64,000 nt of DNA from NCBI GenBank assembly GCA_963645035.1, contig CAVIQY010000002.1, positions 557 through 64,556 on the forward strand, in the 5' to 3' direction. Shown here piece after piece: positions 1-64,000 of this stretch. Position 1 is the stretch's first letter. The number at the start of each line of letters is the position of its first letter. A program made the translations under genes and the position numbers. Source of the DNA: a bacterium (GTDB taxonomy: Bacteria; Bacillota_I; Bacilli_A; Erysipelotrichales; Erysipelotrichaceae). The notes under the pieces are model-generated. The model was not told the origin of the DNA and ran no database searches. It saw only the letters and a program-made list of their open reading frames with translations.

Positions 1-584
1 TGCTCACTACAAATACTTGGAAAATAAGATTCATATAATATTGTTTTAATAATGGAATGGATGGAAGGATTATGGTTTTTAAACAATAGATATTTATTAT
101 GTTCTGATTCCTTTGATAAGGAATTCATTAGAAATGAAGTGATGATTCCTGCATCTCCTAACTTTAATAAAAAGCCATCTGTTAGATATTCTTTACGCAT
201 TTCTATCGTAATGATGATGTCATCTTTATCTAGGTATTCAATACGATGAGGAGTGTTCGTATCTAGTAAACAGATATCTCCTTGATTCATCATAATTTTT
301 TTGTTGTTTATAAATTGAGTGCATTTCCCAGAATAAACATAAAGTAATTCTATTGTTGTATGAATGTGTTCGGGAATAAAAGTAAAACGAGATTCTTTGT
401 GTACACACATTAAATGATTCTTTAATATCGAGCCGAAATGGAATTGATATAAAGTTCTTCCTTCAAATTCTACTTGAGGAATAGATTCATATCTCTTTGA
501 TAAAGAATGTGTTGTATCTTGTAAATGATTTAATTCTGATTCAGTATATTGAAATAAATAATCATCAAATGTATCTATTGTCAT
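1..584 (-). CDS. AraC-family transcriptional regulator, N-terminal cupin part (runs off the window edge)
   Basis: Absent from the ORF track. Manual translation from the ATG at 584 (SD GAGGTG) gives MTIDTFDDYLF...PEHIHTTIELLYVYSGKC...GDICLLDTNTPH, open to base 1. This is a cupin sensor motif typical of AraC proteins, and the gene is divergent from the PTS operon. Confidence 0.75.
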   Translation of the reverse strand, partial: MTIDTFDDYLFQYTESELNHLQDTTHSLSKRYESIPQVEFEGRTLYQFHFGSILKNHLMCVHKESRFTFIPEHIHTTIELLYVYSGKCTQFINNKKIMMNQGDICLLDTNTPHRIEYLDKDDIIITIEMRKEYLTDGFLLKLGDAGIITSFLMNSLSKESEHNKYLLFKNHNPSIHSIIKTILYESYFPSICSE

Positions 585-677
585 AAGCACCTCATTATCT
601 TAAGTTTGGTCAGTGCTTATATTATAAATGGTAATTTTGATTATTTGAATATCTAGATATATTAGTAATGTAAAAAT

Positions 678-692
678 TGCAAAGCGCTTACA
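678..692. promoter_or_regulatory. cre/LacI-family-like operator upstream of the PTS operon
   Basis: TGCAAAGCGCTTACA. The right half matches the cre consensus TGWAANCGNTNWCA and the left half is imperfect. Confidence 0.5.
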
Positions 693-719
693 ATTTTAAC
701 TTACGAAAGGATATAAATT

Positions 720-2093
720 ATGAGTACAACAAAGTATGAAAATGAAAAACTATGTAAAGAAATACTAGAAGCTGTTGGTGGGAAAGAAAATATTAAAAAT
801 GTATATCATTGCATTACAAGATTAAGAATAGTTCCAAATAATCGTGATCTTGTGGATTTTGAACGATTAAATAAGACATCTGGAATTCTCAAAGTAATCG
901 AATCTAGTGGACAAATTCAATGTGTTATTGGAACAACTGTTCCTGAAGTATATAACGACTTTATTGCGATTTCTGGAGTAAATTCTGGTGGTGAAGTTGC
1001 AGCAGATGAAAAAGATGAAGTGAAAGAAAAGAAGCCTAATTTATTTGTTCAAGCACTAAATACTTTATCTGCATGTGTTACACCTTACTTATATGCAATC
1101 GTTGCGGGTGGTATGATCAAGGGTATTATTTCCTTACTTACCGCAACAAACCTAGTTTCTTCTTCTAGCGATGTAATTAAAGTATTAACTGCAGTAGGTG
1201 ATGCACCATTCTACTTTATGCCATTTTTAGTAGGATACGCTGCAGCTAAACGTTTTAAGGTAAAAGAAGTATTTGGTATTATGACTGCTGGAATATTAAT
1301 GTATTCTACATTTATGAATCCTGCAGAAGGCGTTACAGGATATAAGTTCTTATTCTTCAATATTCCTGCATATAACTATAAGAGTTCATTATTCCCTGTA
1401 ATTTTATCTGTATGGTTATTCTCTGTAGTGTTCCATTTTATCGATAAGAGAATGCCAAAGAATTTACGAATTGTATTCTCTGGTGCATTATCTTTCATTA
1501 TTTCAGCACCTCTATTCTTAGCTTTCTTAGCACCTTTAGGAAATATGATTGCTAAAGGTATGACTGGTGGATTTGCTTGGTTATTTACAAATGCTGGTCC
1601 ATTTGCTGGAGCTTTATTTGCAGGTATTATTCCATTAACGGTTATCTTTGGTATCAAAGGTTGGTCTGCGGTTGAATTACAAAATTTAAATACTTTAGGT
1701 TATGACTACATGTTACCTAACTTCTTCTACTCTAATCTTGCGGTTAGTGGTGCATTAATGGGATATGCTTTAAAGATGGAAAAAGGTGAAGCAAAATCAG
1801 CTGCCATTTCAACAAGTTTAGTATGTATTTTAGGTATTACAGAACCGGCATTATATGGTTATGCATTACCTGAGAAAAAGCCATTATTTGCTTGTATGGC
1901 AGGTGGAGCTATAGCTGGTGCACTTGCAATGTTATTACATGTTGTGACTTATGCTTTCTCTGCTCCTGGTATTACTTCTATCGCAACATATATGGATGGA
2001 ACAAATAACTTTGCTAAGTTATTAATTGTCATGGCTGTAGCTTGGGGTTCTTCATTTGTTATTTCCTTATTAATTTCTAAGAAAGAAGCTTAG
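720..2093 (+). CDS. PTS beta-glucoside-type EIIBC component
   Basis: N-terminal EIIB motif HCITRLR, multi-TM EIIC with GITEPALYG, no EIIA domain; next to a GH1 gene. Confidence 0.9.
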   Translation: MSTTKYENEKLCKEILEAVGGKENIKNVYHCITRLRIVPNNRDLVDFERLNKTSGILKVIESSGQIQCVIGTTVPEVYNDFIAISGVNSGGEVAADEKDEVKEKKPNLFVQALNTLSACVTPYLYAIVAGGMIKGIISLLTATNLVSSSSDVIKVLTAVGDAPFYFMPFLVGYAAAKRFKVKEVFGIMTAGILMYSTFMNPAEGVTGYKFLFFNIPAYNYKSSLFPVILSVWLFSVVFHFIDKRMPKNLRIVFSGALSFIISAPLFLAFLAPLGNMIAKGMTGGFAWLFTNAGPFAGALFAGIIPLTVIFGIKGWSAVELQNLNTLGYDYMLPNFFYSNLAVSGALMGYALKMEKGEAKSAAISTSLVCILGITEPALYGYALPEKKPLFACMAGGAIAGALAMLLHVVTYAFSAPGITSIATYMDGTNNFAKLLIVMAVAWGSSFVISLLISKKEA

Positions 2094-3563
<1,470 letters not shown>

Positions 3564-3569
3564 ACAATT

Positions 3570-3593
3570 AAGGCACTTTCGGGTGTCTTTTTT
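3570..3593 (+). terminator. Intrinsic terminator of the PTS/GH1 operon
   Basis: AAGGCACT-TTCG-GGTGTCTT hairpin followed by a T tract. Confidence 0.8.
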
Positions 3594-3612
3594 GATGCTA
3601 AAAGATATCGTT

Positions 3613-3684
3613 TACATGAAACAGGGGAAAAAGGTGTACGTGAAACAAGGAAAAAACATGTACGTGAAACAGGGGGAAAATGTC
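3613..3684. repeat. Three tandem 24-bp imperfect direct repeats
   Basis: TACATGAAACAGGGGAAAAAGGTG / TACGTGAAACAAGGAAAAAACATG / TACGTGAAACAGGGGGAAAATGTC, with an exact 24-bp period. Confidence 0.9.
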
Positions 3685-3911
3685 AAAATAATAAGTAATC
3701 ATGCTTGAATTTGTGATAGGTAAAATAATTGACTTATATAACAAACTTGGTTAAGAGTGTTGTAAAGTATGGGATTGATAATTTATGCAAATGAGATGTA
3801 TTTAAATCAAGTGTACTTGCAAATACATAATGGAATTGCATGATACAAATGTAAAAAAGAGATGGTTTTGTCAATGTGTGTTTATGCGGTTAAGGCATTT
3901 TAAAGCATATA

Positions 3912-3975
3912 TTGACTAATTTTATAACTCATTTATAATAATCATTGTTCTAAAACGAACAGTTCTAAACAGAAC
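3912..3975 (+). promoter_or_regulatory. SigA promoter and tandem palindromic operator of the marR-MATE operon
   Basis: TTGACT (3912), 16 bp, TATAAT (3934); two GTTC-N6-GAAC boxes at 3947-3960 and 3962-3975. Confidence 0.65.
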
Positions 3976-3984
3976 GATGGTGAT

Positions 3985-4428
3985 ATGATGAACGTAATAG
4001 ATATTTTTGATGCCGGTACAGTAGTATATCAAAATCTTTTAGATTCAGTATGCAAAGAATATGATGTGACCTATATGGAGCTAGTTATTCTTTTGTTTTT
4101 AGCAAACAATCCAACAATGGATAAAGCGAGAGATATTGTGGAAAAAAGACATATAGCGAAATCTCATGCTTCGACGTCGATTCGATCATTAATAGATAAA
4201 GGATATATTGAAGGAAAAAACTTAAATGGAGATCGTAGATCTATTCATTTAACGATATTACCTAAAGCAAAAGACATCGTATTAGCAGGGCAAAATGCAC
4301 AAAAAGAATATATGAATATTCTTACACAAGGTTTAGACAAAAAAGAATTAATAGAGATTAAAACTTGTATGAAGAAAATAGAAAAGAATTTATTGATGAA
4401 AGAAAAGGAGTTAGAAAATGGAAAATAA
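3985..4428 (+). CDS. MarR-family transcriptional regulator
   Basis: 147 aa winged HTH with SLIDKGYI...DRRSIHL motif; overlaps the MATE start. Confidence 0.88.
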   Translation: MMNVIDIFDAGTVVYQNLLDSVCKEYDVTYMELVILLFLANNPTMDKARDIVEKRHIAKSHASTSIRSLIDKGYIEGKNLNGDRRSIHLTILPKAKDIVLAGQNAQKEYMNILTQGLDKKELIEIKTCMKKIEKNLLMKEKELENGK

Positions 4429-5779
4429 AGAATTTTTAGGAACAGAACCCATTGGTAAACTTTTATTTAAATTAGCAGTTCCAACAGTTATCGCTCAAAT
4501 TATTAATATGCTATATAACATTGTGGATAGAATCTACATTGGGCATATGCCAGGAAATGGTAGCTTAGCATTAACTGGTGTAGGTGTATGTATGCCTATC
4601 ATATTAATTGTTTCAGCATTTGCGGCTTTAGTAAGTAGTGGTGGTTCTCCAAGAGCTTCTATTTCTATGGGAAAAGGAGATTACGACAAAGCAGAAAAAA
4701 TATTAGGTGAATGTTTTGCATTACAAGTTGTAATTTCTATTGTACTAACGATTATCTTACTTGTATTTGGTAGAAGTTTCTTACTCGCATTTGGTGCTAG
4801 TGAAAATACCATCGAATATGCTGTATCTTATATGCGTATATATGCATTAGGTACGATATTTGTAGAATTAACATTAGGAATGAATACATTTATTACAGCA
4901 CAAGGTTTCGCTAAAACAGGTATGTTAACAGTATTAATTGGAGCGGTTTGTAACATCATTCTTGATCCAATCATGATTTTTGGTTTAAACATGGGTGTAT
5001 CTGGTGCCGCACTAGCAACGATTATTTCTCAAGGTGTTTCTACTGTTTGGGTTATTCATTTCTTAAAATCAAATAAGAGCTTTATTCGTTTAAAGAAAGA
5101 AAACTTTAAATTAGAAAAAGACATTATTTTACCTTGTATTACTCTAGGACTAGCTTCATTTATCATGCAAGCAAGTGAAAGTATTATCTCTGTTTGCTTT
5201 AATTCTTCATTACAAAAATATGGTGGTGATATTGCGGTAGGTGCTATGACTATTTTATCTAGCGTAATGCAATTAGCAATGTTACCAATGCAAGGAATAG
5301 GACAAGGTGCTCAACCTATAGCTAGTTATAATTTTGGTGCAAAAAATAAAGACAGATTAAAACAAACATTTAAGTTATTACTAATATCTTGTTTAACTTA
5401 TTCTATTCTTTTATGGCTATTTATTATGACTTGTCCAACAGTTTTCGCTTCTATTTTCTCTACAGATGCTGAACTAATTACATATACTTCAAGTGCTTTA
5501 AGAATCTATTGTGGATGTTTATTCCTATTTGGTATACAAATTGCTTGTCAGATGTTATTTGTGTCTATTGGTAATGCTGTATGTTCCATCATCGTTGCGG
5601 TATTAAGAAAGTTTGTATTATTAATTCCATTAATCTACATTATGCCTAACTTAGTGGCTGATAAAACAATTGGTGTTTATATGGCAGAACCAATAGCTGA
5701 TGGTCTTGCGGTAACTTTTACAGCAATCTTATTCTTCTTTGAATTTAGAAAAGCTTTAAATAAATTAGAGGAAAATTAA
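4418..5779 (+). CDS. MATE-family efflux transporter (MepA-like)
   Basis: LYNIVDRIYIG, NIILDPIMIF, GAALATIISQ, about 12 TM segments. Confidence 0.92.
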   Translation: MENKEFLGTEPIGKLLFKLAVPTVIAQIINMLYNIVDRIYIGHMPGNGSLALTGVGVCMPIILIVSAFAALVSSGGSPRASISMGKGDYDKAEKILGECFALQVVISIVLTIILLVFGRSFLLAFGASENTIEYAVSYMRIYALGTIFVELTLGMNTFITAQGFAKTGMLTVLIGAVCNIILDPIMIFGLNMGVSGAALATIISQGVSTVWVIHFLKSNKSFIRLKKENFKLEKDIILPCITLGLASFIMQASESIISVCFNSSLQKYGGDIAVGAMTILSSVMQLAMLPMQGIGQGAQPIASYNFGAKNKDRLKQTFKLLLISCLTYSILLWLFIMTCPTVFASIFSTDAELITYTSSALRIYCGCLFLFGIQIACQMLFVSIGNAVCSIIVAVLRKFVLLIPLIYIMPNLVADKTIGVYMAEPIADGLAVTFTAILFFFEFRKALNKLEEN

Positions 5780-5784
5780 CTACA

Positions 5785-5868
5785 GAAAAAACAATGTTCT
5801 TGTGTTGTACAACAACATTGTTTTTTTGTATCTAGATAAATAAAGTGCCTAGCAAATGCTAGACACTA
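5785..5868. terminator. Two hairpins terminating the convergent MATE and metK genes
   Basis: AAAAAACAATGTT...AACATTGTTTTTT, and AGTGCCTAGC-AAAT-GCTAGACACT. Confidence 0.65.
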
Positions 5869-5873
5869 ATAGA

Positions 5874-6965
5874 TTAAAGATTAATTTTCTTGAAGGCTTC
5901 CCAAGGTAGTTCTTTTCTACCGAAGTGACCATAGTTTGTTGTTGTTGCGTAAATAGGTCTTCTTAAATCTAATTCGTTAATAATATTTGATACGCTGAAA
6001 TCAAAATTCTTTTCTACGATATCTAATAGTTCTTCTTCAGAATATTTGCTTGTACCAAATGTATCTAATGTTACAGATAATGGTTTTGGTTTACCAATTG
6101 CATAAGATAATTCGATTTGACATTTATCACATAAACCATTCGCAACTAAGTTTCTGCATACATAACGAGCATAATATGCAGCACTTCTATCTACCTTAGT
6201 TGGATCTTTACTAGAGAAACATCCTCCACCAATAGGAGCGTATCCACCATATGTATCGACTACAATCTTACGACCTGTTGTGCCTGAGTCACCCCAACTA
6301 CCACCTAAGATAAAGCTACCAGATGGATTGATGAAATATTTTGTGTTTTCATCTAAGTATTTTTCTTCGACGATAGGTTTGATGACTTTTTCAAGAACTA
6401 AATCATGAATTTCTTCTTGTGTAATATCTTTTGTATGTTGTGTAGAAACGACAATTGTATCGACTCTCTTTAATACACCATTGTCATATTCAACTGTAAC
6501 TTGTGTTTTACCATCAGGTCTTAAACGTGGATCTTCTCTTCTTACTTTTTCAAGTTGCTTAGCTAGCTTATGAGCACAATTGATGGCATAAGGCATATAT
6601 TCTTCAGTTTCATTAGAAGCATAGCCAAACATAATACCTTGGTCACCAGCTGAAAGTTCATCATGAGCTACAGCACTATTAATTTCAGAAGATTGTTTGT
6701 TTACTTTTACTTCGACATGATATTCTTCATCATAACCAATATCTTTTAATACTTTTTTAGCAATAGCTTCATAATCAATGTTCGCTGTTGTTCCAGCTTC
6801 ACCATAAACAAGAATTAAATCATCTTTAATGGTAGCTTCAACTGCCATATGCGCATATGGATCTTGACGAAGAGCTTCATCAAGGATACTGTCGGCAATT
6901 AAGTCACATACCTTATCTGGGTGACCACTCGTTACCGATTCACTTGTAAAAAATCTTTTAGACAT
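5874..6965 (-). CDS. metK: S-adenosylmethionine synthetase
   Basis: FTSESVTSGHPDK, AGDQGIMFGY, GRKIVVDTYGG, KDPTKVDRS. Confidence 0.97.
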   Translation of the reverse strand: MSKRFFTSESVTSGHPDKVCDLIADSILDEALRQDPYAHMAVEATIKDDLILVYGEAGTTANIDYEAIAKKVLKDIGYDEEYHVEVKVNKQSSEINSAVAHDELSAGDQGIMFGYASNETEEYMPYAINCAHKLAKQLEKVRREDPRLRPDGKTQVTVEYDNGVLKRVDTIVVSTQHTKDITQEEIHDLVLEKVIKPIVEEKYLDENTKYFINPSGSFILGGSWGDSGTTGRKIVVDTYGGYAPIGGGCFSSKDPTKVDRSAAYYARYVCRNLVANGLCDKCQIELSYAIGKPKPLSVTLDTFGTSKYSEEELLDIVEKNFDFSVSNIINELDLRRPIYATTTNYGHFGRKELPWEAFKKINL

Positions 6966-6970
6966 AATAA

Positions 6971-7114
6971 AAACTCCTTCCTTGTCTATCTTGTACCAAC
7001 TTAGAAAGAGTTTAGAAATGGCTCTTTCTTTATCGCTGTCAGCATTACCACCTTGCTTAATGTAGGTTGGTATGAGGTTATGAGCTGACCCTCTACCTCA
7101 TTCTTGATAAAAGA
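6971..7114 (-). ncRNA. SAM-I-class riboswitch (compact, P4-less) with expression platform
   Basis: On the minus strand: P1 UUUAUC/GAUAAA, P2 UGAGGU/ACCUCA, P3 ACCAACC/GGUGGU, pseudoknot GUCAGC/GCUGAC; directly upstream of metK. Confidence 0.88.
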
Positions 7115-7185
7115 CAACTATATTATTCTCAATTTATGTGTATTTGTACATATACAAAAATAAGAAAATGTAGCATAGACCTTAA

Positions 7186-7234
7186 TGTTTACTATTATTA
7201 ACAAAATTGCGTAAAATGTTTATAATAGTAAACA
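7186..7234. promoter_or_regulatory. Paired palindromic operators over the TA promoter
   Basis: TGTTTACTATTATTAACA (7186-7203) and TGTTTATAATAGTAAACA (7217-7234); the second overlaps TATAAT. Confidence 0.65.
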
Positions 7235-7248
7235 CTAGAGGTGCATAC

Positions 7249-7572
7249 ATGAAAAAAGCAGCATATAACTTAATGCCTAAAACAGAAAAAATATTATGTA
7301 CAATGGGCGAACAGATTAAATTAGCAAGATTAAGGAGAAATTTGACAATACAACTAGTTGCTGAAAGAGCAGGAATTAGTAGAGCAACAGTATGGAAAAT
7401 TGAAAAAGGTGATCCTTCTGTAGCAATGGGAATGTATGCTGTTGTATTGATGGCATTAAATGGTTTGGATAAAGATTTATTGCTTATTGCAAAAGATGAT
7501 GAACTAGGTAGAACGTTACAAGATTTGAATTTAAAGCCAGGAAGAAGGGCAACATGGAGGAATAAAAAATGA
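7249..7572 (+). CDS. XRE/HipB-like HTH antitoxin
   Basis: IKLARLRRNLT..VAERAGISRATVWKIEKG HTH; start moved to the ATG after SD GAGG; ATGA overlap with the toxin gene. Confidence 0.85.
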   Translation: MKKAAYNLMPKTEKILCTMGEQIKLARLRRNLTIQLVAERAGISRATVWKIEKGDPSVAMGMYAVVLMALNGLDKDLLLIAKDDELGRTLQDLNLKPGRRATWRNKK

Positions 7573-8843
7573 ATATAAACCAAAAGACAATTTATGTATT
7601 TGATAATTTCAGTTTTGTTAAGCCAATTCTTCTTGGAAGACTATATGTTGATGTTTTAAGAGGGCAAGAAAATTATTCTTTTGAATATGATACAGAGTGG
7701 TTAAATGAAACGAAATGTTCTGTAAGTTTAGATCCCGATTTAATTCCGTATTTAGGAAGACAATTTCCAAAAGATAATCAAATGTTTGGTGTATTTTCAG
7801 ATGCTTCACCAGATAGATGGGGAAGAACTTTGATGAATAGACGAGAAAGAGAAATAGCAAATAATGAAAATAGGAAACCTCAAAAATTACATGAGAGTGA
7901 TTATTTGATTGGCGTATATGATGAAACAAGAATGGGAGGACTGCGATTTAAATTGGATTTAGATGGTCCTTTTCTATCGAATGATTCTGATTCATCTGTA
8001 CCACCATGGACGACTTTAAGGAGTCTAGAAGAAGCGTCACGTAATTATGAGAAAGATGAAAATGATAATAAATGGCTAAATCAATTGATTAAACCAGGCT
8101 CTTCACTTGGTGGAGCAAGACCTAAAGCAAATGTAGTAGATACACAAGGACAGTTGTGGATTGCAAAGTTTCCTTCTAGAAATGACACGAATGATGTGGG
8201 GGCTTGGGAAAAAGTTGCAAATGATTTAGCAAAAATGGTTGGGTTAGACATTCCAGAATCTAAACTAGAAAAATTTTCGAATTTGGGAAGTACTTTTTTA
8301 GTGAAAAGATTTGATCGATTAAAAGATAAACGAATTCATTTTGCTTCAGCTATGACATTACTAGGGAAAAAAGATGGAGCTTCTTCACAGGATGGGACAA
8401 GTTATCTAGAATTAGCTGAATTTATAAAAACATATGGTGTCTGCCCAAAAAATGATTTGATAGAACTATGGAAGAGAATTGTATTTAATATGGCTATTTC
8501 AAATACAGATGATCATCTAAGAAATCATGCGTTTATATTAGAAGAAAAAGGATGGAAATTATCTCCTTTGTATGATGTAAATCCTGTTTCCTATGGAAAT
8601 GAATTATCTTTAAATGTAACGGAAGACGATAATCGGATTGACCTCCATCTAGCTTTAGATGTTGCACGCTCTTTTGGAATTGCTAATGATGAAGCAAAAT
8701 TAGAAATAAATCATATTTTAAACATTGTTAAAAATAATTGGGAACAGTTAGCTCTAAAATATGGTTTAACTAGAAATCAAATTTTAAATATGAAAGATGC
8801 TTTTCGTTTGTGCAATGAAAATAATAAATTGGAATATGAATAA
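7569..8843 (+). CDS. hipA: HipA-family Ser/Thr kinase toxin
   Basis: GSSLGGARPKA loop, WIAKF, NTDDHLRNH, PLYD, N-terminal coupling domain with PDRWGR. Confidence 0.9.
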   Translation: MNINQKTIYVFDNFSFVKPILLGRLYVDVLRGQENYSFEYDTEWLNETKCSVSLDPDLIPYLGRQFPKDNQMFGVFSDASPDRWGRTLMNRREREIANNENRKPQKLHESDYLIGVYDETRMGGLRFKLDLDGPFLSNDSDSSVPPWTTLRSLEEASRNYEKDENDNKWLNQLIKPGSSLGGARPKANVVDTQGQLWIAKFPSRNDTNDVGAWEKVANDLAKMVGLDIPESKLEKFSNLGSTFLVKRFDRLKDKRIHFASAMTLLGKKDGASSQDGTSYLELAEFIKTYGVCPKNDLIELWKRIVFNMAISNTDDHLRNHAFILEEKGWKLSPLYDVNPVSYGNELSLNVTEDDNRIDLHLALDVARSFGIANDEAKLEINHILNIVKNNWEQLALKYGLTRNQILNMKDAFRLCNENNKLEYE

Positions 8844-8917
8844 GAGAAGAATGCTAAATTAAGCAAAAGTTAAAGACATTCTTCTTTTGCTTTTCTGAAT
8901 TGAAGTATAATAAGATT

Positions 8918-10042
8918 ATGAAAATTAATTTAAGTGAACAAACAAAAGAAAATATCAAAGCATATACCTTATCAGGTATACTCATCGTGATTGCATTTTT
9001 CATTCTAAAGAATGCATCGGTTATCTTGAGTTTCTTATCTAGTTTTTGGAACACTTTAATGCCATTCGTGTTAGGTTTTGCATTTGCATTTATTTTGATT
9101 CCATTGAGGCGGATTATTGAAAATGAATGGTTTAAGAAACTAAACTGGACAAAGAAAACAAAAAGGAATGTTGCAGTACTAATTTCAATGATTATTTTTG
9201 CAATTGTTATTGCAAGTTTCTTCATTGTTTTAATTCCACAACTTGTATCTAGTATCAAAACATTAATTAGTTCATTTGATGGATATGTCACAACATTTAC
9301 TTCTTTCTTTGAAAAATTTGAAATTCAAGAAGAATATAAAACAATATTTGATAGCTTGATCAATGCTTTAGAAAACTTCTTTAATTCTCTTGTTTCAGGA
9401 GAAAAGAATGTCATTAGCACAATTGTTAGTTATTCTGTATCCTTTATTTCTAGTGTATTTAATGTCTTTATTGCCTTAATTATTGCAGTATATCTACTTG
9501 TAGATGAAGAACGATTTAAGGATCAAATTAGCAGAGTAGTAAGAGCTGTATTTGGAAAGAGAATTTCTAAAAATATATTTTATGTATCAATATTGACATC
9601 GAAAATGTTTAATAGCTTTATTTTTGGTAAAGCATTAGATTCCTTAATTATTGGTATTATTTGTTGGATTGGTACCGCAATATTACGTATGCCTTATGCA
9701 ACATTAATTTCGTTTATTGTTGGTTTAACAAATATGATTCCTGTATTTGGACCATTTATTGGAGCGATTCCATGTATATTTATCTTGTTATTTATTAGCC
9801 CAATAAAAGCGTTAGAATTTACAATATTTGTATTTGCTTTACAACAAGTAGATGGAAATATTATTGGACCAAAGATTTTAGGAGATTCATTAGGACTACC
9901 TGCACTTTGGGTTATGTTTGCGATTATTGTTGGTGGTGGCTTATTTGGAATATTAGGTATGTTTTTTGGTGTACCACTATTCTCTGTTATTTATGTATTA
10001 ATCCGTGATGGAGTGAATAAGAAATTGAAAGAGGAGGAATGA
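8918..10042 (+). CDS. AI-2E family transporter
   Basis: TNMIPVFGPFIG, QQVDGNIIGPKILG and GGGLFGILGM motifs; start moved to the ATG at 8918. Confidence 0.88.
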   Translation: MKINLSEQTKENIKAYTLSGILIVIAFFILKNASVILSFLSSFWNTLMPFVLGFAFAFILIPLRRIIENEWFKKLNWTKKTKRNVAVLISMIIFAIVIASFFIVLIPQLVSSIKTLISSFDGYVTTFTSFFEKFEIQEEYKTIFDSLINALENFFNSLVSGEKNVISTIVSYSVSFISSVFNVFIALIIAVYLLVDEERFKDQISRVVRAVFGKRISKNIFYVSILTSKMFNSFIFGKALDSLIIGIICWIGTAILRMPYATLISFIVGLTNMIPVFGPFIGAIPCIFILLFISPIKALEFTIFVFALQQVDGNIIGPKILGDSLGLPALWVMFAIIVGGGLFGILGMFFGVPLFSVIYVLIRDGVNKKLKEEE

Positions 10043-10043
10043 G

Positions 10044-11852
10044 ATGGAAGCGATTAAAGAAAGAAAAGATAATGATCCTAAGTATATGTGGGATCTAACA
10101 CCATTATTTAAAAATGATGAAGAATGGGAAAATGAATTAAATGCATTTGATGAAAAAGTAAATGCATTAGTAGAATTTCAAGGAAAATTAAAAGATGCTA
10201 GTACGATTCATGAATTCTTTACACAAGAAACAAGTGTAATGCGTACTTTTGAAGATTTATTCTGTTATGCATCATTAAGAAGAAGTGAAGATACAAGAGC
10301 GAAAGAAGCACAACAAATGTATTCTAAAGCAATGGGAAAATACGTTTATTTATTAAGTGCTCTTTCTTTTGCAGAACCAGAAATATTAGCTTTATCTAAA
10401 GAAGAATTAGAAACAATCGCAAAAGATGAAGTGATGAAAGATTATGCATTCGCTTTTGAAAAATTGATGAGTCAAAAACCACATACTTTATCTTCTAGTG
10501 AAGAAAAGTTATTAGCTTCTTTTGGAGAAGTAATCAGTTCACCAGGACAAATTGCGGATAACTTACAAGATGCAGATTTAGTTTTTGATAGCGTAAAAGA
10601 TGGTGAAGGAAAAGAAGTAGAATTAACAGGCTCAAATTATATTGCTTTACAAAGTTCATCAGATAGAGAACTACGTAAGAATTCATTTAAGAGTTATTAC
10701 AAGACATATAAACAACATATTAATACTTTTGCGGCTACATATAGTGCAAATGTAAAAGCTGCAGTAACAGAAGCGAGTGTTAGACATTATGATTCTTCTA
10801 GAGATATGTCATTATCACAAAATCATATTCCACTATCTGTTTATGATAACTTAATTGATACAGTACATAAATTTATGCCATTAATGTATCGTTATGAAAA
10901 GCTAAGAAAAGAAATTTTAAACTTAGATGAACTTCATTACTATGATTTATATGCTCCTTTAGTAAAAGGAATTGATAAGAAATATACTTATGAAGAAGCA
11001 CAACAAATGGTTCTTGATGCGGTAAGTGTATTAGGCGAAAACTATACAAATGTAGTAAAGAGTGCATTTAAAGAAAGATGGATTGATGTATATCCAAATA
11101 AAGGTAAGAGTGGTGGAGCATATAGTAGTGGTACATATGATTCAAGACCATATATCATGACAAACTTTACCGGTACTTTAGATAGTGTATCGACAATTGC
11201 ACATGAAATGGGTCACTCACTACATACATGGCATTCAAATCAAAATCAACCTGCTCAATATGCTATGTATACATTGTTTGTTGCGGAAGTAGCTTCTACT
11301 GTAAATGAGAATCTATTAATTGAACAATTATTAAATAAGACTACAGATGATCCTGTCACAAGATTATCTTATTTAAATCAATATCTAGAAGGATTTAAGG
11401 GTACTGTATATCGTCAAACTATGTTTGCTGAATTTGAAAAAGAAGCGCATGCAATGGCAGAAAGAGGAGAACCACTTGATCCAAGTAGCTTAAATGCATT
11501 ATATGCTAGATTAATCAAAGAATACTTTGGTGATGAACTAGTAGTTGATGATGAAGTGCAATATGAATGGGCTCGTATTCCTCATTTCTATCGTCCTTTC
11601 TATGTATATGTATATGCTACAGGTTATTCTACAGCAGTAGCTTTATCCGAAGGTATTCTTCATGAAGGTGATGCTGCGGTAAAACGTTACTTAGAATTCT
11701 TATCTATGGGTGGTAGTGCTTATCCACTAGATGAGCTAAAACATGCAGGTGTAGATTTAACTACTCCATTACCAATAGAAACAGCATTAAAGAAATTTGA
11801 AAAAGTATTAATTGATGCGGAAGAAACATATAAAGCATTAAATAATAAATAG
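10044..11852 (+). CDS. pepF: Oligoendopeptidase F (M3B)
   Basis: WDLTPLF, GKSGGAYS, zinc motif HEMGH, AEVAS, WARIPHFY. Confidence 0.95.
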   Translation: MEAIKERKDNDPKYMWDLTPLFKNDEEWENELNAFDEKVNALVEFQGKLKDASTIHEFFTQETSVMRTFEDLFCYASLRRSEDTRAKEAQQMYSKAMGKYVYLLSALSFAEPEILALSKEELETIAKDEVMKDYAFAFEKLMSQKPHTLSSSEEKLLASFGEVISSPGQIADNLQDADLVFDSVKDGEGKEVELTGSNYIALQSSSDRELRKNSFKSYYKTYKQHINTFAATYSANVKAAVTEASVRHYDSSRDMSLSQNHIPLSVYDNLIDTVHKFMPLMYRYEKLRKEILNLDELHYYDLYAPLVKGIDKKYTYEEAQQMVLDAVSVLGENYTNVVKSAFKERWIDVYPNKGKSGGAYSSGTYDSRPYIMTNFTGTLDSVSTIAHEMGHSLHTWHSNQNQPAQYAMYTLFVAEVASTVNENLLIEQLLNKTTDDPVTRLSYLNQYLEGFKGTVYRQTMFAEFEKEAHAMAERGEPLDPSSLNALYARLIKEYFGDELVVDDEVQYEWARIPHFYRPFYVYVYATGYSTAVALSEGILHEGDAAVKRYLEFLSMGGSAYPLDELKHAGVDLTTPLPIETALKKFEKVLIDAEETYKALNNK

Positions 11853-11859
11853 GTGATTT

Positions 11860-12483
11860 ATGGCATACCAAAATTATGTTTTTGATGCTGGAAAAGTTCT
11901 AATTGATTACGATATAGACAATGTAATTCGTCATTATACAAGTGATCCTAGTATCATTAGAGAAGTAGAATTAATTACTTTTGAATCTGGTGAATGGATT
12001 CAACTTGATGCAGGTCTAATGAGTGAAGAAGAAGGCTTAGAAGAAATACTAAGACATGCTAGTAGTGATGAAGTAAGAGAGATTACAAAGAAATGTTTTT
12101 GGGATTGGCATAAATATAATATGCGTCCTAAAGAAGGTATGGCTGAGTTACTACAAGACTTAAAACAAAGAGGAAAGAAATTGTATGTTCTCTCTAATGC
12201 GAGTGTTCGTTTATTAGAATGTTATAAGGATTATTTACCTAGACCAGATTTATTTGATGGTGTCTTATTTTCAGCAACAGTGAAATATATTAAACCACAA
12301 CAAAAAATCTATGAGATATTCTTTGAACAGTTTTCTTTGAAACCAGAAGAATGTTACTTTGTGGATGATCGTAAAGGAAATATTGTTGGTTCTAGAGAAG
12401 CAGGTATGGAAGGATATGTTTTTGATGGTGATGTAGAAAAGCTAAAGAATTTCATCTATCAAAATGAAAATTGGCAAAAATAA
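11860..12483 (+). CDS. HAD-family phosphatase
   Basis: FDAGKVLID, LSN, KP and FVDD motifs. Confidence 0.85.
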   Translation: MAYQNYVFDAGKVLIDYDIDNVIRHYTSDPSIIREVELITFESGEWIQLDAGLMSEEEGLEEILRHASSDEVREITKKCFWDWHKYNMRPKEGMAELLQDLKQRGKKLYVLSNASVRLLECYKDYLPRPDLFDGVLFSATVKYIKPQQKIYEIFFEQFSLKPEECYFVDDRKGNIVGSREAGMEGYVFDGDVEKLKNFIYQNENWQK

Positions 12484-12504
12484 TATATTTGTCGTATAAT
12501 CACA

Positions 12505-12722
12505 TTAAAGCGTTAAAAAAAGACTAGTAACTATCTAGAAGATCTAAGAGAGAAATACAGGTGCTGAAAGTATTTTGTTTGGAAGATAGTGAATTCACTT
12601 TTTGAGTGGGACTAATCCTCCCCGTAGTTCTTCGTTACAGACAAATTAAGTGCGTGTTTTTAACACGAAATAGGATGGTACCGCGCGAGATGCGTTCCTG
12701 TATAGGGATGCATCTTTTATAT
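12505..12722 (+). ncRNA. T-box riboswitch (Phe)
   Basis: AGAGA and GCTGAAA stem I motifs, specifier GAA-TTC-ACT (Phe UUC at 12594-12596), T-box AATAGGATGGTACCGCG, terminator AGATGCGTTCC...GGGATGCATCT-TTT; precedes pheS. Confidence 0.93.
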
Positions 12723-12738
12723 TTTTTAGGAGGAAAGT

Positions 12739-13776
12739 ATGGACGAGAAGATTGAACAAGTGCAAAAAGAAGCGATTGAAGCGATTGAAAATGCCCAAAA
12801 TATTGAAGAATTAAAAAATATTCGTATCCAATATCTTGGCAAAAAAGGTAGTATTCAAGCTTTAATGGCAATGATGAAAGACTTAAGTAAGGAAGAAAAA
12901 CCTGCTTTTGGTCAAAAAGTAAATGTATGTAAAACAGCAGTTACAGAATGTTTAGAAGAAAAACAAGCTAAGTTAGAAGCTAGTGCATTATTAACGAAAT
13001 TAGAAGAAGAAAAAATTGATATCACATTAGCTGGCGATAAGATGAGTGTAGGAACAGTTCATCCACTTCATTTAATCCAACAAGAAATTGAAGATTTATT
13101 TGTTGGTATGGGTTATAAGATTGCGGAAGGACCAGAAGTAGAATTAGATCACTACAACTTTGAATTAGCAAATATTCCAAAGGATCACCCTGCAAGAGAT
13201 ATGCAAGATACATTTTACATTGATCCAAACACATTATTAAGAACACATACTACAGCAATGCAAATGAGAGAACTTGAAAAAGCAAAAGGACAAGTTCCTA
13301 TTAAATTAATTTGCCCAGGTAAAGTATACAGACGTGACGATGATGATGCGACACATAGCCATCAATTTATGCAATGTGAAGGTTTAGTAGTTGGTGAAAA
13401 TATCACTTTAGCTGATCTAAAAGGAACACTAGAATTCATGGCTAATGCAATGTTTGGTGAAGGTAGAACAGTTCGTTTTAGACCTAGTTATTTCCCATTT
13501 ACAGAACCATCAGTAGAAGTAGATGTAAGTTGTCCATTCTGTAATGGTAAAGGTTGTAATGTATGTAAAGGATCAGGTTGGATTGAAATTCTAGGTGCAG
13601 GTATGGTACATCCTCATGTATTAGAAATGAATGGATTTGATTCTGAAAAATATACAGGATTTGCCTTTGGTGTAGGACTAGAGAGAGTCGCAATGCTTAA
13701 GTATGGTATTGATGATATTCGTAATTTCTATACAAATGACAGTCGTTTCTTAAGTACATTCGATCGTTTTGATTAA
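12739..13776 (+). CDS. pheS: Phenylalanyl-tRNA synthetase alpha subunit
   Basis: [32 protein letters not shown]. Confidence 0.98.
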
Positions 13777-13793
13777 TTGGGAGGAAATATAAG

Positions 13794-16193
13794 ATGAAGT
13801 TAAGTTATAAATGGTTAAGTGAATATGTAGATTTACATGATATTACTCCCGAAGAGTTAGCGAATAAAATGACTACTGCTGGACTTGAAGTGGAAGGAAT
13901 TGAACCTGTAGCTCAAGGAACAGGACTAGTTATTGGTGAAGTATTAGAATGTACAAATCATCCAGATAGTGATCATTTACATATTACACAAACTAGAATT
14001 GGTGATAAGCCTGAAGATGTATATCAAATTGTTTGTGGTGCGCCAAATTGCCGTAAAGGATTAAAAGTTATTGTTGCGACAAATGGTGCTGAATTACCTG
14101 GTGGTAAGATTGTTGCAAAACCTGTTCGGGGCCAAGAAAGTAATGGTATGTTATGTGCCTTATTTGAACTTGGCGTAGATAAACATTCTTTAACAGAAGC
14201 ACAATTAAGTGGCATCGAAGAATTACCAGCAGACGCTCCAGTTGGAGAAACAAAAGTATTAGAGTATCTAGGCTTAGATGATACGATTCTTGATGTTTCT
14301 TTAACACCTAATAGAGCTGATTGCAGTGCAATGTGGAATATGGCTAAAGAAGTTGGTGCGATTTTACATCGTGAAGTAAAGTGGCCTAACTATGAAGGTA
14401 AGAGTGATGAAGGTAGTGCAACTGATTTTAAGATTAGCTTAGAAACAGAAAAATGTTCTACATATTATGGTAAGGTTGTAAAACATGTTAAGGTAGGACC
14501 TAGCCCTAAATGGATGGTAAATTACTTACATGCGGCAGGAATGAATTCTATTAATAACGTAGTAGATATTTCTAACTTCGTTATGTTAGAAACAGGACAA
14601 CCTCTTCATTATTACAATTATGCAAAATTACCTCATCATGAAATTACAGTAGTAGATGATCGTGAATTAAAGATTACAGCATTAGATGGTGTAGAATTCC
14701 CTGTTCAAAAAGAAGATATCTTAATTACAACTGGTGGTGAAGCTACAGGTATCGCTGGTATTATGGGTGGCGAAGAAAGCATGATTGATGAAAGTACAGA
14801 TAGTATTTTCATTGAAGCAGCACAATTTAATCCAGTTAATATTAGACGTACTTCTATTCGTTTAAATCTAATTACTGAAGCAGCACAAAGATTTACAAAG
14901 GGCATTGAACCTCTTGCGATGAAAAAAGCGATGGATCGTTCAATTCAATTATTAAAAGAATATGCTGAAGCAGATGGATTAGAAGAAACAGTTGTAGTTG
15001 GTAAAAATGATTACAAAGAAGTTACAGTTACAGAAACATTAACACATTGTAATAACTTATTAGGTACATCATTTACAATGGAACAAGTTAAAGATGTTTT
15101 AGAATCATTAGATTTTAAACCAGAAGTTAATGGGGATGAAATTGTTTCTCATATTCCTTCATATCGTACAGATATTGAAAGAGCTGCAGATATTGATGAA
15201 GAAGTAATTCGTTTAATTGGATTTGATTCTTTAGGATCTACACTTCCTTATATGGCCGCAACAGTAGGTAAGTTATCCCCAATTCAAAAGTTACGTAGAA
15301 CAGTAACATCATTAATGAATGGCTTTAATTTAAGTGAGATTGTTACTTATACATTAGTAAATGATGAGTTTGTTAATGATACATTCATGCCTGCAGGAGA
15401 GCCAATTGCTTTAGCTATGCCAATGAGTGAAGCGAGAAAATATATCCGTACAGGACTAATGAATAGTGTATTAGAATGTGTTCAATATAATGAAGCACAT
15501 CAAAATACAAATAATAACTTCTTTGAAATTTCTTGTGTATATGGAAAAGATGTTCAAGATGAAAGATTAGCAGTTGTATTAGATGGCAGTCTTGTAGATG
15601 ATCCTCTACATAAACGTGAAACAAAAGGTGATTTCTATGCATTAAAGGGAATTTTAATGACAATGCTAAATAAATTAGGATTTACTTCATCTAGAATTCA
15701 AATCAAAGAAAACACAAAAGATGTAGAACATTTCCATCCATATCGTAGTGCTGAAATTTACTTAGATAAAAAACTATTAGGTGTATTTGGTGAAGTTCAT
15801 CCAGTATATGCGAAGAAATATGATTTAAAACATGTTGTATATGGTGAAATCTCTATCTATCCATTAGTTGAAGCGAAGAAGGGTAAATTACATTATTCTG
15901 CTTTAGATAAATATCCAAGTGTATCAAGAGATATTGCCTTAGTTATTGATCAAAGTACAAGTGCTGAAAAGATTCTAGATACAGTAAGAAGAGCAGGTAA
16001 GAAATTAGTGAAATCTCTAGAAATATTCGATGTATATGAAGGAGAACATGTAGAAAAAGGTAAGAAATCTATTGCCTTACATATTGTTTACCAAGCTAGT
16101 GATCATACATTAAATGAAGAAGAAATTACTACAGTTCATAACACAATATTAAGTGATTTAAATACAAAACTTAACGCTGAACTAAGAGCGTAA
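13794..16193 (+). CDS. pheT: Phenylalanyl-tRNA synthetase beta subunit
   Basis: IVCGAPN, LTPNRAD, VVDISN, C-terminal FDX-ACB (RDIAL..FDVYEG); follows pheS. Confidence 0.97.
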   Translation: MKLSYKWLSEYVDLHDITPEELANKMTTAGLEVEGIEPVAQGTGLVIGEVLECTNHPDSDHLHITQTRIGDKPEDVYQIVCGAPNCRKGLKVIVATNGAELPGGKIVAKPVRGQESNGMLCALFELGVDKHSLTEAQLSGIEELPADAPVGETKVLEYLGLDDTILDVSLTPNRADCSAMWNMAKEVGAILHREVKWPNYEGKSDEGSATDFKISLETEKCSTYYGKVVKHVKVGPSPKWMVNYLHAAGMNSINNVVDISNFVMLETGQPLHYYNYAKLPHHEITVVDDRELKITALDGVEFPVQKEDILITTGGEATGIAGIMGGEESMIDESTDSIFIEAAQFNPVNIRRTSIRLNLITEAAQRFTKGIEPLAMKKAMDRSIQLLKEYAEADGLEETVVVGKNDYKEVTVTETLTHCNNLLGTSFTMEQVKDVLESLDFKPEVNGDEIVSHIPSYRTDIERAADIDEEVIRLIGFDSLGSTLPYMAATVGKLSPIQKLRRTVTSLMNGFNLSEIVTYTLVNDEFVNDTFMPAGEPIALAMPMSEARKYIRTGLMNSVLECVQYNEAHQNTNNNFFEISCVYGKDVQDERLAVVLDGSLVDDPLHKRETKGDFYALKGILMTMLNKLGFTSSRIQIKENTKDVEHFHPYRSAEIYLDKKLLGVFGEVHPVYAKKYDLKHVVYGEISIYPLVEAKKGKLHYSALDKYPSVSRDIALVIDQSTSAEKILDTVRRAGKKLVKSLEIFDVYEGEHVEKGKKSIALHIVYQASDHTLNEEEITTVHNTILSDLNTKLNAELRA

Positions 16194-16200
16194 AATGAAA

Positions 16201-16233
16201 AGATACTACTCAATCGAGTAGTATCCTTTTTTT
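16201..16233 (+). terminator. pheST terminator
   Basis: GATACTACTC-AATC-GAGTAGTATC followed by a T tract. Confidence 0.85.
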
Positions 16234-16239
16234 TGTACA

Positions 16240-18114
16240 TTATCTACTGGCATGACGCATTTGTTTATTTTGATACATTTTTTGATCAGCGATAATTCTT
16301 AGTTTTGATTCGTCATCTGTTTCAGTAGGATAAATCGCATATCCACAACTTGTACCAACATTTAATGTAATATCATCAAATATATAAGGTTTTTCAATCA
16401 TGTCATGAATACGAGTAATCACTTTTTCTGCAAATTCAACTGAAGATTGATTGAAGATGATTGTAAATTCATCACCACCGATACGGAATACATAGTCATC
16501 ACTTCTAGTACATTGTTGTAAACGCTTGGCAACTTCTTTTAATAGCTTATCACCAACATCGTGACCATATGTATCATTGACATCTTTAAAATGATCTAAA
16601 TCCAAATAGAATAGGGTAAATGCATGGTTTTCTAATGCTTTCTTATGAAGTGTTGTACTAAAGAATCTTTCATTAAATAAACCAGTTAAACCATCACTAT
16701 TCGCAAGATTTTCTAATTCATGTTGTTCACCAATATCTTGTCCAATTAACATGATTTTGGTGACTACACCATTTTCAAATTCTAGAGGAATGACATTCAT
16801 CATTAAGAAGATATTTTCTGTTCGCTTTGCATATTCAATTTTTAAGATATCATTTGAAGATTTGATTACACTTTGAATATGTTCTGTCTTTAATATGTCA
16901 TAAATTTTTACATAATTTGGATCATTTAAGACAACATATCGCTTAGAAATATCATTAATTAAATCATCGTATTTACCAGTTTTATCATATAGAGAATTAG
17001 ACTCTTGCCCATAGTATTCATAGGTATCATTCTTTAAGTTTCCTACAGCATATCTTGTGACAATTTGTTTGAACCCTGTAAGTAAAGCTTCTTTCCATTC
17101 TGATTGAGAATATAAACGGTTATTTTCTAGTATTGTCTTTTGTAATTTATTTTCTTGAACATCGATTTTGGATTTTGTTTTTAAATGAATCATCCAAATA
17201 AATAAAGCTGATGCGAAAATCGTTAAAGCTAAGATAGATAATAGTGTAATTGCTTGTACTTGAATTAAAACGCCATTTACACTATTAATATCTACCATCG
17301 CAATAATTGTCCAATCATCGATACCAACAGGAATAGAGATTAGATAATAGTCTTTTTTGTTATAAGAAACTTTAATACTCGCTTCTTCAAAGGATTGAAT
17401 TTGTTGCTCGAAATATGCACTACTATGTTCTGTTTGAAAATAGAAATTATCATTCATATAAGAATAGAAATTAGGGACGAAATCCGTAATTTCAGTCTTT
17501 TCTTCTAGTGCTAAAACAACATCTCCATTTGAATTAACAATATAACTATCACTTTTTCTTTTGGCATTAGATGCGTTAATTACATTTCTTACGGTGTCAG
17601 AATTATAACTAACCGCAATACCATTAAATGTGACGCCATTGTATGTGATTGGTTTATTTAAAGGTCTTGCAAAAACAGTTTTACGTTGATTATTCGTAGA
17701 CATATATGTTGAAATAACGGGTTTTTGTTCCTCATACATTTCATTAAAAATATTCACGATATTGTCAACGGTACCATTTCTTGAAGAAGCAGTTAAAAAG
17801 TCTCCATTTTCATTAAATAAATAGAAATCACTAACTTCCCATGAGTCTTTATCATAGGCTAATTCTTTCCAGATAGATATCGCTTCATCAGCATCATCAA
17901 TTGTTTCTAAACGGTTATTCCAATCGGATAATAAATTCCAATTTCGCTGTACGAATTGTGTGAAAGTAGTATTAATTTGTTCATATGTTGAAATTAAACT
18001 GTCTGTACCTTCAATATAGATTAGGTTTTGAATATATTTCTGGTAGGCAATAAAAGAAATAAGTTCAAAGAATATAAAGACGGTAACGATAAAATAAAAC
18101 TTCTTTTTCTTCAT
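16240..18114 (-). CDS. Membrane sensor diguanylate cyclase (TM, Cache-like domain, TM, GGDEF)
   Basis: DGLTGLFN, DLDHFKDVNDTYGHDVGD, RSDD I-site five residues before an intact GGDEF, two TM helices; start moved to the ATG after GGAGG. Confidence 0.9.
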   Translation of the reverse strand: MKKKKFYFIVTVFIFFELISFIAYQKYIQNLIYIEGTDSLISTYEQINTTFTQFVQRNWNLLSDWNNRLETIDDADEAISIWKELAYDKDSWEVSDFYLFNENGDFLTASSRNGTVDNIVNIFNEMYEEQKPVISTYMSTNNQRKTVFARPLNKPITYNGVTFNGIAVSYNSDTVRNVINASNAKRKSDSYIVNSNGDVVLALEEKTEITDFVPNFYSYMNDNFYFQTEHSSAYFEQQIQSFEEASIKVSYNKKDYYLISIPVGIDDWTIIAMVDINSVNGVLIQVQAITLLSILALTIFASALFIWMIHLKTKSKIDVQENKLQKTILENNRLYSQSEWKEALLTGFKQIVTRYAVGNLKNDTYEYYGQESNSLYDKTGKYDDLINDISKRYVVLNDPNYVKIYDILKTEHIQSVIKSSNDILKIEYAKRTENIFLMMNVIPLEFENGVVTKIMLIGQDIGEQHELENLANSDGLTGLFNERFFSTTLHKKALENHAFTLFYLDLDHFKDVNDTYGHDVGDKLLKEVAKRLQQCTRSDDYVFRIGGDEFTIIFNQSSVEFAEKVITRIHDMIEKPYIFDDITLNVGTSCGYAIYPTETDDESKLRIIADQKMYQNKQMRHASR

Positions 18115-18209
18115 AATGCCTCCCACTTGCTAAAATTTTACATAAATAATTCGGATTCACCAAGAAAAAAATCTATAGAATTCTTATTGTTTTTAACAAT
18201 GTTTTTTAC

Positions 18210-20216
18210 TTATGCTTGTTTATTCCTTTTCTTGTAGTAAGTTAGTCCACCAAATACAGCTAATAAGATAATAACCACTAATGCAACTGTACTACTACCA
18301 TTTCCAAAAATACTTCCTGTTTCGCTTACTTCTTCGTTAACTTCTTCATTTTGTACATTGCTATATACAGCTGTAAGTTCTAAATCATCAGTTAAGGAAT
18401 CAGCTTTTAATGTTTCACCATCAACAGTGATATCTTCAGGAATGTTTTGCCATTCGACAAATGTTTTTCCTTCAACACTTGGTGCTTGTAATTCAAATGC
18501 ATCCGTAGTATTAAATTCTAATATTTGTATGTCTAATACAGTTCCTTCTTCATTTACTAGATTTAGCGTTACAGTATGAATTTCTTCAACAAGATCTTCG
18601 TTAGGCTCAGGTGAAGCAGTTTCTTCAGGTAACTCACTTTCTACAGTAGCTGTTATTTCAGCTTCTTCAGTTGTCTCTATTTTTTCTGCATCTTGAGTAG
18701 GATCACTAGTTATAGAAGGGGCAGTTTCTAATAATGCAGTATCTTGATTACTTGCTTCAGCGATGATTACATTATTTCCTTTTACAATAGATAGCGTTTT
18801 AGCACTATCATCATAAGATAGCCCATTTTCACCACGTTCGTTTCCATTCAACTTATATATTTTTCGAGAATCACTAGTTTGATTCTTTGCCATAACACGC
18901 TTACCAGTGATGACTAGGCCAATAGAACTAGATGAATCAGGTGCACTAAGAATATAAGCATCTGAAGCAACACCGGTTTGTAAATACAAATCTGCATCGA
19001 CTTTATTGAATGAATCATAATTATTCTGGATGATAATTTTACCTTTTAAAGTAATATCATTCATTGAATCAACTTCTAATGCACCACTTTTTCCCGAAAG
19101 TGTCGTATTTTCTTCGATAGTAGTATTCTCAAGAGTAAATCCATCATTATTGACATAGATTGCACTACCAACATAGGCAGAGTTTCCTTTAAATAAACAA
19201 TTCGATACAGTGATATTTTCTTGTTCAACGTCAATTGCACCACCTGTTTTGCCAACATTTTCGATAAATGAGATTCCTTGAATTAATCCTTTATTTTTCG
19301 TGAGTACACTTTGATTAATCATTATGGCACCACCATCGCCACCATTTAGATAGGTATTATAGCGAACATAGCCAGTGTTATTGCTAGAAATCAATTCAAA
19401 ATCGGTTGTATCAAACCAAATTGTAGATTCATTATTGACCACATTATGATCAATGCAACTATTGTCTAATTTGATTGTTGTAAATGTTCCAGAAGAGTAG
19501 AATCCTGAACCGTTGCCATCAGTATAGTTATAAGAAATTTGCGAATCAATCATATCAATGGTTGCACTCTTATCATCTACATAAATGCCAGCACCACCCT
19601 CTGTACTTTTGTTATAGCTGATTTGAGCTAGATTTGTCATTTTGAGTGTGTCACCATCACCATCCATATAGACGCCACCACCATAACCATCTGTTCCCCA
19701 TGAATCTTCAGCATAGTTACCAGAAATCGCAACACAATTTAGATTTAGTGTTGAACCTTCTTTCATGTGGATACCGCCACCACCATTGGTACTAGCACCA
19801 CCAGTAATAAGTCCACCACTAGTTATCGTTACTTTTGTAGTTCCATCTTGAGAATAACCATTTACATTAAAGACAGTATTACTAGCTTTTGAACCGTTTA
19901 AATTTAGTGTCGCTCTTTTTTCAACTTTAATGACTTCACCATTTGTTTTAGCACTAGATAAGTTTCTTGAAATCTTATGACCATTCATTTCTACCGTAGC
20001 ACTTCTACCTTCAATTAATACTAAACGGCTAGATATGTTCCAATCGCATTGCATTACAATGGATACACCATTTTGTGCTGCACTCCATGCCGAATCGATG
20101 GAAGTATATGTTTTTGTGCCATCTTCACTAGTTGCGTAAATCGTTTCTGCTTTAGCACTTATTGGAAAAATGAATAAAATAACCGCAATGAAAATACAAT
20201 ATATATTTTTTCTCAT
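18210..20216 (-). CDS. Secreted, C-terminally anchored right-handed beta-helix surface protein (paralog 1)
   Basis: Signal peptide ending AKA-E, repeated N...GG(A/G)(I/V)Y motifs, acidic E/T linker, ETGSIFGNG followed by TM and YYKKR. Confidence 0.75.
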   Translation of the reverse strand: MRKNIYCIFIAVILFIFPISAKAETIYATSEDGTKTYTSIDSAWSAAQNGVSIVMQCDWNISSRLVLIEGRSATVEMNGHKISRNLSSAKTNGEVIKVEKRATLNLNGSKASNTVFNVNGYSQDGTTKVTITSGGLITGGASTNGGGGIHMKEGSTLNLNCVAISGNYAEDSWGTDGYGGGVYMDGDGDTLKMTNLAQISYNKSTEGGAGIYVDDKSATIDMIDSQISYNYTDGNGSGFYSSGTFTTIKLDNSCIDHNVVNNESTIWFDTTDFELISSNNTGYVRYNTYLNGGDGGAIMINQSVLTKNKGLIQGISFIENVGKTGGAIDVEQENITVSNCLFKGNSAYVGSAIYVNNDGFTLENTTIEENTTLSGKSGALEVDSMNDITLKGKIIIQNNYDSFNKVDADLYLQTGVASDAYILSAPDSSSSIGLVITGKRVMAKNQTSDSRKIYKLNGNERGENGLSYDDSAKTLSIVKGNNVIIAEASNQDTALLETAPSITSDPTQDAEKIETTEEAEITATVESELPEETASPEPNEDLVEEIHTVTLNLVNEEGTVLDIQILEFNTTDAFELQAPSVEGKTFVEWQNIPEDITVDGETLKADSLTDDLELTAVYSNVQNEEVNEEVSETGSIFGNGSSTVALVVIILLAVFGGLTYYKKRNKQA

Positions 20217-20244
20217 GTAATCCCTCTATTTCTAATAAATTTGT

Positions 20245-22425
20245 TTATTGAATCTTCTTTTTCTTGTAGTAAGTTGTACCACCGATAGCGGCTAATAGGA
20301 TAACTACAATTAATGCAACAGTAGTATTTCCATTTCCAAAGATACTACCTGTTTCGCTTGACTCTTCTACTTGTGCTTCACTATATACAGCAATAAGTTC
20401 TAGATCTTCTGTTAAAGAATCAGCTTTCAATGTTTCACCATCAACGTTGATATTTTCAGGAACGTTTTGCCATTCTACAAATGCTTTACCTTCGACACTA
20501 GGAGCTTGTAATTCAAATACATCTATTGAATAAAATTCCATTTGTTGTGTGTCTAATACATTACCTTCTTCATCAACTAGATTTATCGTAACTATATGGA
20601 TTTCTTCAGCTAAAGGCATGTCGTTATCACTATCTGTATAAACAACAGTTAATTCAATATCTTCTGTTAAGTTATTTGATGTAATTACATCGTTATCTAC
20701 TGTTAATCCTTCAGGAACATAACGCCATTCTACAAATGTTCTATTATCAATAGCTGGTGCTAGTAATGAGAATGTTTCGTTAGCATTAAATGATAGTGTT
20801 TCTGTTTCAGTCCATGTACCAGATTCGTTTGTTTTATTTAATGTAACAGTACGCGTTTCTATTTCAGGATCTTCTGTAGTTTCTGCTGTTTCTGTAGCTT
20901 CAACTAGAGCACCTTCAGTAGGGGTAGTTTCATTAAGCAAGTTATCTTGATTACTAGCTTCAGCAACAATTACACCACTTGTTCCTTCTTTAATGGATAT
21001 TGTTTTAGCACTATCATCATAAACAATTTCGTTCTTTCCAAATGGATTGCCATTTAAGAAATAAACATTTTGCATATCACTATTTTGATTTTTAGCCATT
21101 ACACGATTACCAGTAATAACTAGTCCAACACGACTAGACGCATCAGGGGCACTAAGAATATATGCATCTGAAGCAATACCAGTCTGTAAGCATAAATCAG
21201 TATCTGTATTTGATTCTAAGTTATGATTGTTTTGAATAATGACTTTACCTTTTAGGTTAATATCATCTAAAGAATCAATATAAACTGCACCATAATCTTC
21301 ATCTTCAATTGTGTTATTTTCAATAGTTGAGTTTTCAAGAGTGAAGTTATCATTATCTACATTAATTACACCTGATTCACAAGTGTTATTTGTGAAAGTA
21401 CAATTAGATATAACGATATTTTCTTGTGCTATTTTGATGATTTGTCCTTCAGTAGCGACATTATCATTGAATGTAAGACCACTGATTTTTCCTTTGTTTG
21501 TAGTAAATACAACAGAATTACATCTAATTGCTGCAGCGTTAGAAATATATTTATTTTTATTACCAGTGATATAGCTGTTGCATTTATCGGAAACTACTTC
21601 AAAATCTGTATGGAAGAAGTACATTGCACCACCACTACTTTTAGAAACGTTATAGGCAAAAGAACTGTTATCCATAGTTACTTTTGTATGTAAATCATCA
21701 GAATAAAGACCACCACCATAGTAAGCATAATTGTTAGAAATAGTAGAATCACACATTTTAATCGTAGCGTATTCATCATCAGCGTAGATACCACCACCAT
21801 TGACTTCTGCTATGTTATAGCAAATTTTTGTGGCAGTCATATCAACGGTGTCATTATCACCATCCATATAAATCGCACCACCATAACCATCAGATCCTAA
21901 TGATTTTACAGAGTTATTACCAGCAATTGATACAAAGTATAAATTAAGAGTAGAACCTGCTTTCATGTGGATACCACCAGCACCGTTAGAGCTATAACCA
22001 CCAGTAATTAAACCACCTGATTGAATTGTTACATCTTTATAATCTTCAGAATCGAAGCCATCATAACCTTTAAATGTAAAATTTGTATAAGAGGCTAGGG
22101 CACCATTTAAATTTAGCTTTGAATTTTCTTTAAGTATAATTACTTCACCATTTGTTTTTGAACTAGTTAAATTTCTTGAAATCTTATGACCATTCATTTC
22201 AACTGTAGCTTTTTTGCCTTCGTCTAAAACTAAACGACTTGAAATGTTCCAATCACATTGCATTACAATAGGTTCGCCATTTTGTGCAGCATTCCATGCT
22301 GCATCAATGGATGTGTAAGACATTTTTCCATCACTACTTGTAGCATAAACTGTTTCTGCTTTAGCAATGATAGGTGAAAAGAATAAGCCTAAGGCAATTA
22401 AAATCGTATTTATCTTCTTAATCAT
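20245..22425 (-). CDS. Secreted, C-terminally anchored beta-helix surface protein (paralog 2)
   Basis: Colinear with 18210-20216 (IVMQCDWNISSRL, LQTG.ASDAYILSAPD); carries two copies of the small C-terminal module; ETGSIFGNG followed by TM and YYKKKK. Confidence 0.75.
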   Translation of the reverse strand: MIKKINTILIALGLFFSPIIAKAETVYATSSDGKMSYTSIDAAWNAAQNGEPIVMQCDWNISSRLVLDEGKKATVEMNGHKISRNLTSSKTNGEVIILKENSKLNLNGALASYTNFTFKGYDGFDSEDYKDVTIQSGGLITGGYSSNGAGGIHMKAGSTLNLYFVSIAGNNSVKSLGSDGYGGAIYMDGDNDTVDMTATKICYNIAEVNGGGIYADDEYATIKMCDSTISNNYAYYGGGLYSDDLHTKVTMDNSSFAYNVSKSSGGAMYFFHTDFEVVSDKCNSYITGNKNKYISNAAAIRCNSVVFTTNKGKISGLTFNDNVATEGQIIKIAQENIVISNCTFTNNTCESGVINVDNDNFTLENSTIENNTIEDEDYGAVYIDSLDDINLKGKVIIQNNHNLESNTDTDLCLQTGIASDAYILSAPDASSRVGLVITGNRVMAKNQNSDMQNVYFLNGNPFGKNEIVYDDSAKTISIKEGTSGVIVAEASNQDNLLNETTPTEGALVEATETAETTEDPEIETRTVTLNKTNESGTWTETETLSFNANETFSLLAPAIDNRTFVEWRYVPEGLTVDNDVITSNNLTEDIELTVVYTDSDNDMPLAEEIHIVTINLVDEEGNVLDTQQMEFYSIDVFELQAPSVEGKAFVEWQNVPENINVDGETLKADSLTEDLELIAVYSEAQVEESSETGSIFGNGNTTVALIVVILLAAIGGTTYYKKKKIQ

Positions 22426-22447
22426 TTGAATACCTCTTTCTTTTTGA

Positions 22448-22856
22448 TTATTGAATTTTTTCTTGTAATAAGTTAGTCAGCCAAACGTAATGAATAGACT
22501 AATTATGATTAGTGTAACAGTAGTATTTTCTTTGCCAAAAATACTTCCTGCTATACTTGATTCTTCATTTTATACAGCTGTGAGTTATAAATCTTCAGCT
22601 AAATTTCTTGAAATTTTATTATCATTCGTTTCAATCGAGATAATTTACCTTCGCCTAATATTAAACGACTTGAAAGGTTCCAATCGGCTTGCATAATGTT
22701 ACGTTTACTATTTTTAGTAGCGTACCATGCGTCATCGATTGAAGTGTAAGACTTTTTCCCATCATTACTATTTGCATAAATAATTTCTGCTTTTACGCAA
22801 AATGATGATAGAAATATACCGATTATCATTAGGATATTAGAGACTATTCTATTCAT
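22448..22856 (-). pseudogene. Internally deleted third paralog of the beta-helix surface protein
   Basis: The N-terminus (VKAEIIYA...IMQADWNLSSRL) is joined directly to a C-terminal remnant (AEDL*LTAV...AGSIFGKENTTV...LTYYKKK), with frameshifts and stops. Confidence 0.85.
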
Positions 22857-22950
22857 ATATTTATCCCTCTTTAATTATACTCTATATAATAAGGATAGAC
22901 TATAACTTTTTAGGACATGTTCTGTTGTGAATTTCTGCGATTTTATGCAT

Positions 22951-23038
22951 AAAAAAATCTCAGTAGTGGGGATTACTGAGATTTCATCTTTCTATGATAA
23001 GAAAGGGAGGGAGTCAGGTGTGTTAGTTCATCTGACAG
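22951..23038 (-). ncRNA. Candidate C-rich small RNA ending in an intrinsic terminator
   Basis: Order on the minus strand: hairpin, UCCCUCC linker, hairpin, 11-bp terminator stem with AUCCCCAC loop, U tract. No ORF. Confidence 0.5.
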
Positions 23039-23128
23039 TTATTAGGATACAGCAAATGAATGAAAGAAAAGTGCATTCTATGTGAACGATTTGTGAAGAA
23101 TTTTGTGAATTTATGTTACATTAGTGTT

Positions 23129-23845
23129 ATGAATAAATTTAGTGAACGTATATATTACATGATGCATGATGATACAAATGATGAGCCTTATCTTTTCTAT
23201 ATCAAAGGAGACCGTTTTAGTATTCAAATTGATGCTGGTAATTCTCCAAAAAGTTTTAGAAAATTTGAAGAAATCCAAGAAACAGAACATCTAGATCAAC
23301 CTAGTTTACTTGTATTAACACATTGGCATTGGGATCATACATTTGGTTTAGTAAGTGCTAAATGTCCTGTTTTAGCGACGAAGAAAACGCAAGAATATTT
23401 AAATGAAGTCCATAATTGGAAATGGACAGAAGAAGAGATGCAAGAAAGAATTAAACAAAAAAAGGATATTCCTTTCTGCTATGAAAAAATGCATGTAGAA
23501 TATCCAGATATTTCTAAAATTCAGACAAGAAGTGCTGATATTGTGATTGATTCAACTGTATCAATAGATTTAGGTGGTATCACTTGTAAGCTTATTCCAC
23601 ACGATTCGCCACATACTAGAGATGCGCTATTCATCTATATTCCTAGTGAGAAAGTACTTATTGGTGGCGATGCTGAGTATGAAGACTATTACGATAATGA
23701 TTCAAAATATGATTTGAGTCGTTTAAGAGATTTTATTTCTTTTGTTTCATCAATTGATTTTGAATACTATCTTCATGGCCATGATGATCTCTATCTAACA
23801 AAACAACAATTGCTAGATAAGCTTAATGCTCATCTAGTGTTCTAG
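23129..23845 (+). CDS. MBL-fold metallo-hydrolase
   Basis: IDAG, THWHWDH, PHT.D, GD and HGH motifs; start moved to the ATG at 23129. Confidence 0.85.
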   Translation: MNKFSERIYYMMHDDTNDEPYLFYIKGDRFSIQIDAGNSPKSFRKFEEIQETEHLDQPSLLVLTHWHWDHTFGLVSAKCPVLATKKTQEYLNEVHNWKWTEEEMQERIKQKKDIPFCYEKMHVEYPDISKIQTRSADIVIDSTVSIDLGGITCKLIPHDSPHTRDALFIYIPSEKVLIGGDAEYEDYYDNDSKYDLSRLRDFISFVSSIDFEYYLHGHDDLYLTKQQLLDKLNAHLVF

Positions 23846-24481
23846 GTTATCTTTTTTAAGATAACCATCTTTTTTTAAGAAGAAAAGAATTGGGATATAC
23901 GTTAGTATTGGTAGAACAATGCCAGTATAAGGATTAGCTGATTGTACTAAGCTATTATAAATAGCGTGATAAATGATAGAAATAGATAATACTGCAAATA
24001 ATCCTGTATAAAGTAATTTCTTTTGTGTTTTGATATAAATTAGTCCATTACCAATAATTAGACAACAAACTCCATGCATAAGTGCTGATCCAAAACCTCG
24101 AATAAATGCCCAAAGAATAGAAACACTATCTACATAGATGACTAGAGACCATACATTTTCTAATAAAGCAAAACCTATACCAATAGCCATAGATATCCCT
24201 AAGATATCTTGTTTATTATTAGAAATAAATAAGGCATAAAAGGCAATAGGAATCGCTTTTAATATTTCTTCAATAATTGGTGTAATTGTTGTTGTGGCAT
24301 AAATCCAATCTTCTGTAATGGAATAGGCAATAATCGGATTAATTTCTGATGCTAAAAGACAAACGGTCATTCCTAATATTAAGAAAAGAACTAATCTTTT
24401 TGACTTTTTTTCTAATAGCCAAGTCATCATAAATAAAGGAATCGTCATGGAGATAAATAAGATATAAACTAAATTTTCCAT
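23834..24481 (-). CDS. PrsW-family glutamic intramembrane protease
   Basis: PIIEEILK, GIGFALLEN, MHG and YHAIYN motifs; start moved to the ATG after AGGAG. Confidence 0.87.
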   Translation of the reverse strand: MENLVYILFISMTIPLFMMTWLLEKKSKRLVLFLILGMTVCLLASEINPIIAYSITEDWIYATTTITPIIEEILKAIPIAFYALFISNNKQDILGISMAIGIGFALLENVWSLVIYVDSVSILWAFIRGFGSALMHGVCCLIIGNGLIYIKTQKKLLYTGLFAVLSISIIYHAIYNSLVQSANPYTGIVLPILTYIPILFFLKKDGYLKKDNLEH

Positions 24482-25113
24482 TGTTTTAAACTCCTTGCGA
24501 TAAAGTGAGTAAGCAAAAGACAAAATAATATTGTTAAAATACAAGATAGCGTTGGTTTATTTTCTAATATTTGTGTGTTCATACCAAAACAGGCTAGTAT
24601 CGATATGATAGATATTAGGATATTACATGGCTTAACTAATTTTAAAAATAAGAAATTCATATCTGGTAATAAGACTTGCTTAAAACTGTAATAAGAAGAA
24701 AATGCAATGGGAACAGTTAAAATTGCGTAAACAATTTTTAATGTGTCATTTGTCGCAAGATGAATATTTCTTAACATTAGTCCTACAACACAAATCGGTC
24801 CTAATAATGCCAAAAGGCGATACTTTCTTAAATCTTTTGATTCATCATCCATGATATGATTCATTACCCCGTAATTTGCAGAAGCTAAAAAGAGGAATGA
24901 TCCAAATGTACATACATATTTCAAATTAAATCCTTCAGGTAATGATCCAAAAGAATAGATTGTAACGATAGAGTAGAGCTTGCCTAATGCGTAACAACCT
25001 ATAGCCGCAATAAATATTTTTAAATATAGAGCAACTCTTTTTTTGTAAATTTTAAATAATAAATATAAAAAACAAGAACTAATTCCAAAAAATGTTATCC
25101 AATCTTCTGTCAT
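24469..25113 (-). CDS. Hypothetical multi-pass membrane protein
   Basis: About 7 hydrophobic segments, SD AAGGA, overlaps the start of the PrsW-family gene. Confidence 0.7.
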   Translation of the reverse strand: MTEDWITFFGISSCFLYLLFKIYKKRVALYLKIFIAAIGCYALGKLYSIVTIYSFGSLPEGFNLKYVCTFGSFLFLASANYGVMNHIMDDESKDLRKYRLLALLGPICVVGLMLRNIHLATNDTLKIVYAILTVPIAFSSYYSFKQVLLPDMNFLFLKLVKPCNILISIISILACFGMNTQILENKPTLSCILTILFCLLLTHFIARSLKQWKI

Positions 25114-25242
25114 ATGAATTCCTTTCACTCTTATCATTTTAACGAAATATAGGAAAAAACATATATTGTGAAATTATGTGAATACTTCACTTTTTGAAAA
25201 ATCATGTTATACTATAGTCACTGGTAACACAGAAAGGACATG

Positions 25243-25422
25243 ATGATATATATGAGAAACATCAATGATTTAACCATGTGTATGGTTGATTATGAGACCG
25301 ATGTTTCTGTAGTTCGTGAATTTATGACGAACATTGAGTTTCAAAAACTTTTAGATGAAGAACGAAACGGAAATATCCGTATCGTCAATCATACAGAACT
25401 AGGTTTCACAGAGAAGGTGTAA
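25243..25422 (+). CDS. Small hypothetical protein (about 59 aa)
   Basis: Has its own extended -10 (TGtTATACT), SD GAAAGGA and terminator GAAGG..CCTTC-T7; start codon uncertain (25240, 25243 or 25252). Confidence 0.65.
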   Translation: MIYMRNINDLTMCMVDYETDVSVVREFMTNIEFQKLLDEERNGNIRIVNHTELGFTEKV

Positions 25423-25493
25423 AAGCCTTCTTTTTTTAATTTTCTTTAGAAAAAGTGGGGAGAATGCATAAAAATTACGAATTATATATATGT

Positions 25494-26642
25494 ATGAGAT
25501 GTCCAAGATGTTTAAATGAAGATCCTGCATATTTTTATAAAGGAATAAAAGGATATTATTGTCGTAAATGTATTTCTTTTTCCCGTATTTGTATTGAAGA
25601 TACGATGGAGGAAGTATCTTTAGAATCACCACAAAGTCATAGTGAAGAATATACATTAGAATATCCTCTTACTAATGAACAAAGAAGAATTAGTGCAATT
25701 TGCGCAAGTAAAATTGAAGAAACTGATATTTTAATTCATGCCGTAACGGGTGCTGGAAAGACAGAATTAGTCGTAGAAACAATTTCTAAAATGTTAAGAA
25801 TGAAGAAAAAAGTATGTTTTGCGATAGCGAGAAGACAAGTTGTATTAGAACTAGCAGAACGGTTTAGAACAATTTTTCCTTATGCAAATGTAGTAGAAGT
25901 ATGTGGTGGCCATACAAGTGTGTTAGATGGCGATTTAATTGTATGTACAACGCATCAACTTTATCGCTATTACAACGCTTTTGATTTGTTAATTCTAGAT
26001 GAACCAGATGCTTTTCCATTTTATGGTAATGATGTATTACATGGGATTGCGTCAACAGCGTGTACAAAACACCATATTTATTTAACTGCTACACCAGATG
26101 AAACATTATTAAAGAAAGTAAATGAAGGTAGTTTATATGTCTTAAATTTAGATGAAAGACCTCATAAACATCCACTACCTGTACCACGTATTTCTAATCA
26201 TTTCTTTATTGGAAGAATAGTTTCATTAATACGTTGGATTCATGAATTTAGCGGTACACCAAGAATGATCTTTATGCCAACAATAGCGATGGCGAAAAGG
26301 ATGTATCTATTTTTATCACGATTTATGAATGTGTATTTATGTACAAGTAAAACAAAAGATAGAGATCAAGTGATTGAAGATTTTAGAAATAATCCTGAAG
26401 GAATATGTATTTGTACAACTGTTTTAGAAAGAGGAGTAACAATAAAAAACGTCAATATATGCATATATTTAGCTGACCATCATGTATTTAACGAAGCTGC
26501 TTTAATCCAAATGGCTGGAAGAGCAGGAAGAAATTTTCATTATCCTAAAGGAGATGTCTTATTGATTACTTCTAAGAAAAGTGAAGTGGTAGATAAATGT
26601 ATACAAGAAATAGAAAGGGCAAATACAGCATGCAATGTTTAA
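25494..26642 (+). CDS. comFA: ComFA-like SF2 helicase
   Basis: CPRC...CRKC zinc site, AVTGAGKT, DEPDAFP, TATP, QMAGRAGR; precedes comFC and secA. Confidence 0.9.
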   Translation: MRCPRCLNEDPAYFYKGIKGYYCRKCISFSRICIEDTMEEVSLESPQSHSEEYTLEYPLTNEQRRISAICASKIEETDILIHAVTGAGKTELVVETISKMLRMKKKVCFAIARRQVVLELAERFRTIFPYANVVEVCGGHTSVLDGDLIVCTTHQLYRYYNAFDLLILDEPDAFPFYGNDVLHGIASTACTKHHIYLTATPDETLLKKVNEGSLYVLNLDERPHKHPLPVPRISNHFFIGRIVSLIRWIHEFSGTPRMIFMPTIAMAKRMYLFLSRFMNVYLCTSKTKDRDQVIEDFRNNPEGICICTTVLERGVTIKNVNICIYLADHHVFNEAALIQMAGRAGRNFHYPKGDVLLITSKKSEVVDKCIQEIERANTACNV

Positions 26643-27229
26643 TGTGTGGAAAAGATTTTTATGAAGAAGGTTCTTTACAAGAACTATTATTTCAAGAAGA
26701 TTTGTTGTGTGAAAAATGTCGTAGTGGTTGGCAAAGAAACAAAAAGAATGAACGTGTAGGAAAATATATGATGGAATCTTCTTGGGTATATAACGATGCG
26801 TTTAAAACGTGTTTAATTCAATATAAAGAAGCAGGTGATGAAGCTTTAAAAGATATATTTTTATATCCCGTAAAAAAAGAAGTAAGGAAATATCTAAAAG
26901 GTTATACATTACTACTTATGCCTAGTACAAAAGAAAAGCTTGAACAAAGGGGATTCTCACATTTGAAGTATATGTTTTCTTGTTTGAAATTACCAATGCT
27001 AGAACCTTTTATAACAGAACAAAATCAAAAAGGTAAATCATTAAAAGAACGTAAAGAAATAACGAAAAGTATAACATTAAAAGAAAATATTAAATTGCCA
27101 TATAAGATTGCATTAGTAGATGATGTATACACAACAGGTTCTACAATTAAGGGAGCTTTAAATTGTATTGATACAAAAAAGCATAAAATAAAAATATATA
27201 CGATTGCTAGAGTACCTATTGTTGCTTGA
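26630..27229 (+). CDS. comFC: ComFC-like phosphoribosyltransferase-domain protein
   Basis: CLMC...CEKC, RGF, LVDDVYTTGST. Confidence 0.88.
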   Translation: MQCLMCGKDFYEEGSLQELLFQEDLLCEKCRSGWQRNKKNERVGKYMMESSWVYNDAFKTCLIQYKEAGDEALKDIFLYPVKKEVRKYLKGYTLLLMPSTKEKLEQRGFSHLKYMFSCLKLPMLEPFITEQNQKGKSLKERKEITKSITLKENIKLPYKIALVDDVYTTGSTIKGALNCIDTKKHKIKIYTIARVPIVA

Positions 27230-27276
27230 TTTGGGCTTTACAATGTATAATATTATAGCTTTTTAGGAGGTTTTTT

Positions 27277-29637
27277 ATGGCAAACATTTTTGATCGTATT
27301 TTAAATACAGATGCGCATAAAATAAAAGAAATAGAAAAGAAGATTAAACCAGCTGAAGATATGGCTGAAAAATATAAAGCGATGAGTGATGATGAACTTA
27401 AAGCTGAGACACCAAGATTAAGAGCGTTACTTGCATCAGGAAAGACATTAGATGATATTTTACCTGAAGCTTTCGCTACAGCTCGTGAAGCTTGTAGAAG
27501 AGTAATTGGTGAATATCCATATCATGTGCAATTAATTGGTGCTTGCATTATGCAAGGTGGCGATATTGCAGAAATGAAAACAGGTGAAGGTAAAACTTTA
27601 ACATCTGTTATGGCAGTATATCTAAATGCCTTAGCTGGACAAGGTGTTCATGTTGTTACAGTTAACGAATACTTATCTAAGCGTGACTCAGAGTGGATGG
27701 GACAAATTCACCGTTTCTTAGGATTAACAGTAGGTTTAAACCTAAGAGAAATGACACCTGCTCAAAAACGTGCAGCTTATGCTTGCGATATCACTTATAC
27801 AACAAACTCAGAACTAGGTTTTGACTATTTAAGAGATAACATGGTCACAAATGCAAAAGATAGAGTACAACGTGGTTTAAATTTCGCCCTTGTCGATGAA
27901 GTAGACTCTATTTTAATTGATGAATCTAGAACGCCATTAATTATTTCTGGTGGAATGAAACAAACTGCTAACTTATATTTACAAGCAGATCGTTTTGTTA
28001 AACGCTTAAAAGCTGAACAAGACTATGAAATTGATGTTAAAGGACGTACTTGTCAATTAACTGAAGAAGGCGTAAGTAAGGCAGAAAAAGCTTTCCGTAT
28101 TGAAAATCTTTATAACCTAGAACATACACAATTACTACACCGTATTAATCAAGCATTAAAAGCAAACTACATTATGGCAAAAGATGTTGAATATGTTGTA
28201 GATAAAGAAAATGATCAAATTCATATCGTTGACCCTAATACAGGTAGATTGATGAAGGGCAGAGAATGGTCTGATGGTTTACATCAAGCAGTATGTGCAA
28301 AAGAAGGCATCTCTATTCGCCAAGAAACAACTGTTTTAGCTACAATTACATATCAGAACTTCTTCCGTTTATATAACAAACTAGCAGGTATGACAGGTAC
28401 TGCTAAGACTGAGGAAGAAGAATTCCATGAAATTTATAACATGCTTGTTTTAGAAGTGCCTACAAATAAACCAGTTGCTCGTATTGATCAACCAGATGCT
28501 GTATATGGTACAAAGAAAGCTAAATTCGAAGCACTTGTTGAAGAAGTAGAAAAGCGTCATGCGACAGGTCAACCAGTACTTGTTGGTACGATTGCGGTAG
28601 AAACTTCTGAATTAATTAGCCAAATGCTAAAGAAAAAGAAGATTCCACATGAAGTATTAAATGCAAAAAACAATGAGCGTGAAGCAGAAATTATTGCTAA
28701 AGCTGGTGAAAAAGGTGCAGTTACTATCGCTACAAACATGGCAGGACGTGGTACAGATATTAAGCTAGGAGAAGGCGTAAGAGAATTAGGTGGCTTATGT
28801 GTACTTGGTTCTGAACGTCATGAATCTAGACGTATTGATAACCAATTAAGAGGACGTTCTGGTAGACAAGGTGATCCAGGCGAATCAAGATTCTATGTAT
28901 CTGTACAAGATGATTTGATGGTTCGTTTTGGTAGTGAAAGAATGGAAGGCCTATTTGCTAAGTTAGGCGATGAAGCTATTGAAAGTAAGACAATCACAAA
29001 GTCTATTACTTCTGCACAAAAACGTGTTGAAGGAATTAACTTTGATGCTCGTAAGACTTTATTACAATATGATGATGTACTTCGTCAACAACGTGAAGTT
29101 ATGTATGATCAAAGAAACTTCATTCTAGATAATGAAGATGTTCATAGTGTAATTAAAGGAATGTTTAATAGAGTAATTTCTGATACAGTTAGCGCCCATG
29201 TTATTCCTGATTCTAGACATAATGAAGTAAATGTAGATGAACTAGTTGCTTCATTAAATAAGATGGGATTTACAGACTTAGTTACAGCTAATGAATTACA
29301 AAATAAATCTGTTGAAGATATGATTAGTTTAATCGATGAAAGAGCTTGGAATGCTTATGATACAAAGATTGAACCAGTTCGTGATAAGATTCGTCAATTT
29401 GAAAGAGAAATGTCTCTAAGAGTCATTGACCGTGCATGGGTAGATCATATCGATACAATGAGTAAATTACGTGATGGTATTGGATTAAGAAGCTATGCTC
29501 AAGATAATCCATTACAAGCATATGTAACAGAAGGATACCAATTATTTGAAAATATGATGCAATCTATTGCTCAAGGTATTGTTACATATTGTATGAACTT
29601 AAAAGTAGTTCAAGAAAACCATACAGATAAAGCATAA
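27277..29637 (+). CDS. secA: Preprotein translocase ATPase SecA
   Basis: MKTGEGKT, DEVDSILIDE, TNMAGRGTDI, QLRGRSGRQGD; no C-terminal zinc-binding tail. Confidence 0.98.
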   Translation: MANIFDRILNTDAHKIKEIEKKIKPAEDMAEKYKAMSDDELKAETPRLRALLASGKTLDDILPEAFATAREACRRVIGEYPYHVQLIGACIMQGGDIAEMKTGEGKTLTSVMAVYLNALAGQGVHVVTVNEYLSKRDSEWMGQIHRFLGLTVGLNLREMTPAQKRAAYACDITYTTNSELGFDYLRDNMVTNAKDRVQRGLNFALVDEVDSILIDESRTPLIISGGMKQTANLYLQADRFVKRLKAEQDYEIDVKGRTCQLTEEGVSKAEKAFRIENLYNLEHTQLLHRINQALKANYIMAKDVEYVVDKENDQIHIVDPNTGRLMKGREWSDGLHQAVCAKEGISIRQETTVLATITYQNFFRLYNKLAGMTGTAKTEEEEFHEIYNMLVLEVPTNKPVARIDQPDAVYGTKKAKFEALVEEVEKRHATGQPVLVGTIAVETSELISQMLKKKKIPHEVLNAKNNEREAEIIAKAGEKGAVTIATNMAGRGTDIKLGEGVRELGGLCVLGSERHESRRIDNQLRGRSGRQGDPGESRFYVSVQDDLMVRFGSERMEGLFAKLGDEAIESKTITKSITSAQKRVEGINFDARKTLLQYDDVLRQQREVMYDQRNFILDNEDVHSVIKGMFNRVISDTVSAHVIPDSRHNEVNVDELVASLNKMGFTDLVTANELQNKSVEDMISLIDERAWNAYDTKIEPVRDKIRQFEREMSLRVIDRAWVDHIDTMSKLRDGIGLRSYAQDNPLQAYVTEGYQLFENMMQSIAQGIVTYCMNLKVVQENHTDKA

Positions 29638-29646
29638 GAGGTAGTT

Positions 29647-30748
29647 ATGGAATTATATGACATGAAACAAAGCATTCTAAAGAGCCAAGCTAAATTGGAG
29701 CAGCTTGGTGAATCTCTTTGACTTTTCTTCTAAACAAGCAATTATTGCCAAAAATGAAGAATTAATGAACGGAGAGAACTTTTGGAATGATCAGAAGAAA
29801 GCACAAAATATTATTCGTGAAACAAACAATTTAAAATCTTTATTAGAAAATCATTCTAAATTAACAGATGCGTTTAAAGAATTAGATGCCAGTGTTGAAG
29901 AATTAAAAGAAAGTTTTGATGATGATTTAAAAGAACTTGTGGATGAAGAATATAAAACAACAATGAAATCTTTTGAAGAATATGAAATACAAGTGTTATT
30001 AAGTGGTCCATATGATGATCATAATTGTATTTTAGAAATTCATCCTGGTGCTGGTGGAACAGAAGCGATGGATTGGGCACAAATGCTTTATCGTATGTAT
30101 TGCCGCTATGGAGAAAGAAAAGGATATAAGATTACAGTTCTAGATTATTTAGAAGGTGAAGAAGCAGGAATTAAATCTGTTTCAGTATTACTAGAAGGAC
30201 CTATGGCTTATGGTTATTTAAAGGCTGAAAATGGGGTTCATCGTTTAGTACGTATTTCGCCTTTTGATTCAAATGCTAGACGTCATACATCTTTTGCGTC
30301 AGTTGAAGTCATTCCTGAATTTGAAGATGATATGGATATCGAAATTGATGAAAAAGATTTAGATGTTGTGACAATGCGTGCTAGTGGTGCAGGAGGACAG
30401 CATATCAATAAAACTGACTCTGCAGTAAGAATGACACATATTCCTACAGGAATTGTTGTTTCGTGCCAAACAGAACGATCACAAATACAAAACCGTGAGA
30501 GATGTTTGAATATGTTAAAATCAAAGCTCTTACAAAAGAAGATAGAAGAAAATGCTAAGAAAATGGCAGATATAAAAGGTGAACAAAAAGCAATTGAATG
30601 GGGTTCACAAATTCGTTCATATGTTTTTTGCCCATATACTATGGTGAAGGACTTAAGAACAGGATATGAAGTAGGTAACATACAAGCTGTTATGGATGGT
30701 GATTTAGATGGTTTCATCTATAGTTACTTACGTTCACAAATTGAATAA
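29647..30748 (+). CDS. prfB: Peptide chain release factor 2 with programmed +1 frameshift
   Basis: ATG at 29647 reads MELYDM...GESL up to CTT TGA C (29716-29722); the +1 frame continues DFSSK and contains SPF and GGQ. Confidence 0.96.
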
Positions 30749-30756
30749 GAATAGTT

Positions 30757-33700
30757 ATGGCAAAAGAAATAAGATATGAACTGAATTTAAATGATTACAG
30801 TTTTACAAATCATGGTGAAGTTTATGCAATATTAAAAAATATATTGCATTTAAGTGACCATGAAATATCACAATGTAAGTTCGATGGAGAAATATTAGTG
30901 AATGGAGATAGAGTACATGTTCATTCACATATGAAAGTATCGGATATTTTAATTGTGCGTTTTCCTAGTGATGAGGAACATGAAGTGTTAGATGTAGATG
31001 AAGAACCAGATATTCTTTATGAAACAGAAGACTTTGTGGCAGTAAATAAACCAAGTGGTGTACCAACTCATGCTAGTCATAATCATTTAAATGATTCTAC
31101 AGGAACGATTCTTATTTCTCATTACCAAAAACAAGGTGTTCCTTTTACAGTTCGCTCTATTGGTAGATTAGATAATGAAGTTAGTGGTGTTGTTTTATTT
31201 GCAAAAAATCAACCGGCAGCTGCGAGATTAAATTCGGAAAGAAAAACAGGACAATTACGTAAGATTTATATTGCTTATGCTGAAGGCATCTTTGATGAAA
31301 AAGATGGCACGATTACTTTACCTCTAAGTAAAGTAGAAGAAGGTAAACAAAGAGTTGTTGATGAAGTAAATGGACAAAAAGCGATTACTCGTTATCAAGT
31401 AATGGAAGAAAGAGAAATTGATGGTTTCAAATATAGTATTGTAGCAGTAACAATTATTACAGGAAGAACACATCAAATTCGTGCTCATATGAAGGCAATA
31501 GGTCATCCTTTACTTGGTGATTCACTTTATGGTGGAAATTGTGATTATATAAGTCGAGTAGCTTTACATGCGGCTAAGATGGAATTTATTTCTCCTTTTG
31601 ATGAAGAAAAAATAAAGATTTCTGCTCCTTTAGCAGAAGATATGAAAGATCTTGTTAAAAATAGTGCTATATATACAAAACCTATTGAAGTTGATGAAAA
31701 AACAAAAGAATTAACAGAAGAAATTATTCAACCAATACAAGAAGAAAGTACTTTAGAAACAAAAACAGTTCCAATTGAAGAAGCAGCTGTTGTGATGCCT
31801 AAAGAAAAGAAGAAATCCTATAAAATATTACTTGTATTACTCATTCTATTTTTATTAGGATTAGTTAGTTTTGGTATTTATTACTTTGTATCAAATTACT
31901 ATAAACCAATGTTAATTGAAGAAACAGCAAGTACTGAAGTAAAAACAGATGATGAATTATATGATTCTTTAGTCATGACATTTAATTCTACTAGTAGTGT
32001 AAATCTAAATGAGAATATTGATCCAATGTCCTTTGTGGAATCTTATGAAGGAGAAATAAAAGTTTTACATGATTTAGATACTTCGGTTATAGGGAATCAA
32101 CATATTGTTTATCGCTTATCGGTTAAAAATAGTGAAGGAAAAGATGTTACACGGATTTATGTTAAAGAAGTAACGGTTAAAGGCAGTGAAGTTGGTGCAA
32201 TTTTCGAAGCAAGTAGTGTCACAATTAAAGCTGGATCTAATTTTGATCCTCGTGATAATATCACAGCTATATATGATTCTAATGGTAAAGAATTAACTTA
32301 TAGTGAAGGTGAATTAATTGAAGGAACATATACTGTTGAAAGTGATGTAAATAACCAAAAAGAAGGAACATATACTGTAACAATCAAGATGATGGATGAA
32401 AGTGGTGCTACTTCTAAAGCTACTTATGAAGTCATTGTTAAAGGAACAGTAGGTTCAACTACTCCAGTTATTTGGATTAGAAAAGACGAAATTACAATCA
32501 CAAAAGGAACGACATACGATATTCTAAACAATGTTATTTCTGTTTCGGATTCAAGTGGTGTGGCACTTGCCTATGCAAAAGAAGAAAAAGTAAGTAGTTA
32601 TACGATTACAACAGATTTTAACAATCAAAAAGTAGGTACATATAGTGTGAAGTTAACTGCGACAGACGCGAGTGGAAATAAAGGATATGATGATTGGAAG
32701 ATCATTGTAAATGAACCTACTCCTACGCCTAGCGCTACAGCAGTTGCAGATAAAGTTGCCCCACAAATATTGATTAATAAAGATGAGATTACATTAAGAA
32801 AAGGAACGACATATGATGTAGTAAGTAATGTTGTTTCAGTTATCGATGATGTGGATGGTAAACTTCCATATAGTGCTACAGAAGAAAATGGTACTTATAC
32901 AATAGTGACCGATTTTACCATAAATACACCAGGAACATATAACGTGCAACTTATCGCAACCGATAATGCAGGAAATAAATCATATGATGATTGGAAAATT
33001 ATAGTATTAGATAATGCTAGCTCCGATGGGGTAGGCCCTCATATCTTAATTCGTTATGATAATATTACGATTAAAGTTGGGGCAAATATTAATTTGCGTA
33101 CAAATGTCATTTCAGTTACTGATGCCATAGATGGAACGATTCCTTATGCGGATAGCGAACAAAATGGTAAATATACAATTGTGTCGGATTTAAATATCAA
33201 TGAACCAGGCGTATATAATGTGCAACTCATTGCATTAGATAAAGAAGGAAATCGTACAACTGATGAATGGACTATTACTGTTGAAGCTAAACCTGATTCA
33301 GATTCTACACCACCGCAAATATGGATTTATCAAGAATATTTCACGATTACTGTAGGAGCGAACTATAACTTATCTAAGAATATTATGTCAGTTACAGATG
33401 ATGTAGATGGTGCTTTACCATATTCAGATACAGAAGCGAATGGTTCCTATACCTTAGTGACAAACTTTGATATTAATACAGTAGGTGAATATAGCGTACA
33501 ACTTATCGCAACAGATAGTTCTGGAAATAAATCCTATGATGATTGGATTGTCAATGTTGTTGCGGCAAGTGGTGAAGACAAAGGTGATGGAAGTAGTAAT
33601 TCTGATCAAATCTATAACTATTTAACAGGAACAGTTGGTTTAAATCGTGCAGGTGCGATTGGTATTATGGCAAATATCAAGCGTGAATCTTCCTATAATC

Positions 33701-33999
33701 CAGATAACTATAATGGTTCTGGTAATTATGGCTTATGTCAATGGGGTGGTTCTAGATATAGAAGATTAATGGAATTCTGTACTAATAATGGCTTAGATTA
33801 TAGAACAGTTAGTGGACAAGTTCGTTTCATTGAATATGAATTAAACAATTATTATCAAGGCGTATTATCACAACTACAATCTGTAGAAGATAGTCAAGAT
33901 GGTGCATATAGTGCTGGATATATCTTTGCAGAACAATATGAAGGTGCTGGTCCTGGTTATCCTGAACAAGCAGGCGAAAGTGCTAAGAGTATGTACTAA
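30757..33999 (+). CDS. Fusion protein: RluA-family pseudouridine synthase, TM helix, Ig-like repeats, phage-tail-type lysozyme
   Basis: VNKPSG, GRLD, TGRTHQIR and GHPLLGD.LYG in aa ~1-300; TM at aa ~357-378; repeats of about 90 aa; C-terminal GIMANIKRES...YGLCQW. Confidence 0.8.
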   Translation: MAKEIRYELNLNDYSFTNHGEVYAILKNILHLSDHEISQCKFDGEILVNGDRVHVHSHMKVSDILIVRFPSDEEHEVLDVDEEPDILYETEDFVAVNKPSGVPTHASHNHLNDSTGTILISHYQKQGVPFTVRSIGRLDNEVSGVVLFAKNQPAAARLNSERKTGQLRKIYIAYAEGIFDEKDGTITLPLSKVEEGKQRVVDEVNGQKAITRYQVMEEREIDGFKYSIVAVTIITGRTHQIRAHMKAIGHPLLGDSLYGGNCDYISRVALHAAKMEFISPFDEEKIKISAPLAEDMKDLVKNSAIYTKPIEVDEKTKELTEEIIQPIQEESTLETKTVPIEEAAVVMPKEKKKSYKILLVLLILFLLGLVSFGIYYFVSNYYKPMLIEETASTEVKTDDELYDSLVMTFNSTSSVNLNENIDPMSFVESYEGEIKVLHDLDTSVIGNQHIVYRLSVKNSEGKDVTRIYVKEVTVKGSEVGAIFEASSVTIKAGSNFDPRDNITAIYDSNGKELTYSEGELIEGTYTVESDVNNQKEGTYTVTIKMMDESGATSKATYEVIVKGTVGSTTPVIWIRKDEITITKGTTYDILNNVISVSDSSGVALAYAKEEKVSSYTITTDFNNQKVGTYSVKLTATDASGNKGYDDWKIIVNEPTPTPSATAVADKVAPQILINKDEITLRKGTTYDVVSNVVSVIDDVDGKLPYSATEENGTYTIVTDFTINTPGTYNVQLIATDNAGNKSYDDWKIIVLDNASSDGVGPHILIRYDNITIKVGANINLRTNVISVTDAIDGTIPYADSEQNGKYTIVSDLNINEPGVYNVQLIALDKEGNRTTDEWTITVEAKPDSDSTPPQIWIYQEYFTITVGANYNLSKNIMSVTDDVDGALPYSDTEANGSYTLVTNFDINTVGEYSVQLIATDSSGNKSYDDWIVNVVAASGEDKGDGSSNSDQIYNYLTGTVGLNRAGAIGIMANIKRESSYNPDNYNGSGNYGLCQWGGSRYRRLMEFCTNNGLDYRTVSGQVRFIEYELNNYYQGVLSQLQSVEDSQDGAYSAGYIFAEQYEGAGPGYPEQAGESAKSMY

Positions 34000-34670
34000 T
34001 GATTACAGATGATTTAAAAAAGTTAAGTGATTGTAACTATAAAGAATTTCAAGGTAATCTTATACCGAATATTGATTCAAAGACAGTATTAGGGGTAAGA
34101 ACACCTATACTAAGGAAATATGCTAGTAAGTTAAGTGATGAAGAAAAAAAGGAATTTCTTCATCACTTACCACATACTTATTATGATGAAAATATACTAC
34201 ATGGTATCTTGTTATCACAAATAACAGATTATGAAGTATTTATCGAAGAAATTAATACTTTTTTGCCTTATATCGATAATTGGGCAGTATGCGATATTAT
34301 TAAGCCAAAAGTAGTCATAAATCATTCAAAAGAGTTTATTCGTGAAGTAAAAACATGGATTAAATCTTCAGAAATCTATACTATTCGCTTTGGCATAGAT
34401 ATGTTAATGACTTATTACTTAGATGATGAGTATCGAAAAACATATTTAACTTATCCATTAAAAGTAAAGTCTAATGACTATTATGTAAATATGGCTGTTG
34501 CATGGTTTTATGCAACAGCACTAGCGAAAAGATGGGATGATACGATTCTTATCCTTGAAGAAAAAAGATTACCTAAGTGGACACACAATAAAACTATACA
34601 GAAAGCGATAGAAAGTTATCGGATTACTAGTAGTCAGAAAGACGATTTAAAATCATTACGGTTAAAATAA
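33999..34670 (+). CDS. DNA alkylation repair protein (AlkD-like)
   Basis: LGVRTP.LR, IDNWAVCD, YYVNMAVAW, HNKTIQKA.ES. Confidence 0.85.
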   Translation: MITDDLKKLSDCNYKEFQGNLIPNIDSKTVLGVRTPILRKYASKLSDEEKKEFLHHLPHTYYDENILHGILLSQITDYEVFIEEINTFLPYIDNWAVCDIIKPKVVINHSKEFIREVKTWIKSSEIYTIRFGIDMLMTYYLDDEYRKTYLTYPLKVKSNDYYVNMAVAWFYATALAKRWDDTILILEEKRLPKWTHNKTIQKAIESYRITSSQKDDLKSLRLK

Positions 34671-34703
34671 AAGACAAAGTAGAAATTTACTTTGCCTTTT
34701 GTT

Positions 34704-35492
34704 TTAGCCTAACATCATGGAGTCTGTTACGACACCACCAGCTGTATCAAATTTTTCTAGTAAGTCAGATACTTCTAACTTATTTTTTTCTTCACCAGAA
34801 ACATCATAAATAATCTTACCATCACACATCATGATTAAACGATTACCATACTTTAAAGCATCTTTCATGTTATGTGTAACCATAAATGTGGTTAGATTGT
34901 TTTCTTTTACAAGTTTATCTGTAAGAGTAAGAACTTTAGCTGCAGTCTTAGGATCAAGTGCAGCAGTATGCTCATCAAGAAGTAATAATCTAGGTTTTTG
35001 CATTGTGGCCATTAATAAAGTTAGTGCTTGTCTTTGACCACCAGATAATAAACCAACTTTACTTGTTAAACGATCTTCTAATCCAAGATTTAATTCTTGT
35101 AATAAAGTTTTATATTCTTCTCTTTCTTTATCAGTAATACCAACTTTAAGTGTTCTTTTTTGACCTCTCCTTTTAGCTAGGGCCATATTTTCTTCTATCT
35201 GCATTGTTGCGGCAGTACCTGTCATAGGATCTTGGAATACTCTACCAATATATTGAGCACGTTTGTAATCAGGTAATTTAGTAATATCGTTATCATCAAT
35301 GAATATCTTACCGCTATCAATATTCCAAATTCCTGCAATAGCATTTAATAATGTGGATTTACCAGCACCATTTGATCCAATAACAGTAACGAAATCACCA
35401 TCATTTAGTGTTAGTGATACACCATTTAGGGCATGTTTTTCGTTTACAGTACCAGGATTAAATGTCTTATAAATATTATCTACTTTTAACAT
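34704..35492 (-). CDS. ABC transporter ATP-binding protein
   Basis: GSNGAGKST, LSGGQRQ, LLLDEHTAALDP. Confidence 0.93.
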   Translation of the reverse strand: MLKVDNIYKTFNPGTVNEKHALNGVSLTLNDGDFVTVIGSNGAGKSTLLNAIAGIWNIDSGKIFIDDNDITKLPDYKRAQYIGRVFQDPMTGTAATMQIEENMALAKRRGQKRTLKVGITDKEREEYKTLLQELNLGLEDRLTSKVGLLSGGQRQALTLLMATMQKPRLLLLDEHTAALDPKTAAKVLTLTDKLVKENNLTTFMVTHNMKDALKYGNRLIMMCDGKIIYDVSGEEKNKLEVSDLLEKFDTAGGVVTDSMMLG

Positions 35493-35494
35493 AT

Positions 35495-36418
35495 TTATTT
35501 ACCACCTTTACCAAACTTACTTTTCCAATAAGGGATAGCTAAGAATATTGCGACAACTACAGAAGTTAATAGTTTTAAATCGTCTGTAGATAAGCCTAGC
35601 TTTAATACAAATTGAATAACCGCATAATAAATGATTGCACCAATTACACAAGCAAGTAATTTTAAGCCAAAGTTTTTAAATACTTTAGAGAAGATTACTT
35701 CACCAATAATTACAGCAGCTAATCCTATAACGATAGAACCTCTACCCATATTGATATCTGAGAATCCTTGATATTGTGATAATAATGCACCAGATAAAGC
35801 AACTAAGCTATTAGATAAAATTAAACCAATCACTTTATTTTTGTCTGTATTAATTCCTTGTGCTCTAGCCATATTGACGTTTGCACCAGTAGCACGAATG
35901 GAAGAACCAAGTTCTGTACCAAAGAACCAATATAAGATAACAATCGTTAATAATACGAAAATAGAAATAACTAAGATTGGATTTCTTAAAGATAATTCTC
36001 TTACATATCTTGAAGAAACAAGTAAGTTATATTTATCTACACTAATTGGTAAGTTAGACTTAGAAAAGCTACTTGTATTAAAACCCATAATATGTAAGTT
36101 GATAGAATATAAAGCAAGTTGTGTTAAGATGCCAGCTAGAATTGCAGGTATACCAAATCTAGTAATAAATAAACCTGTAACGAGTCCTGCTAAACCACCA
36201 GCAATAATTGCACATAATAATGCAAGCCACATTGGTTTACCACATACTAGCAAGATGACACAAGTGGCACCACCTGTACAAAGTGATCCATCAACCGTTA
36301 AGTCTGCGACATCTAATATTTTATAAGTGACATATACACCTATTGACATGATTCCCCAAATTAAACCTTGGGAGACAGCACTAGGTAGTGAATTTAATAA
36401 ACTTGATAAAAAAGTCAT
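35495..36418 (-). CDS. ABC transporter permease (aromatic amino acid-type)
   Basis: DLTVDGS, RATG.N, GLAAVIIGE, multi-TM. Confidence 0.88.
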   Translation of the reverse strand: MTFLSSLLNSLPSAVSQGLIWGIMSIGVYVTYKILDVADLTVDGSLCTGGATCVILLVCGKPMWLALLCAIIAGGLAGLVTGLFITRFGIPAILAGILTQLALYSINLHIMGFNTSSFSKSNLPISVDKYNLLVSSRYVRELSLRNPILVISIFVLLTIVILYWFFGTELGSSIRATGANVNMARAQGINTDKNKVIGLILSNSLVALSGALLSQYQGFSDINMGRGSIVIGLAAVIIGEVIFSKVFKNFGLKLLACVIGAIIYYAVIQFVLKLGLSTDDLKLLTSVVVAIFLAIPYWKSKFGKGGK

Positions 36419-36433
36419 AATCCTCCTTAAAAA

Positions 36434-36461
36434 TAAGAGAGTTAGTTAACTAACTCTCTTA
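36434..36461 (-). terminator. Perfect 28-bp palindrome between the binding-protein and permease genes (partial terminator or stabiliser)
   Basis: TAAGAGAGTTAGTTAACTAACTCTCTTA equals its own reverse complement and is followed by T5 on the minus strand. Confidence 0.7.
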
Positions 36462-36468
36462 AGCTTGA

Positions 36469-37443
36469 TTAACCTTCAATTTCTACATAATCACTTGGGA
36501 TTTCAATACCAAGTTGTTCAGCATTTGTTTTGTTGTATTTCTTAGTAAATGTAGGAGCGAATTCGATATCCATATTAGAAATATCGGCACCATTTAATAG
36601 AATATCCGCAGCCATCTCACCAGTCTTATAACCAATGTCGTAATAAGAAATTGTTAATGTTGCAACGCCACATCCTGAACAGATACCTTCTTCACCAGCA
36701 AATACAGGAACTTTAGCAGGTAGAACTATGTTTGCGATAGCTTCAGTATTTGCTGCAGCTGTATTATCTGTTGGAATATAGATAACATCTACACCATCAT
36801 TTACAGCACTTTCTGTAACAGAAGTAACATCGTTAGAATCGTTGAATGTATATTTCTTAGTTGTAATTCCTGCAGCGTTTAATGTTTCAGCTACTTTATC
36901 TACTTGATATTCTGAATTTGCTTCAGCAGAGCAATATAGTAAACCAACATTTTTCGCATCTGGGAATAGTTCAGTAATCATTTTAGCTTGTTCATCTAAT
37001 GGAGCTAAATCACTTGTACCAGATACGTTGCTTGGAATTTCGCCACCTAATACAACATCATATACAGTAATAGAAGTACCTAAAACTGGAATTGTACTTG
37101 TAGCAGCACTAGCGGCTTGTAGAGCAGGTGTAGCGTTTGCCATAATCAAATCTACGCCATCAGCGACAAATCCACCAACGATAGTTGCGCAGTTTGCGGA
37201 TTCACCACTAGCATTTTGTACATCTACATTTGTGATGCCATTTTCTTTTAAGGCATCAACGAAACCTTCAGTAGCTAAATCTAGAGCAGGATGTTGTAGT
37301 AATTGAACTACACCAATCTTGAAGTCTTTACTTTCAGTAGCTGTTGTAGCTTCTGCAGTATCAGTTGTTTCTGTAGAGCTACCACAAGCTACAAGTGAAA
37401 GTACACATGAGATAGATAATAATTTTGCAAATAATTTCTTCAT
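36469..37443 (-). CDS. ABC transporter substrate-binding lipoprotein
   Basis: Lipobox LVAC, HPALD...GF, ATPA.QA, YIPTDNT. Confidence 0.88.
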   Translation of the reverse strand: MKKLFAKLLSISCVLSLVACGSSTETTDTAEATTATESKDFKIGVVQLLQHPALDLATEGFVDALKENGITNVDVQNASGESANCATIVGGFVADGVDLIMANATPALQAASAATSTIPVLGTSITVYDVVLGGEIPSNVSGTSDLAPLDEQAKMITELFPDAKNVGLLYCSAEANSEYQVDKVAETLNAAGITTKKYTFNDSNDVTSVTESAVNDGVDVIYIPTDNTAAANTEAIANIVLPAKVPVFAGEEGICSGCGVATLTISYYDIGYKTGEMAADILLNGADISNMDIEFAPTFTKKYNKTNAEQLGIEIPSDYVEIEG

Positions 37444-37604
37444 TGTTAATTTCCCCCTTTAACAATTATTAATAGATATAATCTATTTTACTTTACTATT
37501 CTAAAAGGGTGTGTAAATTGTGTCAATGAATTGAGAACACTTACATTGAATTGAAAAAAGTTACACATTATAATTTGCTTATTAATGAACAAGGAGAAAT
37601 GAAA

Positions 37605-38771
37605 ATGTTAAATTATGTACATGATATACCAACAAAAATTTATTTTGGTAAAGGATCGATTGAACATTTGATAGAAGCACTAAAACCATATGGGAAGAAT
37701 GTCTTACTAGCATATGGTGGTGGCTCAATTAAAAAGATAGGATTATATGATGAAGTAATCAAAATGTTAGCAGATAATGAATTTCAAGTTGTGGAATGTA
37801 GTGGTATTGAACCTAATCCTCGTATTGAATCAGTAGAAAAAGGGGTAAAGCTTTGTAAAGAAAATTCTATTGATGTAGTTTTAGCAGTAGGAGGAGGAAG
37901 TACGATTGATTGTGCTAAGGCAATTTGTGCTGGAGTCTACTATGATGGTGACTTATGGGATATGGTAAAAATCCATTCAGGTAATCGTAAAGCATTACCA
38001 TTAGTAGATATCTTAACATTAAGTGCAACAGGCTCAGAATATGATGGAGGTGGCGTAATCTCTAATTTAGCCACAAAAGAAAAGTTGGGGAATAATTTTA
38101 CTTATCCAACAGTATCGATTTGTGATCCTACTTATACTTTCTCTGTTTCAAAATATCAAACGGCTGCCGGTTCTGCAGATATTATGTCTCATATATTTGA
38201 AGGATATTTTTCTAGAACAATGGATAGTGATTTAGCAGATGGTATTGCGGAAACAATTTTAAAGTCTGTTATGAAGAATTTGCCTATTGCATTAAAAGAA
38301 CCTACAAATTATGAAGCTCGTGCAAATTTGATGGCAGATTCTAGTATTGCTTGTTCTGGTATTCCTGAATATGGTAAAGCTTCTACAGGTTGGCCTTGTC
38401 ACGCTATGGAACATGAACTAAGTGCTTTCTATGATATTACGCATGGTGTAGGCCTAGCGATTCTAACACCAAGATGGATGAGATTTATTTTAAAGAAAGA
38501 TCCAACAACGCTTACTCGTTTTACAAAATTTGCTAGAAATGTTATGGGCTTAGATGGCGATGATGAAATAAAGTTAGCAAATGATGCGATCAATCAATTA
38601 GAACAATTCTTTAAGGATTGTGATATTCCAATGACATTAACAGAATTAAATATTGATTCTACACATTTTGAAGAAATGGCAAAACATGCAAATAGAAATA
38701 ACCGTCTAGCAAATGCCTATGTTCCATTAACAGAAGAAGATGTAGTTTCTATCTATAACGATTGTTTATAA
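37605..38771 (+). CDS. Iron-containing alcohol (butanol-type) dehydrogenase
   Basis: YGGGSIK, VGGGSTID, ATGSE, HAMEH...HG; start set from SD AAGGAG. Confidence 0.9.
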   Translation: MLNYVHDIPTKIYFGKGSIEHLIEALKPYGKNVLLAYGGGSIKKIGLYDEVIKMLADNEFQVVECSGIEPNPRIESVEKGVKLCKENSIDVVLAVGGGSTIDCAKAICAGVYYDGDLWDMVKIHSGNRKALPLVDILTLSATGSEYDGGGVISNLATKEKLGNNFTYPTVSICDPTYTFSVSKYQTAAGSADIMSHIFEGYFSRTMDSDLADGIAETILKSVMKNLPIALKEPTNYEARANLMADSSIACSGIPEYGKASTGWPCHAMEHELSAFYDITHGVGLAILTPRWMRFILKKDPTTLTRFTKFARNVMGLDGDDEIKLANDAINQLEQFFKDCDIPMTLTELNIDSTHFEEMAKHANRNNRLANAYVPLTEEDVVSIYNDCL

Positions 38772-38829
38772 TTTGTTTAAAATCCAATATCATATTAGAA
38801 GATATTGGATTTTTTTAAAAGGAGTACAT

Positions 38830-39384
38830 ATGTTTGTTGATTTGACACTAAAAATAACACCTAAAATGGTAAATGAAGCAAGTGGTAATGAAAAGAAAGT
38901 ATTAGTAGGACATTTAGGAACACATTTTGATGTAATGAATAAAGAATTTCCACTTGAATATGTAAAACGTAAAGCAATTATTTTTGATGTGAGTCATATT
39001 TCTGATCGAGATATAGAAGAAAGTGATATTGAATTTTCAAAAGTAGAAAAAGATATGTTTGTAGGATTTTATTCGGAATTCATTGAAAAAGAAGAATATG
39101 GTACTAAACCATATTATAAAGAACATCCTGAATTATCACCTTCATTAGTTCATCATTTAGTAGAAAAAGGAATCTCTATCATTGGTATAGATTTTGCGGG
39201 TGTACGTCGAGGTAAAGAACATGTACCAACAGATCAATATTGTGCTGATAACAATGTATTTATTGTAGAAAATATGTGTAACTTAAAAGAAGTTGTGAAT
39301 ACTGATAATTTAATTATTTATACATTTCCTATGAATTATGCTGAATTATCAGGATTACCTTGTAGAGTTGTTGCAGAAAAATAA
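38830..39384 (+). CDS. Cyclase/kynurenine formamidase-like metal hydrolase
   Basis: HLGTHFD, IGID, IVEN, GLPCRVVA. Confidence 0.8.
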   Translation: MFVDLTLKITPKMVNEASGNEKKVLVGHLGTHFDVMNKEFPLEYVKRKAIIFDVSHISDRDIEESDIEFSKVEKDMFVGFYSEFIEKEEYGTKPYYKEHPELSPSLVHHLVEKGISIIGIDFAGVRRGKEHVPTDQYCADNNVFIVENMCNLKEVVNTDNLIIYTFPMNYAELSGLPCRVVAEK

Positions 39385-39396
39385 ATGTAGACTACC

Positions 39397-39448
39397 TATC
39401 GGCAAAAATGTTTTTATATAATGAATTAATTTTGATTTTTTGCCGATA
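39397..39448. promoter_or_regulatory. 12-bp perfect inverted repeat upstream of the HTH-Fic gene
   Basis: TATCGGCAAAAA-N28-TTTTTGCCGATA. Confidence 0.6.
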
Positions 39449-39487
39449 ATATAATATACAATAGATTTGATAGAGGTAGAGGACAAC

Positions 39488-40393
39488 ATGAGATACATCT
39501 CAGTTACAGAAGCAGCTGAAAAATGGAATATATCAGAACGTAGCGTTAGAAATTATTGTGCTTCAGGTAGAGTGAATGGTGCAGTTCTTTCCGGTAAAAC
39601 ATGGAAAATTCCTGAAGATGCTAGTAAACCTGAGCGTTCTAATAAAAAGAAAGAAGACCAAAAATCATTGTTAGAAATTCTTCAAGAAGAGAAATCTAGT
39701 AAGTATTCTGGTGGTATTTATCATAAGACACAAATAGAATTAACATACAACTCTAATCATATCGAAGGTAGTCGCCTTACACATGATCAGACTAGATATA
39801 TTTTTGAAACAAATACAATTGGTATAGAAACCGAAGTACTGAATGTAGATGATGTAATTGAAACAGTAAATCATTTTAGATGTATTGATATGATTATTGA
39901 CCGAGCAAAAGCAACGTTAACTGAAAAGTTCATTAAAGAATTACATTTGATCCTTAAAAGTGGTACTAGTGATTCTAGAAAAGATTGGTTTGCTGTAGGA
40001 GATTACAAAAAGAAGCCTAATGAAGTAGTTGGAATAGAAACAGTACTACCAGAAGAAGTTCATAATAAAATGAAAGCTCTACTTGCAGAATATAATGTAA
40101 AAGAAGAAAAGACATTAGAAGATATATTAGACTTTCATGTAAAGTTCGAACGTATTCATCCTTTCCAAGATGGAAATGGTAGGGTAGGAAGACTAATTTT
40201 GTTTAAAGAATGTCTCAAATATAATATTGTTCCATTCATGATTAATGATGATTTAAAAATGTACTATTATCGAGGACTAAAAGAATGGAATAATGAAAAA
40301 GGTTATTTGCTAGATACATGTCTAACAGCACAAGATGAGTATAAAGCGTATTTAGATTATTTCAGAATTAATTATGAAAGAGAGAATAAATAA
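39488..40393 (+). CDS. Fic-domain protein with N-terminal excisionase-like HTH
   Basis: SVTEAAEKWNISERSVR HTH, inhibitory motif SNHIEG, catalytic motif HPFQDGNGRVGR. Confidence 0.92.
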   Translation: MRYISVTEAAEKWNISERSVRNYCASGRVNGAVLSGKTWKIPEDASKPERSNKKKEDQKSLLEILQEEKSSKYSGGIYHKTQIELTYNSNHIEGSRLTHDQTRYIFETNTIGIETEVLNVDDVIETVNHFRCIDMIIDRAKATLTEKFIKELHLILKSGTSDSRKDWFAVGDYKKKPNEVVGIETVLPEEVHNKMKALLAEYNVKEEKTLEDILDFHVKFERIHPFQDGNGRVGRLILFKECLKYNIVPFMINDDLKMYYYRGLKEWNNEKGYLLDTCLTAQDEYKAYLDYFRINYERENK

Positions 40394-40395
40394 CA

Positions 40396-40845
40396 ATGAC
40401 AAAAATACTTTTCGTTTGCCATGGAAATATTTGTAGAAGTCCTATGGCAGAATTTGTAATGAAAGATTTAGTGGAAAAAGAAGGATTACAAGATGAAATT
40501 TATATTGAATCTTGTGCTGTAAGTACAGAAGAAATAGGTAATCCTGTTTATCCTCCTGTTAAAAAGATATTAAAAGAATTAGAAATAAACTGTGATGATA
40601 AACGTGCTAGAGTAATGACGCGTAGTGATTATCAAAAGTTTGATTATATTATTGCGATGGATTCTTCAAACCTTTATGGAATTAAAAGAATTGTAGGAGA
40701 AGATTCAGAACATAAAGTACATTTACTTTTAGAATATACAAAAGAAAATCGCGATGTACGCGATCCTTGGTATACGAGAAAATTTGATGAAACATATACA
40801 GATATTCTAAACGGCTGTAAAGCACTTCTAGAAGAACTAAAATAA
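40396..40845 (+). CDS. Low-molecular-weight protein tyrosine phosphatase
   Basis: VCHGNICRS, DPWY. Confidence 0.93.
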   Translation: MTKILFVCHGNICRSPMAEFVMKDLVEKEGLQDEIYIESCAVSTEEIGNPVYPPVKKILKELEINCDDKRARVMTRSDYQKFDYIIAMDSSNLYGIKRIVGEDSEHKVHLLLEYTKENRDVRDPWYTRKFDETYTDILNGCKALLEELK

Positions 40846-41696
40846 TTTTGTATTCTGAAATACATGCATCATTTCGGAAGTTAAAGATGCGTTATCACCT
40901 AAATCAAATGCATCTTTTTTATTATGCCATGTACCATATTTTAATTCGTTATGATCTATATGAATGGTATCGTCACCATCTACTTCACAAAAGAAACCAA
41001 ATAATAATGTGTCAGAAAATGACCATGGTTGTGATTTATAGAATTTTAGATTTTTAACATTTAATCCTGTTTCTTCTTTTACTTCACGATGAACTGTTTC
41101 TTCTATTGTTTCACCAATTTCAGCAAATCCAGCAATTAAAGCATCATGTGTATAAAAAGTACTTGCATAATGGGTGACACAGATTTGATCTTTACCGTTG
41201 ATAATGCCAACAATGACAGCAGGACATATTTTTGGATAAATGATATTTCCACAATTTGGGCAACGCATAGCTCTTTCTTTTGCGTCTTGAATTGTTTGAT
41301 GTCCACAAGCACCACAATAGCGATTGTGATTCATCCAATTAAATAATTGCCATCCTGTAATACATGCAAAAGCTAGAAATTGTGGTTGTAATACACGCAT
41401 TTGTTTGACTGGTAATAATTGATGAGGTATAGAACTTAAATCTGCTAAGAAATAAGCGTGATCATCTATTTCAAATAAATAAGTACATTCTAATCTGCTA
41501 AATAATATGCATGATCATCTATTTCAAATAAATAAGTACATTCTAAGTTACTTGGAATATCTTGAAACATAAAAAAAGTATTATCTTCTTTTACTAATAC
41601 TTGGTTCTTTTCATAGCTAAAAATATAATCATTTACTATTGGTTTTCTTGGATGATATTCATTGTGATAAATATGTGGGTATATATCTTGAATCAT
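40837..41696 (-). pseudogene. nudC: NADH pyrophosphatase NudC, frameshifted by a 53-bp tandem duplication (real or assembly artefact)
   Basis: N-terminal ORF MIQDIYPH (41490-41696) plus C-terminal ORF with CGACG..CPNC, Nudix box and SQPW; duplication at 41439-41544. Confidence 0.85.
41439..41544. repeat. Tandem 53-bp duplication (2 copies, 4 differences)
   Basis: 41439-41491 versus 41492-41544. Confidence 0.95.
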
Positions 41697-41829
41697 AATC
41701 TATTTTTGCCCTCAACATATTAATTATACTTCATAAAATTTTTGAAAAAAAGACTGTTTCTTTGGAATATTATTGACTATATTATGGGTGTAAAGAAAAG
41801 ATACCAACCTACAAAAGGAGGTAACTAAC

Positions 41830-41943
41830 ATGAAGAAGGTATTACTCGAATATTAACTAGTCGTTTCCTAGATACATTGCAGTAAAACTAAGGAAACGGC
41901 CGTAAACCCAGAACTTAGAATGATTACCCAAAAAAGAAAGTGA
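41830..41943 (+). pseudogene. Decayed lipoprotein-like 5' remnant, or 8-aa micro-ORF
   Basis: Perfect SD AAAGGAGGT, then MKKVLLEY*LVVS*IHCSKTKETAVNP... Confidence 0.4.
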
Positions 41944-42089
41944 AATCTGCATGAGGGTAGACCAATGGACAATTTGGTTGACAATTGAATATTACGAATA
42001 AAAACTGATAAACAGATTGATTAGAATACAATATTCTAATAGCTATAAATAGCGTAAGTTTAAATCCTTTATAAAATAAAGATTCTTCA

Positions 42090-42938
42090 TTAATTTGAAG
42101 AATCTTTTTCTTTCACTTCTTGAGTAGCAATTAATTGTTTCATCGAACGATCATATTCTTTATTAATTAAGCCAGTAAATAAAATATCAATAACATTTAA
42201 TTGCGATACTCTTGAACTCATGGCCCCTTTTCTAAATACTGGTTCTGCAGCAGATACATATAAAACATAATCCGCATTCTTAGAAATAGGCGTATTCTTT
42301 AATCTTGTTATAGCAATAGTTGGTGTGTGGTTTTCTTTACACATCTTTAGACATTCTATTGTTTCTATTGTTTCGCCAGAATAAGAAATAACGATAGCGA
42401 CATCGTCTTTTGTAGAATTCTTAGCCATTAATTTTTGCGAATAAATATCATCATTTACAATACATGGATAATTTAATCTTAAGAACTTTAGATATGCATC
42501 TTTCGCTACGGTTAAACTAGCACCTAAACCAAAACAAATAATCGTTTTTGAATTAGCGAGTAATTCAATGCATTTTTCTAATACATCTTTATCTAAAATA
42601 CTTTGTGTTTCTTGTAAAGATTTGATGCTCATTTCCGTTACTTTATCAATAATTTCAGAAATAGAATCATTCTTTTCTACTTCTTTTGTTTCATCATTAC
42701 TTTCTAAAGTGACTAAATCAATTAGTATATCTTTTTTTAATTCAGTGAATCCTTTGAAGCCAACTTCTCTACATAATCTAACAATAGAAGAAGGGGAAGA
42801 ATATGTCTTTTCGGCTAGCTCTCTAATTGTTAGTTTTGTGACTTCATCGGGATGACTAATAATGTAATCTAAAACTTCTTTTTGACTTACAGATACGGAA
42901 TCTTTTAATTGTCTAATACGTAGTAGTGCGTTCTTCAT
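42090..42938 (-). CDS. murR: MurR/RpiR-family regulator
   Basis: TIRELA...SPSSIVRLCR.VGF HTH plus SIS domain (ISYSGET); divergent from murQ; start moved to the ATG at 42938. Confidence 0.9.
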   Translation of the reverse strand: MKNALLRIRQLKDSVSVSQKEVLDYIISHPDEVTKLTIRELAEKTYSSPSSIVRLCREVGFKGFTELKKDILIDLVTLESNDETKEVEKNDSISEIIDKVTEMSIKSLQETQSILDKDVLEKCIELLANSKTIICFGLGASLTVAKDAYLKFLRLNYPCIVNDDIYSQKLMAKNSTKDDVAIVISYSGETIETIECLKMCKENHTPTIAITRLKNTPISKNADYVLYVSAAEPVFRKGAMSSRVSQLNVIDILFTGLINKEYDRSMKQLIATQEVKEKDSSN

Positions 42939-42957
42939 AAATCTATTATATGCCAAA

Positions 42958-42985
42958 TGATAGCGTTTACAAGAAACAATGTTTC
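42958..42985. promoter_or_regulatory. cre site plus putative MurR operator
   Basis: TGATAGCGTTTACA (42958-42971) fits the cre consensus; palindrome GAAACA-A-TGTTTC at 42973-42985. Confidence 0.7.
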
Positions 42986-43054
42986 ATAAAACGGTAGTGT
43001 CATTGACATTTTGTTTCAAAGCGCAATAATAAAAACATAGAAGGGAGTACTAAC

Positions 43055-43954
43055 ATGGACTTAAAAAAACTAACAACAGAAAATCGAAACCCAAACACAT
43101 ATGACTTAGATACAATGTCTTCTTTAGAGATTGTTACCGCAATGAATAAAGAAGATTATCATGTACCAGAAGCGATTTCAAAGGAATTAGAACCTATCAG
43201 TAAACTTGTAGATGCTGTAGTAAATGCTTTTGAAAATGGAGGTCGTCTAATTTATATGGGTGCTGGAACTAGTGGTAGACTTGGCGTTCTAGATGCTTCA
43301 GAATGTCCACCTACGTATGGTGTTGATCCTAGCATGGTCGTTGGATTAATTGCTGGAGGAGATAAAGCATTAAGAAGTGCTTTAGAAAATGTAGAGGACA
43401 AAGAAAATCTTGGCGTAGAAGACTTAAAAAACATCAATGTAAACGAAAAAGATGTAGTCGTTGGTCTTGCGGCAAGTGGTAGAACACCATACGTCATTGG
43501 AGGCTTAAATTATGCAAATAGTTTAGGTTGTGTTACAGGAGCTATTGCTTGTAACAAAGATTCTAAGATTGGTAAAGTTGCCAAAATTAAAATTGAAGTA
43601 GATGCTGGACCTGAAGTGTTAACAGGTTCTACTAGATTAAAATCTGGTACAGCACAAAAGTTAATTTTAAATATGATTTCTACTGCTTCAATGGTAAGAA
43701 TTGGTAAAGCATACTCAAACCTAATGGTTGATGTTGTACCTACTAATGAAAAATTAGTAAATCGTGCAACAGGAATCATTGTAGATGCGACTGGTGTTAG
43801 CAAAGAAGAAGCTTCAGAAATGCTTCAAAAAGCAAATGGTAATTGTAAATTAGCAATTACATCTATCTTAACTGGTAAGAGTATCGAAGAAGCAAAAGAG
43901 TTATTAGCTCAAGCAAAAGGACATGTTAAGAAAGCTTTAGAAATATCTAAATAG
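43055..43954 (+). CDS. murQ: N-acetylmuramic acid 6-phosphate etherase
   Basis: TENRNP, GAGTSGRLGVLDASECPPT, GSTRLKSGTAQK. Confidence 0.97.
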   Translation: MDLKKLTTENRNPNTYDLDTMSSLEIVTAMNKEDYHVPEAISKELEPISKLVDAVVNAFENGGRLIYMGAGTSGRLGVLDASECPPTYGVDPSMVVGLIAGGDKALRSALENVEDKENLGVEDLKNINVNEKDVVVGLAASGRTPYVIGGLNYANSLGCVTGAIACNKDSKIGKVAKIKIEVDAGPEVLTGSTRLKSGTAQKLILNMISTASMVRIGKAYSNLMVDVVPTNEKLVNRATGIIVDATGVSKEEASEMLQKANGNCKLAITSILTGKSIEEAKELLAQAKGHVKKALEISK

Positions 43955-43975
43955 ATATTAAAGGAGAAAATTTGT

Positions 43976-45418
43976 ATGACAAATGAAGAATTAGTAAAAC
44001 TTATTCTCGATGCAGTGGGTTCTAAAGAAAATGTTGAAGCTGCAACAAATTGTGCTACAAGACTTCGTATTGATGTTAAAGATGATTCAAAAATTAATGT
44101 TGATTCTTTAAAAGCAATCGAAGGAGTACTAGGTGTAGTACACGACAAAGCAAATTATGTAGAGGTTGTTGTAGGTCCTGGTAAAGTTCGTAAATGTGCA
44201 GATGTTTGTGCTTCTATGGGTATTCCAGCTAGCAAGAAAGTTACATCAACATCAAATGATTGGCAAACAAATAAAGCTGCTGTGAAATCTCAACAAAAAC
44301 ATAACAAACTAAAGGATGGCTTAAAGACAGTTGGTGAAATCTTTATTCCATTAATTCCAGGTGTTATCGCAGCTGGTCTATGTGCAGGTTTAAATGCATT
44401 AATTCCACAAATTTGGCCAAATTATACAGAGAACAGTGTTCTATATATTATTTGGAACATTCTAGCATGCGTTAACTCAGCATTCTTATCTTACTTAGTT
44501 GCTTGGGCAGGTTACAGAGCTGCTGAAAAATTCGGTGCTACTCCAATCCTAGGTGGTATGTTAGGTATGACAACATCTCTAACATATGTTGATAATATCG
44601 CTAAAACAATTGGTCTATATAACGAAACACAACCTCTTGATTCTATCTTACGTGTAGGTAGAGGTGGTGTACTTGCTGTTATCGTTGGTGTTTATTGCTT
44701 ATCTAAGATTGAAAAATGGGTTAGAAGTAAGATGCCAGAAAGTGTAGATATTGTATTTACACCACTAGTAACATTAGTCTTAACTTTAATCCCTTATATC
44801 TTCATCATTATGCCGGTTACTGGTTTAATTTCTACAGGATTATGTAATATCGTTGGTGCTGTATGCTTATCTGACAATGTATTTGTTCGTATTATTGCTG
44901 GATTCTTAGCTTCATCATTATTCCTACCAATGGTTGCGATGGGTATGCATCATGGTTTAGTTGCCTTATATTCTGTTCAATTAGCTGAAATAGGTTATGT
45001 AACACTTTATCCTGCTCTAGCAATGGCTGGTGCTGGTCAAGTTGGTGCCGCTTTAGCAATTTACTTCAAGGCAAAGAAGTGCCAAAATACACGTTTACAA
45101 GGTGTAATTAAAGGTGCTATTCCAGCAGGTATCTTAGGTATTGGTGAACCATTAATTTATGGTGTAACTCTTCCTATGGGTAAACCATTTATCACAGCTG
45201 GTCTAGGTGCTGGATTTGGTGGTGCCTTCGTTATGGCAATGCAAGTTGGTGCTACTGCTTGGGGTTCTTCAGGTTTATTAGCTACAATCATGATGACAGC
45301 TGGTCCTCATGGTGCAACTTCATTTGTATATTACTTAATCGGCTTAGTTATTTCTTATGTAATGGGCTTCATTATTACAAACTTTGCGATTAAAGTAGAT
45401 GATGTAGCACAAGCTTAA
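43976..45418 (+). CDS. murP: PTS EIIBC, MurNAc(-GlcNAc)-type
   Basis: NCATRLR EIIB motif, GIGEPLIYGVTLP; located between murQ and mupG. Confidence 0.85.
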   Translation: MTNEELVKLILDAVGSKENVEAATNCATRLRIDVKDDSKINVDSLKAIEGVLGVVHDKANYVEVVVGPGKVRKCADVCASMGIPASKKVTSTSNDWQTNKAAVKSQQKHNKLKDGLKTVGEIFIPLIPGVIAAGLCAGLNALIPQIWPNYTENSVLYIIWNILACVNSAFLSYLVAWAGYRAAEKFGATPILGGMLGMTTSLTYVDNIAKTIGLYNETQPLDSILRVGRGGVLAVIVGVYCLSKIEKWVRSKMPESVDIVFTPLVTLVLTLIPYIFIIMPVTGLISTGLCNIVGAVCLSDNVFVRIIAGFLASSLFLPMVAMGMHHGLVALYSVQLAEIGYVTLYPALAMAGAGQVGAALAIYFKAKKCQNTRLQGVIKGAIPAGILGIGEPLIYGVTLPMGKPFITAGLGAGFGGAFVMAMQVGATAWGSSGLLATIMMTAGPHGATSFVYYLIGLVISYVMGFIITNFAIKVDDVAQA

Positions 45419-45432
45419 TCAAAATATAAAGT

Positions 45433-45461
45433 ATAGCGTGTGGTAACACACGCTATTTTTT
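45433..45461 (+). terminator. Hairpin plus T tract between murP and mupG
   Basis: ATAGCGTGTG-GTAA-CACACGCTAT-TTTTT. Confidence 0.7.
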
Positions 45462-45475
45462 TACTAGGAGGATAT

Positions 45476-46498
45476 ATGTTTGGACGTTCAATTTATTTAT
45501 CAAAATATGATTCTAATTTTAAAGTGGATGAATATGCAGATGTTTACTTTACTTCATTTCATATCGAAGAAGAATTTAATGATGAATTTGCTAGTAAGGC
45601 AATGTCTTTACTAAAAACACTAAAAGGCGCAAATAAAAAAGTGATTGTAGATATTTCGCCAAAAGGAGTAAAACAACTTGGTTATCATAGTGTATCTGAA
45701 TTTATAGATGATGCGCATATTGATGTGATTCGTTTAGATTATGGTTTTACCCTAGACGAAATGATTGAGATAGGAAAACATGCGACGATTGCATTAAATG
45801 CTTCTACAATAGAAGAAGAAACAATTGATGAATTAACAAAACATAATGTTAAGTTAATGGCAATTCATAACTTTTATCCTAGAAAAGATACAGGATTAGA
45901 CTCGGAATATTTATTAGAAAAAAATAAAGCACTAAAAGAAAAGAATGTATTAGTTGGTGTCTTTATTGCCGGTGATGAAGATTTACGTGGCCCATTATTT
46001 GAAGGGTTACCAACACTAGAAGAACATCGTTTTCTTAAGCCATATGTTGAATATCTAGATTTATCTATTCGTTATTGTGTAGATATGATTATGGTTGGTG
46101 ATTATGGTATTAGTGAAACGCAAGAATCATTAATTAAAGAATATATTGATGATCAAGTCATTCAAATTCCTGTCGAATTAGATGACTTGTATGCTTATTT
46201 GTTGAATACAACTTACACAAATCGTATTGATAGTCCTAAGGGATTAATTCGTATACAAGAATCTAGAGAATATGCAACACATGGGAAAATCATAGAACCT
46301 AGAAACATGTTAGAAAGAAAAAGAGGTTCAATTACAATCGATAATAAAGAATATTTACGTTACTCAGGGGAAGTACAAATCATGAAAGATAATTATCCAA
46401 TGTGTGATCGCGTAAATGTGATTGGTAAAGTAGATTCAAATTACTTAAAATTAATTGATTTAGTAAAACGAAACGGTAAATTAAAGCTAATTAAATAA
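45476..46498 (+). CDS. mupG: MupG/DUF871-family 6-phospho-N-acetylmuramidase
   Basis: FTSFHI.E, IRLDYGF, LNAST, HNFYPR..TGL, GLPTLEEHR; murQ context. Confidence 0.85.
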   Translation: MFGRSIYLSKYDSNFKVDEYADVYFTSFHIEEEFNDEFASKAMSLLKTLKGANKKVIVDISPKGVKQLGYHSVSEFIDDAHIDVIRLDYGFTLDEMIEIGKHATIALNASTIEEETIDELTKHNVKLMAIHNFYPRKDTGLDSEYLLEKNKALKEKNVLVGVFIAGDEDLRGPLFEGLPTLEEHRFLKPYVEYLDLSIRYCVDMIMVGDYGISETQESLIKEYIDDQVIQIPVELDDLYAYLLNTTYTNRIDSPKGLIRIQESREYATHGKIIEPRNMLERKRGSITIDNKEYLRYSGEVQIMKDNYPMCDRVNVIGKVDSNYLKLIDLVKRNGKLKLIK

Positions 46499-46603
46499 AC
46501 TAAGGAACATATCTAAATATAGGTATGTTCTTTTTTAGAAATATAGCGTTTTTACCATGTTTGATAAAAAATGCGTATAATAGTGCTTGTAGGAGATTTG
46601 TAT

Positions 46604-48409
46604 ATGCTAACTGTAAATGAAAGAATTGAAGAATTAAGAAAATTAATGAATGAGAAACACATCGATGTGTATTATATTCCAAATGAAGATGATCACTTAT
46701 CTGAAGAATACACTGCAGATTATTTTAAATGTAAATCTTATATTAGTGGCTTTTCTGGGGAATCAGGATGCGTTATTGTGACGAAAGATTTTGTTGGTTT
46801 ATGGACAGATGGTCGTTATTTTACACAAGCTGAAAATGAATTGAAAGGAACATGTGTTACATTAATGCGTTTAGGTCAAGAAGGTGTACCTAATCCAATT
46901 CCTTTCTTGTTAGAACATACACCAAAAGATGGTTGCCTTGGATTCGATGGTAATGTTGTATCTAGCAATGATGCATTATATTTATCAAATGAATTAAAAA
47001 AGAAAAATGCTAAATTACATACTTCTGATGATTTAGTTGATGTAGTTTGGGGAGAAGAACGCCCATCAATGCCACAAGAAAAATTATTTGTTCTTCCTAA
47101 AAAATATGTTGGAGAAGATATTACGACAAGAATTCAAAAAGTACGTGATGCGATGAAAGAAAAGAAAGCAGATGTGCTTGTCTTAACACAACTTGAAGAT
47201 CCTTGTTGGATGTTAAATATCCGTGGCAATGATATTGAATTTACACCTGTTTCTTATGCATTCAGTTTAGTCACAAATAAAAAAGTGATTTATTATGTAG
47301 ACAAAGCAAAATTAACAGATGAAGTAAAAAAATATTTTGCTAAAGCAAATGTTACCGTTAAAGAATATCATGCAATAGATAAAGATTTAGAGAGTTTTAA
47401 AAATAAAACAATTTGGGTTAATTTAAGAAGTTTTAATACTGCTTTATATAGTCACTTAGACTCATCTAATACAATCTTAAATGAAAAGAGTCCTATTGTA
47501 TTATTTAGAGCAATGAAGAATAAAGTAGAAATAAAGAATACAATTAATGCCCATATTAAAGATGGTGTAGCGATGGTTCATTTCTTATACTGGGTAAAAG
47601 AAAATATTGGTAAGATACCAATGACAGAAATGAGTGCTGAAGAACAACTATTAAGCTATAGAGCTAGTCAAGAAGGATTTATTGAACCATCATTCCATAC
47701 AATTTCTGCATATAAAGGTAATGCAGCAATGATGCACTATACAGCTAGTGAAAAATCTAATGCGAAACTAAAACCGGAAGGATTCTTACTCGTTGATTCT
47801 GGTGGAACATACTACGATGGTACAACAGATATTACGAGAACGATTGCTTTAGGTAAATTAAGCGATGAAGATAAGATGTACTTTACAAAAGTATTAAAAG
47901 CGAACTTACAATTAGGTAGAGCTAGATTTTTACATGGTACAACAGGAAATAATCTAGATATCTTAGCTCGTGGTGTTCTATGGGATATCGATATTGATTA
48001 TCAATGTGGTACAGGACATGGTGTAGGACATGTATTAGCAGTTCATGAAGGCCCTCATGGCGTACGTTGGGGTAAGCCTACAGCTGCTAGACCTTCTGCA
48101 GTATTAGAAGAAGGTATGATTGTGACAGACGAACCTGGTGTATATTTACCACATAAGTTAGGTATTCGTATTGAAAATGAATTATTGGTACAAAAAGGAA
48201 AGAAAAACTTCTATGGACAATTCTTGTATTTCAAGAACTTAACGGTATGTCCTATTGATGTTGATGCGATAGATCCTAAATATTTAGAAGATAGAGATCT
48301 AGAAGATTTAAATGCATATCACAAATATGTATATGAAACACTTAGTCCATTCTTAAAAGGTAAAGAAAAGACTTGGCTAAAGAAAGTCACAAAGGAAATT
48401 AAACGATGA
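46604..48409 (+). CDS. Xaa-Pro aminopeptidase (M24)
   Basis: WTDGRY..QA, DSGGTY.DGTTDITRT, GTGHGVG..L.VHEGP, EPG.Y, GIRIEN. Confidence 0.93.
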   Translation: MLTVNERIEELRKLMNEKHIDVYYIPNEDDHLSEEYTADYFKCKSYISGFSGESGCVIVTKDFVGLWTDGRYFTQAENELKGTCVTLMRLGQEGVPNPIPFLLEHTPKDGCLGFDGNVVSSNDALYLSNELKKKNAKLHTSDDLVDVVWGEERPSMPQEKLFVLPKKYVGEDITTRIQKVRDAMKEKKADVLVLTQLEDPCWMLNIRGNDIEFTPVSYAFSLVTNKKVIYYVDKAKLTDEVKKYFAKANVTVKEYHAIDKDLESFKNKTIWVNLRSFNTALYSHLDSSNTILNEKSPIVLFRAMKNKVEIKNTINAHIKDGVAMVHFLYWVKENIGKIPMTEMSAEEQLLSYRASQEGFIEPSFHTISAYKGNAAMMHYTASEKSNAKLKPEGFLLVDSGGTYYDGTTDITRTIALGKLSDEDKMYFTKVLKANLQLGRARFLHGTTGNNLDILARGVLWDIDIDYQCGTGHGVGHVLAVHEGPHGVRWGKPTAARPSAVLEEGMIVTDEPGVYLPHKLGIRIENELLVQKGKKNFYGQFLYFKNLTVCPIDVDAIDPKYLEDRDLEDLNAYHKYVYETLSPFLKGKEKTWLKKVTKEIKR

Positions 48410-49161
48410 AGATTATTTCTTGGAATGTTAATGGATTAAGAGCTGCAGAGAAAAAAGGTTTTACTGAATTTTTCTTGAAAGAAGATGCAGATATTTTTGC
48501 AATACAAGAAACGAAGATGCAAGTTTCTCAACTAACCGATACAATGCATTTTGATGGATATGAAATCTATATGAATAGTGCAGAGAGAAAAGGTTATAGT
48601 GGAACTCTTGTCTATACAAAGAAGAAGCCTTTATCTTGTGTATATAACATTGATGGAGATGATTCTAATGAAGGTAGAGTCATTACTTTAGAATATGAAG
48701 ATTTCTATTTTGTATGTGCCTATGTTCCTAATTCTAAAGAAAAATTAGCTCGCTTAGATTTCAGAATGGAATGGGAGAATCATTTAAGAAATCATTTGTT
48801 AAAGCTTCAAGAAACAAAACCTGTGATTTATACAGGAGATTTAAATGTAGCTCATGAAGAGATAGATATTAAAAATCCTGAAACAAATCATAAAAATGCG
48901 GGTTTTAGTGATGAAGAAAGAGCGAAGTTTAGTGAATTATTAGCTTCAGGATTTAAAGATACATTTAGAGAATTATATCCAGATACAGTGAAATATTCTT
49001 GGTGGAGTTATCGCTTTAATGCTAGAGAAAAGAATGCAGGTTGGCGTATTGATTATTTTGTTGTGTCTAATAACTTAATGGACAAAGTAGAAGATAGTCT
49101 AATTTATGATGATGTATATGGGTCAGATCATTGTCCAGTTGGGTTAAAAGTTGCGTTATAA
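48406..49161 (+). CDS. xth: Exodeoxyribonuclease III / AP endonuclease
   Basis: SWNVNGLRA, QETK, GDLNVAH, GWRIDY, SDHCP. Confidence 0.96.
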   Translation: MKIISWNVNGLRAAEKKGFTEFFLKEDADIFAIQETKMQVSQLTDTMHFDGYEIYMNSAERKGYSGTLVYTKKKPLSCVYNIDGDDSNEGRVITLEYEDFYFVCAYVPNSKEKLARLDFRMEWENHLRNHLLKLQETKPVIYTGDLNVAHEEIDIKNPETNHKNAGFSDEERAKFSELLASGFKDTFRELYPDTVKYSWWSYRFNAREKNAGWRIDYFVVSNNLMDKVEDSLIYDDVYGSDHCPVGLKVAL

Positions 49162-49206
49162 GCATAAATAATATTAAAATAGAGACATTGTCGGAGGGAT
49201 GATATT

Positions 49207-50574
49207 ATGAGTACGAAAGAGCTAGTAGAAGGTTATAAAGATGAACTCGTAGAAAAACTGGCAAAACTTGTAAGTATAAATAGTGAACAAGGAGAAGCTA
49301 GTGAAGATGCTCCATTTGGTTTAGGGCCAAAGACAGCTTTAGTTACAGCTTTAGATATGCTAGATAAAGATGGATTTAAAACTGTTAATTTAGATAATTA
49401 TGCAGGATATGCAGAAATGGGTGAAGGGGATGATGTAATTGGTATCATTGGTCATCTAGATATTGTACCTGCTAAAAAAGAAGATGGTTGGGATACAGAT
49501 CCATTTGTACAAACAGAAAAAGATGGCATTTTATATGGTCGTGGTGTAAGTGATGATAAAGGTGCAGTAGTCGCATCAATGATTGCGATGAAAGTTATTC
49601 GTGACTTACAAATTCCATTAAATAAGAGAATTAGATTAATCATGGGAACAAACGAAGAATCTGGTTCTAAATGTCTAGAATATTATGTGGAAAAAGAAGG
49701 AGATGTAACATTTGGTTTTACACCAGATGGAGATTTCCCTGGCGTATATGGTGAAAAAGGAATGATTAAAGCATCTTATCATTCTAAAAATACAAATATC
49801 TTAGATATTGAAGGTGGTTCTGTTTCTAATGTTGTTTGTTCTAAATGTACAATCAAAGTTCAAAAACAATCTTATTCTGCAAAAACATTAAAAGATTATT
49901 TTGAACAAAAGAATTTAACTTATTCTATTGAAGAAAAAGAAGATGGAGATGTAATTACATTACAAGGTGTTGCGGCTCATGCGTCTATGCCAGAACTTGG
50001 TGTAAATGCGATATCTGAATTATTTACAGCCTTAAAACAAGCAGGTTACCAAGATCCATTTGTAGATTTCTATTGTAGTCATTTTGGACTAACAACGGAT
50101 GGTTCTTTATTTGGGGCAGCTTGTTCAGATGAATATGGTGCTTTAACTGCTAATAATGGTGTAATCCATATGAAAGATGGTGTAATCACGGGAACAATTG
50201 ATATGCGTTCTCCAGTATCCATGAATGTTAAACAAGTTATTCGTCAAATGAATGAAGAAAATCGTTTAAGTGATGAAGGTGGCGAAATTGTCATTGAAGG
50301 AAGTCGTGATCCATTATTCTATCCACCAGAATCTACTTTAGTTTCTAATCTAGTTCAAGCATATAGAGATGTTACTGGGGATACAGAAGCTGAACCAATG
50401 ACAATTGGTGGAGGAACATATGCAAAAGAAATCGGTAATACTATCGCATTTGGTTGTGCTTTCCCTGGAAAAGACTATCGCATTCATAACACAAATGAAT
50501 GGGTAGAAATCGATGAACTCTTGTTACAAGCGGAAATCTACGTACAAGCAATTATCAATTTATTAAATGTCTAA
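49207..50574 (+). CDS. M20 dipeptidase (PepV/Sapep-like)
   Basis: GHLDIVP, GRGVSDDKG, NEESG, GGGTYA. Confidence 0.9.
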   Translation: MSTKELVEGYKDELVEKLAKLVSINSEQGEASEDAPFGLGPKTALVTALDMLDKDGFKTVNLDNYAGYAEMGEGDDVIGIIGHLDIVPAKKEDGWDTDPFVQTEKDGILYGRGVSDDKGAVVASMIAMKVIRDLQIPLNKRIRLIMGTNEESGSKCLEYYVEKEGDVTFGFTPDGDFPGVYGEKGMIKASYHSKNTNILDIEGGSVSNVVCSKCTIKVQKQSYSAKTLKDYFEQKNLTYSIEEKEDGDVITLQGVAAHASMPELGVNAISELFTALKQAGYQDPFVDFYCSHFGLTTDGSLFGAACSDEYGALTANNGVIHMKDGVITGTIDMRSPVSMNVKQVIRQMNEENRLSDEGGEIVIEGSRDPLFYPPESTLVSNLVQAYRDVTGDTEAEPMTIGGGTYAKEIGNTIAFGCAFPGKDYRIHNTNEWVEIDELLLQAEIYVQAIINLLNV

Positions 50575-50617
50575 TGAGTAGCCCAAGGGCTACTCTTTTT
50601 GTTGTATAATAAGAGAC

Positions 50618-51454
50618 ATGAAAAAAGTAGCGATATTATATGATTTTGATAAAACATTATGTGATAAAGATATGCAAGAATATAGCCTAATCCCTACATT
50701 AGGTTATGATGATCCAAATTTGTTTTGGAAAAAAGTTGGGGAATTAAGTGTAGAACATCAAATGGATAAAATTAGTGCATATTTGTATCTATTACAAAAA
50801 GAGTTTGCGGATCAAGGGACACCTTTAAGAAAAGAAGATTTTTTACCTTCAGGTAAGAAAATTAACTTATATCCTGGTGTAGATACTTGGTTTGATCGTA
50901 TCAATAAAATTGGTAGAGATTTAGATTTAGAAGTAGAACACTATGTTATTTCTAGTGGAATGAGTGAAATCATTGAAACTGTTGATATAGCAGATAAATT
51001 TAAAAAGATATATGCATGTAAGTATTTTTATGATGAAGAAGGTATTGCTAAGTGGCCTGCAGTAATTGTGAACTATACAACGAAAACGCAATATATTTTC
51101 CGTATCAATAAACAAGTATTAGATGAACATAACGATAAAGACTTAAATACTTGGATTAAACCATCAGAAAGACCTATTCCGTTTAAAAGAATGATTTATA
51201 TTGCGGATGGGTTAACGGATATACCATGTATGAGACTAGTACGTGAATATGATGGTAGATCAATAGCGGTATATAATCCTAATGATAAAGGACCAAGCAA
51301 AGAAGCTGTTCAACTTGTAAAGGAAAAACGTGCTGATTTTATGAGTAAAGCAGATTATCGTGAAAATAAAGATATGGAAAAACTTGTAAAACAAATATTA
51401 ATCACGATAGCAAATGTAAGTAAATTAGAAGATCTTGAAGGGAAAATCCAATGA
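50618..51454 (+). CDS. HAD-superfamily hydrolase
   Basis: YDFDKTL, ISSG, IADGLTDIP. Confidence 0.85.
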   Translation: MKKVAILYDFDKTLCDKDMQEYSLIPTLGYDDPNLFWKKVGELSVEHQMDKISAYLYLLQKEFADQGTPLRKEDFLPSGKKINLYPGVDTWFDRINKIGRDLDLEVEHYVISSGMSEIIETVDIADKFKKIYACKYFYDEEGIAKWPAVIVNYTTKTQYIFRINKQVLDEHNDKDLNTWIKPSERPIPFKRMIYIADGLTDIPCMRLVREYDGRSIAVYNPNDKGPSKEAVQLVKEKRADFMSKADYRENKDMEKLVKQILITIANVSKLEDLEGKIQ

Positions 51455-52182
51455 AAAAGAAGAAAAGAAGACGTAGAAGAAGGCTAAATAAAATAGCTGT
51501 TCTTTTAGGAATATGTATTATTTTAATTATATGTGTTGTATCAGGACTAATATTTTTAGCATGTTCTTCAAATAAAGGAAAAACGGTTATTGCATTAGAT
51601 GCAGGACATGACGTAACTAATCCTGGTTATTCAGGGATGATTACAGAATACGAATATACATCTAAAATGACAGAAAAACTCAATACATTATTTAAAGCTG
51701 ATAATCAATTTGAAGTGATTTTGACGCATGATGCAGATGAAGATATGCCACTAGGACAAAGGGTAGAGAAAGCAAATGATGTAGATTTAGTGTTAACGAT
51801 TCATGCAAGTTTTAATGGTGATTCGAATGTATCAGGAATTCACGCTCTAGCTAAACCTACTAACAAAAAAGGACATGATCAAAGTAAAGCAGTTGCTCAA
51901 AAAATAGCTGAAAAAGTTGAAAATTGTACCGCGGCTTATGAATATTATGAGCCTTTAAAAGAGAATGAATATGATATTAAATATGTCGATATTAATGATG
52001 AAACGACATATGAATATGAAACACTAGAATTTATGGAAGCGACAGATATTCCTGTGGTTCAAGTAGAAGGAATGTATGTGACAAGTCAAAGTGATGTAGA
52101 TACATATATGAGTGATGAAATGATTGATACTGTTGCGCAAAATATCTATGAAGCAATCAAAGAAGTATATGTAAAGGAATGA
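51451..52182 (+). CDS. Membrane-anchored N-acetylmuramoyl-L-alanine amidase (Amidase_3-like)
   Basis: Basic N-terminus plus TM, IALDAGH, TIHA, V.VE motifs. Confidence 0.78.
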   Translation: MKKKKRRRRRRLNKIAVLLGICIILIICVVSGLIFLACSSNKGKTVIALDAGHDVTNPGYSGMITEYEYTSKMTEKLNTLFKADNQFEVILTHDADEDMPLGQRVEKANDVDLVLTIHASFNGDSNVSGIHALAKPTNKKGHDQSKAVAQKIAEKVENCTAAYEYYEPLKENEYDIKYVDINDETTYEYETLEFMEATDIPVVQVEGMYVTSQSDVDTYMSDEMIDTVAQNIYEAIKEVYVKE

Positions 52183-52183
52183 T

Positions 52184-52873
52184 ATGTTAAATTCTGAAAG
52201 ATATTTAAATGCATATGCGTCTATTGAAAAATCATTGAATGAAATTAATGGTTCAAAAAAGTATATTCCTTTTTCGCAATTATTAGCTTCTACTGCTAAA
52301 CAAAATAAGTTAGTAGAAAGACATTATGCAGATTTAAAAGAATATAACGAATTAAGAAATGCAATTGTTCATCATCGTGATGAAGAAATGGAAATTATTG
52401 CTGAGCCAAGTGATGCGACAGTAAAAAACATTGAGCATATTGCAGAAGTACTTAAATCAGGTAAATATGCATTGAATTATGCGAGTAAAGATGTCGTGAC
52501 GATTTCTAGTGAAGCAACAATATTAGAAGCGTTTAATCAAATGAAAGAAGCTCATTTATCGAAGATTCCTGTATATCGAAATAAAGAATTTTTAACGTTA
52601 GTTACTATGGAAGAAATCGCTAAATGGGGATTAAATCATGAATTTCATGATCAAAATATCATGGAAGTAATTGAAGGAAATAAAGCTGAGAGAGTCGTTT
52701 TTATTCATGCGAAAAGTTCAATCCATGACGTAATCTGTTTGTTTGAAAACTCAATTAAAAATAAAGAAAAGACACCGTTTATTATCATTACGGAAAAAGG
52801 GAATAAACAAGAAAAACCATTAGGGATTATTTCTTCCTATGACTTAATTGGTATCTTATCCGCAATGCTATAA
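52184..52873 (+). CDS. CBS-domain protein
   Basis: ELRNAIVH N-terminal domain and a CBS pair (SKIPVY, PLGIIS.YD). Confidence 0.75.
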   Translation: MLNSERYLNAYASIEKSLNEINGSKKYIPFSQLLASTAKQNKLVERHYADLKEYNELRNAIVHHRDEEMEIIAEPSDATVKNIEHIAEVLKSGKYALNYASKDVVTISSEATILEAFNQMKEAHLSKIPVYRNKEFLTLVTMEEIAKWGLNHEFHDQNIMEVIEGNKAERVVFIHAKSSIHDVICLFENSIKNKEKTPFIIITEKGNKQEKPLGIISSYDLIGILSAML

Positions 52874-52946
52874 AGTATGATAAATATTGCATTTTACATG
52901 TTAAAAGCTACAATAAAGTTAGCAAAGCATTAAAAGGAGAAGCAAA

Positions 52947-53240
52947 ATGGATCAATCAGGAAATACGCTTACAAAAAAAGCACTTATTGAGCAAATCGCT
53001 GAAAACCATAATTTAACAAAAAAAGATGCGACTGAAGTAGTGACTGATGTATTCGAATTAATTGGTAATACATTAAAAAATGGTGGTGTAGTTGACATTA
53101 CAGGTTTTGGTAAATTTGCAGTAAAAGAAAGAAAATCAAGAACAGGGGTAAATCCTAGAACAAAAGAAAAGATTAAAATTAATGCGACAAAAGTTCCTGG
53201 ATTTAAACCAAGTAAAACATTAAAAGAAAAAGTAAAATAA
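52947..53240 (+). CDS. hup: HU nucleoid-associated protein
   Basis: GFGKF...RTGVNPRT..I.I...KVPGFKP. Confidence 0.93.
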   Translation: MDQSGNTLTKKALIEQIAENHNLTKKDATEVVTDVFELIGNTLKNGGVVDITGFGKFAVKERKSRTGVNPRTKEKIKINATKVPGFKPSKTLKEKVK

Positions 53241-53278
53241 GTAAAAGAGGGAAACCTCTTTTATTCATAGGAGTGAAT

Positions 53279-54265
53279 ATGGGTAAATATATTGAATTAC
53301 ATTGTCATTTTGATGGTTCCTTAAATGTACAAAAAAGTTATGAATTAGCTAGAGATAGAAATATTATTCCTGAAAGTATGAGCTATGAAGAATTTGCAAA
53401 AGAAATGCCTGTACCTTCAGATAATGTTAGTTTAGAGACATTCTTAGATCACTTTAAATTTCCATTAGCAATCTTACAAGATAAAGAAGCTCTATATGAA
53501 TCTATGATTGCTTGTATTGGAGATTTAGAAAAAGATAACTTATGTTATGTGGAATTAAGATTCGCTCCTCAAGCACATGTACAAAAGGGATTATCGCAAG
53601 AAGATGCAGTACTAGCTTGTATTGAAGGTGTAAATAAGGCAAAAGAATTATATCCTGATATAACCGTGCAACTTATTCTTTGCATGATGTGTGATAACAT
53701 TGGGGATAGCGAAGTAAATCTAGAAACAGCTAGACTATCCGCAAAATATTATCAAAAAGGTGTATGTGGTTTAGATCTAGCAGGTGCTGAAGGATTAGTA
53801 CCTTATGCTAACTATCAAAAATGTATTGCGATTGCGAAAGAAAAACATGTACCAATTACATTACATGCTGGAGAAAGTGGACCTAGTTCAAATGTTCATG
53901 ATGCTTTAGCACTAGGCGCTGATAGAATTGGCCATGGAGGACATGCGCTAGAAGATGAGGCTGTTGTACAAGAACTATTAGATAAGCAAATGGTTCTAGA
54001 ACAATGTGTCACATCCAATATTCAATGTCATAACCAACCTAGCTATGAAGGTCATTCTTTAAGATCTTTATTTGACAAAGGGGTAAAAGTTACAATCAAT
54101 ACCGATAATCGTTCTTTATCTGGTACAACTCTTCAAGAAGAAATCGATAAGGTTAAGAAATATATGCATTTTAATGATGAAGAAATTCATCAAATGATGC
54201 TTAATGCAATAGATGGTGCTTTTACTAGCGAAGAAGAAAAAGAAAGATTAAGAAAACTAATATAA
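53279..54265 (+). CDS. add: Adenosine deaminase
   Basis: ELHCHFDGS, ELRFAPQ, HAGE, RIGHG, NTDN. Confidence 0.92.
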   Translation: MGKYIELHCHFDGSLNVQKSYELARDRNIIPESMSYEEFAKEMPVPSDNVSLETFLDHFKFPLAILQDKEALYESMIACIGDLEKDNLCYVELRFAPQAHVQKGLSQEDAVLACIEGVNKAKELYPDITVQLILCMMCDNIGDSEVNLETARLSAKYYQKGVCGLDLAGAEGLVPYANYQKCIAIAKEKHVPITLHAGESGPSSNVHDALALGADRIGHGGHALEDEAVVQELLDKQMVLEQCVTSNIQCHNQPSYEGHSLRSLFDKGVKVTINTDNRSLSGTTLQEEIDKVKKYMHFNDEEIHQMMLNAIDGAFTSEEEKERLRKLI

Positions 54266-54297
54266 AAAAGATGTAAGCTTATCGCTTACATCTTTTT
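54265..54297. terminator. Bidirectional terminator
   Basis: AAAAAGATGTAAGC-TTATC-GCTTACATCTTTTT. Confidence 0.85.
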
Positions 54298-54733
54298 AGA
54301 ATGTATAACACATTTTAATATGTTCAATGCCATCTTCTAGAAATGGTTCAGAGATTTGTACAAAACCACATTTTTCATATAGGCTTCTTGCATAAGTTTG
54401 TGCTTCAATGATGATTTTATCCGCGTGATATTTTTCCTTAGCGATACTAATACCAAGTTGAACAGCTAATGTTCCATAGCCTTTTCTTCTATCTAAAGAG
54501 AGAACTCTACCAATAGATACTTCATGGAATGGATTATTTTGATCAATGACTCTACAATAAGCGACAATTTTATGGTTTTCTTCTAACCAAATATGATATG
54601 CATTTTGATCTAAATTATCTACTTCTTGGTAAGGACAATTTTGTTCTACGACAAATACACTTGTTCTAATTCTTAATAACTCATATAACTCACTAGGAGT
54701 TAATTCACTAAATTGTTTGATGAATATTTCCAT
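54296..54733 (-). CDS. ElaA-like GNAT acetyltransferase
   Basis: VFVVEQNCPY, IGRV, FLEDGIEH. Confidence 0.9.
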   Translation of the reverse strand: MEIFIKQFSELTPSELYELLRIRTSVFVVEQNCPYQEVDNLDQNAYHIWLEENHKIVAYCRVIDQNNPFHEVSIGRVLSLDRRKGYGTLAVQLGISIAKEKYHADKIIIEAQTYARSLYEKCGFVQISEPFLEDGIEHIKMCYTF

Positions 54734-54734
54734 A

Positions 54735-55721
54735 TTATTTTAGCTCAAATGTTAATTTTGCCTTTTTGTTTTCATAATCAAAATGACAAATTGCACCATT
54801 AATAAATGTCATTGTAGGAATCGTATGACCAATATCCGCATCATAGAAGTAAGGAATATCACCGAGAGCTCTAGATAAAGCTTCTTCATAAGTTAAACCT
54901 GTTCCATTGCTAGAACCAAATAATGTTCTACCAACAATTACCGCTTTTACTTCATCTAACCAACCAGCATATTTCATCTGTAATATTGTTAGATAGAACG
55001 CTTCAGAAGTTAAAGCAAAATCTTCAAAATAAAGAATGATTCCATCTTCTTTATACTTTTGATTGAATTCTTTCATGCCATCAAATTTTGTGCCAATTAA
55101 ATCTTTTAATACATCTAAGCATCCACCAACTAATCTACCTGTAGTATGAATCGAAGATACATTTGATTTCCAAGTGTTTGGCTTATCAAATACTTCAGGT
55201 AAACCAGAGAAACGCTTTGTAGAAGAAATAAAATCATAACTTTCTTGAGTGATTAAGTTTCCTTCAATTAAAGATAAACAATTATCTAATGAAACATGAG
55301 ATGGATTTAAATCAAAGCTACCAGCATTCATGCCATACATTGTCGCAACATCATATTTGACGGTATAAGTAAATAATAAGCTAGTAGGATCAGACATACC
55401 TAATAACCACTTTGGATGATCTTTCATATATTCAAAATCTGTATCTTGAAGCATTTCGTATAAGAAATCACCACCTGCAGCAGCCATAACGACATCTACC
55501 TTATCGTTTTCAAAAAGTTCTTTTAGTTCTTTTGCACGTGTTTTTGCGTCAGCACTTCTTAACTCTTTACTTCTTACAGAATCTGTTTCGATAATGTGAT
55601 AACCATGTTTTTTTAGATAAGTAATTGCTTGATCAAAATCTTCAGGTTTATCGCCAACACCAGCACTAGGAGCACATATACCAATTGTTCCATTTTGCTT
55701 TATAAATTTTGGATATTTCAT
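54735..55721 (-). CDS. S66 LD-carboxypeptidase/MccF-like peptidase
   Basis: IGICAPS, GGD, GMSD, GRLVGGCL, DIGH; start set from SD AAGGAG. Confidence 0.88.
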   Translation of the reverse strand: MKYPKFIKQNGTIGICAPSAGVGDKPEDFDQAITYLKKHGYHIIETDSVRSKELRSADAKTRAKELKELFENDKVDVVMAAAGGDFLYEMLQDTDFEYMKDHPKWLLGMSDPTSLLFTYTVKYDVATMYGMNAGSFDLNPSHVSLDNCLSLIEGNLITQESYDFISSTKRFSGLPEVFDKPNTWKSNVSSIHTTGRLVGGCLDVLKDLIGTKFDGMKEFNQKYKEDGIILYFEDFALTSEAFYLTILQMKYAGWLDEVKAVIVGRTLFGSSNGTGLTYEEALSRALGDIPYFYDADIGHTIPTMTFINGAICHFDYENKKAKLTFELK

Positions 55722-55834
55722 AAAATTCTCCTTAATAATCAATACTATTTTATACAAAATTGAAAAAGTGTAAATGTAATGATTTTTTGAGGTGTGCTAA
55801 ATTGAAACTGTAATTAAGGAGAGAATATTTAAAT

Positions 55835-57214
55835 ATGGCAAGAACATTTTCAGAGAGTGTGAAGGCTTTTGGAGCTAAACAAGTATTAAGTTATTTGCAA
55901 AAGGATCCAGAAAAGCATATTCCACAAATTATTGACTGGTTAGAGAAGTATGGCGGTAAAAAAGCTATGCCAGGACAACTTGCATTCGTTAAGCAAGCAT
56001 TATCAAACAAAGATAACAAATGGTATAAATATGCAATGAGCATTTTCAATGATATCGATCCTCACTGTATTGAAAAATTCATGGAAGATTTCGTTATCAA
56101 TTCAGCATTATTAGGCTTACCTCAAGAAAAGAAGATGGCTGAAAAGTACAACTGTAACGTTCCTTGGACAATCTTATTTGATCCAACGTCAGCTTGTAAT
56201 ATGGCATGTACTGGTTGCTGGGCAGCTGAATATGGACATACATTAGCTTTATCTTATGAAGATATGGATAAGATTATCACTCAAGGTAAAGAACTTGGTG
56301 TATATATGTACTTATTAACAGGTGGTGAACCTCTAACAAGAAAACAAGATATCTTAAAGTTAGCTGAAAAACACAATGACTGTTATTTCCACATCTTTAC
56401 AAATACAACATTAATTGATGAACCATTCTGTAGAGAAGTCGTTCGTTTAGGTAATATTTCTTTCGCACCAAGTATTGAAGGAAGTCGTGAATCAACAGAC
56501 TCAAGACGTGGTGAAGGATGCTATGACAAGGTTCTAGCAGCTTTAGATTTATTAAAGAAATATGGAATCGTATTTGCAGTATCTATTTGCTATACACATG
56601 CAAACTATAAAGAAGTTACAAGTGATGAATTCATCAACTTATTAATCGAAAAGGGTGCTAAGGTTGCTTGGTACTTCCACTATATGCCAGTAGGAGCTGA
56701 CGCTTCACCTGACTTATTACTAAGACCTGAAGAAAGAGAATATGTATATAACAGAGTAAGATATATCCGTTCTGAAGAAAGTCCATTCCCTATCTTCACA
56801 ATTGACTTCCAAAACGATGGTGAATATGTTGGTGGATGTATTGCCGGTGGTAGAAACTATTGCCATATCAACTCAAATGGTGATGTTGAACCATGTGTAT
56901 TCATTCACTACAGCCAAGCAAATATCAAGGACCAAGACTTACTTGATTGCTTAAGACAACCATTATTCATGCAATATCATGATAACCAACCATTTAATGA
57001 AAATATGCTTCAACCTTGTCCAATGCTAGAAAATCCTACAAGACTAGGCGAAATGGTTGAAAAATCAGGTGCACATAATACAGACTTAGTTTCTAAAGAA
57101 TCTCCAGCTGACTTAGCGAAGAAGACAATTCCATACGCAAAAGAATGGGCTCCTAAAGCTAAAGAGTTATGGGAAAAAGAAAAAGCAGAAAAAGAAGCTA
57201 AGAAAAACGCATAA
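55835..57214 (+). CDS. Radical SAM protein with SPASM/twitch-like C-terminus
   Basis: CNMACTGC, TGGEP, GCIAGG..YCHI...G.VEPC. Confidence 0.9.
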   Translation: MARTFSESVKAFGAKQVLSYLQKDPEKHIPQIIDWLEKYGGKKAMPGQLAFVKQALSNKDNKWYKYAMSIFNDIDPHCIEKFMEDFVINSALLGLPQEKKMAEKYNCNVPWTILFDPTSACNMACTGCWAAEYGHTLALSYEDMDKIITQGKELGVYMYLLTGGEPLTRKQDILKLAEKHNDCYFHIFTNTTLIDEPFCREVVRLGNISFAPSIEGSRESTDSRRGEGCYDKVLAALDLLKKYGIVFAVSICYTHANYKEVTSDEFINLLIEKGAKVAWYFHYMPVGADASPDLLLRPEEREYVYNRVRYIRSEESPFPIFTIDFQNDGEYVGGCIAGGRNYCHINSNGDVEPCVFIHYSQANIKDQDLLDCLRQPLFMQYHDNQPFNENMLQPCPMLENPTRLGEMVEKSGAHNTDLVSKESPADLAKKTIPYAKEWAPKAKELWEKEKAEKEAKKNA

Positions 57215-57292
57215 CTTTATAAATTGAAGGCACTTTGCTCAATGCAAGTGTCTTTTTTTGTTGTAGAATGAAGATAACTAGGAGATAAGAAT

Positions 57293-58129
57293 ATGACAAA
57301 TCATGTGAAACTAGTCGTTGCGGACATTGATGGAACATTAGTAGATGATGTAAATCATGAAATGATGCCTGTTACTAAGAAGGCTTTGCATATTTTACAA
57401 GATCATGGCGTATATTTAGGAATAGCATCTGGTAGAAGCGTAGATCAAACGATGAAAAATAGAATCAAAAATTGGGGCTTTGAGAAACCGTTTGAACTAC
57501 TGATTGGACTAAATGGTGGTGAAATCTATGATGAAGTTCATCATACAAAGACAGAATTCTATAAGTTAAAAAAAGAATATGTAAAAGAAATTATCGAAAT
57601 GATGGCTCCATTTAACTTAAATCCGTTTATTTATCGAGATGATTATATGCTTGCTAGTAGGATGGATAAAGATATGGAAGCTTCTAGTAAAAGAAATTCG
57701 CAAGGGGTTCATATTGCAAAAGATATCAGTGAATTATATGAAACAGATATATCTAAGATTATGTTTAGAATGCCTGCAGAATTAATGCCTAAAGCAGAAG
57801 AGAGAGTCGCTTCATTTGGTGAAAAACCGTATCGAGCATTTAAAACACAAACAACAATGCTTGAATTTATGGATAAGAGAATTAATAAAGGAAATGCATT
57901 ACGGAAATTCTGTGAAGATAATGAAATTGCATTAGAGGATGTTATTGCCTTTGGCGATATGACAAATGATAATGAATTGCTAGAAACAGCTGGTTGGGGC
58001 GTATGTTTATGTAATGGAAATGAAGAGACAAAAGCGATTTCTAATGATATTACTATTTACGATAATAATCATGATGGTTTAGGATATTATCTAATGAAAA
58101 AAGTAATCCATAAGAAAGAGTGGGAATAG
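57293..58129 (+). CDS. Cof-type HAD-IIB hydrolase
   Basis: DIDGTL, ASGR, NKG, FGDMTND. Confidence 0.92.
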   Translation: MTNHVKLVVADIDGTLVDDVNHEMMPVTKKALHILQDHGVYLGIASGRSVDQTMKNRIKNWGFEKPFELLIGLNGGEIYDEVHHTKTEFYKLKKEYVKEIIEMMAPFNLNPFIYRDDYMLASRMDKDMEASSKRNSQGVHIAKDISELYETDISKIMFRMPAELMPKAEERVASFGEKPYRAFKTQTTMLEFMDKRINKGNALRKFCEDNEIALEDVIAFGDMTNDNELLETAGWGVCLCNGNEETKAISNDITIYDNNHDGLGYYLMKKVIHKKEWE

Positions 58130-58130
58130 T

Positions 58131-58919
58131 ATGAGTGAAACACAAATAAAAATAAAAAAACATCGTATTTATGATCATCCAATTATTGGAGCAATTGTTG
58201 GAATGATCTTAACACTAGTAGCATATATATTGCTTATTGGTATAGCAAAAGTGATATATCCTTCAGATACAGATATAGCAGCAAGCATTAGAAGTATTAT
58301 TGCGGCTAGTATATGTTTATTATTTCATGCATTTTATTTTAGAGGAGATATTCAAAATTTCTTTAAAGTAAAAGGCTTAAAAAAAGGATTCTTATTAGGT
58401 TGGAGTATCATCGCTGTAGCGTTAATCTCTCTTGTGGATGATTTCATAGAACAAGAACAATTAGGTAGTGTAATTGTGGCGCTTATTTCAGGACTAGCAC
58501 CAGGATTAAGTGAAGAAACAATCTTTAGAATTATTCCTTTATCTATTGCAATGCGTAAATTAGAGGATAAAAAGAAATTACTTATTCCTTGTATAATTAC
58601 AAGCTTACCATTTGGATTATTACATCTAGCGAATATATTCATGGGAGCAGATGTTACTTCTTCTATTATTCAAGTATTATATGCTATTGCAATTGGTATA
58701 TTACTAGCAGGAATATATGTTCGTACAAAGAATATGTGGGCAATTATAGGACTACATACATTTATGGATTTTATTGCTTCTTTAAGTCAAAGTATGCAAG
58801 ATTCAGGTGGCATTTTGACAGAATCTGTTAATACCGCATCAATCATTATCTTACTTTGCTTTACTATCGCATTTTATATCAATGCAATTGGAGTTTGGCG
58901 TACAAATCTAAAGAAATAA
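58131..58919 (+). CDS. CPBP/CAAX (Abi) intramembrane protease
   Basis: EETIFR, FGLLH and H.FMD motifs, multi-TM. Confidence 0.87.
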   Translation: MSETQIKIKKHRIYDHPIIGAIVGMILTLVAYILLIGIAKVIYPSDTDIAASIRSIIAASICLLFHAFYFRGDIQNFFKVKGLKKGFLLGWSIIAVALISLVDDFIEQEQLGSVIVALISGLAPGLSEETIFRIIPLSIAMRKLEDKKKLLIPCIITSLPFGLLHLANIFMGADVTSSIIQVLYAIAIGILLAGIYVRTKNMWAIIGLHTFMDFIASLSQSMQDSGGILTESVNTASIIILLCFTIAFYINAIGVWRTNLKK

Positions 58920-58958
58920 ATGAAAAGGCATACCACTTTGTTGTGATATGCCTTTTTG

Positions 58959-59729
58959 CTAATCTACTTTTCTTAAAATATCTAAAGTATGAGAGCTTGC
59001 ACCAATTAAATCTTGTCTTTCACAAGTAGATAAATGATATTGCATAAATAGTTCGAATGTTTCTTCATCCATCTTATTTAAGATAGGTCTCATGTAATCA
59101 CTTGGACCATCTGCCGCAATGATTTGTATTCTCTCTAAATTTAGTTCGGAATTTAGCTCATTAATTTGTTCGATACGAATATAGCTATATAAATCATCAA
59201 TACTAGTTTGTGTCTGGAAATTAGAATCAATCTTACCTGATTGCATCGCTTCTTTGATGTAATTGTCTCTAAAGCCATGAATTAATATACTATACTCATT
59301 CATGACATAAGCGACAAAGATAACACCATTCGTTTTGGTGACTCTTTTTGCTTCAGATAAAGCTTGTATTTTATCTTGGGGATTAAATAAGTGATACATT
59401 GGTCCTAATAATAAAGTGATATCAAATGTATTATCTTTATATCTTGAAAGGTCTAATGCATTTCCTTGAACAGCTTTTACATTACTTTTTTTTGCCTTTA
59501 ATACACCTAAGTTATTTTTAACAAGTTCTATCGCATCAACTTCATAACCTTCATTACTTAAAGCTACACTATATCTTCCTGTACCAGCACCAATATCAAG
59601 TATTCGATTATTAGGTTTTAGATATTTATGGATATAAGTCATAGAAGTACGGTATTCTACTTGACCATGTCTTGATAATAACCGTTTATCTTCACAGAAC
59701 TTACCATAGTAGTTTTCTAATTCATTCAT
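58959..59729 (-). CDS. Class I SAM-dependent methyltransferase
   Basis: ILDIGAGTGRYS, LLGPMYHL. Confidence 0.9.
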   Translation of the reverse strand: MNELENYYGKFCEDKRLLSRHGQVEYRTSMTYIHKYLKPNNRILDIGAGTGRYSVALSNEGYEVDAIELVKNNLGVLKAKKSNVKAVQGNALDLSRYKDNTFDITLLLGPMYHLFNPQDKIQALSEAKRVTKTNGVIFVAYVMNEYSILIHGFRDNYIKEAMQSGKIDSNFQTQTSIDDLYSYIRIEQINELNSELNLERIQIIAADGPSDYMRPILNKMDEETFELFMQYHLSTCERQDLIGASSHTLDILRKVD

Positions 59730-59730
59730 T

Positions 59731-61989
59731 TTAGTCTAAATGCCAGATGTCGTTATTGTATTCTTTGATTGTTCTATCACTTGAGAAGAATCCAGCTTTA
59801 GCGATATTGACTAGCATCATACGTTTCCATTTAGCACGATCATTGTAGTCTTCAATCATTCTATTCTTTGTTTCAACGTAGCTTTCAAAATCTAATAATG
59901 TCATAAACCAATCTTTATTAATTAAGTTATTCTTTACATCATTTAATAGTTTTGCATTACCGATAGAAAGTAGTTCTTCACTAGTAATAAAGTCAACTGC
60001 TTCATGAATCATAGGAACGTTGTTGTAATACTCTACAGCGTGATATCCACTAGTGTTATATAAGTTAATGACTTCATTAGATGTCTTACCAAAGATATAG
60101 ATATTGTCATCACCAACTAAATCTTTAATTTCTACATTCGCACCATCTAATGTACCAAGAGTGACGGCACCATTTAACATGAACTTCATATTACCAGTGC
60201 CACTAGCTTCTTTTGATGCTAGAGAAATTTGTTCGGAAATATCACATGCTGGAATAATCTTTTCTGCTTTAGCAATGTTGTAGTTCTTTAGCATCACAAC
60301 ATTTAGATATTTAGAAACAATAGGATCTTTTTGGATTAACTCTTGTAAGCATAAGATCAAATGAATAATATCTTTAGCCATGATATATGCAGGAGCTGCT
60401 TTCGCACCAAAAATAACTGTAATTGGATGAGCAGGGTAGTTTCCTTTTTTGATTTCTAAATATTCATGAATCACATATAGAGCATTCATTTGTTGACGCT
60501 TATATTCATGCATACGTTTAATTTGAACTGCATAGATAGAATTAGGATCAACATCAACATTTTCTTTTCTCTTAATAAAGTTAGCTAAATCTACTTTGTT
60601 CTGATATTTAATTTCTTCTAAACGATTTAATACATCTTCATCATTGATGTAGTTTAATAAGTTTTCTAGCTTAGAAGCATCTGTCTTCCATTCTTCACCA
60701 ATTAAGCTATCAATAAAGTTAGATAATGGTAAATCACAATGTGTAATCCAACGTCTAAATGTAATACCATTTGTTTTATTGTTAAAACGTTCTGGATAAA
60801 TATTATAGAAAGGATGTAATTCTTGATTCTTTAATATTTCTGTATGTAATGCGGCTACACCATTAATAGAATGAGAGAAGTGCATATCCATACGAGCCAT
60901 ATGTACACGTCTACTATCATCAATAATATTTAATTCTTTATTGTCATGATATGCACATACTACTGCATAATCTAGACCTGTAATAATTGGCATAAGTTGT
61001 GGAACAACTTCATTTAAGTAGTCCATAGGCCATTTTTCTAATGCTTCAGCTAAGATTGTATGGTTTGTATAACCACAAACATTTGTGACAACATCAGCTG
61101 CTTCTTTCATCGTGAATCCTTCTTTAATTAATAAACGAATTAATTCAGGGATAACCATAGAAGGATGTGTATCATTAATTTGAATGGCAACATATTTTGC
61201 TAAATCATGTAAATCGTGATTTAACTCTTTTTGTTCATGGATAATTAATTGCGCTGCATTACTAACCATGAAATATTGTTGGTATATTCTTAATAATTGA
61301 CCATCTTTATCACTGTCATCAGGATATAAGAATAAAGTTAAGTTTTTAGCGATATCTTTTTTATCAAAAGAAATACCTTCTTTAACAATAGATTCATCAA
61401 TGGAATCTAAGTCAAATAAATGTAATTTTGTATGACCATTCTTATAACCTAGAATATCCATATCATACATACATGAGTGATATGTCTTACCTGCTAATTC
61501 AATAGGGAAAGATACATCAGTTTTTGTTAAACGACATGGAGAAGTAATCCATTTGTCTGGTACTTCATGTTGCTCGTGGTTAATGAATTCTTGTTTGAAT
61601 AAACCAAAGTGATAACGTAATCCAATACCATCACCACTATAACCAAGTGTAGAAATAGAATCTAAGAAACAAGATGCTAGTCTACCTAGACCACCATTAC
61701 CTAGAGAAGGTTCTTGTTCGAAGTTTTCTACATCGATTAAGTCTTTACCATTTTCTTCTAGTAGTTTTTTTACATCGGCATAGATGCCTAAATTGATTAA
61801 GTTCTTACCTAATTGCTTTCCACATAAAAACTCTGCACTAATGTAATAAAGCTTCTTTTCCTTTTTTGTTACAGGACGTTCATCAGATAGTTGCTTCGTT
61901 AAATGTAGTAATGCATCATAGAGTTCTTCAGATGATGCATTTTGAATCTCTTTGTTTAGAAGGGATTCAATTTGTTGTTTTAATTCCAT
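59731..61989 (-). CDS. glgP: Glycogen/maltodextrin phosphorylase
   Basis: [29 protein letters not shown] site EASGTGNMK. Confidence 0.95.
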
Positions 61990-62089
61990 AATTCACCTCT
62001 TCAATGCGACATGATTCTAACATAACTATAAAAAAGTGTCACATTTTGTTAGTGTGATATAATACCTATGCTTTAAGAGGAGAAAAATC

Positions 62090-62947
62090 ATGGCATTCTT
62101 ATTTGAAATATTTAAATCAATTTTATATGGAATTGTACAAGGAATTACAGAATGGTTACCAATTAGTAGTACAGGTCACTTAATTCTATTAAATACAGTA
62201 TTACCTTTAAATGTATTTAATGATGCGGCTAAGAATACTGCATTCTGGGATATGTATAAAGTAGTAATACAGTTTGGTTCTATCTTAGCTGTAGCTTTAA
62301 TTTACTTTGAAAAATTAAATCCATTTTCTGCTAAGAAGAATAATTTAGAAAAGAAATCTACTTGGAACTTATGGTTCAAGATTATTGTGGCAACTATTCC
62401 AGCAGGTATTGCAGGAGTATTATTAGATGATTTTATCGATTCTAAATTTTCTACACCAGTGGTTGTAGCAATTGCCTTAATTGTATATGGTGTTCTATTT
62501 ATCATCATGAAACCATTAGGTAAATCAAAAGTAAATTCTGTAAAAGAAATGGATTACTTAACAGCATTTAAAGTAGGTTGTTTCCAAATGTTAGCACTTA
62601 TTCCAGGAACATCACGCTCTGGTAGTACAATCTTAGGATCAACACTTGTTGGTTGTTCTAGAACTACCGCAACAGAATTCTCATTCTTTATGGCTATTCC
62701 TGTTATGTTAGGGGCAAGTTTACTTAAGATCATCAAGATGAAAGCACCATTTACTTTTGCGGCAATATTTATTCTTCTTGTAGGAATGGTAGTAGCGTTT
62801 ATCGTATCGGTAATTGTTATTAGAAGTTTCTTAAAATATATTCGTAAGCATGATTTCAAGGTATTTGGTTACTATAGAATTGTATTAGGTGTATTAATTC
62901 TTATTCTTGCGTTAACTCATTTATTACCATCTGGATTAGCCGCATGA
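62090..62947 (+). CDS. uppP: Undecaprenyl-diphosphate phosphatase (BacA)
   Basis: GITEWLPISSTGH, PGTSRSG, EFSFF. Confidence 0.96.
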   Translation: MAFLFEIFKSILYGIVQGITEWLPISSTGHLILLNTVLPLNVFNDAAKNTAFWDMYKVVIQFGSILAVALIYFEKLNPFSAKKNNLEKKSTWNLWFKIIVATIPAGIAGVLLDDFIDSKFSTPVVVAIALIVYGVLFIIMKPLGKSKVNSVKEMDYLTAFKVGCFQMLALIPGTSRSGSTILGSTLVGCSRTTATEFSFFMAIPVMLGASLLKIIKMKAPFTFAAIFILLVGMVVAFIVSVIVIRSFLKYIRKHDFKVFGYYRIVLGVLILILALTHLLPSGLAA

Positions 62948-64000
62948 TTCAAGATTGTATAGCTTTATTTTTAGAAGGACTATTGTCCTTTTTCTCACCA
63001 TGCGTATTACCACTAGTGCCTTTATATATAGGTTACCTAACGAGTGATTTAAAAGTAAATGAAAAACAATCGAAGTTACGTATTGAAACAATGATACGCA
63101 CATTCTTCTTTGTATTAGGTATATCTACAGTTTTCTTTCTAGTAGGACTAGGATCTAGTGCTTTAAGAGTTTTTTTTACGAAACATTCCATTATCTTTAC
63201 TTTAGTCGGTGGGTTCTTATTAATCCTATTTGGATTATTTTCGTTAGGAGTAATTGAGGTACCACTACTACAAAAAGAATATCGTTTGGTTTCATTTAAA
63301 TCACAAAAAAATAAATATCTAAATGCATATTTGTTAGGATTCTTCTTTAGCTTTGCTTGGTCACCATGTATTGGTCCATTACTCGCATCTGCGTTAGTAA
63401 AAAGTGCTTCAGCTGCTACCGCAAGTATTGGTTGGCTTTATATTGGTGCATATACTTTAGGCTTTATCGTGGTATTTATCTTAGTAGGTTTATTTACAGA
63501 AGAAGTACTAGTGATATTAAAGAAACATAACAACATTGTTCGCTATACAAAGATAATTGGTGGTGTTGTCGTATTAGGCATGGGAATATACATGCTTTAT
63601 ACAGGATTTCAATCCATAGAAGCCTTAGAAAAATCATCAGATACAGTTATTAGCGAAACACAAAGTGATGAAAATTTAACAGATATAGAAAAGTATTCTT
63701 TTACCTTAAAAGATAGCGACGACAATGAAGTGACTTTATCTGATTATAAAGGTAAGACAGTCATCTTAAATTTCTTTGCGACATGGTGTACTTATTGTAA
63801 ACAAGAATTACCAACACTCGAAGAAATACATCAAACAAGAGATGATGTAGTAGTACTCTTAGTCGCTGCACCTAATGTTGGTAACGAAGGTGATCAAGAA
63901 TATATAGAAAATTTCATGAAAGAAAATGGCTATACGATGACGGTTTTATATGATGAATCTTCACAAGTAGTGAATGCTTATAATGTGACAGGTTTACCAA
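62944..64000 (+). CDS. CcdA/DsbD-like membrane domain fused to a TlpA-type thioredoxin (partial, runs off the window)
   Basis: Absent from the ORF track. Manual translation gives MIQDCIALFLEGLLSFFSPCVLP...WSPCIGP...NFFATWCTYCKQELP in one frame; ATGA overlap with uppP. Confidence 0.88.
   Translation, partial: MIQDCIALFLEGLLSFFSPCVLPLVPLYIGYLTSDLKVNEKQSKLRIETMIRTFFFVLGISTVFFLVGLGSSALRVFFTKHSIIFTLVGGFLLILFGLFSLGVIEVPLLQKEYRLVSFKSQKNKYLNAYLLGFFFSFAWSPCIGPLLASALVKSASAATASIGWLYIGAYTLGFIVVFILVGLFTEEVLVILKKHNNIVRYTKIIGGVVVLGMGIYMLYTGFQSIEALEKSSDTVISETQSDENLTDIEKYSFTLKDSDDNEVTLSDYKGKTVILNFFATWCTYCKQELPTLEEIHQTRDDVVVLLVAAPNVGNEGDQEYIENFMKENGYTMTVLYDESSQVVNAYNVTGLP

Follow-up and report, generated by a model that had tools for sequence, protein, structure and literature searches.

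Genes and features at the locus

The window, by which we mean the whole stretch of 64,000 nucleotides that was analysed, contains a gene for a 1080-residue protein in which a pseudouridine synthase head is followed by a membrane helix, an Ig-like stalk and a lysozyme domain (Table 1). An earlier note on this DNA had read the gene as one uninterrupted open reading frame, and this was confirmed over its full length. The gene starts 8 bases past the prfB stop codon and is flanked by comF-like genes, secA, prfB and an AlkD-like gene. GC3 lay between 0.09 and 0.18 in all five regions of the gene, with no step hinting at recent transfer. At the domain junction we counted 25 promoter-like sites, compared with 40.5 in shuffles, and found no terminator-like site on the + strand. 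We also asked whether adjacency to secA-prfB was special to the fusion and rejected this idea: unfused orthologs of the genus occupy the same position, and therefore nothing in it is fusion-specific.

Table 1. Positions of the fusion gene, its parts and the two genes upstream of it.
Feature	Positions	Strand	Basis
secA (upstream)	27277-29637	+	named from its sequence
prfB (upstream), +1 frameshift at CTT-TGA	29647-30748	+	precedes 27/27 fusions
Whole fusion gene, 1080 aa (P0001)	30757..33999	+	single open frame; 7 full-length cluster members
N-terminal domain of probable S4-like fold, aa 1-70, probably RNA-binding	30757..30966	+	model topology, profile match
RluA-family (YjbO-like) pseudouridine synthase catalytic domain, aa 83-302	31003..31662	+	
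Catalytic Asp139, motif II GRLD	31171..31173	+	aligned to RluD motif II
Predicted cytoplasmic linker, acidic and disordered, containing a basic patch, aa 303-356	31663..31824	+	
E/P-A-V motif, juxtamembrane and conserved, aa 341-345, 13 residues ahead of the membrane helix	31777..31791	+	
Single transmembrane helix, aa 357-378, predicted N-in C-out	31825..31890	+	hydropathy, charge bias, model
Six Ig-like modules, aa 404-936, forming the predicted extracellular stalk	31966..33564	+	Pfam, model, module comparison
Phage-tail-lysozyme domain (PF18013, gp13-like), aa 946-1080	33592..33996	+	
Predicted catalytic Glu977	33685..33687	+	aligned with gp13 Glu45

The domain search proposed in the earlier note bore out its assignments: Pfam found PseudoU_synth_2, several Ig-like families and Phage_lysozyme2, and Asp139 and Glu977 lie exactly where it had placed them.

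Pseudouridine synthase head

Pfam PseudoU_synth_2 matched residues 92-246 (E 2.8e-29), and the NCBIfam RluA-family model TIGR00005 scored 203.5 bits, above its cut-off of 192.7; scores against the NCBIfam equivalog models of E. coli lay below their cut-offs (RluA, 77.4 of 286; RluD, 103.4 of 351). Foldseek gave TM scores by target of 0.79 to RluD (1qyu) and 0.86 to RluA (2i82). Synthase motifs I, II, IIa and III were all present (K98, R137, D139, Y171 and GRTHQIR). Asp139 and Arg137 were each kept in 27/27 fusions at the prfB locus, Lys98 in 28/28 and Y171 in 26/28 long forms; unfused synthases kept the catalytic Asp in 57/57 cases. The first 70 residues showed a helix-helix-strand pattern in the AlphaFold model, and a profile of the fused N-termini matched the RluD-like paralog of the genome (E 3.5e-6), Pfam S4 itself being unmatched. 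The RluD-like gene of genome G000 is another gene (C8).

The nearest Bacillus paralog was the copy behind the RelA/SpoT and NAD kinase genes, the best match in all three Bacillus-type genomes; these neighbours were confirmed for L305, and from B. subtilis gene order we take this locus to be YjbO. The YjbO grouping had a branch support of 86/91 (unstarred) in RluA trees that were quick trees. By these sequence comparisons, the synthase groups with Bacillus YjbO-type enzymes and not with E. coli RluA. The likeness to the YjbO-type synthases of B. subtilis and S. aureus covers family score, motifs and fold, and probably an S4-like N-terminus. Unlike YjbO, the fused synthase continues at its C-terminus into a membrane anchor and then 720 residues predicted to be extracellular; it has GRLD as its motif II, and its gene sits behind prfB, whereas that of YjbO sits behind the NAD kinase gene. 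YjbO, which carries an S4-like domain, is reported to form Psi31/32 in tRNA (PMC7408541, PMC13443448), and the targets of RluA-family enzymes are hard to predict from sequence (PMC11472175). Because the fused synthase groups with YjbO-like enzymes and probably has an S4-like N-terminus, tRNA Psi31/32 is its likely target.

Linker, membrane helix, stalk and lysozyme

A hydropathy scan showed one membrane helix, at residue 357, with five Lys/Arg ahead of it and one behind, so that the single helix seen by eye in the earlier note was recovered. Lys/Arg residues were in excess on the N-terminal side of the helix in 23/28 cases, and hydrophobicity was weak (1.3-1.7) in 6/28 helices. As far as hydropathy and charge bias go, the protein has the arrangement of a type II membrane-anchored wall hydrolase. 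The linker ahead of the helix had pLDDT values under 50 at residues 331-356 in the AlphaFold model, and in relatives its length ranged about fourfold, from 24 to 94 residues. The AV of the juxtamembrane motif was found in 13/20 lineage representatives (2.4 in shuffles) and was missing in the other 7.

The AlphaFold model (pLDDT 80.8, pTM 0.38) contained six beta-sandwich modules, of which modules 3-6 were 41-57% identical to one another, in agreement with the earlier count of about six Ig-like modules, four of them closely related. Pfam Phage_lysozyme2 matched residues 948-1080 over profile positions 2-137 of 140 (E 7.5e-25; 88.2 bits, cut-off 28.2), and the domain also matched PDB 3csr/3csq (E 1.7e-6). 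Glu45 of phi29 gp13 served as the reference for the catalytic Glu (PMC10394673); the Glu was kept in 26/26 readable fusions and GLCQW in 24/24. The fusion shares with gp13 the PF18013 domain and the aligned Glu but, unlike gp13, is chromosomal behind secA-prfB, carries the domain on an Ig stalk without an M23 domain, and is not a virion protein. The lysozyme was also considered as a substitute for absent housekeeping hydrolases; this was rejected, as G000 has FtsX, MltG, CHAP, two M23 and GH25 genes.

Conservation and history of the fusion

Relatives do not always carry two separate genes, the case that the earlier note had set against its own reading: the same fusion was found behind prfB in 27/116 genomes of the genus, a member of the Erysipelotrichaceae, 24 of them with complete proteins of 763-1080 residues. 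The eight-member 90% cluster held seven complete 1080-residue proteins from two sources, NCBI and Logan, the eighth member being a 301-residue C-terminal fragment. The fused proteins form at least 10 clusters at 50% identity, their synthases diverge down to 41% identity, and PF00849 and PF18013 occurred together in 34/65 database matches. An assembly artefact or a recent stop-codon loss in one strain, exceedingly improbable in view of the seven full-length copies and the 27 fused genomes in at least 10 clusters, is refuted by this conservation.

Outside the genus, 28 of 251 genomes drawn from the family belonged to other genera and gave matches, but none of these contained the fusion; their longest open frame was 461 aa, and the two longest gave proteins of 298 and 299 residues. 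When 1.84 billion representatives were searched, the 150 best matches, down to 260 bits, likewise included no fusion outside the genus, a depth at which a more distant one could escape. Among the matches listed by a scan of genome contigs, most were ordinary RluA-family genes, and an ESM Atlas search with the whole protein gave no usable match.

Pooled dN/dS over 10 fused pairs was 0.137 for the synthase, 0.105 for the lysozyme, 0.18 for the Ig modules, 0.24 for the helix and 0.41 for the linker, and that of unfused synthases was 0.136 (14 pairs). Judged by these ratios, both enzyme domains are under purifying selection. The distances of the two halves correlated across 24 fusions (Mantel r 0.91, 0/2000 permutations), by which measure the halves are inherited together. 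Both halves also persist apart, as adjacent genes in G047 and with the module relocated in G009, G060, G058 and G051; among kin, there have been several such splits or losses of the fusion. A single clade of fused genomes was rejected by an AU test run after earlier trees had been seen (p 7.9e-5; 19 vs 42 rows), and root support for an ancestral fusion was 82-83. We infer one fusion early in the genus, between a synthase gene that had relocated to a place behind prfB and a resident anchor-Ig-lysozyme gene, and then repeated splitting or loss. The fusion is real and old.

One product or two

We next consider whether the fused gene gives two products in the cell, because translation also begins internally or the linker is cut constitutively, in which case the fusion would be a tolerated passenger. 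The earlier note had seen no Shine-Dalgarno sequence at the internal Met ahead of the helix. M347 indeed has no such match (-1.6 kcal/mol), but this is weak evidence by itself because the gene's own start scores just -0.4. No internal start was conserved across 28 fused genes; close to the junction, 6 of them do offer an in-frame start whose match is -5 or better, which favours two products, but these starts lie at differing, non-equivalent positions, and G122 and G007 have no in-frame start anywhere in the linker. The separate genes of G047, with a strong Shine-Dalgarno match (-8.2) and an overlapping stop and start, also speak for two products, as do the exposed, acidic linker and the many kin that manage without the fusion. 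Yet no stop codon is kept at the junction in the 27 genomes, which span 41-98% identity, and the linker is itself under weak purifying selection. We consider two separate products quite unlikely.

Sister forms and their bearing on function

The same anchor-stalk-lysozyme module carries other heads in some relatives. In seven genomes the head is a sigma region-2-like domain, with an atlas feature score of 0.90 to the sigma24 family and a TM score of 0.74 to sigma region 2; its top Foldseek rows were sigma factors, none at E <= 0.001, and Pfam gave no family for it. The ECF-like head of P0138 is more complete (NCBIfam E 8e-4, below the cut-off). P0078 has the S4-like piece alone on the module (profile E 1.8e-14), and in P0043 and P0080 the synthase head is dead, its catalytic Arg and Asp having been lost, but still anchored.

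These forms raise the possibility of one-component signalling, in which stalk and lysozyme would sense or process peptidoglycan and an inactive inner head would be freed by cleavage or a conformational change; if head release depended on peptidoglycan, wall state would therefore tune tRNA modification. Besides the sigma-like heads, two observations favour this. The AV of the motif lies 10-16 residues ahead of the helix in synthase-headed, sigma-headed, S4-only, dead and split forms, and a profile of the juxtamembrane segment and helix of PASTA kinases of the genus placed the fusion's segment second among the 1485 membrane segments in G000. However, the 13 kinases for that profile were picked after the motif had been seen, and the likeness is one-way, the PASTA kinase being absent from the top 12 of the reciprocal profile. 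The variation in linker length, the lineages without the motif and the equal evolution rate of fused and free synthases also count against signalling, and the window's PrsW-type protease gene does not adjoin the fusion in those loci of relatives that were read. We regard signalling of this kind as rather unlikely. A device coupling wall state to tRNA modification, with an exchangeable nucleic-acid-acting head that a PASTA-kinase-like juxtamembrane motif would dock or release, is unlikely but worth keeping in mind; if true, it would be a one-component system with RNA modification as its output. ECF sigma factors with membrane-spanning C-terminal extensions, such as ECF263 (PMC7826278), likewise join a nucleic-acid-acting domain to membrane helices, and the sister proteins carry sigma-like heads; in contrast, the window's protein has no sigma domain and combines an RNA-modifying head with an outer hydrolase.

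Alternatively, the inner head might act mainly as an RNA- or ribosome-binding anchor and not as an enzyme, keeping ribosomes, tRNA or a transcript where the wall is hydrolysed. The S4-only form points this way, as does the pair of dead proteins, in which the synthase-fold region is 80% identical, compared with 69% for the Ig modules and 49% for the linker. There is also a precedent in streptococcal MltG, a wall-cutting enzyme of the membrane, to which its inner domain recruits the RNA-binding EloR/KhpA (bioRxiv 10.1101/2020.12.18.423453). As in the fusion, a wall enzyme in the membrane is linked there to an RNA-acting partner inside, but the partners are two proteins, with unrelated folds and no RNA-modifying activity. 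Against an anchor role, the catalytic residues are retained in every one of the 27 main-locus fusions. The S4-only form was represented by a single sequence and the dead form by two, and these may be relics; among 116 genomes, only G003 showed the dead paralog, and it also has an intact fusion. We judge such an anchor quite unlikely. G000 has its own separate MltG.

A proposed membrane tether for two enzymes

With modest confidence, we favour a single-pass membrane protein that is a tether joining two likely independent enzymes, a predicted synthase inside and a predicted lysozyme outside. The halves are read as independent because the linker is variable and disordered, the halves persist alone, and unfused synthases keep their catalytic Asp. 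The earlier proposal of a membrane-tethered synthase coupled to a wall hydrolase stands as to the one polypeptide, the membrane-tethered synthase and the predicted outer hydrolase, and is refined by placing the synthase in the YjbO-like group. The connection from RNA modification to cell-wall state or secretion that it also suggested is at most a possibility. In this tether, the basic patch and helix would serve as an uncleaved signal-anchor, three to six Ig modules would raise the muramidase into the wall, and Glu977 would cut glycan strands there. The inner YjbO-like domain, flexibly leashed at the inner face of the membrane, would make Psi31/32 in tRNA anticodon loops. Being fused, the two enzymes would share a single promoter and a single start and be made in a 1:1 ratio, and docking at sites of wall remodelling may be the role of the juxtamembrane motif. 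A passive tether by itself leaves unexplained why the fusion persists despite synthase divergence to 41% identity; it also leaves unexplained the conserved AV motif and the sigma-like, S4-only and dead heads.

A similar plan is that of PrgK of the plasmid pCF10, which has an intracellular N-terminal domain, one membrane helix and an outer gp13-like domain with muramidase activity, the three features common to both proteins (bioRxiv 10.1101/2024.02.15.580431). PrgK differs in serving a conjugation machine and in having LytM and CHAP domains and no inner enzyme, whereas no conjugation genes lie beside the fusion and no type IV secretion cluster was recognised there. A literature search, with subscription journals outside its coverage, found no earlier description of such a fusion.

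RluA-family enzymes that modify tRNA and rRNA are regarded as soluble. Here, 27 species-level genomes have an RluA-family enzyme fused across the membrane to a predicted wall hydrolase, in intact form and under selection. Versions that are split, relocated, headless, sigma-headed, S4-only or dead exist as natural controls. Even on the plainest reading, this architecture has been hidden by annotation, because naming sources label these proteins pseudouridine synthases only. The fusion raises the questions of whether it matters where in the cell a tRNA modifier sits and whether translation can respond to wall remodelling with no separate regulator in between.

Architecture and distribution of the fusion

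The frame behind prfB, which the earlier note had described as one uninterrupted ORF, proved to be a single open frame of 1080 aa that starts 8 bases past the prfB stop, and 7 of the 8 members of its cluster are full length. A Pfam search bore out the domains named in that note: PseudoU_synth_2 at aa 92-246 (E 2.8e-29), Ig-like families, and Phage_lysozyme2 at aa 948-1080 (E 7.5e-25). With NCBIfam, TIGR00005 scored above its cut-off, and the RluA and RluD equivalogs below theirs. One hydrophobic helix was found, starting at aa 357, where it had been placed before. In the AlphaFold model, built from 32 fused sequences, a disordered linker joins the synthase to the helix, which is followed by six Ig modules and a lysozyme domain made of helices (pLDDT 80.8; pTM 0.38, a low value expected of beads on a string); its best Foldseek rows were RluD, RluA and RluC. 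The lysozyme domain matched phi29 gp13 (E 1.7e-6), and Glu977, already singled out as lying in a phage-tail-lysozyme-like domain, aligned on gp13 Glu45, the suggested catalytic residue (PMC10394673).

The same architecture was sought in relatives and found. A synthase match at E <= 1e-44 was present in 111 of 116 genomes of the genus, and in 27 of the 116 it lay within a frame of >500 aa behind prfB. The loci read, 85 for the synthase in 80 genomes and with every long frame among them, comprised 24 complete fusions (763-1080 aa), 3 cut off by the end of a contig, 1 further long paralog (G003b) and 57 short copies. In a protein search, PF00849 and PF18013 occurred together in 34 of 65 matches; the source name Solobacterium sp. 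is on 3 of these 34 and on the dead paralog described below, and the best two titled loci among the matches listed (L187, L190) are both from Erysipelotrichaceae. At the top of a profile search against 1.84 billion representatives stood 10 fused clusters of full length and one partial cluster, with no further long protein containing both halves among the best 150. No fusion was found outside the genus, the 28 matches beyond it in a sample of 251 genomes from the family all being short. PF18013 was present in 65/116 genomes of the genus vs 17/201 drawn from the order, and the fused copy is the sole one in the window's genome (G000). We consider an artefact hardly credible.

A probable single chain and its predicted topology

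Over the 27 fusions the linker measures 24-94 aa. Where the 28 long genes have in-frame starts between the synthase and the helix, these lie at scattered positions; in 6 genes such a start reaches -5 or better in Shine-Dalgarno energy, at non-equivalent places. The internal starts of G000 score -0.4 to -1.6, a weak test because the gene's own start scores just -0.4. Two products in vivo are, in our judgement, rather unlikely. The K/R bias favours an N-in orientation in 23/28 long forms (2 ties, 3 reversed), and helix hydropathy is >=2.0 in 22/28 and 1.3-1.7 in the remaining six. We lean, with slightly better than even confidence, towards a type II membrane protein that stays uncleaved and whose two enzymes act independently, in which an inner tRNA pseudouridine synthase would be held on a flexible leash and an outer muramidase would be carried on a stalk.

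Probable substrate and activity

G000 has four RluA-family genes. In three Bacillus-type genomes, the fused synthase best matches the copy that follows RelA/SpoT and NAD-kinase genes (neighbours verified by Pfam for locus L305), and in the tree it groups with these copies (support 86/91); another G000 gene, C8, branches with copies adjoining signal peptidase II (100/98). By B. subtilis gene order, we take the former to be yjbO and the latter ylyB. Loss of YjbO is reported to abolish tRNA Psi31/32 (PMC7408541), and YjbO is described as having an S4-like domain and as not being an ortholog of RluA (PMC13443448). The helix-69 Psi residues are attributed to YlyB in one report (PMC11472175) but to YhcT, not YlyB, in another (PMC7408541). 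Since the fused domain groups with YjbO-type copies and YjbO makes tRNA Psi31/32, tRNA is the likely substrate.

Asp139 and Arg137 are retained in 27/27 main-locus fusions and 57/57 short copies, and the lysozyme Glu in 26/26 readable fusions, the 27th stopping short of that site. Pooled Nei-Gojobori dN/dS over 10 fused pairs (9 for the lysozyme) was 0.137 for the synthase, 0.41 for the linker, 0.24 for the helix, 0.18 for the Ig part and 0.105 for the lysozyme. Unfused short synthases gave 0.136 (14 pairs), and therefore fusion neither relaxed nor tightened selection on the synthase. By these signatures both halves look active. A non-catalytic RNA or ribosome anchor is quite unlikely. The idea that the lysozyme substitutes for absent housekeeping hydrolases was rejected.

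History of the fusion

In the synthase tree, a branch with support 99 splits 28 long and 12 short forms from 45 short ones; rooted without G003b, its base is open. Two SecA-PrfB trees were made, one of 77 rows (13 loci without one of the two genes omitted) and one of 61 (26 near-duplicates thinned, same-family outgroups added). In both, the earliest branches are fused lineages and the short ones sit nested, with 5 state changes and base support 82-83; a single clade of fused genomes was rejected (p-AU 7.9e-5). A tree built from the final Ig module plus the lysozyme (56 rows) has the same shape; G084 and G097 were omitted for their deviating layout, a motif filter removed G107 and a number of other rows, and four rows on long branches had probably been trimmed at an incorrect position. 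Distances of the synthase and lysozyme halves correlate (r 0.91). The closest synthases of sister genera are short and located elsewhere, and prfB there has other genes behind it.

The simplest reading of the trees would be one early fusion followed by losses of three kinds, and several independent fusions are less likely. Under early fusion, the gene would have been split in place (G047), or split and moved with the linker end kept at the new N-terminus (G009, G060, G058, G051); in the third kind the module was not found, as in G006 (97% complete). In G047 (locus L063), synthase and anchor-Ig-lysozyme are adjacent genes with a stop/start overlap and a strong Shine-Dalgarno, a natural split control. 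The Trp/Lys/Leu-rich tail of the G006 short synthase could be an amphipathic membrane-binding helix.

Alternative heads and a juxtamembrane motif

The anchor-Ig-lysozyme module also occurs alone (335-390 aa) or, in 7 genomes read, with a head of ~170 aa. This head has no Pfam match and resembles sigma region 2 (atlas features 0.90, structure TM 0.74); the best Foldseek rows of its model are sigma factors, none significant. Such heads were seen at L108 and its kin L103, L109, L110, L116, L117 and L118, and protein P0138 has a longer, ECF-like one (E 8e-4, NCBIfam, under cut-off). Sigma factors with membrane-spanning extensions are already known (PMC7826278); the sigma-headed proteins are possibly an undescribed membrane-tethered sigma-like family. 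Protein P0078 keeps an S4-like piece alone before linker, helix, Ig and lysozyme, its synthase catalytic domain deleted, a form not found as such in the 116 genomes. The paralogs P0043 (G003b) and P0080 are without catalytic Arg, catalytic Asp and lysozyme, and their dead synthase domains are more alike (80% identity) than their Ig parts (69%). The dead paralog has a 200-aa repetitive linker, a membrane helix and Ig modules.

The helix is preceded at a distance of 4-24 residues by an Ala-Val pair, mostly at -10 to -16, in 13/20 lineage representatives vs 2.4 in shuffles (0/5000; 0.003 allowing any dipeptide except EE), the kin being non-independent and the motif noticed before testing. Among 18 similar single-helix G000 proteins 3 have it, two being the fusion protein and the PASTA Ser/Thr kinase. 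Of the kinase orthologs read, 13/29 have it (2.1 in shuffles), and these belong to the ones nearest to G000; there it reads P-A-V, and it is absent in the other lineages read. A PASTA-kinase profile placed the fusion's segment 2nd of 1485, and the reciprocal test failed. The alternative heads, dead paralog conservation, AV motif and PASTA-kinase likeness are leads that point to something more. Wall-triggered release or switching of the inner head is, in our estimate, unlikely.

Neighbouring genes

The prfB gene is ordinary: its +1 frameshift site is of the usual kind, with CTT-TGA-C at 29716-29722 following 24 codons. The AlkD-like gene behind the fusion was seen only in G000, G103, G122 and G124. 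The cluster at 16240-25137 resembles a signalling or surface-sensing unit. In one of the two small G000 Ig proteins, the Ig module is preceded by a helix and, before that, by a cytoplasmic head of 88 aa.

Coordinates of the fusion gene, its neighbours and related genes
Feature	Location	Strand	Remark
Fusion gene	window 30757-33999	+	
prfB	window 29647-30748	+	
AlkD-like DNA alkylation repair gene	window 33999-34670	+	overlaps fusion stop codon (TAATG)
GGDEF protein, 668-aa protein without Pfam match, 726-aa beta-helix surface protein, 222-aa membrane protein, PrsW-family protease	window 16240-25137	-	gene cluster
HipA-like kinase gene	window 7569-8843	+	
HTH-Fic gene	window 39467-40393	+	
Small Ig protein, G000	C27:1656	-	same Ig module type, no lysozyme
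Small Ig protein, G000	C21:13886	+	same Ig module type, no lysozyme
Short synthase, G006	L023:7284-8321	+	345 aa; leftover linker with Trp/Lys/Leu-rich tail
Dead synthase-fold paralog P0043, G003	L035:7095-9401	-	between comFC-like gene and glycolysis genes
Sigma-region-2-like head protein	L108:2241-3866	+	
PASTA Ser/Thr kinase	L268:101-1816	+	in G000: C19

Known systems and meaning

PrgK is described with the same layout of inner domain, helix and gp13-like muramidase (bioRxiv 10.1101/2024.02.15.580431), and in the EloR-MltG pair, as in the fusion, an RNA-binding protein is brought to a wall enzyme (bioRxiv 10.1101/2020.12.18.423453); the fusion belongs to neither. The literature searched, subscription journals being outside its scope, gave no description of a fusion that joins a pseudouridine synthase to a membrane anchor and a hydrolase. 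The fusion is a real, conserved architecture built of known parts and apparently undescribed; what the earlier note observed is confirmed, and its reading of the protein is supported in part. That it signals from wall to tRNA is doubtful, with a small chance of being true; if so, the system would be of a new kind.
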